Of a DNA stretch of 64,000 nt, positions 1 to 64,000 are shown piece after piece; positions within the stretch are counted from its first letter, which is position 1, and every line of letters starts with the position of its first letter. The DNA is taken from contig NC_134027.1 of NCBI RefSeq assembly GCF_964204645.1, positions 17,942,560 through 18,006,559 on the forward strand, in the 5' to 3' direction. The notes under the pieces were generated by a model. It saw only the letters and a program-made list of their open reading frames with translations, was not told the DNA's origin and ran no database searches. Source of the DNA: Tubulanus polymorphus (Eukaryota; Animalia; Nemertea). The position numbers and the translations under genes were made by a program.

Positions 1-3000
1 TATTGAGTCATGTCACATGTTGATTACGACTTTAAAGCAAATATTGACACTATAGTCATAAGTTATATTACATTATTAATGTTATTTTTATTATTAAGCA
101 ATTCATGTAGTAAGAGATATGAAATATTATGCACTGTTCAATATGAAATTGTAGATATATATGATTATAAAATATGTGACTTATATCAGGGTGACAAAAA
201 CCCACTACCATGTATATTCATGATGAATCATCTTAGGCTTTTTTGATAGTTGATTGCTTTTCCTTAATTATGAGCTTTAAACAACGCTTGACCCATAGTG
301 AGAGATGAATCGCGAGGATTCTTCTTTAAAGCGACTTTGTACGCTTCGATCGCTTTCTCCGGCTACAATTAGATAATGAAACGAGGATATACGTGATGAC
401 AATACAGGGATCCTAAAGATCAGTCATACCAGTATTTTATACTTGGGGCATGGATTCTCTGAAATTCTACCAAAAACTTCATGGTGAAGATAGGTAATGC
501 GTTTCCTTGAGAAAGGACTTTAAAAAAAATATTTTCCATCCTCATTTTCGATCTAATTGTCTGTAAAAAGTCAGTTTTCTCCCATCATTCGAATTCAATC
601 CAATAGTTTTCGCTCTTTTTCATTTGTCCTTATTAAATCTCTAGAGTACCAATGTTTTTTTTATGCTGATCAAACATACACGCATGTAAATTTAGGAAAG
701 TCTATTTTAAGAATTTCGTTTCTAGTTCAAATTTTTCTTGGGGAGGAAGCCCAACCCGATTTTAATGGGTTTTGTCGCTGACATATCATTATGCAATGAT
801 TTTTTAGCAATAGAGTCAAATTTACTCGCTGGATCCACCCATGGCTCTATCTCTTACTGTTTTTACTCTGTGGAGCTCCAAAGTTACTACTGATTTTCCT
901 TTTTCTTAGTCAAAGATGGTGGGCACTCTGAGGGTTTTCCTCAAATCACACATGGGCACTGAAAGAGTTTAACAGTGATGTTTGCTTCATGCAAGTCTTT
1001 CTTTCTTAGTTTTTATTTTTTTTTCACCGACAAATAGTAGGCCTACCTATATTGTTGTAATTTGCTCGATGTTAGATTGGGATTACTTTTACCTACATAG
1101 AGGGTACTGCATCAGCGAAGCTGAAGTGGTGATGGCATTTCATTTGAATCCATTGAAACAAAAAGATTACAATTCCACAATTGTTGAAAGTCAATTTGAA
1201 GTAATATAGTTTATTTGAAATACTGGAAATATTTGTGGTGGTTCCAACTAGCCTTCTTTTGTCTAAAAAGACATTTTCGTGGATATTGTGATCTTACCAA
1301 TTCAGGATCCATTGAATACCCTTGGTTATGTCCATGGTCAGATCGTCAAGCATTTCACCATCTGAGAATTGTGTTAGGCACTAGTACCTTGTCATTCATA
1401 TTTTATTTCATAGGTTCGTATGGAGAATGTTTCTGTATTAGGAGAAGATGTGATAGTGAAAGATGAACTATATATTAATGGCGGTCGAATATTACCACAC
1501 AAGTCTATTGCTGCCTCAGTTGCTGAACCACAAATTATCATGTGAAGGACATTCCGGTGTAATTTGCTTTCATTTTCACTGCCGAATGATACAAAATTAT
1601 CTTTAGTCTGTTCTCAGGATGCTTTTGTTACGTAACTTCTTTTGGGGGCTACCCTTTAAAACTACAGAGAATCCTTTAAAACTATAAAGAAACCTTGGTC
1701 TAATAACCTCTAATCTACTTGGTTATAACAAAGCAAAAATTCCATTTTCCTAAGCCCTTGGACCAGTCCAATTTGCCAATTTACACTGATATATACTTCA
1801 GTGCTCAAAAAGCTAGTTCATATCAACATTGTTGGCCTTTTGAGCTAGAAATTCCAACAGAGATTGAATAGTATCTAGAAAAAAAATTATTCATGCAATG
1901 CTCTTAAGGAGGTTTATTGCCAATTTTGAATTGGTGTTGCTAGTCCGTGTACTTTCTAAAGCCTATGAAGTTTCATTGAAATACATCTATTAATTAAGAT
2001 GATATCATAATTTTGAAGGAAGAGCCACCTTGGGCCATCACATTGACTAAAATTGTACAATAATTTTTCATTGGCTAGTGTGTTTATATAAATTGTTCTA
2101 AAATGAATTATTAACATAGATAAACAGCAATTTATTCTGGATATTTATTCAGTAGAACTTCTTTTGATATGACGGTACATTTATTTGGATAATGCAAAGT
2201 TTGCTATTGATAAAGGTCACATGCACTATGCTTAGGGGTGTTACGCTCTGCTGATGAGGTGGTACAAAATCTTGAAACATAGGTGAAAGCTTAAAACATA
2301 AACAATCCAAAACCTATAAATTTATTTATTTACTATGTATTTTCTTTTATATGAAATAAATTATTTACAAATAATTTATGAAATATCAGACTTGCCCTTA
2401 TGATTGCTGCTAATGACTTCATTTTAAACTCAGGAATTATCAAAGGTCTCGATCTGGCAAGTATTACAATTTGGTTACGTTGTGTACACATCAGTTGATT
2501 CAAGTTGATCAGTTAATTCATCACCAGGGACGGTTGAGAACTAATTCATGTGACAGGAGGAACGTGGTTTTGATGTATCACAGGGTGGGTTCAGATATTA
2601 AAGGTCAAGTGCCCTCTAAATAGAATATTGAGAAAAACCAATTTTTACGTTCATGACGTAGTCATGAAGGTTATAAGATGGTAGTGAGTCGATGACGTCA
2701 TTTTCGTGTCCCCACTTATAACTTGTTGGTGGGAGTTCAGAGGAAGATTTGTCAAACGAATAAATACTCTAATCTTATTAATGTAGAGTGTCAAATTTCG
2801 CTTTTTAAAAATATTTCCCTAAATTATTAGAAAATGCCGATAGAAAGACCGTGGGAAAGATTTTATCGTTGAATGGGCGAATCACGGCAGAGTGCACCTG
2901 TGATAAGGCGGAAATAGTTCCATGTGAAGGCAAAGCTTTTAAATGATTAGACAGTCTGAGGTGGTTTATCAACTTTTTTCAACTATAGTTCTGCTATTTT

Positions 3001-3416
3001 CCCAATCAAATTGCTAGATTTCGATCGTTTCTCATAAGTCAACACTTTTCAAGTGTGATTTTGATGTATGTAGAGATACATCGTGACTAGTGTACTGAAT
3101 GGCGGCGCCATGTTTGAGCTGCGCGTCGATCGGTGAATAGTGGAATTACAGGGTGGAATTATCTTGATTGTATCCATACGAAGTTTATTAAAGGTTAGTG
3201 TCAACAAATGGTCCATTACAGCCCCTCTTATTTATGTGGAGAGACACTCTTAACCAGCAAAACCCTGGTCTGTTTCGTGTTATCGTTGGCCTACGTGACT
3301 GACCTTGCTCGAGCATTCGCTGCCGGCGCGCCGCTTCAAAGTCCTGGAATTGAATTGAATTCGACACAGTAATTCGCCTGTAATTTGCAGTGAAACTTTT
3401 TGAAAGTTAGCTTGAA

Positions 3417-4512
3417 CAGGGTGACCACGAATCTGGAAAACAGGGAAAACACAGAGAAATGATTTTTCTCAGGGAAAACACAGGGAAATTACTTTTGTCT
3501 CGCACGCGCGTTTTCACCGCGAATGTTTACAATTGTCTACCTGATTATATATCAAGGATCATATGGGAAGTAATACTTTAAGAATATTAAGTCACACATA
3601 TTTTACGAATATTAAGTCCCCTATAAGTCGTGCGGTATTATTATTTACCGGGTACATGTAATTAGAACATATTAAATGTTACTTTTTATAAATGATGTGG
3701 TTTGACATTTATAATTCATTGAATAAATTGTAATATGAACTTTGAAATCTCATATCAAGCTGTGTTCAATTTTTAGCTCCGCTGTGACCGAAGGTTGCAG
3801 AGCTGGTGGGTTAGGGGGTCTCCGTCGTCGTCCGTCTGTCCGTCCGTCAACTTTTAAACATTTCGATTCTTGTCTCTCAGTTTTCATCCGATTTGGATGA
3901 AATTTGGTACCAATGATCTAAGAACAAGGGTCTACATAGGCCTATCTATGGAGCCGTTTTTTGAAAATTTGCATAAATTATGCTAATTAGGGCGACCAAC
4001 TTGAAAAAACTAAAATTGCTATTCCTCCCAAATTCTACAGGACAAGGCCTACAAAGTTATAGAGCCATTTTTTGAATTTTCTATAAATTATGCACATTAG
4101 GGCAGCCATCTTGAAAAAACTAAAATCGCTACTCCTCCCACAGTTTTTATTGGATCTTGACTAAACTTGGTATGACTGATCTACAGGCCAATACCTACAA
4201 AGCTATAGAGCCATTTTGCATAAATTATGCAAATTAGGGTGGCCATCTTGAAAAAACTAAAATTGCTACTCCTGCCACAGTTTGCAGATCTTGACAAAAC
4301 TTGGTGTGAGTGATCTATATAATAGGCCAAGGCCTACAAAGTTATAGCGCCACTTTCTAACAAATTTGTAAAATCACAGCGAAGCTACATCAGACGATAG
4401 GCTGCAATTTTATATTTGTCATGGTCTCCATATGACGCCCAGCACAGGGAAAATCAACTTTTCACAGGGAAAACACAGGGAATTGGCAAGTGGGTGGTTT
4501 GTGGTCACCCTG
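3417..4512. mobile_element. Non-autonomous DNA transposon, 5-bp TSD (hAT5-like)
   Basis: TIRs CAGGGTGACCAC (3417) / GTGGTCACCCTG (4512); TTGAA on both flanks (3412-3416, 4513-4517); subterminal CAGGGAAAA repeats at both ends. Confidence 0.75.
3772..4412 (+). mobile_element. Helentron-associated (HINE/DINE-like) element nested in the hAT5-like element
   Basis: Starts in a T-tract; subterminal IR AGCTCCGCTGTGA / TCACAGCGAAGCT; (CGTC)n microsatellite; about three internal repeats containing GCATAAATTATGC..TTAGGG..CTTGAAAAAACTAAAAT. Confidence 0.55.
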
Positions 4513-4766
4513 TTGAAGATTGGGTCTGGCAGGATGTCCACCCTTATTGTAAATAAATGTCATTGGTGATCAAATCTGGCTGCCATTGGGTTGGCCATCT
4601 TGAATTTCTTGTTTGCCGATGCAGCCTGCAATTCTTAGTGGATTTCCACAAAATTTGGTGTGAGGATCAGAGAAAGTAAGCTGTCCATGCCTTTTGTATA
4701 TGGAGGTCATCGGCTTTCAAATGTGGCCGTCAGGTCAGCCATCTTTAATTTCTAGCACGAAACGGC

Positions 4767-4975
4767 CACAGGGGTTTGGCGATGGGCTTGTATTTTATTT
4801 CCGGGTTGTTCATAATCTAGCGAGAATGGCGCTAAATATGAACTGCGAATAAATTCAAAATACCACGGAAATACCTTGTGTTTATATTGTGTATTTATCC
4901 GCTATAAAGTTTCGATAAACAATTGGTCGTTAAGAATCATTATCAGACGGTCGTCACGGTCGCCAAACCCCTGTG
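4767..4975. mobile_element. 209-bp MITE with 8-bp TSD (P-element-like termini)
   Basis: TIR CACAGGGGTTTGGCGA / TCGCCAAACCCCTGTG; GAAACGGC at 4759-4766 and 4976-4983. Confidence 0.8.
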
Positions 4976-5595
4976 GAAACGGCCTTCACTTCTTGCTGCA
5001 TTTTCATGATACTAGGTATAATTTTTTTGGTAGGTGAAATGCCTACCCCTTATTGAAAATTGAGTTCAAGTATGGCCACCAGGGTTGCCATCCATTTTGG
5101 ATTTCTTTTCAGCATGATGCCTACACCAATTCTTGATGCATTTTTTCATGTAGTGTGATCTTTGGGGCAGCTAAAATGGGCTTGTCTTTTCATGTAGGCC
5201 TAAGGATATATTAACAGAAAATGAACATTATCGCCACATAGCCTATACCATCTTAACTATTTTAAAACTCATTATCAGATGGTCGTCACGGTCGCCAAAC
5301 CCCTGTGGAAATGGCCTTCACTTCTTGATGCATTTTCGTGATACTAGGTGTAAGAATTTTGGTAGGTGAAATGCCTACCCCTTATTGAAAATTGAGTATG
5401 GCCACCAGGGTTGCCATCCATTTTGGATTTCTTTTCAGCATGATGCCTACACCAATTCTCGATGCATTTTTTAATGTAGTGTGATCTTTGGGGCAGCTAA
5501 AATGGGCTTGTCTTTTCATGTAGGCCTAAGGATATATTAACAGAATATGAACATTATCGCCACATAGCCTATACCATCTTAACTATTTTAAAACT
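4937..5595 (+). repeat. Tandem duplication, two units of ~330 bp
   Basis: 4937-5268 is repeated nearly identically at 5269-5595 and includes the right TIR of the MITE. Confidence 0.9.
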
Positions 5596-5789
5596 TGTTA
5601 CATCGGTACAATGTAAATCTTTTTGTTATACTTTGAATACTGAATCATTCTACTTCTACTGCGTCATGAAGGTACAAGGCCCATGGGCCTCTTGTTTAAA
5701 TGTATGTTAATAATTTTGATTTTGGTAAAGCCATTACTGAGAATAAAGACTTCAAAGTCGGCTATTTTCACCAGCTTGCCGTACACAAC

Positions 5790-8450
5790 ATGTACAACTG
5801 ATGAACATTTTGGCGAATATACGTGTCACCAGTGGAATGGTAGTAGCACAGTTGACTTTGCAATTGCTGATTACGACATTTATCGAAATATCAAGTATTT
5901 ACATGTACATAAGGATTTTTCGGAATTGTCAGATCACTGTGCGATAGGATTGGGTTTAGAATACTGGGTTTATATCCTATACAATATCAGGACAGTTATG
6001 ATTCTAGTCTGCCCTCAATGCGATTAGATAATATGCAGTTCTCACCCCATGTCACACGAAATGGTAATTGCATGTCTTAAAGGGTAACTGACACTTTTTA
6101 AGATTTTCTACTTTTTGCACTCCTAAACGATATATTATAGTATACAATGATGCTAAATGATTTCGTCATTGGAAAAATCTTTTCAATCTAGTCAGAATTG
6201 ATGATTTTGATGTTCGCGCACCTGTTCAGTGTATACATTGCTTCTGCTGAACGCGTGGTACTGTGTCTATTAATAGAACTACGTCACTAAAGTGACGGCT
6301 CGGAAATGATGTCTATAGAAATGAATAGGAAATAAGCTACAAGAGCAATTCAACTTAATTTTATACCTATTTGGCATTCGAATTGAGACAAAATGCCTCT
6401 TGATTTTGAAAGTCTACATCTCAATGATTATAATTAGCTGTTGAACGGACCATATCCGTTCAAACTAAGCGCAAAAATAGGCCATCCATGGCATTTTCTA
6501 GTAGACAGCTAGGAACACGGATGTTTAAATCATCGTTTTGTATTATCATTTAGTGATAGTAAGATCGTGGTTAGATCTAAGAATATTTTGACTTATGAAC
6601 TGATGAATCTTTGACAGAATTAGCCGCAAGAACAATTTCAATTCATTTCTTGAAATATACCTCGTATTGGTAGCGGCTTTGGTCACAAAATTAGAATATT
6701 TCCTCATCCATCCTATTTTAAAACTTAGAAATAATGTTTGTGAAAGATTTGTGATGTAATCTATCAAAACTCTTCTGCAGCGTGAAACTTTAATCGAAAA
6801 ACATTATTCCTTTGAATATTTGTTGTAAAGGCTGTAGAAATTTATTGAAAGTTTTTGTAGAGTTTTGAAGTGTTTGTTTTCAAACTACTTAGTCTTAAAT
6901 GACTTTGAAAAATAGTAAATAGTAAACGAATATGAATCTATTTATTCTTTAGCGAGATCGAAAACTGTGAATGCTTTTAAGACACTGTATAGTATGCTTG
7001 TGGTGCTGAACTATGGAGCAGCAGTAACAGTGCTGAGAGCTTAGCATAGTGTACTGATTGAAATCTGCATCTTCAATTTGATCGATTTAGTCTATTCAAA
7101 TTACTCATTGATTCTTTGAAATAGGTTTATGCAATAGACAATAGATCCTTTTACCTCCCTGGCCAGTTTCAAAGCTGTCAAACAATCTGGCATTGAGATA
7201 AAACAGAAAATACACGCAGTTTCCTCAAAATTCAACGCATTTCTATAGATGCTATTTCGCAGCTCTGCCTTTAATGACGTTACAGCGCGCACCTGCTGAT
7301 TTAGCCGACGCTGAACAGTAAGCGATGTAAACAACGAAATGAGGTCAAAGATCTTGTTACAAAATCACAAATTGCGTGTAAACTAAACATTTTGGAACAG
7401 AACGGTTGAAGATGAGTGTATAGATCAATAGAATACATCATATTTTGAAATAGAAAAAAATGTCAGTTACCCTTTAATGAACTAGGATTACTGAAAGAGT
7501 TGGAGAACTTTTGTAGTAACCCTTTGTGGAACGCAGTGAACCACTCAAATAACAACATAGTTAATGCTGTAAATAATTTTGTGAATATACTCAAATCTGG
7601 TTGTAAGAAAGTCTCACGGGGAAAGGAAGTAGATGAAAGAAAGTTTTGTTTGACAAAGAATTTTTTTTAGCCCGAAGAAACTGAGAAAGACTGGTAGATT
7701 CTTCGACAAAGTGCCCACGCCTTCGAATGGAAATAGTTTTTTTCTAGCAAAAAAAGAATACAGAAAATTGCTATAATCAAAAAGATATACGTATCGCCAG
7801 ACGAATCTCAATAAACTTTGGGGGTCATGTAGCTCCTCTAGGGAATACTGGAAAATAGTCAAGAATTGAAGTCGTGATGAGAGAATGGATCTACCTCACA
7901 AGATAACTAATCCTGATAGGTTCATCGATCACTTTTGTAAACTAAGCCAAGCTAGAACAAGTCAACTGATGAAGCTAATGTGAATGATTTAACGCCAGGT
8001 ACCCCGAATATCTTTACTGAACTGGACTTCCCAATTTCTAAGGATGGGGTAGAATGTGCTTTGACTGCCCTGAAGAATGGCAAGTCACCTGTTTTGGATG
8101 GGATCGCGTACGACTTTTTGAAATATGGAAAACAGTTCTTACTGGAACCCCTAGTTAATTATTCAACTTTGTATACTCAAGTGGCCGCTTTCCAGATTGA
8201 TGGGCAAAGGGTCTTGTGGTTCCTTTACATAAAAAGGGGATATTAATAACCCAGACAACTACAGGGGCATCACCGTGAGTAGTAGTCTAGGTAAACTATT
8301 CAACCTAATTTTAAATAAGCGACTACTCAGAGCCATGCCGAGATGTAGAACTATGGATCATCTATTTACATTGAAAAGGCTTATCGATAAAAAAAACTGT
8401 CAGCTAATATGAATTTGTACACTTGCTTTATAGACCTTTAATAAGCATTT
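5790..8450 (+). pseudogene. Degraded LINE ORF2 (APE endonuclease C-terminus and reverse transcriptase N-terminus)
   Basis: GEYTC..NGSSTVDF..LSDHC at ~5810-5945; LKNGKSPVLDGI, VVPLHKKG, PDNYRGI, DHLFTLK, CFIDL.KAF at 8070-8450; frameshifted; split by the 6081-7473 insertion and cut at 8450. Confidence 0.8.
6081..7473. mobile_element. Non-autonomous Kolobok-like DNA transposon
   Basis: TTAA on both flanks (6077-6080, 7474-7477); TIR AGGGTAACTGACA / TGTCAGTTACCCT; purine-purine start fits Kolobok rather than piggyBac. Confidence 0.75.
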
Positions 8451-8451
8451 G

Positions 8452-8602
8452 AGTAATTCGTAATGTCTTGTTTCAAGCCAAAGGTCGAGAGGTCGAGCTC
8501 ATAAAAAAATGAAAATAAATTCTTGCACGCTCGAATTTATTTTCATTTTTCTACTCACTCGCCACTCAACCTTTGACTTGAAACAAGACATGAACAATTA
8601 CT
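8452..8602. repeat. 151-bp imperfect palindrome with AGTAATT..AATTACT ends
   Basis: Arms ATGTCTTGTTTCAAG.CAAAGGT..AAAAATGAAAATAAATTC and their reverse complement around a 10-nt loop. Confidence 0.9.
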
Positions 8603-8674
8603 CTAATAATATAAATGAATATTTTACATATGAATAACTTTTAAAATCAATTTTGATAAAAATTTGATATTAAA

Positions 8675-8920
8675 ATGGAAGCAAATAAGAACTACTGTCC
8701 ATCAGAACAACCACAAACCAACGATATTACAAATAATACTGGGGTTGTAAATATTTACTACAAGAAATGTTCAAAATGTGAATTGAATAAACAACTCTCG
8801 GAATATTATGATTATAAAACTCAGAAAGATGGTAAGCAAAGGTATTGTAGAACTTGTGTTAAAGAAATGAATAAGCAATACCGAGCAAATAAACCAGAGT
8901 ATCAAAAGCAATGGAGATAA
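8675..8920 (+). CDS. Small Zn-ribbon protein (CxxC..KDG..CxxC), Polinton-related MEANK leader
   Basis: KKCSKC..KDGKQRYCRTC resembles the Zn-binding N-terminus of HNH/EndoVII-type proteins; upstream region and MEANK start shared with ORFs at 18538 and 24217. Confidence 0.55.
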   Translation: MEANKNYCPSEQPQTNDITNNTGVVNIYYKKCSKCELNKQLSEYYDYKTQKDGKQRYCRTCVKEMNKQYRANKPEYQKQWR

Positions 8921-8942
8921 AATCACCCAGATTATATGAGTA

Positions 8943-9024
8943 ATAGGGAAAGTATTGTTTCATACCAAAGGTTGGGTCGAGCACACTCTCCCCAACCTTT
9001 AGCTTGAAACAACACTTTCCCTAT
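8943..9024. repeat. 82-bp imperfect palindrome related to the 8452 hairpin
   Basis: ATAGGGAAAGT.TTGTTTCA..CAAAGGTTGGG / CCCAACCTTT..TGAAACAA.ACTTTCCCTAT. Confidence 0.9.
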
Positions 9025-9238
9025 AACTTTTCAGTACTTTAATATTTAAATCAGTGAATATTTATATTTATATGTGTTAAATTCTTGATTTTAACATAAA
9101 AGTGACGAGTAATGGGGAGTCGGCGTACTATTCCGCACCGCGGCGCTACTAAGCAACTCGGTTATAGCGCGCTTGGCAGTATGCGCTTGCAGTGGCGGTT
9201 GTTATACAAAATCGATTCGCGATGGCCTGTTTAAACTC

Positions 9239-9333
9239 ATGGATTGCGCGGATTTAACGCTTGCTCAGTTGAAAGAGGAGCTTCGATTTCGGGGTGTTAT
9301 AGTGTCTGGGAGAAAAAAGGAGCTGATCGAAAG
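9239..9333 (+). pseudogene. SAP-domain first exon (ISL2EU second gene)
   Basis: LTLAQLKEELRFRGVIVSGRKKELIER is a canonical SAP motif; GT donor at 9334. Confidence 0.75.
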
Positions 9334-10093
9334 GTATTTGTTCGAATTTTTGCTTTAAATCGCGAGAACAGAATACACTGTCGTGTCGGTAAAAAAGTGC
9401 AGATCCGCACCTCTCCGGGTGGTTCGCTACCGGGCGTATTTCAGATTCAAATGTCATCAGCAATTCAGTACATTGGTTATTTAAGATATCTTCACTAGAA
9501 AGTAGATTTTTAGCCTGGATTCTGTCATTCAGTAAATTGCGTCAATCACGAGAGGTGCCGATCTGGCACTTAAACCTGACACGCTTTCTCGTCTCCGGGT
9601 TCCGGGTTTTTTTTATCGGTATCGGTTTTTAACATCGGTATAAAATTCGCCATAAATAAGACGTACTATAGCCTACGATTAATATTGCCCGTTTTGTTAA
9701 ATGATGTCTGTGAACTATTCTGTAACTGCTGAAAAGGTTAATTTATGAGTTTACTGGCTACATCTAGTCGGTAATTAAATCTCTTAGCCAGTAGCTACTA
9801 GTAGCCTAGCTGTTTATAAAACATTTAAAATGGACGTGGAATATCGATTTTTAACAACGGTGAATGTTAACAACTACATAATAGAGATACTTATTTCCTT
9901 ATAACTTTCGTCTTTCAGATTAGAGTAGTATCGAAGAAATAAGGCATCAAGCAGTAATGAGCCAGTAATGGAATTAGTACTCTCTGCCATCCATTGATGA
10001 TAAAGACATCAAGACCGTGGTCAAAGAAACTTTCACATCCTGCACATATCGGTCGAGAGGAATGGATGATAAAGCGCAAACAGTTGCTGCTGC

Positions 10094-10203
10094 GGACCCA
10101 GTTTCACAGTTGTGAGTTTGATTTAACTCTGAGTTAAAGATCTCATTTTCAATGAGTTAACTCAAGAGTTAAATCTTGATTCGGAACTGTACAACTGGAC
10201 CCA
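10094..10203. mobile_element. Short palindromic MITE
   Basis: CCAGTT.CACAGTT..GATTTAACTCT / AGAGTTAAATC..AACTGT.CAACTGG inverted arms. Confidence 0.5.
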
Positions 10204-11689
10204 GGCCTATGAAGCCGAACAACAAAGGAAGAAGGCCCTTGACCAAGTTGCAGCCAATGAAACGATCACTGATTTGGACGATCAAAAGCAAATTGAAGAT
10301 AAATATTGATACACCGGTCACAATCCTCTCTTTAATCGTTATCTATAAAATACTTGAGTAAGGCCCTGGCGAGAAAACGTGTCCGTGCACAAATCCGAAT
10401 GAATAAATTGAAATACCGGATGATAATCTTGAAGATAATATATTTTATTTACCTTGAACAGAGAATGATTTTCCTAATCCCTATTGTATATGAATCCCTA
10501 TCGTTCCGAAGCTTCTCCTGTCCTGCTGTCGACACTCGTCTTACTAAGGTACCGATTCTCCCCTCTCTCTCGATAGCGGCCCCCTTTTGTAGAAAGAACC
10601 GGCATTCTCAGAATTCCGATTCTCCCACGCAGGGTCTTCCGCTTTTTGGCAAGGAGCAGCTACCCAACTGTCATGACCGTTTTTAGTTACGGAAAATTTA
10701 GCCCTACTGTTTTGCTGATCTAAAGGTTTTTTAGAAACTGATTTGCTGATATAAACTTCCAACCCTCCTGTCATGACGCGTTGTGAATTACTCACTCCTT
10801 GCTAGTCGTTGTCGAGAGAGCAGCTATTGTCTGTGAATTACCAACGAGCGCATACAGACAACAGAAACTTCAGACAGCTAGTTTTAACATTTAACACAAA
10901 TTAATTTTTCTAAAACATTAGCGATTATAAACAACTTGTTCTTAAACAACATCTAGATTACTCAAATTAAATATCTTTTCAAAACTTTGTTTTCTTTTCT
11001 AATTACAGTACAAATTCATTGTTTCTTTTTTAATTATTATAAATGACTACGATTCGGAATACATTGTGATTGATTATCAATTCTTAAATTATTTGAAATA
11101 CTTATACTAATTATTTTATCTACAATTTAACTAATTCTATTTTAATACAGGATAAGCAAAACAACCACATCTTCCTAAACTTGCGGTTTTTCCTTTTACG
11201 GAAAGTAGCCGGGAATATCATCAAGTATCAGCGTGATCCCTTCACGAGCCTCATTATAAATACACTCCATTGTTCCGACCCAACCAAATATGGTTCCAAC
11301 TATTTAAAAGTTTTATATAAAGATTTTCTGAATGTTTGCCAGATCTCACAGCAGAAGAACCGAGAAAGAATTGTTGTTTATAGACTGATTTATGGTTTGC
11401 GTTGGTAGATGAAAGCATCAAACAAGAACTTTCGTAATTCTTACTACTAGTACGTTCTTGTCTGACGGCTTTAACGTAACCCCTACGCATACGGAAACAA
11501 CATTAAGAACATTTCTAAATACTACGAAACATTTTCAAATACTACGAAAATCTAGCTGTGGATCAATATTGATAAGTTTATGGTGACTTTCAAAATGAAA
11601 CTGTACAGTAAACAAAACAGCTTTTGTAAAATATTGAAAGCAAAAAAAATTGTTACCGATTTTAACTTATTTTTCAAACTTTTTTTCAG

Positions 11690-12000
11690 ATACTTATTCT
11701 GGCGAAATTGAAATGACTCCAGTTCGATATTCCGTTAGTTAGGGTGTCCAGTGGTGTGAACTTCTTGCTGACTGTACCCCATTGGACCGCTATGGAAAAA
11801 CAGATGAGAATATTCATTTCTACACAGGATTAGAGTCGCGCAAGAAGTTTTTCTTTGTTTTACATGCACTTGAACCACATTGAGAATCATTGGACTTGCT
11901 AAAACTTTCAAGATCTTAACACATCCAATGAACTATACGAAAACAGTGATGGCTGGAAGCATAATCAGAAAATAATTTGTTTCTATTTCTGTAATTTCAA
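11690..12000 (+). pseudogene. Internally deleted remnant of a second ISL2EU transposase
   Basis: After acceptor TTTTTCAG: PLDRYGKTDENIHFYTGLESRKKFFFVL (paralogue of the 13100-13200 minus-strand sequence), fused to C-terminal RIIGLAKTFKIL. Confidence 0.65.
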
Positions 12001-12008
12001 ATTACTTG

Positions 12009-12660
12009 TTATTGTTTCACGAGATGCATAGACAGAATAAAGACGTATTTCAGCAATGCATTTACATATATTTTGAATAATTTCTGAAGAAGTACCTCTC
12101 CAGCACAGCATCTTTGAAATATACATCGAAAAAAAAAATCTAATTTTTGGAACATCTGATCCTGAAAGTCTTTGTCGTTTATAACTTTTATCACTTTCAT
12201 GTCCTTAAATATATAAATAATGAAATAACACGTTGTTGCATTTGTGCAAAATAACTCTCCTTGAACTTGGTAATAGTAGGGAATATCTTTCTTCAGTTCG
12301 AGAGAGCCATTTTCATTTATCAAATACGCTAGAGTTAACTCGTTAATAGTTTGATTGCGTGCGGCATAAGGACACTTAACTTCAATCAATGTATCAGAGT
12401 CAATCGTACCATCAGGAGATGCAGCTAAATACGGCCTGTCCTTTGAAATATACAATCCACATTTGTTAACTTTAACGCCAAACACTGACTCAAACTTTGT
12501 GATAGCTGTTGGTTCGTATTTTCTCCCATGTACGATGGATGAAACGCTGAGTTCTGGCTGCGGGGAACATAAATCAGATGCTAGTTTTTTTAAATCAGTG
12601 GCAGCAGTGGCTTTACATATTCTTCCAAATGAGGATGCTGTCATGCGTTTCAGTCTCTAT
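12009..12660 (-). pseudogene. YqaJ/lambda-exonuclease domain (ISL2EU-associated), 5'-truncated
   Basis: TASSFG, HGRKYE, YLAASPDG, IEVKCPY, YYYQVQG motifs. Confidence 0.88.
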
Positions 12661-12669
12661 GCTGATGAC

Positions 12670-13273
12670 ACATAAGTTACAGCACCAGCAGGACCTAACT
12701 CCTACTACCACCTTCATAGTATTTCTATTCTTGTATGTGGAGTAAGTCGACTGCTGTACCAAAGGGTGCTTTGGTTTTTTATAGGACATTCGGTGCCATC
12801 AAGAACATTTCGCGTACTCGGATATTTGATAGCAAAATCGGTTGGCATGTAAAACTGAACTAACTTCTTTTCCGGCCACCAATTGATTTCATCCAGTTCA
12901 TTGGCAATAAAATTAATCCATGTTATGCAAATGTTCCGCACAATTTTTTCAGATATATTGAACATTTGAGAAAGTTCATAGTCACATCTATATAGCCTTA
13001 ATTTAATGAGACACAAAAAAAATTGTTCCTCGACAGATATAATCGGTGTTATTCCCTGATAGTAGTTCAACTGGTAAGCTGCAGGTCCTAGCACGTTGAG
13101 CACAAAATAAAATTTCTTTCGTGATTCCAACCCAGTGTAGTAGTGAAAACAGTCATCATTTTTCCCGTAATGGTCCAAGGGTGAGTAAACCGAAACAATT
13201 TCACACTGTACTCCAATACTTGTGATCGCAGGTGCAGAATCAGACAAATCTTCACACACAGTAACGGGAAGAT
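12670..13273 (-). pseudogene. ISL2EU/Harbinger-type transposase (HTH_Tnp_4 and start of DDE_Tnp_4), truncated
   Basis: YYTGL, EEQFFLCLIKLR, WINF, WP..MP.DF..KYP..R.VLDGTE.PI; splice acceptor near 13274. Confidence 0.85.
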
Positions 13274-16200
13274 CTGAAAAGGCAAGATTATTATTGTTGA
13301 GTGTGTGGCGAAAATTGTCTATATCTGGGGTGGGTTTGACCACAAAATGTCGGTCTTTTGGTGAAATTATATTATGTATTTCGGAATGGCCTTAGGTCGT
13401 TCTTTTCTCATTGTTTCTTTTTAGATGTACGTATTCCGGGACGGGGCTCAGTGTTCTGCGGCGATGTTTCGGGATCTTTTCGGCTCAATTTCAATCTGAC
13501 AGATTTTTGGCAGTTCTGTCAGATTCCAATTTTACGACCACGGCAGGCCCCCGCGGTGTTGGTGTAGCGGAAATTCGTTTCACTTCGTTCTGTTCTTTTT
13601 ATTTTCCAGCTGCAGAGTCCTCCCCAGCTCAGTCTAAAATTCATATTAAATTCCTATTAAAAGTTAGTATGATGTAAAATAAAACCTTATAATGTATTTG
13701 TAACTCTGAGACAAGAATGTTTAATGCTTTGGACTTCGGTCTGGTGGATTAGAAACTATTTTTATTTCTATCTTAATGAAATATTGTATGATTTAATCTA
13801 AATTCAAAAACTGTACCTAAAGACCTTTTCTATGTGTTCGGGTCACTCCCGGTTTGTATTTTTCGAGTTAATGTGCCTAAATCGATGTTCCCGTGCTTAA
13901 ATCGATATTTTTATGCTGTGCTCTGTGCCCGAGATGGCGCCACTATACGGTTCTTAATTATATTGTGTGCTCGGGGTGCTTTGTTTTAACCAATTAGATG
14001 GGGTTACGTCATAATCTGGGCTGTATAAAAGGCAAAAATGTGCTTTATTAATTATTCTCGGTGCACATTCTTAGGTGTGTATTACTAAGATTTTGAACTA
14101 TGGGGGGAGGGATTAATCTAATTTTCTTAGTAAGTCATACTTAACACTGATTCTCTTTAAGTATTTCTTGGTCCTTATTCTCAAAGTTGTTTTTCTTCCA
14201 AGATGTTTTCGGAAAACAATCTTTCAGGGTTCAAGGAGGTTTTCTCCTTCGAATTATTCCCCGAAAGTATTCTTCTTTCCGATTTCCTCTCTTGGTTTTT
14301 CCCTCAACTTTTGAGTTTTCGGAGTAGTGACCATCTCTTACATAAACATAATAGGAAGAATGATTAAATAAATACTTAACTGGAACTATGATTAAATATA
14401 GCGAAAATTCTTATCTTTATTAAGAGCACTTAGAGTTACATCTTCTTTAGCGTAAAACGAGCGCAGGGTTTAAGTAACTATTGTTGAGTCGTAATGTTAG
14501 AATATCTGAAATCTTTATTCCTAATACTATTGAATTCTGGTGCGAGTCGTGCACTTGTATTAAGGGCAATATGCCCTTGTTAATCTCCTCCTTTGGTGGC
14601 CGGTTGGCCATCTTATCTACCTTAAATGTTGTAAATAAGAGATAACCTCGAGGTTGTGTATATATTGTTCATTGTTCGAATATTTCCAAGAAATAATAAA
14701 TAGTATTCAAGAGAATATTATCATATACATAAAATTCTAAATCTTTGCCTTTTTCCCTAAACTATTTTTGTGATGTCGGATTTACTATCAATTGAGGAAA
14801 GGATTTTCTTGTGCATTTTTGGGATTCTGTGACACCATAAAATATTCTTGAAGAATCTTGTGGGTTGGAGAGTTTAGGGCATCATGTAAGTCTTCAAAAA
14901 GGGGAAGCATTGAGGGCACCCTCTAGTGGGAGAGGCCAAATATTGGTGAATGCTCCTCGTTTTATTTAGTTGGTATCTATTATTCTTTTTGAAGCTAAAC
15001 GCCTGATCAGGTCGGCTGTGGAGGCCGGAAATACTTGTAGCGCTGGACGCAGTCCTGTATTTCCTCCTCAGTCGGAGAGAAAGCTAGGGGATTTTTATTT
15101 TATTTGACACATTCATGATTCTTCTATTAATTCTTTTGGTCACAGTTTTTCATACATGCACACGCCTTTTTCATGGGTGATTTGTGAGGACATTCAGTCA
15201 CCCGTGTTACCATTATGACTTATCACTGAGAATTAGGACTCCTTTAAGTATTCTCACTCACCAGAGGAAAACTTGGCCTTATTTTTGCGCGTTAAATCTC
15301 ATGGAGGAAAACAAGAGAATTTTCCCCTTCTAGCTTCTCTACCTCCCAGATGCTAGTGACGTGAGCGAACCCTAGAAGCGACGCCTATATGCAACTTTTT
15401 TCTTAAATGTATAGGATTATAGAGAGAGAGAGAGAGTTACCTGTATTCCCTCTTGGTCGAGGAAATTCCGAGAGTTGAGACCTTAGACTTGACATTATGA
15501 ATTTTAACGGAAACGGAAGTAGATTTTTGTAGTCACTTGCCAGAGCACGCTACCCCGAATCCCGGTATTCCGCTTCATTAGCCACGCCACATCGCGGTGA
15601 TATTAGCGATTTTTTGGCGCCTGTCCAGGCCATTCTTTTATTCTCCACCTACCTATTAGTGTGTGTTCACCTTTTTATATTTTAGACCCAACTTCTTTGA
15701 TTTTGGGCCGTTTTGGGCGTCTCGTCGCCGGAGAATTCTCCAGCCCTGCTCGTGTTTACGCTCGTTTTTACGACGCCGCTCGCTGGCGCCGCCTCACTTC
15801 CGTGTGAGCGTTTTCGCGGTGGTGCGGTTTATTCCGGTTTATTTTTAGTAAATATCTCCGTATCGGTCTTATAGTCGTCATTTTTCGCGTTAATCTTAAA
15901 ATATTATAGAACTTAATTCTATTTCTCGCGTACGAAGTCTTTATTTAGGGTTTTATCATTCGTCACGGTCGAATGATATCGCGTGCTCTTCTTTGTCCGC
16001 GGAGCGTATCAATGCTCGTCACGCTTGACCAATCGCCGCGTGCGTTGACCGCATGAAAACTATAAATTTAGCGCAATCGCACTCATTGGCAACTTGGCTC
16101 TGGCAGAGCCACATTAGAAACTCTTTCTTGCTGCTTCTTCACCGTTTTACGAATCGGACGCTGTAAATCGTACAAATCATGTAAGAAGACAATTTTACTT

Positions 16201-16649
16201 TCTATTTAAGACACGGGCCTCCGGGTCGTCTGACCCCGGGATCGCTGCAGTGGTTTTTGACATCCCGCCCTCAGTGAGTCCCGGGTGCCGACGCACCCGG
16301 GGGCCGTGTAGTCAGTCGTCGGCCATGGGCTGCCGATAAACTCGTCACTTACAATCCTGTAAATATTGTCAATTTATCGTCTGTTTAAATTCAATCCTTT
16401 GACGATGCCATCTTAACACTCTCGTCGCTGTAATTACTAATAGTAATAGTAATAGTAGTAGTATAGTATATCTTCTGTGCTATTTCCGTAATCTTACTCC
16501 GAGATGTCATTTCTGCTGACCATGAAAATCGCCTGTATTCAGTAACTCCTTTTTCGAACGAACACGCGGTCGTTTCATCTCCTTGACGTCGCCTCTGAAT
16601 TTCGACTCTTCGAGTTCGTGTCAACGACATTTTGAATTTGGCGCGCAGT

Positions 16650-16858
16650 CGTTGATTAACGACAACGCTCGTCGTTAACTTTTTGACGCTCCGTCGTATA
16701 ATTCTTATCGTTGATTAACGACAACGCTCGTCGTTAACTATTTGACGCTCCGTCGTATAATTCTTATCGTTGATTAACGACAACGCTCGTCGTTAACGAT
16801 TTGACGCTCCGTCGTATAATTCTTATCGTTGATTGGTGACAACGCTCGTCGTTAACTA
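16650..16858. repeat. 59-bp tandem repeat, ~3.5 copies
   Basis: Units start at 16650, 16709, 16768 and 16827; the units hold a TTAACGAC-N7-GTCGTTAA hairpin (degenerate in the last). Confidence 0.92.
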
Positions 16859-17379
16859 CCTAGCCATATCCGCCGAGTAATCAACACTGCGAGTTTCGTC
16901 CGAGGAAAGCCCCTAAAGCGGATTACTCCGGGGAGAGCGGGTTGGGGGGTCTGTATTGGCCACACAGATTAAGGCTACGTGGAGTAGGGAGGCGACTGTT
17001 TGGAGGAGAGCGTACTGCTTAAGCGCCCTTTTTAGCGACATTTTTCAATAGAGGAACATATTCTACATATTTTATACCATTTATTTTCCTGGGGAAGACA
17101 AGAGTCTCCTTGCCGTATTCACTACCCGAGTGCGGTCGACCCAGGCGGACCCGTGTAGCGAGCGCCCCGGCACAGCAGAGTGACTACGACTACGCTACCT
17201 ATGGACAACAGCAGTCACTACCAGAATTACTATTTTATATGTTTACACTACAACCGCTACAAGTGTAAATTTGGAATGCATCTTCACAATTTCTCACTCA
17301 CAGGTCCTTACATTGACAATTTTCCCCCACTGTTTCATGCGCTGCTACTTGATAAAGTGCCACTTTACATTGTTTTTTG

Positions 17380-18349
17380 GCCGCAGATTCTTGTTCCGAC
17401 AGAAGCTGTTTCCGTTTCATGTATCTATCATTCCTGCTAAGTCCTGCTGGTGAAATTTCTGAATTCCAGGGAAACACTGATGGTACCGCATCTTTCTTCA
17501 GTCGATTTTGCAGAGGTGATGTACCTGTACATAGAATAATTCAATAAATATATTAAACTTCAACTGAGACTAGTCATAATCAATGATTTATGGCAGCGTT
17601 GGCAGTAAAATTTGTCAACACTTCAACTTTTGTTCAATAGATGGCGCTAGTTGTAGCTCAGCTATCAAAATAAGTTAGCTGACTTAAAGCAGTCACACCC
17701 GATAAAAATCCCTAAATTTCAAGACATAGGCTAAACATTGCAATCCAAACCTCAAAAGGCAATCAACACATTAAATATTGATTTAAAAGACGTTTTATCG
17801 ATGACTGTTATAAGTTTTGTACATTATATATCCACTTTCCGGATTTTTAGAACATGAAATTGAAACGTTCGTATTGGAAGTTTTCATGCGAGAGCGGTCT
17901 TCAGTCCACACGTGGCGGGTGACGGTAAACTGATACTTAAATTCACAGGCCTCTTTAGGCCTGAGGAGGCCCTACTTCCAGATTATTGAAGGACTACCCA
18001 CACTTTTTTAACGACCCATCCCAGCCCTTCTGCTGGCTTTTGACGAGACTTGCTCAGGCTAAAAAATCTTCTAAATATCCCATATCAAATTGATTTCATT
18101 CATTGTAACACCATGTATGTAACACCTGTTGTGAGCATTAAGCGTAAACAAACCTGAAGTGGTAATTTCAACGTAGTCTTTGGTTGTAAAATGATTCCGA
18201 CACACTACACTATGCCTCGACGGTTTCCAATGAGCTTCGCCACGTCGAACTGCCTTCACCCAAATGCGTCGCCTACTCTCATCTTTCGGGAAAGCGTGTC
18301 CTCCGAGCTGCCCACACAACGGAACACAGCATTCAGTCGGCATGGCCAA
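17380..18349 (-). pseudogene. THAP domain, two exons; 5' part of the ISL2EU transposase
   Basis: MP..CCVPLC..FP..W..VC.NHF (exon ends at 18154, GT donor); exon 2 from 17524 (AG acceptor) encodes RLKKDAVPSVFPW. Confidence 0.85.
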
Positions 18350-18537
18350 CTTTCATTCAAGAGAAAAGCGGTTCAAAGCGCCCCATTTCAAAGCCGTACG
18401 CTATTGAATTACATCCGGGTTCACGTGGGTTCAACCGAGTCGACAGTAAGCGCCGCTAGCGGCAGGTGCGCGCATAGCCGGTAGCTCATTAACGAGTTGA
18501 AGAGAATATCAATTTTAATAAAAAATTTGATATTAAA

Positions 18538-18831
18538 ATGGAAGCAAATAAGAAGTTCTACTGCCTAACATGTAAAATTAATATAGATAAATCTCAAAAA
18601 GCAAGACATAATAAAACTAAAACACATTTAGAAAATAAATTGAAATTAGAATATAAAGATGATATATTAGAAACTAAATTAGAAGAATTAAAGAATGAAA
18701 AAGAGATATATAAATGTGATACATGTAATCAATCATTCAGTGAAAAAAGATATCATAAAGAACATTTAAAATCTAAAACTCATATTAGAAATATGAATAA
18801 TGAGTTAAATAATATAAAAAGTACCGAGTAA
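18538..18831 (+). CDS. Two-C2H2-zinc-finger protein, paralogue of the copy 1 pPolB N-terminus
   Basis: CLTC..H..H and CDTC..H..H; nearly the same sequence as 24217-24480. Confidence 0.75.
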   Translation: MEANKKFYCLTCKINIDKSQKARHNKTKTHLENKLKLEYKDDILETKLEELKNEKEIYKCDTCNQSFSEKRYHKEHLKSKTHIRNMNNELNNIKSTE

Positions 18832-18878
18832 TTAACGAGTTGAAGAAAATATCAATTTTAATAAAAAATGACTAATAA

Positions 18879-19489
18879 ATGAATGAACAGATACTACAAT
18901 TCAAAGATATCGATTTAAATGAATTAGAAAAATATTTTACAATTAGAAATTTTATTCCTATTAAAGATTTGATTATAACTGAACGTTTTCGCTTTCAAGC
19001 GAAAAATATTACTGAATTAATATCTAAAAATCATTATCTAATAATAGAGTTATCGAATGATAAAGATAAAATCTTATTCAATACAGTAATTCCAAAATTC
19101 ACAACATTTGATGAAATAGATCAACATTTAATAATTACAGATGAAATACGATCACTTTTTAATAATGTGAATTCACATAAATCTTTATTTTTATACTTAC
19201 GTTATTGCCCTTTCAGAGAATATTTTTACTCTTACGTTATTGCCCTTTCAGAGAATGCTTTGTAATGTTTTTCAGAGTAGAAAAAAAAAGATTTACCCCT
19301 GACATTCCAAATGAAAAATCATTCAAATATGTTAGAATTCAATGTAATTTAGACAATAAAATCGAAACACCTAAATATGAACCTAAAGAAAAAGTGTTAT
19401 GTAATTGTGGAAAATATTATACTCGAAGCAATAAATCACACCATCTTAAATCAAAATATCATAACTCAAAAATAATAATTCAACTCTAA
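18879..19489 (+). pseudogene. Polinton-related hypothetical protein with C-terminal Zn finger
   Basis: Frameshifted by a short tandem duplication at ~19196-19257; CNCGK..H..H; TAAATG start. Confidence 0.65.
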
Positions 19490-20344
19490 ATATTCAAAAT
19501 AAGATATTTCAAATTACTTATTAATCTTTTAATTTTTTTCTTAAATAAATGGATGGTTTCAGCATTCCAATTGGAAAAAAGTGATTTGAAACATTATTTA
19601 GTTGCTGGAGGTTTAATATTGGCTGCACTTTATACTTTTAGTATGAAAATATTAGTAAAGACTTGATGAATGAAAATATTAAATTGAGTAAAAAGTTAAA
19701 GAAGTTAAATGGAAACAATCATCGAAATAAAAAAGTTAATGATTTAAAAGAATTAGAGGATTAAGACAGCATCTTTTAATTTAATTTATTTTATATGTTT
19801 TAACTATAAAAATGAGTGAAAGTAAGGTATTAGAAATATTACACCTTATTTATAAAAATCAACAGAATATTAAATCTATTATTATGGTTTCAGGTTTAAG
19901 ATGATATATAAATTTTCAGTTTGATACACCTTTCAGGTCAAAAGGTTTCTAACCCCCAAAATTACGCACTAGAGAGCTGCAACTGTTTTGTTTATATAGG
20001 TTTATGACTACAGGTCACTGTGCTCTCTGTGGTGAGGTGAATAACTCCTCCCAGCTTGTCATTCAAAGATTTGAAAATTTGAAGAATGCACTAAGTAAAT
20101 TGCTAATCTATGCATGAAGGAGGGCTTAAACTAAATTTTAAGCCATAGATATGACTATATTACATGTTTACACATATCCCTGACAAAAAAGAGGGTCCAA
20201 ATCGGTTAACTGACAGAGATATTAGGGAAATTCCAGTTTCAACGCTGGAGCTCTTGACTGCTCCATGGGTTCAGAGATACTGCCACGTCTGACAGATGAT
20301 GGGCCTTTTATACTTGATTTCGGCCTTTAAGATGGTGTGATTTA

Positions 20345-20862
20345 TTGCTTCGAGTATAATATTTTCCACAATTACATAACACTTTTTCTTAAGGTTCATA
20401 TTTAGGTGTTTCGATTTTATTGTCTAAATTACATTGAATTCTAACATCTTTGAATGATTTTTCATTTGGAATGTCAGGGGTAAATCTTTTTTCTTCTACT
20501 CTGAAAAACATTACATAGCATTCTCTGGAAGGGCAATAACATGAGTGTAAAAATAAAGATTTATGTGAATTCTCATTATTAAGAAGTGATCGTATTTCAT
20601 CTGTTATTATTAAATGTTGATCTATTTCATCAAATGTTGTGAATTTTGGAATTATTGTATTGAATAAGATTTTATCTTTGTCATTCGATAACTCTATTAT
20701 TAGATAATGATTTTTAAATATCAATTCAGTAATATTTTTCACTTGAAAACGAAAACGTTCAGTTTTAATCAAATCTTTAATAGGAATACAATTTCTAATT
20801 GTAAAATATTTTTCTAATTCATTTAAATCGATATCTTTGAATTGTAGTATCTGTTCATTCAT
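20345..20862 (-). pseudogene. Inverted second copy of the 18879 gene
   Basis: ORF 20389-20862 is nearly identical and lacks the duplication; premature stop after KYEP. Confidence 0.7.
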
Positions 20863-20910
20863 TTATTAGTCATTTTTTTATTAAAATTGATATTTTCTTC
20901 AACTCGTTAA

Positions 20911-21204
20911 TTACTCGGTACTTTTTATATCATTTAACTCATTATTCATATTTCTAATATGAGTTTTAGATTTTAAATGTTCTTTATGATATTTTTTTTC
21001 ACTGAATGATTGATTACATGTATCACATTTATATATTTCTTTTTCATTCTTTAATTCTTCTAATTTAGTTTCTAATATATCATCTTTATATTCTGATTTC
21101 AATTTATTTTCTAAATGTGTTTTAGTTTTATTATGTCTTGCTTTTTGAGATTTATCTATATTAATTTTACATGTCAGGCAGTAGTACTTCTTATTTGTTT
21201 CCAT
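20911..21204 (-). CDS. Inverted second copy of the two-zinc-finger protein
   Basis: 97 aa, differs from 18538-18831 at about five residues. Confidence 0.75.
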   Translation of the reverse strand: METNKKYYCLTCKINIDKSQKARHNKTKTHLENKLKSEYKDDILETKLEELKNEKEIYKCDTCNQSFSEKKYHKEHLKSKTHIRNMNNELNDIKSTE

Positions 21205-21289
21205 TTTAATTACTAATTTTTTATTAAAATTGATATTTTCTTCAACTCGTTAATTACTCGTTACTTTTATGTTAAAATCAAGAATTTAG

Positions 21290-23878
21290 TAGAGAATAAA
21301 ATGTTTTGTGAGATCACGTGGAGTCACGTGTTACTTATCAGTTGTCAGTTACTCCTTGCCTCCGCCCCTCATGACAACGTGGCGAAGCATTCCTTCGGAG
21401 AAACACGAGTAGGATACTTCGTTATTTTCACTGACTTCAATTCAATATTTTCAGTGACTGCGTTTTACTGAATTCATTTCGTTCACTTATATTTCAATCA
21501 TTCAAGGTTAGTGCTTAAATTTGAAGTCGATTATGCCGATTGACGTACTTATTATGGGTCACTCCTTTGTGCATCGTCTCAGGACTTTCGAGCAGGAGCG
21601 CTTTTCCAATCTAGGCCTAGACCCAGAGGTTAATTTAATTAATTTAGTGGTTAATTGCATTTTTAGGTTTTGGAGGCGCTACAGTTTTACCGTGTGTAAA
21701 ATCTATCCAACGGTGCCTGCCGAGTTTTGGTTCAAAATTTGACGTAGTATTCCTCCACTTAGGCGGAAACGATTTAGCCCGTTCGGACCCAAAAAGCTTG
21801 GCCTTTTCTTTGGTTGCATTGAGCAATTTTCTGTGCAGCACGTACAGCGTGACACACTTATTAATTGGTCAGTCGCTCAGGCGTCTGTCCCTTCCGACAA
21901 ATTTCAATACCAAGCTAATAGTATTCAACGAAACTGTGAAACGTTTAGTGTGTGAATCCTTAAATATAACTTTTTGGCAACACAGAGGTTTTTGGGCTGA
22001 TATCCGGCCATTTCTTCTGAGAGATGACGTACATTTAAATGCAAAAGGCATGAAAAAATAGGCTTTTAGTGTGAAGGCAGCTATTGGCCACGCCACAAAG
22101 AAATACTTCTAATAGCTTGGTTTGAAGCAAGATACATCGTCAATTTGTCATCAAATAAGTTATATGTTTCAATTTGATTATGAATTTTTCTTTTTACATA
22201 TCTGACATGCATTTATGCAATTTTTAGTTTCATGTGTTTTCAGGGGGTGGCATGTAATTTATCTTTACATGTGTTTTCTCGGGGTGGCACCTATACACGT
22301 GTTTTGGGGTTTTTACCTCAACGTACCCCTGTTCTCAGGAGGTGGCATGTAATTTATCTTTACATGTGTTTTGTGGCCCTCGCCGCAACCTACCCCTATT
22401 CTTTTCGGGGGTGGCATGGATTCAATAGATACATACTTAAAATAAATATGTATATTCCATCTTTGTAACGTGTTTTTCTCTCAAAGGACGTTATGTTGCA
22501 AAAACCCTTTGTTTAATAATTCATCGGAATCTTGCGGTTGTTTTTCATACTATTTCCATGATATACGCATTCGGCCAAGATGCTATTCAATTTTCTGCTG
22601 GGTTTTTTTTTTCTATTTGCTAATCTTTTAGATGCCGAGAGCCACGAGAGCTAAGCGTGCAGTCACCAGTAGACAAAAACGCCCTCGTTTGTCTGCGCTT
22701 ACTGTTGAAGCGGTTGCCACCCCCGTCAACGCCAGGGACCAACCAACTAACCAAACCAACAACCAACCAACAACCAAACAACCAACGTTCAACCAGATGC
22801 GAATGCCGTCACGGATATCGTCATTCAAAGACTCATCGATAGTCATCTGCTACCAACACGCGACGCCACACAGAACTGCTTCCCGACACCTGTAGTGAAT
22901 TCTTCCAATCCTGGTGACGTCACACAGAACTTTTTTTCGACACCTGTGGAGAATCCTCCCATTCCTGGTGAGCAACTTATCAGCGAGTTACTTACGTCCT
23001 CGCTTCCTTTGGACTTAGCAGTGTCGGAAAAAAATAAAGTCCGATATTTGGGCAGATAGATATATTGATTTGTCGGCTCTTTTGATCGGTACTAAATCTG
23101 CCGAAGTTGACACACTTCGTGCTACCCTTTCTGAGAAAGCAGATTTAACATTGTGTAAACCTAGACTCAAACAGTTGACATCCATTTACGAATGGAACAA
23201 AACATTCGATATCTTCATGTCTGTCTACGTGCAAAGACATTCCGATGTTCAGGTTTTCCGTCAGCTGTTGAAATATGCTAGCACTATCCGTCAATTTGCT
23301 AATGATTTTGGTTTTCCCGCCGCAAAGAGCTACGATTAGCAATTCCGCCGATTCAGAGCGGTTTCTCCATCTCTGGCGTGGTCTAATGTTCACCATGAAC
23401 TCTGGCTACGGTGTAGTACTTTAAGATCGGTAGATCAAAAGAAGCCCTTTCTTGCGAAGCCCCACCGACAGACAAAGCGTTTTCCGGACGGTTTCTGCTG
23501 GAAGTTCTGCCAGACTGGAACCTGCCAGTATAAGCTCTGTAGAAGAAAGTATGAATGCCCCCATTGCGGTAAAAAACATGCAGCTGACTCATGCACTGCC
23601 CAAAATTATTCCGACACCAATAAAACCGCACAACTTAGATAATTTGCTAATTGGTTTCAAACAGCGGAAGTTTCTGGTTTCTGGTTTTACTAACGGGTTT
23701 CGTTAAGGATCGGCGACTCAAAGACCATATACTTTGGACATCCCAAAGAATCACAAACGTTTTTTAGATTGTCCTTCCATAGCGAAGGAAAACATTTGGC
23801 ATGAATTTGTCCTAGGCCGTATTGCCGGTCCTTTCACCACACCTGTTCATAAAAATTATGTATGTAGCCCAATGGGCA
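21290..23878 (+). mobile_element. Truncated Ngaro/DIRS tyrosine-recombinase retrotransposon
   Basis: SGNH hydrolase (IMGHSFV, HLGGNDL, DDVHLN; 21533-22110); gag-like (EWNKTFDIFMSVY..LLKY..YD.QFR; 22632-23560); RT start (TPIK, GFTNGFR, GRIAGPF, SPMG; 23590-23878). Confidence 0.8.
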
Positions 23879-24216
23879 CACTCCTAATTCAAGTAGAAAT
23901 CATTATTATTTCACATTTGGAAAATTTCTCAACCATTCAACCTTTAACCTAGAACAACTAAACCCCTATTACTCTTAAAATATTCATATGCATGAATAAA
24001 ATATATATGAATAGCATTTGAATTGATTATTCAATATAAAAGTGTAAGCTCTTATAGAATAGATATATAGATATATTTTAAACATTATTTCAATATTCAT
24101 ATTTGTATGAGTTAGATTTTTAAACATTAAAAGTGTTAGTAAAGTGTGATTGAAATAATTCATATATAAATCATTGAACTTCTAAAATCAATTTAAAAAA
24201 AAAATTTAGTATTAAA

Positions 24217-27200
24217 ATGGAAGCAAATAAGTACTACTGTCCAACATGTAATATCAATATAGATAAATCCCAAAAATCAAGACACAATAAAACTAAAACA
24301 CATTTAGAGAATAAATTGAAATTAGAATATGAAGATGATATATTAGAAACTAAATTAGATGAATTAAAGAATGAAAAATAAATATATAAATGTGATACAT
24401 GTAATCAATCATTCAGTGATAAAAGATATTATAATGAACATTTAAAATCTAAAAGTCATATTAGAAATAAGAATAATGATATTTTAGGTGAAGATTATTT
24501 TGATAAAGATAATGATAAGAAACAGAAGACCATTAAAAACATAAAAAATAAATTAAACAATAAAAGACCATACATGGAAGATGTAAGAAAATATATTAAT
24601 TCATTAGATAATAAAAAAGATATAGAGATAACCGAAGCATTTAAAAGTGATATTGGCCCAGCAGCTATCGAGTTTAAATTTCATAAAGGAAAAACATTAG
24701 AAGAAAATAAAAAACATTTAGAAAATATGAAAGAAATAATAAAAATAATAACTGATGTTGAATACCCTAAAATTAGTATATCAGTTAAAGTAAAGTTTAT
24801 AAAATCTGAAGATAAACCAATATATAATATAAATTCGCATTCACAACATATTATATATAAACAACATATAGATGATAAATTAGATAAATGTTATAATGAA
24901 GTAAAAACTAAAATAGAAGAGAAATATTTTGAAGGATCTGGTTTAATATTTGATGAAATAATATTTATGACTTTACATGTGTATAACACAAAATGTAGTA
25001 AGTTAACTAAATCAAAACCAATTGATGAAAATAATGTATCATATTATAAAGAACCAGATATTGAAGCATCGAGTTATATCAAATTACCATTTAAAACTAA
25101 TGCCGTAATAAATGTACAAAATGAAGATGATAAATGTTTTCTATGGCCTATAATTAGTTGCTTACATCCTGCAACTGATAATATTTGTAGATTAACTCAT
25201 TATAAACCATCTGAAAATAATTATAAGATAGATAAGTATCCTGTTATAATTAAAAATATCCCAAAAATAGAAAGAGATAATAATATAAAGATAAATGCAT
25301 TTTATCTAATCAAATTGCCAAATACAAAAGGTAACAATATAAAACATTATACATTAGACCCTTTATATCTAACAAAAGATTATGATTCAAATGGTGTTAT
25401 AGATACATTATATTATGAGAATCATTATATGTGGATTAAAAGAATTGATTTATTTTTTAAATCAGAAAATGATTTTGATAATAAAATATATCTATGTAGA
25501 AAATGTTTACATAAATTCAGAACTGAAAGTGCATTATTAAATCATAAACAATTATGTGAAAATCATGATTATTGTCAATTAGTTTTACCAAATGAAAAAG
25601 ATAAAATATTAGAATTCAAGAAATATGATTACAAAAATAAAGTACCATTTGTAATATATGGAGATTTTGAATCATTAATTAAGAATTAACTGATCAAGAT
25701 AGAAAAGAAATATATTATAAAAGAAAGAAATTAAATTCTAATGAAAATGATTTTTTAGATGAACCACCAATAACAAATACTATCAAAAAGATTCATCAAT
25801 CAGCTGCAGCTTTCGGGTTATATATTAAATCTGATTATCCAGAACTAATTAAAAGTGAATATTATCATTACAGAAATGAAAATGTTATCAATCATTTTTG
25901 TGACTTATTAATTGAATATGAAATAAAATTTAATGAAAAGTTAAATAAAAATATAGAAATTATAATGACAGAAGAAGATAAAGAAGCATTTGAGTTTGCA
26001 GATAAATGTTATTATTGTGAAAAGATATTTAATTATAAAGATAAAAAAGTAAGAGACCATGATCATTTGAATGGAAAGTTTAGAGGCGCTGCACATGAGA
26101 ATTGTAACTTACAATTGTAAATTAACTTTGTACCAGTTATATTTCATAATCTATCAGGATATGATGCACATTTATTCATCAAACAGTTATGCCATAAAAT
26201 AGAAGAAATCAATAATGAAATAGAAAGATTAAATTCAAATAGATCAAAAGATAAAATACCAACTTATAAATTTAGAATGTTAGCTAAAACATCTGAGAAT
26301 TATATATCATTCCAATTTGGTTGCCTAATTTATAGATTAGATTTATAGATAGATTTATAGATTCATATAGATTTTTAAATAGTTCATTGGATAACTTATC
26401 AAAATCATTAGTTGATGATGAATTAAAAATATTAAAGCAACACTACCCAAATAATGATGATTTTCAATTAATGAGATATAAAGGCGCAATTCCATATTCA
26501 TTTTATAAATCACATAATGATTTTAACATAACTGAATTATTAAAAGAACAATTCTATGATGAATAAAGAAATGAATATGTTAAAGATGAAGTATATAATA
26601 GAACATTGAATATTTGGAATCATTTTAGAATGAAAAATCATGGGCAATTAGTCGATTTATATCTAAAATCAGATGTATCATTATTAACCGATGTATTCGA
26701 AAGGTTTAGAGATGTAAACTAAAGAGGAGGAGTTTCAGGTGTATTAGGTGATAGATATTTCAATGTAAATGATAACCCTGGATATAAGTTATTATATATA
26801 GATGCAAATAATTTGTATGGTTGGGCAATGATGGAACCACAACCTTATGGAGTATTTGAATTAACTGAAGTTTCACAACATGAAAATAATGATAAATTTG
26901 ATTGGAAGAAAAGAATTCTAGATATTGCAGATGATTCAGATACTGGTTACTTCTTTGTTGTAGATTTAGAATATCCTGAACATATTAAATTTAAATCTAG
27001 AAATCTAGCTTACTGTCCCGAACATAAAACTGTAACTCATGAAGAATTATCAAATTATCAAAAAAGAATTAAACCCGAAAATCATATTCATACAGAAAAG
27101 TTAATGGTAACTCAAGAAGATAAATATAATTATGTAGTACATTATAGAATGTTAAAGTTTTATTTGAATCGAGGAATGATTCTAAAAAAAGTACATCGAT

Positions 27201-28135
27201 ATATTTCATTTAGTCAATCTAAGTGGTTAGAAAAATATATAGATTTTAACACCAAACAGAGAACTGAAGCTAAAACTGATTTTGAGAAAGATTTCTTCAA
27301 GTTAATGAATAATGCATTCTATGGTAAGACTTGTGAAAATAATAGAAATAGAAATGATATTGAGTTAGTTAGTAATGGTAAAAGAATTAGACATTTACAA
27401 TCATATCCTAAGTTCATTGTTAACAGAATATTTGATGAAAATTTAGCTGCAGTTAAGATGAGAAGAACATCAATGAAATTTAATAAACCAATCTATGTTG
27501 GCGCATCAGTTTTAGAATTATCAAAATTACTAATGTATGAATTCTATTATAATGTATAACAACCACTTTTTGGAGAAAAACATATAGAAATATTATATTG
27601 TGATACCGATTCTTACATATTAAAGATAAAAACTGATAACATAACAGATGATTTAAAAACATTAAAACATCATTTTGATTTTAGTAACTATCCTAAAGAT
27701 CATGAATTGTTTAGCAATGATAATAAAAAAGTTCCTGGTAAATTCAAAGATGAATTAGGTGGTGAAGAAATGATTGAATTCATCGGTATTAGATCTAAAA
27801 TGTATTCATATAAAACTAAAGAACATGAAGCTAAAAAGTTAAAAGGAATAACCAAAAGTGTAGTAGAAAAGAATATTCATTTCAAAGATTACATCAATTG
27901 TATATTCAATGAAGAAGTTAGAAAACATAAGATGAGATGTTTAAGATCTGAAGATCATGAAATGTTTATTGAAGAAATTGAAAAGATTAGTCTAAACCCA
28001 TTTGATGATAAAAGATATATTTTAGATGATGGAATTCATACAGTTGCTTATGGTTGTAATTTAGATGAATACTTAAAATTTAAGAGAGAAGAAACAAAAG
28101 AGAACGAGATAATGAAAAGAATTCTAACGTGTTAA
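24217..28135 (+). pseudogene. polB: Protein-primed family B DNA polymerase (pPolB), intein-free allele
   Basis: IYGDFES, RDHDH..GAAH..CN, FHNLSGYD, YIDANNLYGWAM, KLMNNAFYGKT, YCDTDS (27596-27613), KLKG; stops, frameshifts and a ~140-bp deletion near 26720. Confidence 0.95.
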
Positions 28136-28164
28136 TCAAATTTTAATAAAAATATGTATTATAA

Positions 28165-28518
28165 ATGGAGAGTAAACAAGCGCACAGTGAGAACAACAAA
28201 TCATTTCTAGATAGAATAAAAGATACTTCAAATGTCAAATCAGTAGATTATAAATTTAAGAAGTTAAAAGAATTAATAATCCATAAGAAATATCTAATTA
28301 CAAATATTGATACAGTTACTAACAAATATGGAGATAAATTAGTTATACACTTAGAATATGAAGGATTAAAAGGAAATACAAATAAATTCAGAACATATTT
28401 ACCAGATAGATTTCATAGATTATCAAGTGAAGATCTAGAAGAATTATGTTCTGGAGATTTCTATTTCGTATACAAAGGTAAGAATGAAAAAGGGCACCAT
28501 GAAATAGATTTCGAATAA
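28165..28518 (+). CDS. Polinton hypothetical protein (KYG..FLP..YxGKNExGHH family)
   Basis: Intact 117 aa with TAAATG start; homologous to 54065-54390 (minus). Confidence 0.7.
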   Translation: MESKQAHSENNKSFLDRIKDTSNVKSVDYKFKKLKELIIHKKYLITNIDTVTNKYGDKLVIHLEYEGLKGNTNKFRTYLPDRFHRLSSEDLEELCSGDFYFVYKGKNEKGHHEIDFE

Positions 28519-28535
28519 GAAAATATGTAAAATAA

Positions 28536-29294
28536 ATGGTAGAATTAAAAGAATACAGAATATTTGTTGATTCTAGAAAACTTACAAATTATAAATCACA
28601 TAATTTACTAGTTCAATTAGATAGAGAATTTAAGAATTGTGTTGATTTAAAATTAGTTAATATAAGTTTATGTAATTCTTTTCATAATATATCGAATAAA
28701 AGTCTTGATCATTTAGCTTTTAAAATTCATGTTAGAAATTTGAATAAATGGTTTCATCTTTATCTAAAATCAGGATTATATAATTTAGAAACATTGGCGC
28801 AAGAAATTAATAGAAGAGCTCGTTTAAAAATGGGTGCAGCTGCTAGATTTGAAATTAAATTTATCAAAAGTGATAGTTCGAATAAAATAAGAATAAAGTT
28901 AACTAATGAACAACATAGATTTCTAGTAAGAAAACCTTTAGCTAAACTGTTTGGAATTCTCCCGGATAGAGATTATTCAAGTATCGAAAGTTATACAAAT
29001 TTAATGACTTTTACACATTTTTATATTTATTGCAATTCAATCAATCCTACAAAAACATTTGAAGCAACTAAAGATACAATTTGTAATTCTAGTATATTAA
29101 ATATTTTACCATTAAAAAATGTCAAGCAATTTGGAACTCAAATAAATTATAATTCAACTGAATGTGATTTTAAACCTTGTATTCCACATTTCAATAATTT
29201 TAAATTAGAAATAAGAAATCATAATAATGGTTATTTAATTGATTTGAATAACTTTCCTGTGATATATGAATTAGTTATAAGATGTAGAGAGTAA
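28536..29294 (+). CDS. Minor capsid protein (penton), putative
   Basis: 252 aa; FVDSR, NSF.NI, GLYN, LAKLFG, YIYCN, LIDLNNFPVIYEL pattern typical of Polinton single jelly-roll proteins. Confidence 0.7.
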   Translation: MVELKEYRIFVDSRKLTNYKSHNLLVQLDREFKNCVDLKLVNISLCNSFHNISNKSLDHLAFKIHVRNLNKWFHLYLKSGLYNLETLAQEINRRARLKMGAAARFEIKFIKSDSSNKIRIKLTNEQHRFLVRKPLAKLFGILPDRDYSSIESYTNLMTFTHFYIYCNSINPTKTFEATKDTICNSSILNILPLKNVKQFGTQINYNSTECDFKPCIPHFNNFKLEIRNHNNGYLIDLNNFPVIYELVIRCRE

Positions 29295-29310
29295 TTTTTT
29301 CATTATATAA

Positions 29311-29660
29311 ATGAATATAACTGTTGGACCGAGTATATGTTTTGGGTTTGATTTTAAACATGAGAAAGAAATGAAATTTAACATTAATGATGTAATTACA
29401 CATATTAGAAATATTGCATTTTCTAATGAAACAACATTTGAGTATGAAACAACAATAGATAAAGAAACTTTAAATGTAGAAAAGATTACTAATGTCATTA
29501 GAGAATCTTTAAGATTTTATGAATTAGATGAAGATTTTATCATCGATGATATTAAAAAAATAATAATTGAAATACAAATGAAACTAGTAATGAAATAAAT
29601 GTTGAACTAATCATCACTAAGATAACGAAATATTTTGAAGATGGTAATTTTTTTGATAAA
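29311..29660 (+). pseudogene. Polinton hypothetical protein
   Basis: Homologous to 46907-47236; frameshift near 29570. Confidence 0.6.
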
Positions 29661-29663
29661 TAA

Positions 29664-29885
29664 ATGAGTGATAATAAGTGGATAATAACTGGATTATCTA
29701 ATGGAGCATTACTATCAGTTGGAACTGTTGGTTATTCAATGGTATTAAAAAAAGTATTTAAAATGGGAAGTGTTAATGTTGATAGATTTGATATAAATGA
29801 TATTTTAAAATTAACATTAGCAGTTACTTTATCTAATTTAACTATTGATTATTTGGAAAAACAAAAATATATTCCTCCCATATAA
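29664..29885 (+). CDS. Small hydrophobic Polinton protein
   Basis: 73 aa, TAAATG start; homologue at 47240. Confidence 0.7.
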   Translation: MSDNKWIITGLSNGALLSVGTVGYSMVLKKVFKMGSVNVDRFDINDILKLTLAVTLSNLTIDYLEKQKYIPPI

Positions 29886-29909
29886 ATGCGTAATTATTTT
29901 ACTAAATAA

Positions 29910-30332
29910 ATGGCTTCTGCTATTATAACTATTATAGGATCGGCAATTGTTAACGCTTTAGCATTTACTGGTGGTGGTTATTTATTTAAGCATATTGATA
30001 AAAATAGTTCATTAGGAGAACAAAGAAGACATAACTTAGCATTAGAGAAATACAATAAAGCAGCAGAAGAATACAGAGAAAAACGACAAAACTATATGGA
30101 TTATATTAACAAGGAATTATATGATCAGAAGATTTCACGTAGAGATTTTCAATCAGTTGATGATGGAATGAGTTTATATAACGCGGTAACCAATAAAGAA
30201 AAATTACATCTACATAAACCTACAATATCAGATTATTATACCCCAAGTAATAAACAGAAGAAATATGAAATAATATGGATTTTAGGCGGAACTGTTATTG
30301 TTATATTTGTTGCTTATAAGTTTACTAATTAG
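29910..30332 (+). CDS. Polinton membrane protein (NALAFTGG..RHNLALE)
   Basis: N- and C-terminal hydrophobic segments; conserved at 47464. Confidence 0.75.
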   Translation: MASAIITIIGSAIVNALAFTGGGYLFKHIDKNSSLGEQRRHNLALEKYNKAAEEYREKRQNYMDYINKELYDQKISRRDFQSVDDGMSLYNAVTNKEKLHLHKPTISDYYTPSNKQKKYEIIWILGGTVIVIFVAYKFTN

Positions 30333-30352
30333 TAATTTTTTTTGCTAAATAA

Positions 30353-30778
30353 ATGGATGATAATATTGATATTATTCCTCATGATATAAATAAAACTAAA
30401 TTAAAAATATATTTAAAAAAACAAATATTAGATTTTGAAAATGATTTAAAAGTTAAAAAGAAAACATATTTAAAAAGAAAAATTATATATTATTTTATTA
30501 TCAGTGGTTCGGTTACAATTAGTTCTGTAATAACATTTCTAGCAATATTCAGTCCATTAACACCTTTAGCTATATCAATTGGCGTGTTAGGTTTAAGTTC
30601 AAGTGTTTTAACTGGTATAAGTTCAAAATTAAATATAAAAAGTAATAAAGAAAAAATTAAAACTAATATAAAAGAAATTAATAAATTGAAAAATACACTA
30701 GATTATATAATTAGTTTAAATGGTCATATAACAGTTGAAGAACAAGATAAATTATTAAAAGAATTAGTTAATTATTAA
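30353..30778 (+). CDS. Polinton two-TM coiled-coil protein
   Basis: Central hydrophobic hairpin; conserved at 47901. Confidence 0.75.
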   Translation: MDDNIDIIPHDINKTKLKIYLKKQILDFENDLKVKKKTYLKRKIIYYFIISGSVTISSVITFLAIFSPLTPLAISIGVLGLSSSVLTGISSKLNIKSNKEKIKTNIKEINKLKNTLDYIISLNGHITVEEQDKLLKELVNY

Positions 30779-30801
30779 TTTTTTAATTAATTTTTTAATA
30801 A

Positions 30802-32190
30802 ATGGTAGAAAGTTTTCCAAAAGCTTTCCAATATAATAAATCAATTAAATATAATATTCCAGCAATAGATTTTAATAAAGATATTACATATAGAAATGAA
30901 GTTTTAGATTCATTAACTAATTTAGAAATTTATGTTACTGAAACTAATAATTTTAATGCAAAGATGGAAAATATATTTCATGTATATTTAATTAATTTTA
31001 AAAAATTGAAAGATGAAAAACAATGGTTATTAAAATCTAATATGAAGTATTGGCAGAACCAATTAAATTTTGCTGTTTATTGTGCAACAACAGGTTGTGG
31101 AATTAGTTGGAATGATCATTTGAATAATTCTAAATATAAATTAATTCAAAGTTTATTTAGATTTCATACATACTTTCAAATCAGAATAATATTAAATGAA
31201 TTAGAGTGTGCTTTACCAGGATCTAGATATTTTAAAGAATTAGATAATAACATCAATTTATCAAAGTTTTATAAAATTTGCAATGAATTTAATATAGGTA
31301 TAAATAATTCTGATTTTAGAACAAAAATTGGAACAATAAGATCACTTCCTTGCCCTAAAAAGATTGCAGAATATTGTGCACTTCCCATACCATCTAATAG
31401 TTTTTATAATATCTATGATAATAAATTAGGTTATGGTAAAATAGAAACAAAGGATTTAGAAATATTAAATTTCAATAAATTACCGACATTTTATGATCAT
31501 TTAAAACAAGAAAACAATAATGGTTGGGTTTATTTTATTTTAGAAAATAGTGAAGGTTTTACTTAATCAGGTATAGAAAGAATAAATCAATCTATTAGAA
31601 CTAATTTGATATGTATTTTAGGTGCACAAGTTGAAACAAGATCCCCAATAATTGGAAATTTAAATACATCATTTGATACACAGAAACAATTCAAAGTATT
31701 ATTTGAAGATTCCATTCATAATGATAAAAATAGATCGATTCCAGAAAACATTGTAAGATATCAAAATTATTTAGATAAATCACATATTAGATTAAATTAT
31801 TGTATAGGCCCTAATCTATTTATTATTTCTAATGATTTAGTATTAAAGATGGGAAACATAATTGGTTATAATAATCTAATTAAAACTGCAACAATAAATA
31901 ATTCATTAGGATTAAATGATATAAATAAAAAGATTATTACTGCTCCAAAATTAATGGAAGGTGAAAAAAATAAAAAACATATTCAATCAACAGAAACTAA
32001 AACTAATAATATTAAATTAAATAATGATTCTAAAATAAAAGATTACAATACAACAGAAAATATTAGAACTGATAATATTCAACATGAAATAATTAAACTA
32101 AATGATGATAATAAATCCCATGAAAATACTAAATTAGCTTTAACTTGTATAGGAATTGTAATCGGAGGAATATTATATTTTAAATTTTAA
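30802..32190 (+). pseudogene. Conserved Polinton protein (WQNQLNFAVYCATTGCG) with C-terminal TM
   Basis: Two in-frame ORFs split by a TAA at 31564 (AAA in copy 2). Confidence 0.75.
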
Positions 32191-32319
32191 TTTTTTATTA
32201 TGTAAATGGCAGAAGGTGGAGAACATTTTCCATTGGAAAACATGGGAAATAATAATGAAGGATATATTGATGATGAACCGCAACCTAATTTGAAATATAG
32301 CTGCAAAGCAGCGATAACG

Positions 32320-32600
32320 GGTTTTCTGCACATTCTTAGAATCCTGTTCAACGGTGGATTTCAACAAAGCATTTGATAAGGCTCAACATCAGCCATTACT
32401 AAACAGGCTATTAGGAAACAGTATCAATGATAGGTCGCCCAAATGGCTCAGCAGTTATCTCTGAACGGAAACTTGTAACCGAAATAAACGGAACGCCTCA
32501 TCTTGGAATGAGACGGTCTAACTAGTGGAGTCACGCAAAGTAGTATCCTAAGTCGTCTTCTGTTTAATGTCCTGACAAATGACATACACAGTTATCCAAA
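32320..32600 (+). pseudogene. LINE reverse-transcriptase fragment
   Basis: VDFNKAFDK and SGVTQSSILSRLLFN (degenerate GVPQGSILGPLLF). Confidence 0.7.
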
Positions 32601-32664
32601 ATATACCAGACCGAGTAAATTTCCAACACGACCTTAACACACTGTTCGACCAAAAAACTTAATG

Positions 32665-35600
32665 TTCCGACAAAACCACGGGGACAAAACCAAAATTATG
32701 AATTGTCGCGGGTGACAAAACAGAAATATTGAATTGTCACGGGCGACAAAACCAAAATAATGAATTGTCGCGGGCGATAAAACCACAATAATGAATTGTC
32801 GCGGGCGATAAAACCAAAATAATGAATTGTCGCAGACGGAAAAAACAAAATATTGAATTGTTGCGTGCGACAAAACCAAAATAATGAATTGTCGCGGGCG
32901 ACAAAACCAAACTAGGGGTCCAGGGACACCATGCTCACTTGGGAAGTGGTTTCAAATGCTCAACAATCTAACAATTTCAATACATAACGCCCTCTAGTGA
33001 CCATATACAAAAACCGATGACCTTGAAACCCACCACAATCATAGAACATGTGAGCAGCTATGATTTTGTAATTGATTGTGATAACAAAATATGCCTCGTT
33101 ACCAATTTAATATGGAAATACTAAGTTATTCTACTATTCAACGCCCCCTGGTGACCATATGCAAAACCCAGTGACCTTAAAACTCACCACAATCGTAGTA
33201 CATGTCATGAAATACAATTTTGCAATTGATCATAGTAACAAAATATGCCTAGGTACCAATCTAATAAGGAAATACTAAGCCATTCTACTATTCAGCGCCC
33301 CCTGGTGACTATTTGGAATAACTAATGTCCTTAAAAACTCACCACAATCATAGACGATGTCATGAACTACAACTTTGCAATGGATCATGGTAACAAACTA
33401 TGCCTAGGTACCAATCTAATAAGGAAAAACTAAGCTTTTCTACTATTCAACGCCCCCTGGTGACTATATGGAATAACTTATGTCCTTAAAAACTCACCAC
33501 AATCATAGACGATATCATGAACTACAAATTTGCAATTGATCATGGTTACAAAATATGCCTTGGTACAAATATAATATAGCGATACTAAGTTATTGTATTA
33601 TTCAACGCCCCCTGATGGCCACATACAAAAACCAATGACCTTGAAACTCACCAAAATCATAGAACACGTTATGGGCTACAACTTTCCAATTGAATATAGT
33701 AACACAATATGCTTAGGTATCAATTTAATGTGGAAAAACTTTTTCCCACCTACGAATGAGTACTGTTGACACCAAGATGGCCGCCAATTCCATCATAATT
33801 GGCTGATCAAAATACCTGTCCCAGGTATAAAACATCCCTCTCTAAAGAATACCCATCAGCAATTGCAATGAGAAATGGCAAACCAGTAGGAAGCTACAGG
33901 ACCTAGAGTTCTGGCCAAAATTGACATTTTTGGGCACTAAAAAGGTCATAGGACGGCCATCTTGAGTCAGATCGACCCAATTTTCTTATGCTGATGGGCC
34001 TTTGGTAGATTCAAATATAAACGAAAGATCAAGGTAATTGATCAAAGCGTCTTCAAAATTTCCCACGAAAACGTCGAAAATGTTTAAAAAGTGCTGATTT
34101 TGGCAAACAACAATGGCTGCCAGTCGACCATCTTGAATCTGACAGGGCCAGTTTTTGGGCTGACGATGTGTCTAGGGTAGATACATGTATAAACCAAATA
34201 TCAAGACATTACCTTGAAGCGTCTTCAAAACTTCCCGAAATAACTGGATTCCGTCTATGGACGGACGGACGGACGGACGAAAAGTGAACGCAATAGCCCG
34301 CTGGGACTAAAGTCCCAAGTGGACTGAAAAAGAATTGTCGCGGGCGACAAAACCAAACTAATGAATTGTCGCGCGTGATAAAACCAAAATATTGAATTGT
34401 CACGGGCGACAAAACCAAACTAATGAATTGTCGGGGGCGATAAAACCAAACTATGAATTGTCACGGGCGATAAAACAAAAATATTGAATTGTCGCGGGTG
34501 ATAAAACCAAAATATTGAATTGTCGCGGGCAACAAAACCAAACTAATGAATTGTCGCGGGCGATAAAACCAAACTATGAATTGTCGCGGGCGATAAAACA
34601 AAAATATTGAATTGTCACGTGCGACAAAACAAAAATAATGAATTGTCGCGGGCGACAAAACCAAAATAATGAATTGTTGCGGGCGATAAAACCAAAATAA
34701 TGAATTGTCTCGTGCGACAAAACCAAAATAATGAATTATCGCGGGCGATTAAACCAAAATAATGAATTATCGCGGGCAACAAAACCAAAATATTGAATTG
34801 TCGCGGGCAACAAAACCAAAAAAAAATTGTCGCGGACGACAAAAACAAAATATAAAACCAAAATGGTGAATTGTCGCGGGCGACAAAACCAAAATAATGA
34901 ATTGTCGCGGGCTATAAAACCGTAATAATGAATTGTCGCGGGCGATAAAACCATAATAATGAATTGTCTCGGGCGAAAAAACCAAAATAATGAATTATCG
35001 CGGGCGATTAAACCAAAATATTGAATTGTCGCAGGCGATAGAACCAAAATATTGAATTGTCGCGGGCGACAAAACCAAAAAAAACAAATTGTCGCGGGCG
35101 ACAAAAACAAAATATAAAACCAAAATAATGAATTGTCGCGGGCGACAAAACTAAAAAGAAGGATTGTCGCGGGCGACAAAACCAAAATAATGAATTGTCG
35201 CTGGCGATAATACCAAAGTAATGAATTGTCGTGGGCGATAAAACCAAACTAATGAATTGTCGCGGGTGATAAAACCAAAATATTGAATTGTCACGGGCGA
35301 CAAAACCAAACTAATGAATTGTCGGGGGCGTTAAAACCAAACTATGAATTGTCTCGGGCGATTAAACAAAAATATTGAATTGTCGCGGGTGATAAAACCA
35401 AAATATTGATTTGTCGTGGGCGACAAAACCAAACTAATGAATTGTCGCGGGAGATAAAACCAAACTATGAATTGTCGCGGGCGATAAAACAAAAATATTG
35501 AATTGTCGCGGGCGATAAAACCAAAATAATGAATTGTCTCGGGCGACAAAAACAAAATATTGAATTGTCACGTGCGACAAAACCAAAATAATGAATTGTC

Positions 35601-36515
35601 GCGGGCGACAAAACCAAAATAATGAATTGTTGCGGGCGATAAAACCAAAATAATGAATTGTCTCGTGCAACAAAACCAAAATAATATATTATCGCGGGCG
35701 ATTAAACCAAAATAATGAATTATCGTGGGCGACAAAACCAAAATATTGAATTGTCGCGGGCAACAAAACAGAAAAAACAAAATTGTCGCGGACGACAAAA
35801 ACAAAATATAAAACCAAAATAATGAATTGTCTCGGGCGACAAAACCAAAATATTGAACTGTCGCGGGCGACAAAACCAAAATAATGAATTGTTGCTGGAG
35901 ATAAAACCAAAGTAACGAATTGCCGCGGGCGACAAAACCAAAATATTGAATTGTCGCGGGCGACAAAACCAAACTAATGAATTGTCGCGGGCGACAAAAC
36001 CAAAAAAAGAATTGTCGGGGCGACAAAACCAAAATAATGAATTGTCGCGGGCGATAAAACCAAAATAATGAATTGTCGCAGGCGATAAAACCAAAATAAT
36101 GAATTGTCGCGGGCGACAAAACCAAAATGGTGAATTGTCGCGGGCGACAAAACCAAAATGGTGAATTGTCGCGGGCGACAAAACCAAAATAATGAATTTT
36201 CTCGGGTGACAAAACCAAAATAATGAATTATCGCGGGCGATAAAACCAAAATATTGAATTGTCGCAGGCGATGAAACCAAAATATTGAATTGTCGCGGGC
36301 GACAAAACCAAAATATAAAACCAAAATAATGAATTGTTGCGGGCGACAAAACTAAAGAGAAGGATTGTCGCGGGCGACAAAACCAAAATAATGAATTGTC
36401 GCTGGCGATTAAACCAAAGTAATGAATTGTCGTGGGCGATAAAACCAAAATATTGAATTTTTCACGGGCGACAAAACCAAATTATTGAATTGTCGCGGGC
36501 GACAAAATCAAAATC
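32665..36515. repeat. 31-bp satellite (AAACCAAAATAATGAATTGTCGCGGGCGACA)n, interrupted at 32911-34328
   Basis: Dozens of contiguous units; each has a TTGTCGC-GG-GCGACAA palindrome; no spacers. Confidence 0.97.
32911..34328 (-). mobile_element. Helentron-associated (HINE-like) element with ~157-bp internal tandem repeats
   Basis: About five repeats containing CAACGCCCCCTGGTGAC..ACTCACCACAATC (32985-33730); (GGAC)n; terminal GGGACT/AGTCCC hairpin; satellite resumes on both sides. Confidence 0.6.
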
Positions 36516-37499
36516 ATTGTTTTTTCGCGTTATTTTAGTTTTGTCGTTTTGTCGTAATGTCGCCCTCATTTGCATATTCGTGTTTTTTAATCTTATCAGC
36601 CACCATACTAAAGCCTTAAGGTCGCGTAAAACTCGTAAACACTTCAAGCGACACAGCGAACGATCTCCTTTCCTCCACAGCGAATGCTTACTCCGAATGT
36701 CAAGTGTGAGTCCAGCATACGGATAGGAGTGTGTTGTATACTTGTATTTAGTAAATACCTTGTGGATTTGACAATGATCGGTATGTACTGTAGGAAATAT
36801 AGAGTATTGATGGTATTGATATAGAGGTTGAAGCCATGGGTTGAAGCCCGCGGCCGAATAAAGTAATATATTTCTTTATTTTGATACCTCGTCGACATAA
36901 CAGCTTTTCTCCGCTATATCTCTTCGGCGTGTTTAGTTTACATTATGAGTTTTCCGGTTTGCTCGGCTACCCGTACTGGCGGGGTAGTCTAGATAGGCAA
37001 ATGAAAGCTCCGGTTTGCTGAACTACCCCTCTTTGCGGGGATGCGGTATGATGTTTGATCTGACAGTTTCAAGTGGTTAATGGGTGTTTCAAGTGCTTAC
37101 AACGATGCTTATTACTTAATGTGGTACATGGTGGTTTAAAAAAAGATTTCATAATGATACGCTCAAAGTATAGGCCTACCGCGTGGGCTTCGTAGAAAGA
37201 CCACTGCCTGTGGCCTTCCCAAATTTTAATTGTTCTGTCCGATTTGGTTTCGTCCAATTGAAAGACTGCCTTTTCCAGTTAGGGCATTTTTGGATCACAT
37301 CACTCAGGAAATGACTTACGCTTTTGGGCCATTTCGTCGGTCCCACGTGTTTCATTTGGGCTATAGACCACATGGTGACACCATGATGGTCAGAAACTGA
37401 CCAATTGAGATATTCCCGAGTCTGAACACCTGACTGCGAATTTCGGAAATTTATCAAGTCATGTTTGTTTTCAAACTACCGAGGTATCATCATTGCAAA

Positions 37500-37995
37500 T
37501 TCATAAATTGACCATCACTGACCACCACTGACCAATTCAAACTTCTCGAATATGAGTTCGATATACCGCGTTATGGTGTCAAACTAGAAAGGATTCGCCA
37601 TAGATATTGAGAATTCACAAATTGACCATCACTGACCACCACTGACCAATTCAAACTTCTCGAATATGAGAACGATATACCGCGTTATGGTGTCAAACTA
37701 GAAAGGATTCGCCATAAATATTGAGAATTCATAAATTGACCATCACTGACCACCACTGACCAATTCAAACTTCTCGAATATGAGAACGATATACCGCGTT
37801 ATGGTGTCAAACTAGAAAGGATTCGCCATTGAAAATTCATGAATTGACCATCACTAACCACCAATTGAAACTTCTCGAATATAAGAAAGATATACCGGTA
37901 CCGCATTTGGTGTGAAACTAGAAAGCATTCCCCATTAGAATTCATAAATTGACCATCACTGACCACCACTGCCCAAGTGAAACTTCTCGAATATC
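37500..37995. repeat. 114-bp tandem repeat, ~4.5 copies
   Basis: AAATTGACCATCACTGACCACCACTGACCAATTCAAACTTCTCGAATAT recurs at ~37505, 37619, 37733, then ~37841 and ~37946. Confidence 0.9.
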
Positions 37996-39294
37996 GTCGA
38001 ATTCGAAAGTGGTTGTCGTCGTATTGTTATTTCTAGAGACCAGCAGTATGTTTTGCTACTGTTTCTGAATGGCCTTGACATGATGGAAATATATTACTCC
38101 TAAATAGGTTACACATCTGGATCACAGCACCTCACTTGCCGCAGTGCGTAATTTTGACTGCATAGTAATGCTAATACATAAACTTTTTTACTACTTGACT
38201 CAAAGCTTGACGCGAATCATCTGAACAGTACTGCGTTTGAAAACGAATAGAAAATGTTTGCGAGAAGCACCTGCAAATAAGTTATGATAAGATTAAATCT
38301 ATGGTTAATCGATGCTTAAAAAAACAATTAAATCACAGGCAAGATGACTAACAACCGTCTTTCAACCAATCAGCGCGATGCCAATTAATTAAATCATTAA
38401 ACGCATTAGGCTCCTTATATTTGTAATCATTTGTCGTTCTTTAAACTTGGCCACTTTTGTTTCAGAAAACCGCGTACTAGACCAGTGGTCACCAAGGCAT
38501 TAAAAAAGTTTTGAAAATTCGATGGTAACGATTTGTCCGTCAAAAAACTGTTTCGTTAATATTTCAAGTTTTTTTAAACTCTTGTACAGAATTCACTATA
38601 TGAAAAGTGTTCATAGGAATTGAAATTCGGTGTGATATCAGTCACCTGTTACCCCTTTTTCATTGTCAGTTCTTTATTGCACTATCATGCGCTCTTCTAA
38701 AATAGAAAAGAACATGTGTGTTTCGTTATAAACAAGGTTAGATTCCAAACGCACATGAAATATCACACAATATACACATCTAGCATTTTCTCTAACTAGG
38801 CCCTTTCCAAATGGCAATTGTTTAGTTTTTTAACGGCCGACATTCAGAAGCACCTAAAAACCAGTGCTAGCGCTTGAGATTTTCAGTGTAGGTCACATCT
38901 CACATCGACTCGGCTCGCAGTCGGTTCGTTTAATGGGAACACATCTGGTTGACACTAGTTTCACAGTTGACGAAATCAGAAAACTTTTTTCAAATGCCTT
39001 TGATAACATCTTAAACATAGTATTCTTCTTGATTACATTTCGTTGATTCCATAGATATGTTTTTATGAAAATTGCTCCAGTTATAACGGATTCAAACATA
39101 CATGTGAAATCAATATTTTCAAAATATTCAATTTTCTCCGCTTTTGAAGAAATTCTGACACAATATCATCTCCACTCGACACATGATTTTACTTCGGCGC
39201 CTTTAAGGGAGTGTCCCTTAAAGTTGAGTTCTTACTTAGTCAAACAAGGAGATATGCCTGATTCCTTTTTAAAATTTAGATTTCGACAGATATC

Positions 39295-39670
39295 AGTAAT
39301 TGGGAAAGTGGGCTTTCATACGAGAGGACGAGACACCACTCATCACCACAAGTAATAATTCAATTGAGTATGAGACACCACTCATCACAGCTAGGCTCTA
39401 GTGAGAACGGACGATTGCTCTGTGGTACACATATACAGTGAGTGCGCGTAACAACAGCTGCGCGTGGATAGATCGATACAGTGAGTCTCTACTGAGAACG
39501 GTTATTAACGCGTGTGCTATTACTGTAGTACAGTGATTGCGTGTCAACTGTGCCCAGATAAATAGATGCTGTGAGGCTTGGGTGAGAACGGTTAATAGCG
39601 TGTTTGTTATATACAGGGGGAAGTAATCCCCACTCATCACCACAAGTAATTTTTGTTCCTAATAAATGGG
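39295..39670 (+). repeat. Left TIR region (interrupted)
   Basis: 39295-39357 and 39630-39670 both match the reverse complement of parts of 54385-54475. Confidence 0.85.
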
Positions 39671-42600
39671 GGAGAATGAACAGCAGCCAGAAAACAATAA
39701 TGTTAATAAAACCAATATTATTGCCAATATTGTAAAAAAATACGTCGATACATCTAATAAAACACGACATGAAAAAACTGCAAATCATATAAAAAATGTA
39801 ATAGATTTTGAAACTCCAGAAAATTCCAATGAAAGAAAAGAAAGATTAGAAAATATGAATGTGGACGAAATAAAATGTGAAGTTTGTAATGAATTTAAAG
39901 TAAAAAGGAATTATAATATAATCTCGAATCACAAAAACACCATCAAAATTTGAGTAATAATGTTTTAGGAAAAGATTATTTCGATGATAAACCTCAAAAA
40001 GTAAAAAAACCAACTTCAAAAACTAAATCCATTTCAAATAAACCTTACATGGAAAATGTTAGAAATTATATTGATACACTAGAAATAAAAGATACAATTG
40101 AAATTTTAGAAACATTACATAGTAAAATTGGTCCTGCAGCTATCATATTTAGATTTTTTAAAGGTACAACAATAGAAGATTATAGTATATTTAATGAAAT
40201 AATAAAAAAATACTAGATTTGATAACAGATGTTGAATATCCAAAAATTAGTATCTCTGGGAAAGTAAGTTTTATAAAGTCAGAAGAAAAAATGGATTATA
40301 ATATTCAAACACACTCTGAAGAAATAATTTGAAAAACACAAATAAAAGAGAAATTAGAAAAAATATTTAATGAATTTAAACGTCATATTGAAGAAAGATA
40401 TTTTGAGGGTTCTGGCTTAACATTGAATGAAATTATATATTTAGATTTAAATGTTTACAATACAAAAAGGAATAAAACATCAAAAAGTAATAAAATGTTT
40501 AAAAATGATTCAAAATTTACAACAGAAAAGGATATTAAAGCATCATCTTATATTAAATTACCATTTACAACAAAAGCAGTAATAAATGTTCAAAATGAAG
40601 ATAATAAATGTTTTCTTTGGTCAATTATTAGTTGTTTACACCCAACAGAAGATATGACGCATAGTTTTAGAATAACAAATTACCGGAAATATGAAACATT
40701 ATATAAAATTGATCAATATCCAGTAACTATAAAAATGATTCCTAAAATAGAAAAAGTTAATAATTTAAAAATAAATGTATTTGAATTAATGCAATTACCA
40801 AAGACAAAAGGTGAAAATATTAAAAATCATACATTGAAAGCTTTATATTTAACAGAATATTATGATGATGAAAATGCTATAGATTTGTTATATTACAAAA
40901 AAGATGAAAATGAACATTATATGTGGTTAAAACAAATTGATTTATTCTTTAGAACAGAAAGTGATCATCATAAAATTTATCCATGTAGAAAATATTTATC
41001 TAAATTTATGACTGAGAATACATTATTAAAACATAAAGAATTATGTGATAATAAAGATTTTGTAAATTAATAATGCCAACAGAAAAAGATTATACATTGA
41101 AATTTACAAATCATAAATTTAAGAATATTGTTCCATTTGTAATTTATGGGGATTTTGAATCGTTGAATAAAGAATTAACTGATCAAGATAGAAAAGAAAT
41201 ATATAACAAAAAGCAATTATTAAAATCAATGGATAAAGGAAATGAATTAAATGAAGACACAACACAAGACCCGCCAATTATAAATACAATTAAAAAAGTT
41301 CATCAAAGAGCTGCTGCTTATGGAATTTATATAAAATCAAATTATCCCGAATTATATGAAAGTCAATATATTTCTTTTAGAGGTGAAGGTGTAGTTAATG
41401 ATTTTTGTAACAAATTGATTGAATTAGAAAGTGATTTTGCAAAATTATTAAACAAAAATAAAAGAATATTTATGACAATAGAAGATGAAATTGATTTTAA
41501 TTATGCAACTCATTGTTGTTATTGTGAAAAACGTTTTTATTCATTTGATAAAAAAGTTAGAGATCATGATCATTTAAATTCAAAATATCGTGGAGCTGCT
41601 CATGAAGATTGCAATTTACAAGCTAAGAAAGTTAATTTCGTACCAATATTATTTCATAATTTATCAGGCTATGATACCCATCTATTTATAAAAAAATTAT
41701 CGGGAAAATTGGGCGCAATTAATCAAGAAATAGAAAAATATAATGCTATGAATGGTGTAAATGTAAGAAAATATGATTTTAAACTATTAGCTAAAACATC
41801 TGAAAATTATATTTCATTTCAATTTGGTTGCATTAGATTTTTAGATTCTTATAGATTTCTAGCAAGTTCAGTAGATAATTTATCAAAAAGTTTAGTTGAT
41901 AATGATTTTGTTATAACTCGATATTATTATCCAAATGAACAAGATTTTAAATTATTGAGATATAAAGGCGCAATTCCTTATTCATTTTATAAAACACAAT
42001 GATTTTAATGTAACAGAATTATTAAAAGATCAATTTTATGATCAATTAAAAGAGGAGTATGTGAAAGACGAAGTGTTTAATAGAACATTAAATATTTGGA
42101 ACCATTTTAAGATGAAAAATCATGGTGAATTAGTTGATTTATATTTAAAATCAGATGTTATGATATTGGCTGACATATTTGAAAAATTTAGAGAAGTTAA
42201 TTTGAATCATTTTAATGTTGATCCTTGTTATTGCTACTCTAGTCCTGGTTTAACCTGGCAATGTGGTTTAAAATATACAAATGTAGAATTAGATTTATTG
42301 AAAGAACCAGATATGGTTTTATTATTTGAAAAATCAATTAGAGGTGGAATTAGTGGTGTTATGGGAGATAGATATTTTAAAGCAAATGATGAATATAAAT
42401 TATTATATATTGACGCCAATAATTTATATGGTTGGGCAATGATGCAACCTCAACCATATAAAAATTTTATATTAACAGAAGTTGAAAATGATGATAAAAC
42501 TAATTGGGAAAGCGCAATTACGAGTTTAGAAGATGAAGCACCAATTGGTTATTTCTTTGTAGTTGATTTAGAATATCCTGAAAATATAAAGTTTAAAACA

Positions 42601-44720
42601 AGAAACTTACCTTATTGCCCAGAACATTTAACTGTAGATGATAGTTATTTAAGTGAATACCAGAAGAAAATAAAACCGAAAGATCATGTTTTTACAGAAA
42701 AATTAATTCTTACTCAAAATAATAAATACAATTATATTGTTCATTATAGAATGTTAAAATTTTATCTAAAACAAGGAATGAAATTAAAGAAAGTACATAG
42801 ATATATTGAATTTAATCAATCGAAGTGGTTAGAAAAATATATAGATTTTAATACTCAACAGAGAACCATATCAAAAACAGATTTTGAAAAAGATTTCTTC
42901 AAATTAATGAACAATAGTTTTTATGGTAAAACATGTGAAAATATTAGAAATAGAAATGATATTGAATTAGTAAATAATTCTGAAAGATTAAGACATTTAC
43001 AATCAAGTCCTAGACATTTAGGAAATAAAAGATTTGAAGATTATTTAACAGCAGTTAAATTGAAAAGAACGTCAATGAAATTTAATAAACCTACATTCAT
43101 TGGTTCAACTGTTTTAGAAGTATCAAAATTATTAATGTATGATTTTTATTATAATGTTTTACAACCACTTTTTGGGGAAAAGCATATTGAAACATTATAT
43201 TTTGATTCTGTAACAGCTGACACCCCAATATTATTAAAATGTAATGATAAAATATTGATAAGAAGAATTTCAGAAATAATTCCAAAACAAAATGAATGTT
43301 TATTTCATATGGTGAAAAAGAATTAATACAAATAAATGGATTAATGGATGTTTGGACAAGAAATGGATGGAAAAAATTAAAGAATATTATTAGGCATAAA
43401 ACAAATAAGAAAATCTATAGAGTTAGAACTAAATTAAGGTTTGTAGATGTTACAGAAGATCATAGTTTAATTAAACGAAATGGCGATGAAATAAAACCAA
43501 CTGATATAAAAATTGGAGATGAATTATTACATAAAAGATTTTTCCAAAGAATGAATCATATGTCATTTGATGAAATTATTGATAATATTTATAATATAGA
43601 ACCCGAAACATTAGAAGAAAAAGAATATTTTATCAAAGGATTTTTCATGGGTGATAGTTCAGCAGGTGTGTATGTTTGGGGTAATAAATATTGTTGGTAT
43701 TTATGCAATCAAGACTTAAAATTATTAGAAAGAATTAAGAAATTCTGTGAAGAAGTTTATCCAAATAAAACATTTAAAATCATGGATGTTATGAAATCAA
43801 CAGCAGTTTATAGAATACTTGTAAATAATCCTAAAGATTTTGCTATAAAATATAATGACGAATTCTATATTCATGCAATAGTGAAAAGTAATACTTCAAC
43901 TAAAGAAAAGATAGTTCCAGATTATGTATTGAATGCAAAAAATAATTTAAGAAAATGGTTCTTCATTGGATTCTACGCAGCAGATGGTACTAAAAGTTTC
44001 AAAAATCGCAAAACAATATCTTTAGCTCAAAAAGGAAAAGTTGCTATATCAGGATTGAATATATTATGCAATTCATTAGGTTTTAATATGAATATTGGAT
44101 TGATTAAATCTAAACCAAATTGCTTTAATTTAAGCCATGTAGAAAATGAGTTAACAGAAGAAGTTAAAGATTTATTTGAAATATATAACCCAACAGATTA
44201 TGTTTATGATTTATCAACTGAAGATGGTACATTTAACTGTGGATTTCCATTAATAGCCAAAAATACTGACGCCTACATACTAAAAATCAAGACAAATGAC
44301 ATAACAAAAGACTTAAAAACATTAAAACATCATTTTGATTTTAGCAATTATCCCAAAGATCATGAACTATTTAGCGATGATAATAAAAAGATTCCTGGTA
44401 AGTTTAAAGATGAATTAGGGGGTGATGAAATGATTGAATTTGTTGGGATAAGAAGTAAAATGTATAGTTATAGAACAAAAGATCATGAAGATATAAAGTT
44501 AAAAGGAATAACAAAACATGTGGTTGATAAACATATAGAATTTCAAGATTATATAAAGTGTTTATATAACTCAATTGTAATGAAACACAAAATGAATTGT
44601 TTAAGATCAGAAGATCACGAGATGTACATTAATGAAGTTGAAAAAACTAGTTTGAATCCATTCGATGATAAAAGGCATATTTTAGATGATGGTATAAAAA
44701 CATTACCTTATGGCCATTAA
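39666..44720 (+). pseudogene. polB: pPolB, intein-containing allele
   Basis: N-terminal Zn fingers, NEDNKCFLW..HYMW, IYGDFES, RDHDH, FHNLSGYD, YIDANNLYGWAM, KLMNNSFYGKT, YFD|intein|TDA, DDKR; several stops and frameshifts. Confidence 0.95.
43207..44264 (+). mobile_element. Intein with LAGLIDADG homing endonuclease in pPolB motif C
   Basis: Block A SVTADTPILL; block B VDVTEDHSL; GFFMGD and GFYAADG; block F YVYDLSTEDGTF; end LIAKN then +1 Thr; absent from copy 1; 1058 nt with one frameshift near 43296. Confidence 0.95.
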
Positions 44721-46048
44721 AACATAAAATCAATATCATCATACTCGAAATCACTATTGGCTTCTTCATTTAAATTTAATTGTTCTTGTATAATTTGTTT
44801 AGGTTCTTCTTCCATTTCATTTTTCTTATTTAAATAACGTGTTATATTGTGCCACATTTCATCTCGCTCTCTTTGTTTCTTTTTGTTTGTTAATTCATCA
44901 AATGGAATTATAATATCTATATTTAAATAATTTACAATCTTATTTAAAAAGAATTCATAATTAATTGAATCTGTTATTCTATTTTCCAAATGATACATTA
45001 ATATTTGTTTGAATATTTTTTTTATATTTTCCATATCTTCTTCTGTTAATTTAGGTTTTTCATAATAATCGTTAAATAATAAATATAAATACATTTTCTT
45101 TTGTTTTGTGTTAAATGTTGATGGAATAATTGTTTTTATAATATCTTTTTTAGTTATTTCACCATTTTTATTTTCTACCATTTTCATTTTTTCAAGCCAT
45201 TGCATATATTCTGGTGTATGATCTTCTATAGAAAATATTTCAAAAATTTCATCTAGATAATTTAATTTTGGATCTATGAGAAAATTTCTAGTTTTTTCTT
45301 CACCCCATAAATTCTTTCGCCATCCACAATCAACACAAAATAACACAGTACCTTCTTGTCTTAAGGTCGCGTAATTACATTGTGGGCATTTTTGTTTATA
45401 ATTTATTGGTAATAGATCTTCATTAAGCTCTTGGTATTTTCATACGTTTTCTTTATGTTTTATTATTCTATTATGTAGATTTGAATTACTTGTTGTAATA
45501 ATCAATTTACAATATTTACAATAATATGTTTTTCTTGTTAATTCATTATATTGTTTTTCTAACTTTTCAACTGTTTCTTTATTATCTGGTAACGTTTTCT
45601 CATATTTTATTTTTTCTAATATATTATTTTTTCTTTCATTGAATTCAGTTTCAAATTTATTAGAAATTTTATCTATATGTGCTTTACGAAATTGATGATT
45701 CTCCCAATCTTCTATATTTTCAGGGCTATATTTTATTCGACAAGGCTTACAGAAATGATCTTTTATATTATCCTTATCATAGAATAAGAAAGGTCTTTTC
45801 CAAATAACATCAGGTTCAACTTCCACAGAATTACTATTACTTTCGTTACTATCAACATTAGCCGTTGCGCCATTAATTTTACACTTCTCTGAATGTTTTT
45901 TAACATAATTTCTTGAGAATAATTTATTACATTTTGGACAGTTTAGTTTAGGGGGTTTATAATTTTCATCATGTTTTTTCATATGTCGAGCCATATTACT
46001 TTTTCTCAGAAGTTCACCACAAATTTCGCATGGTATCTTCTCATCCAT
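44717..46048 (-). pseudogene. Multi-zinc-finger protein fused to a poxvirus VLTF3-like late transcription factor domain
   Basis: ORFs 45440-46048 and 44717-45346 are in frame across one TGA; four Zn-finger motifs, then CPQC..CVDCG, then SINYEFFLNKI..KKKQRERDEMWHNI. Confidence 0.7.
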
Positions 46049-46116
46049 TTATTAAGGAAAAATTTTATTAAAATTAATTTTTAGTGATGAGCGGTAATTT
46101 TTTTATGTTATAAATA

Positions 46117-46874
46117 ATGGTAGAATTAAAAGAATACAGAATATTTGTAGATTCTAGAAAACTTACAAATTATAAATCTCATAATTTACTAGAACAATTA
46201 GATAGAGAATTTAAAAATTGTGTAGATTTAAAATTAGTTAATATAAGTTTATGTAATTCTTTTTATAATATAACGGATAAAACTATTGAAGATAATACTT
46301 TTTTAATTCATATTGGAAATGTAGATAAATGGTTTCATATAATTTTAAAACCAGGATTATATAATTTAGAAACATTAGCTCAAGAAATTAATCGAAGAGC
46401 ACGGTTGAAAATTAGAAGAGATGATAAATTTTTAATTAGATTTATAAAAAGTGATAGCACAAATAAAATTAAAATACAGGTATATGATGAAAGTCAACAT
46501 GCATTTATGGTAAAAAAACCATTAGCTAAATTGCTAGGATTTGCACCAGATACTGTTATAGGAAACGTAGATGGTAATTCAAATATAATACCTTTTACGC
46601 ACTTTTATATTTTTTGCAATTTAATCGATCCTACAAAAACATTTGAAGGAACTAAAGATACAATTTGTAATTCTAGTATATTAAATATTTTACCGCTAAA
46701 AAATGTTAAAAAATTTGGACTGGAATAAATTATAATTTAACAGAATGTGATTTTAAACCATGCATTCCTGAATTTAATAATTTTAGATTAGAAATAAGAA
46801 ATCACAATGGATATTTAATTGATTTGAATAACTTTCCTGTGATATATGAATTAGTTTTAAGATGTAGAGAGTAA
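46117..46874 (+). pseudogene. Minor capsid protein (penton), frameshifted
   Basis: Homologue of 28536-29294; frameshift near 46720. Confidence 0.7.
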
Positions 46875-46906
46875 TTTTTTCATTATATAACTGTTGGGCC
46901 GAGCAT

Positions 46907-47236
46907 ATGTTTGGATTTGATTTTAAACGTGAGAAAGAAATGAAAATTAACATTAATGATGTAATTACACATATCAAAAATATTACATTTTCTAATGAAA
47001 CATCATTTGAGTATGAAACAACAATAGATAAAGAAACTTTAAATGTAGAAAAGATTACTAATAAAATAAAGATTAGAGAATCTTTATTTTATGAATTAGA
47101 TGAAGATTTTATCATCGATGATATTAAAAAAATAATAATTGAAATATATACAAATGAAACTAGTAATGAAATAAATGTTGAATTAATCATCACTAAGATA
47201 ACTAAATATTTTGAAGATAGTAATTTTTTTGATTAA
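46907..47236 (+). CDS. Polinton hypothetical protein
   Basis: Homologue of 29311; native start deleted. Confidence 0.55.
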   Translation: MFGFDFKREKEMKININDVITHIKNITFSNETSFEYETTIDKETLNVEKITNKIKIRESLFYELDEDFIIDDIKKIIIEIYTNETSNEINVELIITKITKYFEDSNFFD

Positions 47237-47239
47237 TAA

Positions 47240-47440
47240 ATGAGTGATAATAAGTGGATAATAACTGGATTATATAATGGCGCCTTACTATCAGTTGGAA
47301 CTGTTGGTTATTCAATGGTATTAAAAAAAGTATTTAAAATGGGAAGTGTTAATGTTGATAGATTTGATATAAATGAAATTTTCAAAATTAACATTAGCAG
47401 TTACTTTATCTAATTTAACTATTGATTATTTGGATATAAA
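47240..47440 (+). pseudogene. Small hydrophobic Polinton protein
   Basis: Homologue of 29664-29885 with a frameshift and 3' deletion. Confidence 0.65.
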
Positions 47441-47463
47441 TACATAATTATTTTACTAAATAA

Positions 47464-47880
47464 ATGGCTTCTGCAGTTATAACTATTATAGGATCGGCAA
47501 TTGTTAACGCTTTAGCATTTACTGGTGGTGGTTATTTATTCAAGCATATTGATGGTTCATTAACAGAACAAAAAAGACATAACTTAGCATTAGAGAAATA
47601 TAATAAAGCAGCAGAAGAATGTAGAGAAAAGAGACAAAACTATATGGATTACATCAATAAAGAATTATATGACCAGAAGATTTCACATAGAGATTTTCAA
47701 TCAGTTGATGATGCAATGAGTTTATATAACGCGGTAACCAAGAATGAAAAATCACATCTATACAAACCTAAATTATCAGATTATTATACCCCAAGTAAAG
47801 AACAACAGAAATATGAAATAATGTGGATTTTAGGTGGAACTGTTATTGTTATATTTGTAGCGTATAAGTTTACTAATTAG
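47464..47880 (+). CDS. Polinton membrane protein (NALAFTGG)
   Basis: Intact homologue of 29910. Confidence 0.75.
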   Translation: MASAVITIIGSAIVNALAFTGGGYLFKHIDGSLTEQKRHNLALEKYNKAAEECREKRQNYMDYINKELYDQKISHRDFQSVDDAMSLYNAVTKNEKSHLYKPKLSDYYTPSKEQQKYEIMWILGGTVIVIFVAYKFTN

Positions 47881-47900
47881 TAATTTTTTTTGCTAAATAA

Positions 47901-48293
47901 ATGGATGATAATATTGATATTATTCCTCATGGTATAAATAAAACTAAATTAAAAATATATTTAGAAAAACAAATATTAGAATTTGAAAGTGACTTAAAGA
48001 TAAAAAGGAAAAAATATTTAAAAAGTAAAATTATATATTATTTGATTATTAGTGGTTCGGTTACAATTAGTTCTGTAATAACATTTCTAGCAATATTTTC
48101 ACCATTAACACCTTTGGCTATATCAATTGGTGTGTTAGGATTAAGTTCAAGTGTTTTAACTGGTATAAGTCCAAAATTAAATATAAAAAGTAATAAAGAA
48201 AAAATTAAAACTAATATAAAAGAAATTAATAAATTAAAGAATACACTAGATTATATAATAAGTTTAAATGGTCATATAACAGTTGAAGAATAA
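47901..48293 (+). CDS. Polinton two-TM protein
   Basis: Homologue of 30353; CAA>TAA near the end. Confidence 0.7.
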   Translation: MDDNIDIIPHGINKTKLKIYLEKQILEFESDLKIKRKKYLKSKIIYYLIISGSVTISSVITFLAIFSPLTPLAISIGVLGLSSSVLTGISPKLNIKSNKEKIKTNIKEINKLKNTLDYIISLNGHITVEE

Positions 48294-48353
48294 GATAAAT
48301 TATTAAAAGAATTAATAAATTATTTATTTTTTTATTTTTTTTTTTTTTTATAA

Positions 48354-49649
48354 ATGGTAGATAGTTTTCCAAAAGCTTTCCAATATAATAAATCAATTAA
48401 ATATAATATTCCAGCAGTAGATTTTAATAAAGATATTTCATATAGAAATGAAGTTTTAAATTCATTAATTGATTTATATATTTATGTTACTGAAAGCAAT
48501 AATTTTCATGTTAAGATGGAAAATATATTCAATGTTTATGAAATTAATTTTAAAAATTTAAATGAGGCAAAACAATGGTTATTAAAATCTAATATGAAGT
48601 ATTGGCAGAACCAATTAAATTTTGCTGTTTATTGCGCTACAACAGGATGCGGAATAAGTTGGAATGATCATTTAAATAAACCAAGTTTACCATTGATGTT
48701 ATCACTTTTTAGATTTCATACATATTTTCAAATAAAATTAATATTAGATGAATTAGAATGTCCTTTACCAGGTTCAAAATTTTTCTAAGTTTTATAAAAT
48801 ATGTAATGAATTTAATATTAATTCAAATAAAGATTTTAGAGCAAAAATTGGAACAATGGGTGGATAAGGAATATTGTATACTAAAGAATTTCGAAAAATA
48901 ATGACAAATTCAGATATAAGAACACTAAATTGGAATGAATTACCAAAATATTATAATAATATACAACAACAAAACAATAATGGTTGGGTTAATTTCATTT
49001 TAGAAAATAGTGAAGGTTTTACTAAAGCTGGTATATAAAGAATAAATCAATCAATTAGAACTTATTTGATAGTATTTTAGGCGCGCAAGTTGAAACAAGA
49101 TCCCCAATAATTGGAAATGATAACACTTCATTCGATGCGCAGAAACAATTCAAAGTTTTATTTGAAGATTCCATTCATAATGATAAAAATAGATCGATTC
49201 CAGAAAACATTGTAAGATATCAAAATTATTTAGATAAATCACATATTAGATCAAATTATTGTATAGGCCCTAATCTATTTATTATTTCTAATGATTTAGT
49301 ATTAAAGATGGGAAACATAATTGGTTATAATAATCTAATTAAAACTGCAACAATAAATAATTCATTTGGATTAAATGATATAAATAAAAAGATTATCACT
49401 GCTCCAAAATTAATGGAAGGTGAAAAAAATAAAAAACATATTCAATCAACAGAAACTAAAACTAAGAATATTAAATTAAATAATGATTCTAAAATAAAAG
49501 ATTACAATACGACAGAAAATATTAAAACTGATAATATTCAACATGATATAATTAAAACTGATAATGATAATAAATTCCATGAAAATACTAAATTAGCTTT
49601 AACTTGTACAGGAATTGTTATAGGAGGAATATTATATTTTAAATTTTAA
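48354..49649 (+). pseudogene. Conserved Polinton protein (CATTGCG)
   Basis: Homologue of 30802-32190 with a deletion, stops and frameshifts. Confidence 0.75.
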
Positions 49650-49665
49650 TTTTTTTATTATATGA

Positions 49666-50259
49666 ATGAATGTAGAAGGTGGGGAAGATTATGAAATGGA
49701 AGGCATGGGAAATAATGATGATGCCAATACTAACGATGATGATTATATGACTGCTGATACTAATATTGATAATGATAATGATATAACATATAATTCTAAT
49801 TTAGCAGAAAGTGGTTCTAAAGCCCCATCAACTGAGGATTATATTAGAAGAACTAGATCGAGAATAAATCCTGAAAATGAAAATCAAGGTTTATCGAGTC
49901 GAGATTTAGAAAATAAAGAATTTGTATATAAGTTCCAACGTGCATTTGAAAGATCTGGATATAATATAAATTACAGAGGTGCCAGATTTTTAGTAGAAGA
50001 TTTAAAATATTTAGATGGTGAATATTATTATAAATTGAAAGATGATTATTATATTAATATCACTAATCAAAGGACAAGACTACCTAAAATATTAGCGGAA
50101 TCAACTTTGAGTGATTTAGGTCTAGATAAAATTAAGAGAATAAGTATTAGTAATGAAATAACTGATGTTACACAAGAGAGAGATAATAATATAAGAGTAT
50201 TTAGTCAAAGAATTGATGACTTATTTAAAATAATCGATGATAATCCAGAAACAGAAACA
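49666..50259 (+). pseudogene. N-terminus of a large acidic/coiled-coil Polinton protein
   Basis: Homologous to 59270-59787; ends at a deletion junction. Confidence 0.7.
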
Positions 50260-51020
50260 ACTTTGAATTGATAAATAATAATGCGCCTTTATATAAATAT
50301 CCAATTCAAGAAGATATTATATTTGAAATAACATTTGCTCCTGTTAATGAAATTGTATTATCTAGCGTTGTTAAAGATATGGGTTATAAATTATCGATTG
50401 TATGTTTAGAATATGACACAGTAACTGATGAAAATATTGCTAGCACAATTCAAACTCAATACAATCAAGGATTTTCATTATTATATGATTATATTGATAA
50501 ATTTAAAACTGTAACTATTAATGCAAATGATGAAATAATTAATGAGAATATTAACTTCCCAAGAAGATCTATTAAAGGTATATTAATATTTTTTACCATT
50601 GCAACATATTCTAATGGTGCAATAAAGGTAGATAATTATTATAATCCTGAAATAACAAAAGTAGAAATAACTATCGAAGGAATAGCAAATAAAATATTTT
50701 GTCAAGGAATGAGAATGATAGATCAGTGGCCAGAAATTAGAAAACATTTTATGAATGAAAAAGTAAAATCATTTGAAAATTGTAATATTAATCAAATTGA
50801 TTATTATACCGGCAATAAATATGCATTATGGTTAGATTTTAGAACAACAGAGGATAATTCATTACATGGTTCTGGGAAAAAACTACAGAACACTAAAGAT
50901 GGAATACAATTATTTATGAAAAAGAAAAAAGTAAGCTTAAATTTTAAAGTGCACATTTATATTATATCTGACGCATAATTAAATATTGTAAATTCACAAT
51001 TAGATAGTATTCAATATTAG
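50260..51020 (+). pseudogene. Major capsid protein, C-terminal part
   Basis: Matches 61298-62060 of the copy 3 MCP. Confidence 0.75.
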
Positions 51021-51050
51021 AAATATAAAGTTAAAATTAACGATATATAA

Positions 51051-52184
51051 ATGGGTGGTAAAAAAACTCCTAATACTAAAGAACAATATTTAAGAAATTT
51101 ATATTACAACCCTGAGAGTTCGGTTGCTTATTCTTCTACTAAAAATATATGGCGTCAAGTAAAACAAGATAAATTAGATAAGATAATCCCACAAAATTTA
51201 GTTAAATATAAAGATATAAATGAATTTATATTAGAACAATCAACATACACAACACATAAAAAAAATTGTTAGAAAATATAAAACTCGTAAAACTATGGTA
51301 AGTTATGTAGATCAACAGTGGCAAGGAGATTTAATTGATATGAAAAATGTTAAGAAAGATAATGATGATTATTGGTGGATATTGAATATAATTGATATTT
51401 TTAGTCGTTATGTATTATGTTTCCCACTTTATAGAAAAGATGCTGTACAAACATCAAATGTTTTAAGAAAATTTCTTTCGGATGATAAACTAAAACCAGA
51501 AAAAATACAATTTGATGATGGAAAAGAGTTTGATAATTCACTTGTTCATGAACTCTTAGATAATCATAATATTAAATATTTTTCAACAAAATCGGATAAA
51601 AAGCAGCAGTTGTTGAACGATTTAATAGAACATTAAGAACAAGAATGTGGAAATATTTTACAGCAAATAGTACTTTTAAATGGATTGATGTTTTACCAAA
51701 ATTGATAAAAGGTTATGATAATTCTTATCATTCTTCTATTGGAATGAAACCTATTGATGCTATAAAACCTGAAAATGCTGAAATTGTTTGGAATAATTTG
51801 TATGGGGCATTTCTTGTAGATGATTTTGGTGAACCTAAATTTAAAGTTGGTCAAAATGTTAGAATTTCTAAGTATAAAAAGATATTTGACAAAGGATACG
51901 ATCGAAATTTTACTAGAGAAATATATAAAATAAAAAAGGTTATAACAACAAAACCGTATGTCTATAAATTAGAAGATTTAGATGGTGAAGAAGTTGATGG
52001 CTACTTTTACGAAGAAGTATTGAGTTTAACTACTGAAAATCTAGAACATAAAATTGAATATAAAATTGAAAAAGTATTAAAAACAAAAATTATTAAAAGA
52101 AAATAATATTCTTTAGTAAAATGGGTTGGATGGCCAGATAAATTTAATGAATGGATATTATCAAGTAAAATTAAAAATATATAA
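51051..52184 (+). pseudogene. Retroviral-like (RVE) integrase with C-terminal chromodomain
   Basis: WQGDLIDM, IDIFSRY, DDGKEF, VERFNRT, YHSSIGMKP, FKVGQNVRI, LVKWVGWPDKFNEW; two frameshifts and one stop. Confidence 0.93.
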
Positions 52185-52793
52185 ATGAATAAGGAATTAT
52201 TCGTATTTGAGCCTCATAATATGTTAATTTCTGGTGTAACAAATTGTGGAAAACCTTATTTTATATTAAATTTATTAGAAACTGTTTATGAAAACTATTT
52301 TGATAATATAGTATTATTTTGTCCAACATATGAATTTAATCAAACTTATGATAGAAATATTACTAGAAATAATAAATTTATTATATTAGATCCTAAAACA
52401 GTAAAAGAAAATTTAGATAATTGTATTAAAATAGCGATTGATATTTATAAAGGATCAAATACATTATTCATTATAGATGATTGTGCTAATCTACATGATT
52501 CAAAAGTTAGAGAGAGTGAGTTATGCTATTTAGCTTTTTCTGGCAGACATTTTGGGATAACAACATGGGTTTTAAATCAAAAATATAATTCAATTGTTAA
52601 AGACTTTAGAGAAAACATTAGATTTCTAGTTTTATTCTACAATAAAGATAGAAAATCGATGAAAAATGCACTTGAGGAAAATGATATTATTCCACATGAT
52701 TTACATAATGAATATATGGATAAGTTGAAAAATATTAAAAGATCAAAATTACTATTTAGATTACAACACCCATTTAAATATGAATTTATTTAA
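52185..52793 (+). CDS. A32-like DNA packaging ATPase
   Basis: Walker A GVTNCGKP (GKT in copy 3), Walker B FIIDD, SGRH motif. Confidence 0.9.
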   Translation: MNKELFVFEPHNMLISGVTNCGKPYFILNLLETVYENYFDNIVLFCPTYEFNQTYDRNITRNNKFIILDPKTVKENLDNCIKIAIDIYKGSNTLFIIDDCANLHDSKVRESELCYLAFSGRHFGITTWVLNQKYNSIVKDFRENIRFLVLFYNKDRKSMKNALEENDIIPHDLHNEYMDKLKNIKRSKLLFRLQHPFKYEFI

Positions 52794-52976
52794 ATTCAAC
52801 TAGCTTGTTAATCTAGTTGAATTCTAGTTACATTCTAGTTGAATTCTAGTTATTAGTAGTTGAAACAAAAATCAAATAGATTTAACAAGAAATAAACAAA
52901 AACAACAATATTTCAACTAGCTTGTTAATCTAGTTGAATTCTAGCCCTAGTTACATTCTAGTTGAATTCTAGTTGC
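52794..52976. repeat. Intergenic CTAGTTGAATT / CTAGTTACATT repeats in two duplicated blocks
   Basis: TTCAACTAGCTTGTTAATCTAGTTGAATTCTAG at ~52795 and ~52912. Confidence 0.85.
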
Positions 52977-53006
52977 AACATCACAACTAATTTTTTTGTT
53001 ATATAA

Positions 53007-53520
53007 ATGGTAGGTGAAAAGAAAATAAAATCTAAAAATGGTGATGTTCCAATTGAAAAAAACTTTAGATGATATAGGAATAACAGAAAACAAATTAATT
53101 CCAGATGATGGTGCTTTAAATAATGTTACAACAAATAATAATTATGAATATTATCTTTACTGTAAACATCAATTAGAAATATTAATAGCATCTGGAAAAT
53201 GTAACAATTTTGTCGGTAAAAATTTAACTTATAATGAATTAGATACAATGAAATCAGATGAAATTATTAGATTATTTAAGATTCATGAAGCCGCGAGAAC
53301 AGCTAGAATTAATGACGCGATATCAGAAAATGTAGTAAAAGGTTATAGTAAATTATGTAATTATATACTACCAATTGAAGATGAAAATAGATTATATTCC
53401 GATTTAAAAAATGATTATTTAGTTATGACTGAATTAAATAAATGGATTGGATATTTATCATTTCAATTAGGTGGATTTATGACATTATTATCAACTGGGT
53501 TATAACATTTTCAAATATTG
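53007..53520 (+). pseudogene. Polinton hypothetical protein
   Basis: TAAATG start at 53007, frameshift into ORF 53038-53505. Confidence 0.6.
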
Positions 53521-53544
53521 AAAGTAAAAATATTTCTATAATAA

Positions 53545-53913
53545 ATGAGCGAGGTGGAAGAAGTGAAGGAATTAACTGTGAAGAAAAAACCGAGATCACA
53601 GAAACAAATTGAATGGTCTCGGCAATTAGGAAGTAAATCACAAGAATATAAAAAAGCTGTAAAAGAAAAAATAAGTAATAAAAATGTTAATAAAAATAGT
53701 GAAAATATTGTTATTTCTACTCCTTCTAATGATAGAATATTTGATAAATGTCTATATTTTACAGTTGGATTTGTAATTGTATTCATTTTGATTGGGTGTA
53801 ATTGGTATAAGAAATCAAATAAAATTCATGATATTAATAATTCTGAAACAACTGCTATCAAAAATGAAAATAATTCTGAAATTCCAAAATTGACAATTAA
53901 AAAAATGGATTAA
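53545..53913 (+). CDS. Polinton single-TM protein
   Basis: 122 aa, basic N-terminus, one hydrophobic helix, TAAATG start. Confidence 0.65.
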   Translation: MSEVEEVKELTVKKKPRSQKQIEWSRQLGSKSQEYKKAVKEKISNKNVNKNSENIVISTPSNDRIFDKCLYFTVGFVIVFILIGCNWYKKSNKIHDINNSETTAIKNENNSEIPKLTIKKMD

Positions 53914-54064
53914 TATTTTAGAAAAAAAGCAAAAAAAAATAATTTTTTCTAATTAATTGAATATCTCACTACTTTTGTCTATCTATGCGGAGCAATTAAA
54001 TTGTCCAGATAAGTCATTTCGGATTCTAGATATTCATTATTTTTATTAATTTATTTTTTTAAAT

Positions 54065-54390
54065 TTAATCAACAATTTCTAAATCATGATGGCCATCTTC
54101 ATTTTTTCCATGGTAGATTATTTTAAATCCTTCTAAATCTTTTAATTCCTCTGTACTCAATGAAACCCATTTATCAGGTAAAAATACTTTAAATTCTCGT
54201 GATGTACTAACATTACAGTAGCTTAAATTAGCTGATACTTTCTCTCCATATTTAGTTTTTATCTTTTCTAATTTCAATATTTTATGTTCAATTTCTTTTG
54301 TAACATCAACTAACTTTTTTATTTCAAATTGTTTTTTGCTGGTTTTATTCTGTTATTTATTGTTGCAAAGAATGCTTTTCTATCTCCCAT
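54065..54390 (-). pseudogene. Homologue of the 28165 protein, starting at the right TIR
   Basis: KTKYGEKV..FLPD..YHGKNEDGHH; ATG at 54390 in TAAATG, disrupted near the 5' end. Confidence 0.7.
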
Positions 54391-54475
54391 TTATAAGGAA
54401 AACAAATTACTTGTGGTGATGAGTGGTGTCTAGTCCTCTCGTCCTCTGGTATGAAAGCCCACTTTCCCAATTACT
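54385..54475 (-). repeat. Right TIR of Polinton copy 2
   Basis: Reverse complement of the left end; ends in ACT. Confidence 0.92.
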
Positions 54476-54939
54476 GATATCATCAAATTACTAGAAAGGG
54501 ACAGCAGCGTTCGGTCATCCACGAAAAATACCTAAAATGCAGTCCTAGGGTTATGGAAAAACAGGACACGAAACATACAGAAAAATCCTTTGTTTGGTTG
54601 ACTGAAATTATTATTGAACTCTTAAATAGCGACATTCAGAGAAACAAAAACATAAGAATATAATCTCGCCCACCCGTTAAAAAACATGACGTAATGATAG
54701 GAGGCCATGTGTCATCTTTAATTGAAATCACATTATATTCATTCTCATGCGAGGATGGGTCTCCAAATTCATAGGATTAGGAGAATAATGGTTTGAATGA
54801 TGAATACAACTGATAAAGCGCCAATTTCACTGATTCTTGCATATAAATGCTCAAAGGCGCTTTACAGTAATCGAGTTAACAGGTGCGTTTTTAGGAGTCT
54901 TTTAAATTTGAATTCAAATCGGGTGTTCATGACGACTAT

Positions 54940-55346
54940 AGGCGCTTTTACGAAACTGAATCTTTGTAAATCGATTTAAGTTTCACGTTTACGGCACGCG
55001 GTTTAGTGAATCCGATTTGGTAAATCAACTCGTTTATGGACGCGGTTTAGTAAATTGATTTATTAAATCGACTAACTTGCTCGGCGAGCAAGTTAGTGGC
55101 GATTTAGTCAGTGAAATCCAACATGGCGTCCTCTTCGACCGTGGGTTAAAGACATCTATTGCAGACCATCATCTATCAATAATTCGGTCACCATTGACGC
55201 CCATTTTCTTTCGAATCGCGACCTTTAGATTGATAAATTGATTTGACTCATTTACGAAAAACGATTCGATTTACTAATCCTTACGTTTTCCAACATCGAA
55301 TCGGATTTAGCTAAACCGAATCAGATTCAATTTCGTAAAAGCGCCT
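54940..55346. mobile_element. PIF/Harbinger-like MITE
   Basis: TIR AGGCGCTTTTACGAAA.TGAATCT / AGATTCA.TTTCGTAAAAGCGCCT; TAT on both flanks. Confidence 0.75.
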
Positions 55347-57699
55347 TATAATTGAGCATTCTAGGGCTGGAGCAAGAAACGTGTGGGATCGTCCGCCAAG
55401 GTATCGCTAAGGAGTCAGTCCGTGGTGGCTTTTGAAAGCGACGACCGCATATTAATGCATTGATTGAATGACATCTCAAAAGTCAGATTATATAAGATTA
55501 AACATGATATACGGATAGGTTCTTCCAATTAGGCCTATACTGGTAAAAATGAAATGACCCAATATGTGATATAAATGTTCAATCAAAAAGTAGAAAGTGA
55601 ATCCGTAATTCAGGATGGTAGGCCTATTGTTACAACATCAAACACTCAAATTCAATCCTTTGTTTAATTGGAAGCCAGTGTAGATGAGCAAGTATTGTGG
55701 TCCCTGATTTTAGTTATCGTAATAATTCAAGCCACGCGATTTTGAACTGTTCAACAAGTTGGAGTTTGTGTAAAGATGAATGAGTTTGAAATGGAGTGGA
55801 CTTCAGATAATACTGTTTGCATGCCTATGTCTATTACTTAATCTTTTTACTAATCATAGAAAATTGTGGTAAAATATTTGACTCGACGGTTGGTTTTAGA
55901 TTGTATCTCTCCAAGCCAGAGGTAATCACGGATATCGGACTACAAAAAAATTCCTTGTGTAAAGCTCAACTTTGTAAATTCCTGGAAAAGCTCGCCTCGG
56001 ATATTTCAATAATGATTAAACATTAATTTTCCCAACGAAAAACCTAAACAACCAATGTACGCTTGCTTTAAGTTTACCAATGCACTATCGTTGCTTTTTC
56101 TAGCTATTTGTACTGTTTGCCGCAAAAAGATTGCATCCTCTATTACAGGATTTAAGGATACAACTCTAAAACCAGTTAGTTTAAATTAACCATTATACAA
56201 TATGATACATGACCAAATACACTGTTAATATGAAAAAGATCCAATATGTACACATTTCAAATCTCAAACCAAGTTTTATCATTAGAAAATAACGACACAA
56301 CGTTCGATCGTTCACTAGAGATCATCTTTTTGAATTTGTACACAGTGAATTTTCGTATCGTATTATGGTATTATCAATTCTCCGCATTTGAGTGTGACTA
56401 TTCTACGAATACAAAGTTATTTTTGCAATGAAGTTTTAATTGTCATTTTAAATGTTAACTATCCACTGGTATGTAAACTTACTAACTTTTGGCAACTGAC
56501 CTCAAATCGTGGAATGGGCTCAGGTAGCCTGCTGATCCACTCTTTATTAATACTACTAAAGAAATATTCAGTATAAGAAGTAAAAAGTATATTAAAGTAC
56601 CATTTATCTTTATATCGCAATAATTTGTGTACGTATGATTGAAAAACGATATTCTATGGAGTCTCGTGTTACGTACTTATGATTATTGTGTATAAGATCA
56701 ATAATTAGCAACCTTCCACGGATACGAAGCGGCCTAAGTTTACATCCTACCATAATTTTCTCTAAACTCTCAGCATTATATCAAGATCGGTCTTAGAAAA
56801 TATATGAAGGACGTGTTCACAGGTTAACGAGGCCAAAAATCTTCCTCAAAATTTCAAATTTTTACGAGCAAAGATAATATACTTCATGCTTTTGGTGCAG
56901 AAATAATGGATGTCCACAAATTGCAGATTGTGTTTTCAAAGTAAACGATCCGAGGGTGGAATTGTTTCGAATTCAGGGTTCTCCCATTTACTCTCCGGTA
57001 TTTTACAATGTTTCAATAAGATACGTAAGTCGCACTTTTGTTGTGATACAGCTTTCTCTATTGGTCAGCGTTGTGATCACTTAAAATTACCCATAAGTTT
57101 GAATTCTCACTGAACTACTACATCCCTTATAACGAATATATATTTCATATGAGGCGATTAACTTTGATGATCTGCGGTCAGTGGACAGCAGTTACGAAAC
57201 ATTTAAAACTACTACATTATCTTCCATCTATTCATTATTCATATATATGATATGATATGATATGATATGATATCTCCTTTAGTGTTCAGTTTAAACGTCT
57301 TGAACGCAAAAGTTTGACAAGTTTCGCATAATGGTACCGATACGCACGTTCACACTAGTGAAATGTGCACGTTACAGGCTAAAATGCGCACGTTACAATT
57401 ACAAATCGAAACGTTGTTCGTTCAAAACCCGATGTGGAAATCTTTTGCATTTAGTGGGAAATTTCAAAGTTAGCTCGCTTCCTACAATAAAAATTGGACA
57501 AGACTTTTAAAACGACACATTTAATAAGAGTAGTACTGACGAAGGATTCAGGCAATACCCCGTGTTATTTCTAAAAACATTTAACCGGTAATTAGACAGT
57601 ACTGGTGTAGCTTGTACAGGTAAAAGAGTTGTTATATTTACGTTCAGACCGAATGAAATTATTTGATACGAGACACGACTAAGTTGTGTCCGAAACAGA

Positions 57700-58210
57700 T
57701 AAATATAGCTATGTGGTCAGTATTGGTCAAGATTTGGTCACTTGAATAGTTGTTAGATGAAAGCCCACACCATTTCTAATTATTTGACACCAAACACGAC
57801 TGTGTTGCTTCTAGAATAAACAAATCACTTTAAGGTCAGTATTGGTAAAATATTGGTCAGTTAGATAGTTGTTAGATCATAGCCCGCACCGTATCTAGTA
57901 GCTCGACGCCCACACACGATTTTATTGCTTTACTAAACATATAAATTACATATGGTCGGTTCTAGTTAGTGGTAACTGGTCAGTACTGGTCAAGCATTGG
58001 TCAGTTAAACAATTTTTAGTTTAATGTCCACATTATATCTAGTTATTTGACACCAAATAACTTAATTGTTTGCAAAACAGATAATTTACTATATAGCCAG
58101 TACTGGTCATGCATTGGTCAGTTGATAGACCAAGGTCCACGCCACGAGTTATTTGATACTAAACATTATTGTGTCGTTTCGGAAAATTTATCTGTTGGGC
58201 AATTTGTGGT
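57700..58210. repeat. Diverged ~120-bp tandem repeat
   Basis: Recurrent GGTCAGTA(T/C)TGGTCA..TTGGTCA..TTTGACAC; resembles the 37500 array in reverse. Confidence 0.6.
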
Positions 58211-59269
58211 CAGCCCTGGTTCGTTAGTTCTTATTTTGCGGGCATTTTATCTCAAACCACCGAAAGACTGAATTACTAATTAATTCAACAGATCATTAAT
58301 TAATGGAAATGAAGATCAGTGTTAACTAAGTCCTTTAATAGTCTGAATAAAATGTATGTGGTATTATATGGGTACTATGGTGCTGTACACCGAACTGTAA
58401 CTTTTTATTTTCACTACTACCGTAATTGACTATGACGTTTTCAAGTGGTCTTAAGTACCGCGAATAGCCGAAAGTCGTTGATTTATGTGAAATTTACACA
58501 CAGCGCCAACCGTTGGTAGTAAAAGTCACCCGAGCAATACGGGTGTTAAATAGATACGCTAGCAAACCGGCATTCTCATAATGAGGCCTACGACTCCCCG
58601 GTACACTTATGATTTATCTTAGTAAATACACGGTTAATTTGGTAAAGAAAAATAGGTATTGCTAAACTAACTGCTTGACACCCGCAGCCAAATCACTGGT
58701 AGTTATAAATTAATTTGTACTCGATTTGATTCTCATGATGAGGAGAAACTCGCAGCTGATCCCCGAAACGACGATGTAGTAACACACGTCGATTCGTCGA
58801 TGTTTACGGCTCGACAGTGCTTTTAAAATCTAAAGTAGTAAATTTCCAGTGTATCGGTAATATGATTTGATGAGGAAAATGGGCCATTGTTAAAATCACT
58901 GTTTGAAGACCGCGACTGAATGATGTGAAGTATGCGGCAATAAATTAGTTCATTTATACTTGAATTGATAATCGAAGTGACATTCGGCCTGCGGGTTGAT
59001 TTCGGGATGACGACTCGAAAAACATGTCGCCCCATTGAATGGGGCTAAATTTTCGATGTTTACGGCCCGACAGCGCTTTTGTAACGATGATTCGTGAAAA
59101 AACACGCGGGCTATTTGTAGATCTCAGTGAGCTGAACGATATTATATGGATTGTATATGAAACAGCGGTAAGGTAACAAAGCCTATGTTCTTTTGGTGAA
59201 AATAGTGGGAAGAAAATAATAATAATAATAATAATAATCACGTGGATATCAATAGGGTTTTCTGTGAAA

Positions 59270-60787
59270 TAACAGAAAACCCTAATGAAACTAATATTGA
59301 TGAGGATAATTCATCAGCATATAATTCTAATTTAGCAGATAGTGGTTCCAAAACCCAATCAACAGAGGAATATGATAGAAAAACTAGATCGAAAATAGAT
59401 CCTGAAAATGAAAATCCAAATTTAGTAAAAAAAAAATTAGAATATAATGAATATATTTATAAATTCAAACCTGTATTTGAAAGATCTGGGTATAATATAA
59501 GTGATAGAGATGCTGAACTTTTAGTAGAAAATTTAAAACTTAAGGTAAATATTATTATCATTTGGATGGTGATTATTATATTGATATCACTATTCAAAGA
59601 ACAAGACTAAATAAAATATTAGCGGAATCAACTTTGAAAAATTTAGAAACATTTAGAATTAAGAGAATAAGTAACAAGAAATGAAATAACTGATGTTACA
59701 CAAGAAGAAAGAGATGATAATATAACAGAATTTAATGAAAGAATTGATGACTTATTAAAAATAATCAATAAAAATTCAGAAACAGAAATGGAAGAGTATA
59801 GAGATCGATTAGATAAATCAAGATCTTCAACACCAGAAACATCGAGAAGAGATATTCAACAAATCGATAATGATTCAAGTCAATTACAATTAGTAAAACA
59901 TTTTGATAGCATGTTAGATACAGTTCATTCATTTGAAGAAGAGATGAATAGTGTTTTAGATACACCCGGTGCTGAAAATGGAATAAATCGAATACAATCT
60001 TTACTAGAAAAAGGATTATTTGATTTAACTGATGATGAATTAGAAGCATTTCCTGAACAAACACGTAGAGAAATTAAAGGTATGCAAGAATCAGCTGATT
60101 AAATTGCGCATGAAAAAAGTAAAAGAGATATTAAAATTAGAACTTTAGAAAAAGAATTAACTGATAAAAATAAAGAAATAAAACAACTAAAATTAGATAG
60201 AGATAATAAAGTTATTGAAGAAATCGAATTTAAAAAAAGAAATGCGTATTTAGAAAAAGAAAAAGATGATTTAGAATATAACATAGAATTACAAAAAGAA
60301 GAAATGAAATCATTATTAAAATCATATGATTATAATATTAATAGATTAAAAGTTATTTTTACAGATTTGTTGATAAAACCAGATTCTAAAATATCATTGA
60401 AAGATAGAATAAAGTTATTATTTAAATTAGAAGGAATAACAATTCTTTCAATTCTAACAGCTGTAACTATGTTATTTACAACAATTGGTTTAGCAATATC
60501 AAATGCTTTGAAATCTACTCCTACTCCAAATAAACCAGATAAACCCCCAGATAATAATTCTATACAAGATAAAGTTAAGGATGGTTTAAAGAAATTAGCA
60601 AAATATTTATGGGAACTATCTAAAAAATCTGCTGCAGCATTACCAGGAATTATTGCATCAATTGTTGGTTTTTATATTGAAATCTGCAGGAAACATTATT
60701 TACTTTGCTGCGGAACATATTATTTTATTTCTAATTACAGTTGTAAGTGCAATTATTTTTGGGTTAGTAAACATGATAGAAAATAAA
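59270..60787 (+). pseudogene. Large coiled-coil/TM Polinton protein
   Basis: ORFs 59242, 59788 and 60304 form one disrupted gene; EGITILSILTA..IG and AAALPGIIASIV hydrophobic segments. Confidence 0.7.
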
Positions 60788-60810
60788 TAATTAATTTTTT
60801 TGTTAAATAA

Positions 60811-62060
60811 ATGAGTGGGAGTTATATCAATCCTTCTAAGAATCATAGAATATCTAATGCTATTAAAGCAGAAAGATCACATCATATAATTACTCATAAC
60901 CCTTCTAATATTAATCCCGATGAAACTTTATATGTTAGAATCCCTCGATTAACACAAAATACTTTTTATGTTCCAAATAGTATTTATTTATCAGCCGATA
61001 TAAAAGTAACCGGTAATAATAATAATTATGTTGTTGATAATGTTGGAAGATATTTGATTAAAAAATTAACAATAAAGATTGGTCCAGAAACAGTTTTCTC
61101 ATTACATGATTATAATTTATTTATGCATTATAAAGATTTATGGTTAACTAAAGAAAATAGAAATTATACGATATTTCAAGGAATCCAATCAGAAAACCAA
61201 AATAAATTAAGATCAGAAACACATAATGCAATATTAACTAATTCTATAGATAAATTGATAAAAAGTATATATGGAAGCAAATATAAAATTCCATTAGACT
61301 TTGAATTGATAAATAATAATGCGCCTTTATATAAATACGCAATTCAAGAAGACGTTATATTCGAAATAACATTTGCTCCTGTCAATGAAATTGTAATATC
61401 TAGCGTTAATAAAGATATGGGTTATAAATTATCGAATATATGTTTAGAATATGATACAGTAACTGATGAAAATATTTCAAGTATAATTCAAACTAAATAA
61501 AATCAAGGATTTTCATTATTACATGATTATATTGATGAATTTAAAAACGTAACTATTAATGCAAATGATGAAATTATTAATGAGAATATTAACTTCCCAA
61601 GAAGATCTATTAAAGGTATATTAATATTTTTTACCATTGCAACATATACTAATGGCGCAATAAATGTTGATGATTATTATAATCCTGAAATAACAAAAGT
61701 AGAAATAACTATCGAAGGAATAGCAAATAAAATATTTTGTCAAGGAATGAGAATGATTGATCAATGGCCAGAAATTAGAAAACATTTTATGAATGAAAAA
61801 GTAAAATCATCTGAAAATTGTAATATTAATCAAATTGATTATTATACCGGTAATAAATATGCATTATGGTTAGATTTTAGAACAACAGAGGATAATTCAT
61901 TACATGGTTCTGGAAAAGAAACTACAGAACACTAAAGATGGAATACAATTATTCATGACAAAGAATAAAGGAATCAAAAATTTTAAAATGCACATTTATA
62001 TTATATCTGACACGCAATTAAATATTATAAATTCTCAATTAAATAGTGTTATGTATTTAA
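60811..62060 (+). pseudogene. Major capsid protein (double jelly-roll), putative
   Basis: HNPSNINP.ETLYVRIPRL, VVDNVGR, YKDLW, IPLDFE, LEYD, NFPRRSIKGIL, ALWLDFR..LHGSG; about 410 codons; TAC>TAA at 61498 and a late frameshift. Confidence 0.75.
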
Positions 62061-62091
62061 ATTTTAACTTTAATAAAAATTTATATAATAA

Positions 62092-62937
62092 ATGGAAGGA
62101 GGTAAAGTATATAAACATATTCCATACATCGATACAAATGAAAATAATGATGGTTTATATTATGTAATACCTTGTAATATTGCTTTGATATTTGATCCCA
62201 TTTTCAAAATTTATAAAACTAAACTAATAGAAATCGATAATAATAAAAGTGAAGTTGTTGATAATTTAAATAATGTAATACCTTCTACATCTAATAATGT
62301 AATACCTTCTACATCTAATAATGTAATACCTACTACATCTAATAATTTAATACCTACTACATCTAATAATGTAATACCTTCTACATCTAATAATGCAATA
62401 CCTTCTACATCTATTAATGCAATACCTTCTACATCTAATAATGCAATACCTTCTACATCAAATAATGAAATAATATTAAATATTAGCGAAAATAGAAATT
62501 ATTGTGATTATTGTAAAGGTGAATTTTCAAACGCTCCATCAAATTGGAATAAACATATGAATACAAAGGTACATATTACTAAGGTTATAGAACGTGTTGG
62601 TTTAAGAGAATTTATAGAACACCCATTTATATATGTTACAAAATTTGTTTCAAATAAAAAAGTAAATGGTAAAGAATTATATGAAGATTTAATATTAGCA
62701 ACGCCTAATAAAGATGAATTAGATTTAACCGATGCTAATAAAATATTAGGATCAAACACTGTAAATGAAATATTAGGAACAAACACTAATAAAGATGATA
62801 ATGAAAATATCGTTACAGATAAGCATATTGATAATAAAGATTCTATGAAACATAAAGTAGAAAATAATGATAATTTTGATTGGATGAATAAGCATAACAA
62901 TGAAACAACTATTGATGATGCGGTAAAAAAAGGGTGA
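62092..62937 (+). CDS. Hypothetical protein with (NNVIPSTS)x8 repeat and a Zn finger
   Basis: 24-bp tandem repeat 62269-62460; CDYC..H..H; TAAATG start. Confidence 0.7.
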   Translation: MEGGKVYKHIPYIDTNENNDGLYYVIPCNIALIFDPIFKIYKTKLIEIDNNKSEVVDNLNNVIPSTSNNVIPSTSNNVIPTTSNNLIPTTSNNVIPSTSNNAIPSTSINAIPSTSNNAIPSTSNNEIILNISENRNYCDYCKGEFSNAPSNWNKHMNTKVHITKVIERVGLREFIEHPFIYVTKFVSNKKVNGKELYEDLILATPNKDELDLTDANKILGSNTVNEILGTNTNKDDNENIVTDKHIDNKDSMKHKVENNDNFDWMNKHNNETTIDDAVKKG

Positions 62938-63344
62938 AGAATAAGTATAAAAATAAAACAACTATTGATGTAGAATCGGTAGAGCATTTGAATAAATTGT
63001 TGGGGTCTGATAATGAATTGGAGAGTGATGATGAAAGTGATTAAGATATTAATTATATTTAACTCAAATAATAATATTAGTTGAAAATTGTATAAAATAA
63101 TAGTAAATAAAAAGGGTGTTTTAGGTATTTAAGGTATCTAATACATATCTAATACAATCTAATACAATCTAATACATAAAATATCTTATTTTATAAACTT
63201 ATATTCATATGGAAATTGAAACCTAAGTAATAATAAATAACCTTTATTATTTTCAAACTTATTCATATATTAGTTGAAAAAATAAAAATAAATTGGTTGA
63301 AAATTGTATAAATAATATTTATTTAAAAAAGGGGTTTTAAGTAT

Positions 63345-63425
63345 TTAAGGTATCTAATAGGGTATCAGGTATTAGGGTATCTAATAGGGTATCAGGTATT
63401 AGGGTATCTAATAGGGTATCTAATA
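63345..63425. repeat. 27-bp tandem repeat GGGTATCTAATAGGGTATCAGGTATTA
   Basis: About three copies just 3' of the ATPase. Confidence 0.8.
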
Positions 63426-63442
63426 CATAGGTATATAAATAG

Positions 63443-64000
63443 TTATTTTATAAATTTATATTCATATGGAAATTGTAATCTCAGTAATAATTTTGAACCT
63501 TTATTATTCTTTAATTTATTCATATATTCATCATGTAATTCAGTAGGTATAATTTGATTTTCTTCCAATGATTGTTGCATAGATTTTTTATCTTTGTTAT
63601 AAAATAAAACTAGAAATCTTATATTCTCCCTAAAGTCTTTAACAATTGAATTATATTTTTGATTTAAAACCCATGTTGTTATCCCAAAATGTCTCCCAGA
63701 GAAAGCTGAGTAACATAACTCACTTTCTCTCACTTTTGAATCATGTAAATTTGCGCAATCATCTATAATGAATAATGTATTTGATCCTTTATAAGTATCA
63801 ATTGCTATTTTTTTACAATTATCTAAATTTTCTTTTACTATTTTAGGATCTAATATAATAAGCTTTTTCATCTTAACTATATCTCTATTATATGTTTTAT
63901 TCATTTCATAAGTAGGACAGAATAATTTTATATTATCAAAATGATTCTTATAAATAGTTTCTAACAAATCTAATATGAAATGTGTTTTACCACAATTGGT
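63443..64000 (-). CDS. A32-like packaging ATPase (5' end outside the window)
   Basis: NCGKT at the window edge, FIIDD, SGRH; close homologue of 52185-52793. Confidence 0.9.
   Translation of the reverse strand, partial: TNCGKTHFILDLLETIYKNHFDNIKLFCPTYEMNKTYNRDIVKMKKLIILDPKIVKENLDNCKKIAIDTYKGSNTLFIIDDCANLHDSKVRESELCYSAFSGRHFGITTWVLNQKYNSIVKDFRENIRFLVLFYNKDKKSMQQSLEENQIIPTELHDEYMNKLKNNKGSKLLLRLQFPYEYKFIK

What the first reader, a model, noticed from the sequence alone, without database searches (positions are those of the whole stretch)
39295..54475. Candidate system: endogenous virophage-like Polinton dependent on an NCLDV of an invertebrate
Three independent traits meet in one TIR/TSD-bounded element: a giant-virus-type intein (implies shared replication space), a VLTF3-like factor and pox-like initiators. 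The genes are also intronless, tightly packed and far more AT-rich than the flanks. Inference: an integrated hyperparasite that reactivates on helper infection, possibly protective as with mavirus in Cafeteria. This copy is decayed, so function would rest on intact relatives.
Basis: inference. Interest (0 to 1): 0.8.

Follow-up and report, generated by a model that had tools for sequence, protein, structure and literature searches.

The report
Homing intein spreading among animal Polintons
This is a broken copy of a multi-copy virus-like transposon (a Polinton), in what is probably an invertebrate genome, whose DNA polymerase gene is interrupted by a self-splicing protein insert of giant-virus ancestry that likely copies itself from Polinton to Polinton, while the idea that the element needs a helper virus rests only on poxvirus-like gene starts and is untested.

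Summary
The anatomy is confirmed: a 15.2-kb Polinton with terminal inverted repeats, a 6-bp target duplication and 24% GC. It has a LAGLIDADG intein in the polymerase active-site motif, a zinc-finger/VLTF3-like gene, and TAAATG at 11 of 13 gene starts. This copy is decayed.

The three traits do not point to one helper. Inteins from 14-15 Polinton polymerases form one clade among giant-virus-type inteins, yet are scattered over the polymerase tree. One related family has near-identical alleles with and without the intein that differ right at the site, as homing predicts. So the intein likely records one old contact, not present dependence. VLTF3 is already reported in Polintons, and a sister subfamily lacks it at this position. 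Giant-virus loci with related inteins do not use TAAATG starts (7 of 92).

The bipartite promoter is the only real hint of a helper. No helper virus, RNA data or sign of protection was found. I found no paper describing a Hint-type intein in Polintons. The scan noted pox-type Polinton promoters before, in another genome (unchecked), but not this intein.

The parts
39289..39294 (.). Left target-site duplication GATATC (palindromic)
   Evidence: empty-site reads
39295..39356 (+). Left terminal inverted repeat, outer part; an inner block at 39630-39673 carries the first promoter
   Evidence: 79 reads of run X6 skip the 274 nt between the two blocks
39666..44720 (+). Protein-primed family B DNA polymerase gene, in at least 7 reading-frame pieces
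   Evidence: tblastn with open-frame relatives P0319 and P0001; homologs with PF03175
43207..44264 (+). Intein with LAGLIDADG endonuclease in polymerase motif C (YFD|S...N|T); one frameshift near its start; first LAGLIDADG motif reads GDSS where relatives read [GA]DG[ST]
44717..46048 (-). C2H2 zinc-finger ORF (45440-46048) and Zn-ribbon/VLTF3-like ORF (44717-45439) in one frame, separated by a single stop; likely one gene
   Evidence: nearly all reads from other copies lack this stop
46117..46861 (+). Candidate minor capsid protein, broken (assignment from position and recall, not confirmed)
   Evidence: no significant Pfam or PDB hit
46868..47880 (+). Three small ORFs of unknown function (46868-47236, from 47240, 47464-47880)
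   Evidence: no significant family hit for the two scanned
47901..48293 (+). Two-transmembrane SLATT-like ORF (weak, below cut-off)
   Evidence: Pfam SLATT_fungal E 0.03; NCBIfam SLATT_4 E 3e-4
48354..49649 (+). Conserved ORF of unknown function, in pieces; also in the copy at 30.8-32.2 kb
49666..50978 (+). Start of a coiled-coil gene joined by a roughly 1.5-kb deletion to the second half of the double-jelly-roll major capsid gene
   Evidence: matches 59286-59788 and 61298-62095; the missing first half, seen at 60811-61497, scores 0.96-0.98 to clusters that include DJR capsid families
51051..52106 (+). rve integrase gene, in three reading-frame pieces
   Evidence: Pfam rve E 3.6e-11
52185..52793 (+). 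A32-like packaging ATPase
   Evidence: Pfam Pox_A32 E 4.2e-12
53007..53913 (+). Two ORFs of unknown function, each behind TAAATG
54065..54390 (-). Small ORF starting in the right terminal repeat; resembles by eye the ORF at 28165-28518
54383..54475 (-). Right terminal inverted repeat with embedded promoter
54476..54481 (.). Right target-site duplication GATATC

Best explanation
This is a decayed copy of a multi-copy Polinton family whose polymerase carries a LAGLIDADG intein that likely entered Polintons once from a giant-virus-type polymerase and has likely spread since by homing between Polinton copies. Shown: the element, the intein, one intein clade scattered over the polymerase tree, and alleles with and without it. 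Inferred: the intein splices out after translation and restores the catalytic DTD motif; its endonuclease cuts empty polymerase alleles; repair from an occupied copy copies the intein and some flanking codons. Many copies in one genome supply donors and targets, so no giant virus is needed today. All genes use one family-specific promoter (GTAA-W5, about 10 nt, TAAATG) that overlaps the start codon. This is probably read by virus-type initiation machinery, with the ZnF-VLTF3 protein as a likely factor that sister copies could borrow in trans. Whether the polymerase doing the reading is the host's or a helper's is open, at about even odds.
For: Intein tree: 15 Polinton rows form one clade among 270 rows (FastTree 1.0); 14 of 14 in an 82-row IQ-TREE quick tree (SH-aLRT 100, stem 0.52), sister (92) to a 23-row group that includes Mimiviridae ChoanoV1. 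Polymerase tree: 16 intein-bearing rows of 57 need 14 changes, no fewer than shuffles (278 of 500 as low); one clade is rejected (15 of 55 rows, p-AU 1e-100). The very distant polymerase P0007 carries the same intein clade. In cluster P0002, of 15 members listed (136 in all) 7 carry the intein, 4 clearly lack it and 4 were not scored by the motif. Occupied and empty alleles differ at 4 of 10 residues just upstream and 4-5 of 15 just downstream, but at 0 of the next 40 and 1-7 of the 450 beyond that upstream; the occupied flank resembles other occupied families. Both LAGLIDADG motifs are present in all 14 Polinton inteins examined. The intein-less copy at 24.4-28.1 kb has an unbroken YCDTDS.
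Against: A scattered pattern can also come from repeated precise loss. The altered flanks could be escape changes in the empty alleles. A second pair (P0141/P0144) has identical flanks and shows no conversion tract. The direction virus-to-Polinton rests on midpoint rooting, and the sister group changed between the two trees. Most viral relatives are unnamed. Splicing and cutting were not tested, and this copy's intein is broken. No intein-skipping joint appeared among the 15 of 101 joints shown for this subfamily. The host is inferred to be an animal from the kinds of transposons in the flanks and was not identified.
Confidence: 0.72

Rival explanations
1. Helper-dependent element: the genes are transcribed in the cytoplasm by the RNA polymerase of a poxvirus-like large DNA virus of this host, and integrated copies are induced on infection. 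This can be true together with intein homing.
For: TAAATG overlaps the start codon at 11 of 13 starts, with a T/A-rich core about 20 nt upstream. This matches the layout described for poxvirus late and intermediate promoters (PMC5294985, passages). No RNA polymerase gene was recognised in the element. AATAAA is not avoided in coding strands (53 against 52.3 expected in 12 kb). Polinton-like viruses occur with entomopoxviruses (PMC11296320, passages). An unchecked scan note (e1-8580207) reports the same promoter type in another animal.
Against: No helper was found. None of 70 viral loci matching the promoter had it more than once, and none had Polinton genes. Viruses with related inteins do not use the motif (7 of 92 starts). 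The poxviral early terminator T5NT is depleted no more than other T or A runs. The AATAAA test had no nuclear control.
Confidence: 0.38
2. Autonomous nuclear polintovirus: host RNA polymerase II is redirected to the family promoter by element-encoded factors such as the ZnF-VLTF3 protein, and no helper is needed.
For: Mriyaviruses keep VLTF3, lack RNA polymerase and are inferred to replicate in nuclei (PMC11253617, passages). The element has its own polymerase, integrase, ATPase and capsid. It is spread in many divergent copies. VLTF3 is reported in coral polintoviruses (PMC11131425).
Against: A fixed motif overlapping the start codon leaves almost no 5' UTR, which is unusual for Pol II (own knowledge). 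The sister subfamily has the promoter but no VLTF3 at this position. No maturation protease was recognised.
Confidence: 0.4
3. Protective endogenous virophage, as mavirus in Cafeteria: reactivation lowers the yield of a giant virus and benefits the host.
For: Analogy only; high copy number; a weak SLATT-like gene.
Against: No helper, no expression data and no fitness data. This copy lacks half of its capsid gene.
Confidence: 0.1
4. TAAATG is a by-product of AT-richness, stop-start coupling or polyadenylation signals of the upstream gene.
For: The element is 76% AT; 6 of the 11 motif starts contain AATAAA; one start (47240) directly follows a stop.
Against: The background is 7%. The motif also stands at three starts with no upstream gene on the same strand (39666, 46048, 54390), 5 of the 11 lack AATAAA, and the upstream core is at a fixed distance.
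Confidence: 0.1

Closest known systems
Polintons/Mavericks (Polintoviricetes; adintoviruses of Starrett et al., PMC8502044)
   Same: TIRs, 6-bp target duplication, protein-primed PolB, rve integrase, A32-like ATPase, double-jelly-roll capsid; VLTF3 in a subset (PMC11131425).
   Different: A canonical Hint/LAGLIDADG intein in the polymerase active site. The word intein does not occur in the main text of PMC8502044, PMC11131425, PMC11296320 or the nematode Polinton preprint 10.1101/2023.08.22.554363 (find). No adenain-type protease was recognised.
PolB motif-C inteins of giant viruses (Mimivirus; Mimiviridae ChoanoV1; GVMAG contigs L001, L002)
   Same: Same insertion point (D|S...N|TD), same SVTxDTP start, TEDHS block and two LAGLIDADG motifs; 38-39% identity to the two named ones.
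   Different: The host protein is a protein-primed polymerase of an integrated element; Polinton inteins form their own clade.
HNH and VSR nuclease inserts in Polinton pPolB (10.1101/2023.08.22.554363; read as possible intein invasions in PMC11071308)
   Same: A nuclease domain inside a Polinton polymerase.
   Different: Those passages describe nuclease domains only. This insert has splicing motifs at both ends, sits in the catalytic motif and is present or absent among near-identical alleles.
Entomopoxvirus-associated Polinton-like viruses (PMC11296320), mavirus, Gezel-14T
   Same: Small integrating dsDNA viruses with a polymerase/capsid module and no RNA polymerase.
   Different: Those were found with their helper. 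Here no helper is known. PMC11296320 has no occurrence of promoter, TAAAT, VLTF3 or intein in its main text.

Membership tests
Polinton/Maverick | Terminal inverted repeats and 6-bp target duplication | tested here: met
Polinton/Maverick | Protein-primed PolB and rve integrase | tested here: met
   (both broken in this copy)
Polinton/Maverick | Packaging ATPase and double-jelly-roll major capsid protein | tested here: met
   for the capsid (scored on the sister copy's first half; this copy keeps only the second half)
Adintovirus in the sense of Starrett et al. | Adenain cysteine protease | tested here: inconclusive
   none recognised in 23 ORFs by Pfam, nor in the NCBIfam and PHROGs scans; several ORFs remain unassigned
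Homing intein (Hint + LAGLIDADG) | In-frame insert with N-terminal Ser/Cys, TxxH block, C-terminal Asn and +1 Ser/Thr/Cys at a conserved site, absent in sister alleles | tested here: met
   penultimate residue is Lys here, as in the Mimivirus and ChoanoV1 inteins
Homing intein (Hint + LAGLIDADG) | Splicing and site-specific DNA cleavage | not testable with these tools
   this copy is frameshifted; open-frame relatives exist (P0001, P0002, P0007, P0013)
VLTF3 (PF04947) | Zn ribbon plus C-terminal helical domain | tested here: met
   hhalign 95%, E 3.9e-8; atlas 0.95
VLTF3 (PF04947) | Pfam score above cut-off and the RKNFLSY signature | tested here: not met
   no PF04947 hit at E 10; signature replaced; a remote homolog, activity unknown
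Virophage-like (helper-dependent) virus | Replication or expression only with a co-infecting large DNA virus | not testable with these tools
   needs infection or expression data
Virophage-like (helper-dependent) virus | Promoter shared with the helper virus | tested here: inconclusive
   poxvirus-like layout, not shared with intein-relative viruses (7 of 92) and no matching virus among 70 loci

The most novel reading that the evidence does not exclude
An animal genome holds a large family of endogenous Polintons that are hyperparasites of a poxvirus-like virus not yet seen in this host, transcribed from poxvirus-type promoters, and that are themselves parasitised by an actively homing intein: a three-tier parasite chain inherited through an animal germ line.
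Probability: 0.27. Interest if true: 0.87.

Novelty: new variant of a known kind. Interest (0 to 1): 0.6.

Why it matters
A 2018 survey placed eukaryotic inteins in fungi, algae, some protists and large DNA viruses (PMC5784728, passages); no animal group appeared in the passages I saw. A clade of endonuclease-bearing inteins living in Polinton polymerases, with occupied and empty alleles side by side, would show that homing can run among repeated elements in such genomes. It offers a natural system to measure gene conversion between Polinton copies. The promoter makes a long-standing question directly testable: whether animal Polintons are transcribed by the host or by a helper virus. One 5'-end mapping experiment would separate the two.

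Tried and rejected
No whole genome is held, so copies could not be searched in the assembly. Scans of viral contigs with the intein, capsid half, an unknown ORF and a related polymerase found no relative. The intein alignment found 5 viral loci and 9 metagenome loci; only L006 is Polinton-like and it holds the polymerase alone, so I could not test whether other intein-bearing Polintons carry VLTF3 or the promoter. No RNA holder listed; the one guessed RNA run laid nothing; neither is evidence on expression. Reads were laid on 39000-47900 only, so the right part of the element has no read evidence. A single-sequence fold of the VLTF3-like ORF was too poor to use (pLDDT 41). T5NT depletion first looked like a poxviral terminator signal (11 against 23) and was rejected as general avoidance of base runs, also seen in the giant-virus control. 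A mechanical start-calling rule gives only 6 of 19 TAA-ATG starts in this copy (5 of 9 and 2 of 5 in the other two), because broken genes create false starts. Of 120 polymerase hits, 59 lacked the intein, 4 had it and 57 could not be scored by the motif. Before the intein tree I dropped 11 near-duplicate Polinton proteins, and 52 of the 308 proteins then held gave no full intein; the careful tree did not finish, so the quick tree is used. Literature: 10 searches found no description of a Hint intein or of TAAATG promoters in Polintons. The 15 papers opened were seen as keyword passages only; no supplements were read, and these, Repbase entries and subscription journals could hold a prior note.
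Full report
Observation. The element occupies 39295-54475. Its ends are inverted repeats (98% over 45 nt, plus an inner block) flanked by GATATC on both sides. Because GATATC is palindromic it could belong to the repeat, but 489 reads of DNA run X6 pass from the left junction directly into the right-flank sequence, which shows empty sites with one copy. GC is 24.3% against 38.5% and 35.8% in the flanks. The genes are a protein-primed polymerase in at least 7 pieces, an rve integrase, an A32-like ATPase and the second half of a double-jelly-roll capsid gene; about 1.5 kb is missing relative to the copy at 59.3-62.1 kb. Run X6 covers 40.2-46.1 kb at about 165-370 reads deep from 1.9 Gb read, mostly at 90-99% identity, so this is a heterogeneous multi-copy family. 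The copy number cannot be calibrated without the genome size. Several of this copy's breaks are not shared by most reads; whether any single copy is whole is not shown. The host is probably an invertebrate, judged from the transposon remnants in the flanks (inference), and was not identified.

The intein. It spans 43207-44264 in the catalytic motif (YFD|SVT...KN|TDA) and is frameshifted near its start. Its best matches among 338 hits are other Polinton-type polymerases (62-41% identity; P0001-P0008, P0013, P0014, P0016); RNA-primed polymerases follow at 44% and below. In a 270-row tree all 15 Polinton rows form one clade (support 1.0). In an 82-row IQ-TREE quick tree the 14 rows do so again (SH-aLRT 100), next to a 23-row group that includes Mimiviridae ChoanoV1 and an intein 99% identical to GVMAG locus L001. 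The exact sister differed between the two trees and the root is a midpoint, so the donor is a likely, not a proven, protist giant virus. On the polymerase tree the intein is scattered: 16 of 57 rows need 14 changes, as many as shuffled labels, and a single clade is rejected (p-AU 1e-100). My rows were chosen to include intein-bearing proteins, so the share is not a prevalence. The window copy's nearest relative, P0318 (87% identity), is empty, as is the sister copy in this window. In the P0002 cluster, occupied and empty alleles are about 99% identical upstream but differ at 4 of 10 residues before and 4-5 of 15 after the site, and the occupied flank resembles other occupied families. This is what co-conversion during homing predicts. 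Escape changes in empty alleles or repeated precise loss are not excluded, and the pair P0141/P0144 has identical flanks. Both LAGLIDADG motifs are present in all 14 Polinton inteins examined, with one deviation in this copy. The intein therefore most likely records one old contact with a giant-virus-type polymerase, followed by spread among Polintons.

VLTF3. The ORF has no Pfam hit and no sequence homolog. The atlas and a profile of 77 viral VLTF3s (two members verified as PF04947) both support remote homology over the Zn ribbon and the C-terminal domain. It lies in frame with the upstream zinc-finger ORF, separated by one stop that nearly all reads of other copies lack, so the two are likely one gene. 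VLTF3 in polintoviruses is published (PMC11131425, passage) and occurs in about 30% of two PLV clusters (10.64898/2026.06.19.733378, passage). Mriyaviruses keep it without an RNA polymerase and are thought to be nuclear (PMC11253617, passages). The sister subfamily lacks it at this position but has the same promoters. It does not discriminate between helper and autonomy.

Promoters. TAA precedes ATG at 11 of 13 starts against 7% background, with a core GTAA-W5 about 20 nt upstream; 9 full matches in the window against 0.31 expected, all in the Polinton copies. Polyadenylation signals do not explain it, since three such starts have no upstream gene on their strand and 5 of 11 lack AATAAA. The layout matches that described for poxvirus late and intermediate promoters (PMC5294985, passages). 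AATAAA is not avoided in coding strands, and T5NT is avoided no more than other runs. Eight giant-virus-type loci with related inteins use TAA-ATG at 7 of 92 starts, and none of 70 viral loci matching the motif had it more than once or carried Polinton genes. So the intein's relatives and the promoter point to different virus groups, against the single-helper reading.

Mechanism. Shown: a Polinton family, an intein clade confined to Polintons in my sample, presence/absence among close alleles, and a family-wide initiator. Inferred: protein splicing restores the polymerase; the endonuclease cuts empty alleles and is copied in by repair (confidence 0.72). For transcription I give about 0.4 to host Pol II with element-encoded factors and about 0.38 to a poxvirus-like helper. 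Host protection gets 0.1, with no evidence either way.

Known and new. The element is a Polinton by every core feature tested; an adenain protease was not recognised. Helper-associated Polinton-like viruses of insects are known (PMC11296320, passages). Nuclease inserts in Polinton polymerases are known and were speculated to be intein remnants (10.1101/2023.08.22.554363; PMC11071308, passages). Ten searches found no report of a Hint/LAGLIDADG intein in Polintons or of TAAATG promoters in them. A 2018 survey lists eukaryotic inteins in fungi, algae, some protists and large viruses (PMC5784728, passages), and a 2023 study adds viral-like polymerases in algal and protist genomes (PMC10710043, passage). 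Also seen as keyword passages, with nothing decisive: PMC8502044, PMC12220804, PMC5718144, PMC3671162, 10.64898/2026.10.13.758929, 10.1101/2024.03.23.586382. No supplements were read. Scan notes on pox-type promoters (e1-8580207) and on Polinton-encoded TBP/TFIIB (e1-8145753, e1-9894833) concern other genomes and were not checked; the first agrees with the helper rival, the others with autonomy.

Verdict. Observation confirmed; interpretation partly supported. The best-supported new fact is a homing intein lineage in Polintons. Helper dependence is a live but untested hypothesis resting on the promoters. New variant of a known kind; interest 0.6.

Noticed in passing
window 24.1-32.3 kb (+): Truncated sister Polinton without the intein and without the ZnF-VLTF3 gene between polymerase and candidate minor capsid gene; 72-91% identical to the focal copy. 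329 reads of run X6 show its junction at 46116, so it is a common subfamily.
   Followed up: partly
window 59.2-64 kb: Third, rearranged piece with the capsid gene's first half, a coiled-coil gene, a repeat-rich ORF (62092-62937) where the focal copy has its integrase, and an ATPase on the opposite strand.
   Followed up: partly
window 18488-21254: Palindromic AT-rich piece with 964-nt arms (93% identical). Each arm has the polymerase's N-terminal zinc fingers and an unknown ORF of up to 157 aa behind ATAAATG. It resembles the palindromic Polinton satellites noted in e1-7857165.
   Followed up: no
window 39000-39294: The insertion site lies in a high-copy host repeat: depth about 740 in run X6, with 489 empty-site reads.
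   Followed up: partly
window 52795-52974: Short repeats built from TTCTAG/CTAGTT words between the ATPase and the next gene; function unknown.
   Followed up: no
proteins P0009, P0209, P0288: The same intein family sits, sometimes twice, in topoisomerase II-like proteins of unnamed origin.
   Followed up: no
protein P0325: A close Polinton polymerase relative (60% identity) is labelled Sulfurimonas sp. in UniRef; probably a binning contaminant.
   Followed up: no
window 12009-13391 and 21648-23642: Remnants of host transposons: YqaJ-like and HTH_Tnp_4 ORFs, and a GDSL-like ORF beside gag-like ORFs (the gag label is recalled).
   Followed up: no

Follow-up and report, generated by a model that had tools for sequence, protein, structure and literature searches.

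The interrupted polymerase of a defective Maverick

The window (the whole stretch of 64,000 nucleotides analyzed, within which all coordinates are positions) holds an integrated Maverick/Polinton element with recognizable ends and a partial gene set (Table 1). A protein-primed DNA polymerase (pPolB) and a retroviral-type (rve) integrase, both broken, were found together with a packaging ATPase of the Pox_A32 type, terminal inverted repeats (TIRs), and a 6-bp target-site duplication (TSD) in one 15,181-bp element, as had been expected from the original prediction of a Polinton carrier. The polymerase belongs to the type with an EndoVII-like domain, although the match to that domain was weak here (Pfam Endonuclease_7, E = 0.043). 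In tblastn searches, an intact relative (P0100) covered positions 40219-44717 piecewise, and the first ESM Atlas match of the extein was a PF03175 cluster (score, 0.96); the taxa among the ESM Atlas matches were mixed (Arthropoda, Mucoromycota) and were given no weight. By comparison with a further copy at 59286-62095, the front half of the capsid gene was absent from the intein-bearing Maverick; the ORF upstream in that further copy had a weak Capsid_N match (E = 0.011) and no PDB support. The gene at 46114..46728 is a candidate for the penton (minor capsid) gene. Adenovirus-type proteases are common in Mavericks without being universal; a Pfam scan of 18 ORFs of the element detected none, and the element has an internal deletion. 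Within the left TIR, a stretch of ~300 bp (39334-39629) had no partner at the right end and was skipped by many reads of genomic run X6 (79 and 54), which is described below.

Table 1. Features of the window, with positions, strands, and supporting matches
Feature	Position	Strand	Remarks
ISL2EU-like transposon remnant (HTH_Tnp_4 and YqaJ)	12009..13391	-	Pfam E = 4.6e-8 and 7e-15
THAP domain remnant	18074..18352	-	Pfam THAP E = 2.7e-11
Sister Maverick fragment, empty allele	24217..32276	+	Site between 27604 and 27605
TSD, left	39289..39294	.	6 bp, GATATC
Maverick/Polinton	39295..54475	+	Integrated, 15,181 bp, defective
Left TIR core	39295..39333	+	38/39 bases match right end
Second TIR block	39630-39673		Pairs with 54383-54426
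pPolB gene, EndoVII-like domain type	40219..44720	+	Several frames; N-extein to 43206, C-extein from 44265
LAGLIDADG intein in pPolB motif C (pol-c site)	43207..44264	+	Frameshifted near start in window copy
Candidate minor capsid (penton) gene	46114..46728	+	Pfam DUF5901 E = 0.024 only; sister copy without PDB match
Probable major capsid protein, C-terminal half	50244..50978	+	92% DNA identity to 61298-62095
Retroviral-type integrase	51051..52106	+	Three frames; Pfam rve E = 3.6e-11
Packaging ATPase	52185..52793	+	Pfam Pox_A32 E = 4.2e-12
Right TIR	54383..54475	-	
TSD, right	54476..54481	.	6 bp, GATATC

Motif C of the polymerase is split by an insert of 1058 nt. The Asp codon before it ends at 43206, its Ser codon begins at 43207, and its terminal Asn codon ends at 44264 and is followed by Thr, giving the reading YFD/SVTADTP...IAKN/TDAY (slashes mark the junctions) at exactly the coordinates originally predicted. 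The length of the insert is not divisible by 3, and the frame breaks early in the intein, where two ORFs overlap (41959-43326 versus 43296-44720). Every motif that had been called at the outset was found, namely, Ser1, a block B TEDH, two LAGLIDADG motifs, a block F VYDL, and a terminal KN followed by a +1 Thr; the penultimate Lys is also present in the Mimivirus intein. The features of a class 1 intein (Ser1, block B TxxH, block F Asp, terminal Asn, and +1 Thr) are therefore present, as are those of a LAGLIDADG homing endonuclease (two motifs with a catalytic acidic residue). Intact relatives have the insert in frame, the window copy has it out of frame, and empty homologues exist. At one conserved position adjoining LAGLIDADG motif 1, the window intein differs from its intact relatives.

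Domain and homologue searches were made with P0001, a 322-residue ORF piece of the window intein downstream of the frame break. It matched Pfam LAGLIDADG_3 above the cut-off (E = 1e-5; 26.1 bits; cut-off, 22.5) and, as a truncated piece, Pfam Intein_splicing below the cut-off (E = 3.5e-6; 27.3 bits; cut-off, 35.8). Among intact relatives, Intein_splicing was above the cut-off in P0101 and at the cut-off in P0372, and TIGR01445 was above the cut-off in P0004 and P0372. The top PDB sequence match of P0001 was the intein PI-PkoII (E = 2e-7). With a modest structural model (pLDDT 63), endonuclease-bearing inteins took all of Foldseek ranks 1-11, and I-DmoI and PI-SceI were present among the fold matches. 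These matches support the intein identity first proposed from motifs, and the insertion site is indeed pol-c, the same as that of Mimivirus (YGD/TDS). At the level of sequence, the insert at 43207-44264 was confirmed as a LAGLIDADG intein in motif C of a Maverick pPolB. A spliceosomal or group I intron was ruled out, as the insert is in frame and carries intein motifs in intact relatives and had no Rfam match.

The window also holds an empty version of the same site. A sister Maverick fragment aligned with the intein-bearing copy at 77-79% identity on both sides (26723-27604 to 42340-43206 and 27603-28053 to 44263-44713), and its motif C reads YCDTDS with no insert. The right side of this fragment is cut off by a region (32679-36514) with a 31-bp minisatellite array (~2.2 kb) and a 155-bp tandem repeat. 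A third Maverick fragment (59206-64000) has the capsid front half and an opposite-strand ATPase, as well as an ORF containing a tandem repeat of 24 bp. At 8447-9355 lie two short inverted pairs (8447-8607 and 8939-9028), the second bounded by near-copies of the Maverick terminus; 8618-8704 matched the start of the sister Maverick, with a SAP domain next to it (Pfam E = 9.6e-9), and the region is probably another Maverick remnant. A 2.8-kb palindrome (18488-21268; arms of ~960 bp at 93% identity), of which 300 bp in each arm matched the zinc-finger start of the sister polymerase region (24184-24479), looks like a Maverick-derived hairpin element.

Related inteins in other Polinton polymerases

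Searches with P0001 yielded 48 proteins of similar length and 343 longer ones; among the 120 listed of the longer proteins, 13 had pPolB exteins, 88 had giant-virus-type exteins, and 19 were not assignable. Intact, full-length pPolBs bearing an intein (P0100, P0101, P0106, P0112, P0113, and P0371) were recovered, and such proteins occurred in at least five further lineages, with inteins 41-62% identical to that of the window (62% for P0100). The cluster represented by P0101 has 136 members, the listed ones lying on contigs of up to 1 Mb, and intact versions of the pPolB with its intein were present in independent ENA and JGI assemblies. Ser1, TEDH, two LAGLIDADG motifs with Asp, the terminal Asn, and the +1 Thr were all kept in 29/29 complete pPolB inteins. 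Most relatives of the P0100 extein were empty: the best 120 of 5426 comprised 3 with a complete intein, 1 with a truncated intein, 111 with an uninterrupted motif, and 5 without a recognizable motif. The breadth of the family given here is a lower bound.

One member, P0106, was taken, from its appearance, for a putative representative of the other pPolB class of Jeong et al.; its intein was 46% identical, and its pPolB was barely alignable upstream of the site. The sole named close extein, P0227, is filed under Sulfurimonas, probably owing to a contaminated bin. Single-protein scans of IMG/VR and of prokaryote genomes gave no close relative, a metagenome scan gave two distant loci (25%), and three IMG/VR contigs with related pPolBs contained no intein match. 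A type II topoisomerase-like protein of 1897 aa (P0108) has several inteins, at least one of which is akin to the pol-c group (SVTGDTP...HN/TDGS); this suggests that pol-c-group inteins may have moved into a nonhomologous protein.

Homing versus inheritance among Mavericks

The history of the intein was compared with that of its carriers in a tree of N-terminal exteins (74 rows, thinned by similarity from 129, with 6 lacking the motif left out). On this tree, intein presence needed 10 changes, and strongly supported branches made 8 of these unavoidable. The filled copy of the window grouped with its empty sister and with the empty P0225, and monophyly of the 12 filled EndoVII-type exteins was rejected (p-AU, 3.9e-44). 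Two pairs of close relatives differed at the site itself. P0357 and P0360 have identical flanks, and the intein is their sole difference. Filled P0101 and empty P0349 matched at 788/790 residues from 10 to 800 residues upstream, compared with 6/10 on each side immediately beside the site; there, the flanks of P0101 resemble those of a neighboring lineage, while the empty P0346, P0347, P0349, and P0350 all read TDAMVL. Such site-centered divergence is the pattern expected if break repair had copied an intein together with its flanks.

Repeated loss might produce similar patchiness if the intein had entered pPolB a single time and been inherited since, with no continued homing. The tree of inteins is broadly congruent with that of exteins within the EndoVII-type pPolBs (identities of 41-62% versus 40-56%), and therefore much of the history may be co-descent; the broken state of the window copy and the small share of filled polymerases among the relatives counted above also suit an old passenger. 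Against it stand the retention of both endonuclease motifs in every complete pPolB intein, the concentration at the site of the divergence of P0101 from its empty near-twins, and the occurrence of the intein in a second putative pPolB class (P0106). Placement of the P0106 intein outside the other pPolB inteins was not rejected (p-AU, 0.23). We accord inheritance without further homing a minor, if real, share of the probability; an old entry followed by cycles of homing and loss appears to fit best.

Host context

The flanks of the element are gene-free repeats with 34-44% GC. Among 102 flank ORFs scanned, no host gene was recognizable, the domains found being of transposon or Maverick type only, and neither an Rfam family nor a tRNA was detected in the flanks with Rfam and ARAGORN. 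Two of the neighboring transposon remnants bear on the host. One encodes a THAP domain, and THAP domains are largely animal. The other is ISL2EU-like, and ISL2EU elements were recorded in 14 species of 836 eukaryote genomes, animals only, in the passages concerned of PMC4482050. From these remnants, the host is probably an animal.

The same intein, with the same mechanism, could instead reside in a protist or in some other nonanimal eukaryote whose genome is large and rich in repeats. Polinton-like elements abound in protists, inteins of endogenous viral polymerases are known in algae and a labyrinthulomycete (passages of PMC10710043), and flanks with no recognizable host gene, Rfam family, or tRNA would be compatible with such a host. 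The ISL2EU-like remnant, from a group that was animal-only in the survey portion of PMC4482050, argues the other way, as do the THAP remnant and the character of the flanks as gene-free repeats of the above GC content. A nonanimal host is thus unlikely in our estimation.

Relation to giant-virus inteins

An unrooted intein tree of 86 rows (115 complete inteins minus 15 near-duplicates and minus 15 shorter than 300 residues, plus P0001) placed all 15 pPolB inteins in a single clade (support, 100/100). This clade sat inside clades of 40 rows (100/96) and 59 rows (98/96) of inteins from RNA-primed PolBs. The 70 rows labeled PolB were assigned by elimination; among the listed proteins that entered the tree, only two bear a giant-virus name and one bears the name of an Asgard archaeon. 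The 40-row clade holds Mimiviridae sp. ChoanoV1 (P0158), while Mimivirus (P0161; 39% identity) falls outside it, ruling out Mimivirus as the donor. Around the viral sister of the pPolB inteins, node supports were 48/10 and 76/19. In identity to the window intein, the listed matches ran from other Polinton pPolBs (41-62%) to giant-virus-type PolBs (up to 43%), and the ending GFPLIxxN was common to all pPolB inteins and one subgroup of giant-virus-type inteins. In IMG/VR, 513 stretches encoded a relative of the intein; among the best 80, 78 had a giant-virus-type extein and none had a pPolB extein, and 31 were named GVMAG.

The anticipated relation to viral pol-c inteins therefore holds, in that the relatives of P0001 mostly have giant-virus-type exteins and the pPolB inteins are nested among them. 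The resemblance to the Mimivirus PolB intein noted in the original prediction survives as kinship with giant-virus pol-c inteins, but not in the sense of Mimivirus (39%) being the nearest relative. Likewise, the proposed movement of an NCLDV-type intein into a pPolB agrees with giant-virus kinship, but a single recent event does not agree with the presence of the family in several Polinton lineages and the signs that movement went on. The simplest reading has the intein passing once from a giant virus into pPolB, with the nesting dependent on a root outside the pPolB branch.

Transfer in the opposite direction, from Polintons to giant viruses, or a third source (archaeal PolB or phage) for both, would draw on the lack of a root, on the lack of firm support for the sister group, and, for a third source, on the related inteins (34-36%) in archaeal-labeled MAG contigs L086 and L087. 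Both are nevertheless improbable: a single compact clade holds the pPolB inteins, set behind two nodes of strong support that consist of far more diverse RNA-primed PolB inteins, and the pPolB inteins share their C-terminal GFPLIxxN with one giant-virus-type subgroup.

Two further observations concern the wider pol-c group. The pol-c intein type, at 34-36% identity to the window intein, also occurs in the PolB of contigs that are filed under archaeal (including Promethearchaeota) or Bacteroidales MAGs (L086, L087, L089, L090, and P0178); these contigs may be genuine, or they may be viral and mis-binned. Giant-virus-type PolB C-terminal halves of ~556 aa (P0030-P0043), which start just upstream of motif C and are possibly products of split polymerase genes, carry a mini-intein of ~220 aa without an endonuclease.

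Integration and copy number from reads

Run X6 comprises raw genomic reads of organism A (1934 million bases) from a sample and study other than those of runs X1-X4. Run X5 (marine metagenome; share, 0.07), which gave short pieces only, was left out of the read evidence. In X6, 489 reads passed from the left flank straight into right-flank sequence, that is, across an empty host site; the Maverick was therefore inserted into a multi-copy host repeat and is chromosomal. X6 covered 30/30 bins of the compared stretch, intein bins included, at a likeness of at least 88%, with a coverage of ~160-260x in the intein bins versus ~270-290x in the adjoining extein bins. The Maverick is therefore present in tens to hundreds of copies, the figure depending on genome size. 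Most copies of the window's Maverick subfamily seem to carry the intein, and no intein-skipping joint was present among the 15 listed of 122 read joints in X6. At the two polymerase frame breaks, 141/176 and 238/311 X6 reads differed in length from the window, and so these breaks are confined to the window copy or to a minority of copies. In run X1, over 38000-47600, the element exceeded the host flank several-fold in summed contig depth, the opposite of X6 and as RNA or free element DNA would give; contig depth is a poor measure.

That the stretch is an assembly chimera or a viral contaminant is extremely improbable, for although no single read or contig spans the whole of it and the best-matching runs may be the window's own source, X6, from a separate sample and study, covers every bin, including the intein at the depth given above, and shows the empty host site, and intact versions occur in the independent ENA and JGI assemblies.

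Discussion

Our favored explanation, which we regard as probable, is that a homing-endonuclease intein occupies motif C of a Maverick pPolB in what is likely an animal genome, with a likely single origin from a giant virus and likely homing between Mavericks. In intein chemistry, the nucleophiles are Ser1 and the +1 Thr, and cyclization takes place at the terminal Asn (described in passages of PMC549080). In intact copies, the precursor would be translated whole, and Ser1, the block B His, the block F Asp, the terminal Asn, and the +1 Thr would together excise the intein. Excision is predicted to rejoin D-T-D, such that the polymerase would be functional only after splicing; this dependence would in turn shield the intein from deletion. 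The freed LAGLIDADG endonuclease may then cut an empty motif C in another Maverick, and repair off the filled copy would paste the intein, with a short stretch of flank, into the Maverick that had been cut. Targets would be at hand, given the tens to hundreds of Maverick copies predicted per nucleus. The copy in the window is presumably dead, as frameshifts in the polymerase and in the intein alike would leave neither protein made intact. For the first jump, a Polinton and a giant virus would have been together in one cell, and motif C (xxD/TDS) may have been the sole stretch common to both polymerase types.

The closest known system is the Mimivirus PolB intein, a pol-c allele at the site YGD/TDS (Ogata et al. 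2005, PMC549080). With this intein and related giant-virus PolB inteins, such as that of ChoanoV1, the window intein shares its motif C site, a length of ~350 aa, the SVTxDTP start, VTEDHSL, two LAGLIDADG motifs, the KN end, and the +1 Thr, at 38-43% identity. The host protein is different: the Mimivirus intein resides in the RNA-primed PolB of a giant virus, whereas the intein described here resides in the protein-primed polymerase of a 15-kb integrating element and, unlike the former, is inherited in chromosomes at high copy. The carrier shares with other Maverick/Polinton elements (polintoviruses) a pPolB, an rve integrase, a packaging ATPase, a probable capsid gene, TIRs, and a 6-bp TSD, and differs from usual Mavericks in the intein of its pPolB, in being a broken copy, and in having no protease among the 18 ORFs scanned.

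Klebsormidium, Tetrabaena, and Hondaea are described as having inteins in DNA polymerases of endogenous viral origin in passages of Gallot-Lavallee et al. (2023, PMC10710043). In those cases, as here, a viral intein was brought into a nuclear genome within an integrated viral polymerase gene. As far as those passages go, however, the hosts are algae and a protist and the proteins are viral-like DNA polymerases rather than Polinton pPolBs, in contrast to the multi-copy Maverick family found here, with filled and empty alleles and a host that is probably an animal. The intein of Chilo iridescent virus, an insect iridovirus, likewise meets animal cells by way of a DNA virus; according to the part of PMC549080 concerned, it is of the glutamine type and belongs to a nonintegrated virus, whereas the Maverick intein is of the asparagine type and chromosomal.

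HNH and VSR endonuclease domains inserted in Polinton pPolBs are the nearest parallel among Polintons themselves (excerpts of Jeong et al. 2023, 10.1101/2023.08.22.554363, and Krupovic et al. 2024, PMC11071308), and in the latter, such domains are suggested to stem from intein invasions. In those excerpts they are described as nuclease domains only, whereas here a full predicted splicing domain with a LAGLIDADG endonuclease lies in the active site; the words LAGLIDADG, Hint, and homing do not occur in the text of Jeong et al. that was covered. No report of a Hint/LAGLIDADG intein in a pPolB or Maverick was found in the full-text literature searched, nor in the relevant passages of PMC12220804, PMC5784728, PMC7765530, PMC11131425, PMC3671162, and PMC5718144. 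Within that literature, the original supposition that such an intein had not been described for animal Polintons stands.

The intein allele is a known one, whereas the type of host protein is new and the type of host genome, that of an animal, is probably new as well. Animal genomes have, to our knowledge, been described as free of inteins. That description would need qualifying if animal chromosomes hold a heritable intein family at high copy, albeit one carried by an endogenous viral element rather than by a gene of the host. The finding adds protein-primed polymerases to the proteins in which inteins reside and gives substance to the intein invasion of Polinton pPolBs that is suggested in part of PMC11071308. 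The intein is also a marker for whether Polintons meet or depend on giant viruses, because its transfer needs co-residence in one cell, and with near-twins available in both filled and empty form, homing can be tested directly in a eukaryotic nucleus. The family may, in addition, yield inteins and meganucleases adapted to animal cells.

A broader proposal, for and against which we see the chances as even, is that giant-virus-derived inteins are actively homing among Mavericks in animal germlines, in several host species and both pPolB classes. If true, animal nuclei would harbor a naturally occurring protein-splicing gene drive, and the inteins would record at the molecular level that animal Polintons, in the manner of virophages, have replicated in cells shared with giant viruses of the Imitervirales type.

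Follow-up and report, generated by a model that had tools for sequence, protein, structure and literature searches.

A zinc-finger-array and VLTF3 fusion gene with TAAATG gene starts in a decayed Polinton of Tubulanus polymorphus

The 64,000 nucleotides of T. polymorphus DNA analysed here (the window) harbour a decayed Polinton, whose ends and genes were located as follows.

39289..54481, no strand assigned: Polinton/Maverick, ~15 kb, decayed; imperfect terminal inverted repeats (39289-39356 and 39630-39685 match 54373-54481)
39666..44720, plus strand: protein-primed-type DNA polymerase B with several frameshifts, convergent with the VLTF3 gene, stop codons overlapping; 53-83% identical to the intact 1336-aa polymerase of locus L001
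43207..44264, plus strand: intein with a LAGLIDADG endonuclease inside the D-T-D motif of the polymerase, frameshifted (Intein_splicing E 3.5e-6; LAGLIDADG_3 E 1e-5)
44717..46048, minus strand: gene for a zinc-finger array joined to VLTF3, 443 codons with a single internal stop, a pseudogene in this copy
46117..46728, plus strand: likely minor capsid (penton) gene, divergent from VLTF3 (weak match, sister copy against an L044 ORF, E 0.016)
50244..51054, plus strand: likely major capsid gene of which the 3' half is left and the 5' half has been deleted, with a fuller copy at 60811 (weak match of the latter to Capsid_N, E 0.011)
51051..52181, plus strand: retroviral-type integrase, frameshifted (rve E 2.4e-11)
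52185..52793, plus strand: A32-type packaging ATPase (Pox_A32 E 4.2e-12)

The repeats flanking the element suggest an invertebrate host genome. The element has the hallmarks of a Polinton, namely a protein-primed polymerase B (by homology and sequence motifs), a retroviral integrase and a packaging ATPase. No target-site duplication was identified at the element, and its left end looks rearranged. There was no Pfam polymerase match for 39666..44720, which we take to be a polymerase from sequence motifs and from its relatives. The penton and major capsid labels are in part our assumptions as well; three further comparisons gave no confirmation of the latter. The intein also matched PI-PkoII (E 3.9e-7) and shows as a gap in the comparison with a sister copy of the element. 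A maturation protease was not found in the window using the L004 and L044 proteases as queries; the element has internal deletions.

The VLTF3 gene lies tail-to-tail with the polymerase gene, and locus L001 has the identical arrangement with both genes intact. The sister copy, which lies in the same window, holds a different gene (117 aa) in the VLTF3 slot, and VLTF3 is therefore accessory. The original prediction stated that VLTF3 is not a core Polinton gene. This needs some qualification, as VLTF3 has already been reported in the animal polintoviruses of stony corals (described in PMC11131425, which cites Krupovic & Koonin 2016).

Two annotated ORFs had been proposed to be one in-frame gene of approximately 443 codons broken by a single TGA. 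Translation and homologs spanning the break bore this out. Read on the minus strand, 46048-44717 comprises 443 codons and a terminal TAA, with one TGA inside (codon 203), while the plus-strand frame over 44717..46048 is full of stops. Shuffles of the DNA of the gene had 45.5 stops on average and never fewer than 24 (2000 trials), compared to the one observed. GC3 was equal in both halves of the gene (0.153 and 0.154). The four zinc fingers, the CxxC..CxxCG ribbon and the C-terminal motif claimed earlier were all present on translation, the strand, which had not been given, being the minus one. The features of the gene, all on the minus strand, are the following.

46046..46076, minus strand: putative VLTF3 promoter consisting of an A-rich core, a spacer and TAAATG; similar in L001 and L002
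45971..46030, minus strand: zinc finger 1, C2H2, residues 7-26 (C7/C10/H22/H26); zf-C2H2 E 2e-4 on the N-terminal half, under the gathering score; kept in the homologs P0002, P0003 and P0009
45881..45940, minus strand: zinc finger 2, C2HC, residues 37-56 (C37/C40/H52/C56), from comparison with homologs
45677..45751, minus strand: zinc finger 3, long-spaced C2H2, residues 100-124 (C100/C103/H118/H124); zf-C2H2_jaz and zf-met match the equivalent finger of P0003
45455..45520, minus strand: zinc finger 4, U1/matrin type, residues 177-198 (C177/C180/H192/H198); zf-U1 E 4.5e-5, 23.6 bits (cut-off 22)
45440..45442, minus strand: internal TGA, essentially private to this copy (reads of another individual)
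45326..45388, minus strand: C4 zinc ribbon, residues 221-241 (C221/C224/C238/C241-G), with the spacing of poxvirus A2/VLTF3 (Cys conservation in alignments)
44810..45277, minus strand: helical VLTF3 domain, approximately residues 258-413 (PF04947, predicted fold, profile scores)

The ribbon is followed by the helical domain and by the C-terminal tail of the NYEFFLNKI type. Compared to poxvirus VLTF3, the finger-VLTF3 protein has ~215 additional N-terminal residues, which bear the four fingers, plus an acidic tail.

Next, we analysed the stop codon. In run X6, obtained from another individual with the same species label, 287 of 295 reads differ from the window within the TGA codon, and so does all of the listed contig depth in three further runs from two samples (X1, X2 and X3). 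The stop is consequently essentially private to this copy. Two homologs align across the break, P0002 (697 aa; 42% over 372 columns, E 4e-86) and P0003 (446 aa; 30% over 441 columns, E 8e-38), indicating that the halves are one gene; both proteins keep the four fingers and the ribbon within a single open frame. The neighbouring genes are broken too (the polymerase has several frameshifts, the integrase is split and the capsid-like gene lacks its 5' half), demonstrating that this copy of the element is dead. The stop thus reflects the decay of a dead copy rather than recoding. The position of the break, between the finger array and the ribbon, might suggest a recoded TGA (read-through or selenocysteine) or two separate genes. 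This is hardly credible, given the reads and listed contigs without the stop and the continuous homologs; moreover, the frame downstream of the TGA has no TAAATG start, and the adjoining genes are broken as well. Recoding in particular was largely refuted by the reads.

The VLTF3-like identity claimed for the gene was confirmed, its homology being supported by four methods (Pfam on a trimmed query, phmmer, ESM Atlas and Foldseek on a predicted model). The proposed HMMER comparison with Pfam Pox_VLTF3 (PF04947) gave a mixed outcome: a 197-aa trimmed query scored 26.5 bits (cut-off 25), marginal on its own, but the model was unmatched by the full read-through protein and the 240-aa C-terminal half, as well as by P0002-P0004 and all four homolog fragments. 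The Pfam A2L_zn_ribbon model (PF08792) was unmatched by the ribbon. The four Cys of the ribbon are invariant in all eight rows of alignment A3, nearly so in the 31 rows of A4, and align with those of poxvirus A2. With the C-terminal half as query, phmmer found six matches among 1.84 billion proteins, which included P0002, P0003, the Pfam-positive VLTF3 P0005 (E 6e-5) and canarypox VLTF3 (E 6.6e-4); the sixth was an unrelated multi-ribbon protein. In the ESM Atlas, 29 of 30 neighbours were VLTF3 clusters (best 0.95, 215/256 features shared), at a recognition value of 2006, under the 2300 guide of the tool. Word-index protein searches gave nothing for the read-through protein, nor for the C-terminal half against longer proteins, and viral-contig locus searches with the C-terminal half, P0002, alignment A2, the ATPase and P0004 returned no loci.

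The suggested structural comparison also pointed to VLTF3. An AlphaFold model (pLDDT 82.5) was obtained from 31 alignment rows, 26 of them poxvirus-like, while the single-sequence fold was unusable (pLDDT 40.8). Foldseek with this model, built from a poxvirus-rich alignment, placed cowpox VLTF3 first (E 5.5e-7, TM 0.59), and 8 of the 15 matches at E<=0.001 were named VLTF3. Neither a sequence search nor Foldseek (at E<=0.001) gave a significant match among solved structures (PDB). The best solved-structure match was yeast TFIIB (Z 6.4, rmsd 3.9, 94 aligned), under the noise level of the tool; human TFIIB, archaeal TFB and cyclins recur among the structure matches, none at Z>=8. The natural finger-VLTF3 fusion offers a way into the study of VLTF3, which belongs to the core proteins of giant viruses and is without a close solved-structure relative.

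A profile built only from 23 chordopoxvirus-type VLTF3 proteins gave the domain 37.3 bits, and one of 74 other viral VLTF3-like proteins gave it 13.9, the latter proteins having been selected from 120 viral loci by a sequence motif. The L001 protein scored 28.3 and -0.1, and the L002 protein 23.3 and 4.0 (poxvirus and other profile respectively). Cross-scores between the two profile sets peaked at 18.3 and 15.4. A poxvirus-type VLTF3 domain is therefore favoured within this comparison, limited to a chordopoxvirus-type and a motif-selected set that lack entomopox-, asfar-, irido-, ego- and mriyavirus sequences, and in which a shared AT-rich composition may help the poxvirus score. The domain shares with poxvirus VLTF3/A2 (PF04947 + PF08792) an equally spaced C4 ribbon leading straight into the helical domain and the invariant residues C, C, C, C, N, L, F, Y and W. 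It differs in having 20-26% identity and in being carried by an integrated 15-kb element in which no RNA polymerase was detected. In a phylogeny of the kind suggested earlier (37 rows: 5 on the query side, 12 of the 23 poxvirus proteins and 20 of the 74 others), the three Polinton-type proteins grouped together (90/85), but the tree is unrooted with very long branches and the donor cannot be named.

The sequence TAAATG was found at 11 of the 13 surviving homology-defined gene starts of the element, compared to 44 of 623 ATGs (7%; binomial p 1.6e-11). This count omits two genes whose starts were deleted, and both exceptions have exact counterparts with TAAATG in the sister copy. A blind first-ATG rule, which includes gene fragments and antisense frames, gave TAAATG in 8/24 cases in the element. 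The motif was also present at 7/7 intact starts of the sister copy (28165-30802) and at 2/2, 1/1, 6/6 and 5/14 starts of L001, L002, L004 and L044 respectively, while it was found at none of the nine starts of the virophage locus L003 and at neither of the single starts of L005 and L045. Among poxviruses, 242 of 587 ORFs in 36 loci (non-independent genomes) had it, compared to 12/147 around other VLTF3s. The longer form ATAAATG was present in 17/17 scored starts; it overlaps AATAAA or TATAAA and places a T at -3. Further upstream, a TAA was observed (approximately -16 to -14), followed by a tract rich in T (-11 to -7). In published accounts, the late promoter of poxviruses is a TAAAT(G) that overlaps the start codon and has T residues ~10 nt before it, and the intermediate promoter is a TAAA preceded by an A-rich portion (PMC11980589, PMC5294985, PMC12722222). 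By eye, VLTF3 and a few other genes of the element are preceded by an A-rich rather than a T-rich core, which by analogy recalls the intermediate class; vaccinia A2 is itself described as an intermediate gene required for late transcription (PMC11980589). The starts of the element match a large-DNA-virus (poxvirus) late motif, a virophage-like trait.

Other readings of the motif were considered. A polyadenylation signal was rejected, as genes that are terminal or divergent, with no upstream gene to end, also carry TAAATG (39666, 46048, 54390 and, in L004, two divergent pairs), and roughly 4 in 10 have the sequence TATAAATG. AATAAA was not depleted on coding strands (33 compared to 36 expected in the window, 46 compared to 44 in L001, counted without a nuclear-gene control). 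A splice acceptor would require an AG ahead of the ATG; there is none, and this reading was likewise rejected. ATAAATG may have a translational or host-promoter role. It is very unlikely, in our view, that the motif is an unrelated translation or compaction signal and VLTF3 a captured cargo with another job, for example RNA/DNA binding in the replication of the element. Finger 4 weakly resembles the N-terminal finger of the polymerases of these elements (E 0.007 to the L001 polymerase N-terminus), fingers 3 and 4 are of the U1/JAZ type, and the motif places an in-frame stop directly before the ATG, all of which would suit such a role. Against it, the upstream gene has its own stop 16-39 nt earlier (8/8 measured pairs), terminal and divergent genes carry the motif, and homologs with an overall identity of 30-42% retain both the ribbon and the VLTF3 core.

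The best explanation, to which we give a probability of roughly 55% from these sequence comparisons, is that the element was a virophage-like Polinton which brought along a late factor of its own and was transcribed by the poxvirus-type polymerase of a co-infecting virus. TAAATG would be the transcription initiator, and the resulting mRNAs would carry 5' poly(A) leaders. The RNA polymerase would be viral and supplied by the helper, since none encoded by the element was detected; Pfam recognised neither a poxvirus RNA polymerase subunit nor VLTF2 among its genes. VLTF3 is predicted to serve as the late initiation factor at the promoters of the element, its ribbon and helical domain possibly working as a TFIIB-type factor, for which the fold gives a weak hint. 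The four added fingers may bind nucleic acid and bias the late machinery of the helper towards the DNA of the element, a bias that would also compete with the helper. TAAATG was present where VLTF3 was undetected (the sister copy, L004 and L044), indicating that motif and factor are uncoupled; such elements would depend on the VLTF3 of the helper or on supply in trans.

The original prediction had inferred that VLTF3 may recruit or compete for the transcription machinery of a helper virus. As written, this was unsupported. Nucleocytoviricots without RNA polymerase keep VLTF3 and are thought to use the nucleus (as described in PMC11253617 and bioRxiv 2026.08.29.747986), so that VLTF3 alone does not imply a helper. 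The TAAATG starts and the poxvirus-type domain favour a helper independently, without proving it. Neither a helper virus nor a transcript or 5' end of the element was observed; no RNA run was listed for the stretch, a result that says nothing about expression. The mriyaviruses and ariadnaviruses among those RNA-polymerase-less viruses also suit an autonomous nuclear switch, in which VLTF3 recruits host RNA polymerase II to TAAATG-type late promoters, the fingers bind DNA and no helper is involved. The integrase, by which the element integrates into nuclear DNA, and the weak TFIIB match at the top of the solved structures agree with that arrangement, the main rival, which we nevertheless consider unlikely. 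TAAATG starts are also found in elements without detected VLTF3, and the VLTF3 and polymerase genes are themselves TAAATG-led, so nothing would be left to start the cascade. The 16-39 nt spacers and the lack of AATAAA avoidance also argue against it, and the RNA-polymerase-less viruses keep VLTF2 as well (the ariadnaviruses TFIIB too), none of which was identified in the element.

Alternatively, a helper-transcribed element might encode finger-VLTF3 mainly as a dominant-negative decoy that jams helper late transcription and protects the host. This shares the promoter evidence of the best explanation; moreover, the gene is accessory, swapped for the 117-aa gene in its slot, and its added domains might tie up nucleic acid or partners. 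We consider it quite unlikely, as the residues common to poxvirus VLTF3 (four Cys, N, L, F, Y and W) are all kept and a block of late transcription would hit the TAAATG genes of the element itself.

If the helper-transcribed, virophage-like reading is true, this host should harbour a poxvirus-like virus that is still to be discovered. A wider version of it is tentative and rather doubtful: this animal Polinton lineage might be endogenous virophages of poxvirus-type viruses yet to be found, with post-replicative promoters of two classes and a captured late factor re-armed by four fingers to pull the helper polymerase to the DNA of the Polintons. The classes, as tentative as the rest of that version, would be an A-rich core (VLTF3 and a few others) and a T-rich core (particle genes). 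If it were true, the many copies per genome could serve as an inherited antiviral defence. More generally, a poxvirus-type late factor and promoters bear on how animal Polintons are transcribed and on whether they live independently as viruses of the nucleus or parasitise larger viruses.

The yeast virus-like elements (pGKL) are protein-primed linear DNAs. As proposed for this Polinton, they initiate transcription at poxvirus-related motifs (TAAAAT) and their mRNAs have 5' poly(A) leaders (described in PMC12722222), but they encode an RNA polymerase themselves and exist as plasmids in the cytoplasm, whereas the Polinton has an integrase and a packaging ATPase and no RNA polymerase subunit was detected in it. 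Mavirus-type endogenous virophages are likewise integrated, and their promoters match a giant-virus late motif, which has been read as helper-driven reactivation (as described in bioRxiv 2026.07.28.741278); by contrast, they have protist hosts, a Mimiviridae-type helper and a virophage capsid, and the virophage locus L003 lacked TAAATG starts. The entomopoxvirus-associated Polinton-like viruses described in PMC11296320 are proposed hyperparasites of poxviruses. They were found in the occlusion bodies of a known helper and encode a protease, of which none was found in this window, and the accessible text of that report does not mention promoters, VLTF or TAAAT. In the coral polintoviruses (PMC11131425) and the MELD viruses and Zephyr PLVs (PMC8502044; bioRxiv 2026.06.19.733378), VLTF3 is, as here, a patchy accessory gene of Polinton-type elements, animal genomes included; compared by description, those sources report no finger fusion, promoter analysis or poxvirus-type assignment. 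No prior report of TAAATG promoters in Polintons was found in the open-access text searched. What is new here is the finger-VLTF3 fusion, set apart by published descriptions only, together with the poxvirus-type domain and the TAAATG starts.

Finally, read depth in X6 over the gene was ~252 on average (from 1934 million letters), reaching about 690 on the neighbouring penton-like gene and about 607 at the end of the polymerase, and at 46116 the alignments of 337 reads part from the reference. The depth ratios and these reads indicate that, very roughly, a third to a half of the related elements carry VLTF3 at this position. If the genome is ~1 Gb, this uncalibrated depth would correspond to ~100 copies of the element, in order of magnitude.

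The TAAATG start signal was also found in Polinton-type contigs outside the window. It was present at all six starts of contig L004 and at 5 of the 14 starts of contig L044, where three more starts carried TAAAATG. VLTF3 was detected in neither contig, so the putative promoter type extends over a wider clade. The source record of L044 is a bacterial MAG, in which the contig was probably misbinned. In the host Polinton, the inverted-repeat ends (39630-39665 and 54391-54426) each lead straight into a TAAATG start, so that each terminus appears to carry a putative inward-facing promoter.

In the sister copy, a 117-aa gene (28165-28518) occupies the slot between the polymerase and the penton-like gene, in place of VLTF3 (44717-46048). 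A relative of this gene is located at the right end of the host Polinton (54065-54390, minus strand) and L044 probably has another. At position 46116, 337 reads depart from the reference.

An intein with a LAGLIDADG endonuclease (43207-44264) lies within the host Polinton polymerase, inserted in its catalytic D-T-D motif, and is not present in the sister copy or in L001, a homologous locus with VLTF3 and polymerase intact. Inteins are uncommon in the nuclear DNA of animals. A word search of the Polinton literature examined revealed no mention of them.

Two unnamed proteins that resemble VLTF3, both divergent, derive from sequencing assemblies. One of them, P0005, was returned by the phmmer search with the C-half of the VLTF3 gene; it matched both PF04947 and PF08792 and was strongly poxvirus-like, and its source may be a poxvirus not yet described. 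The other, P0004, has no finger array and clusters weakly with the Polinton proteins (85/67) in an unrooted tree with very long branches.

The region is a Polinton graveyard, and the window also harbours:
18400-21300, 24000-32300 and 59100-64000, three more Polinton fragments
32600-36500, tandem satellite with a 31-bp unit
12009-13343 and 21600-23900, YqaJ-like recombinase and DDE-transposase HTH genes

Among the further Polinton fragments is a short inverted pair of ORFs of the finger-plus-unknown type. The satellite produces spurious ORFs on the minus strand, and the recombinase and transposase intervals also hold fragments resembling a DIRS-type retroelement.
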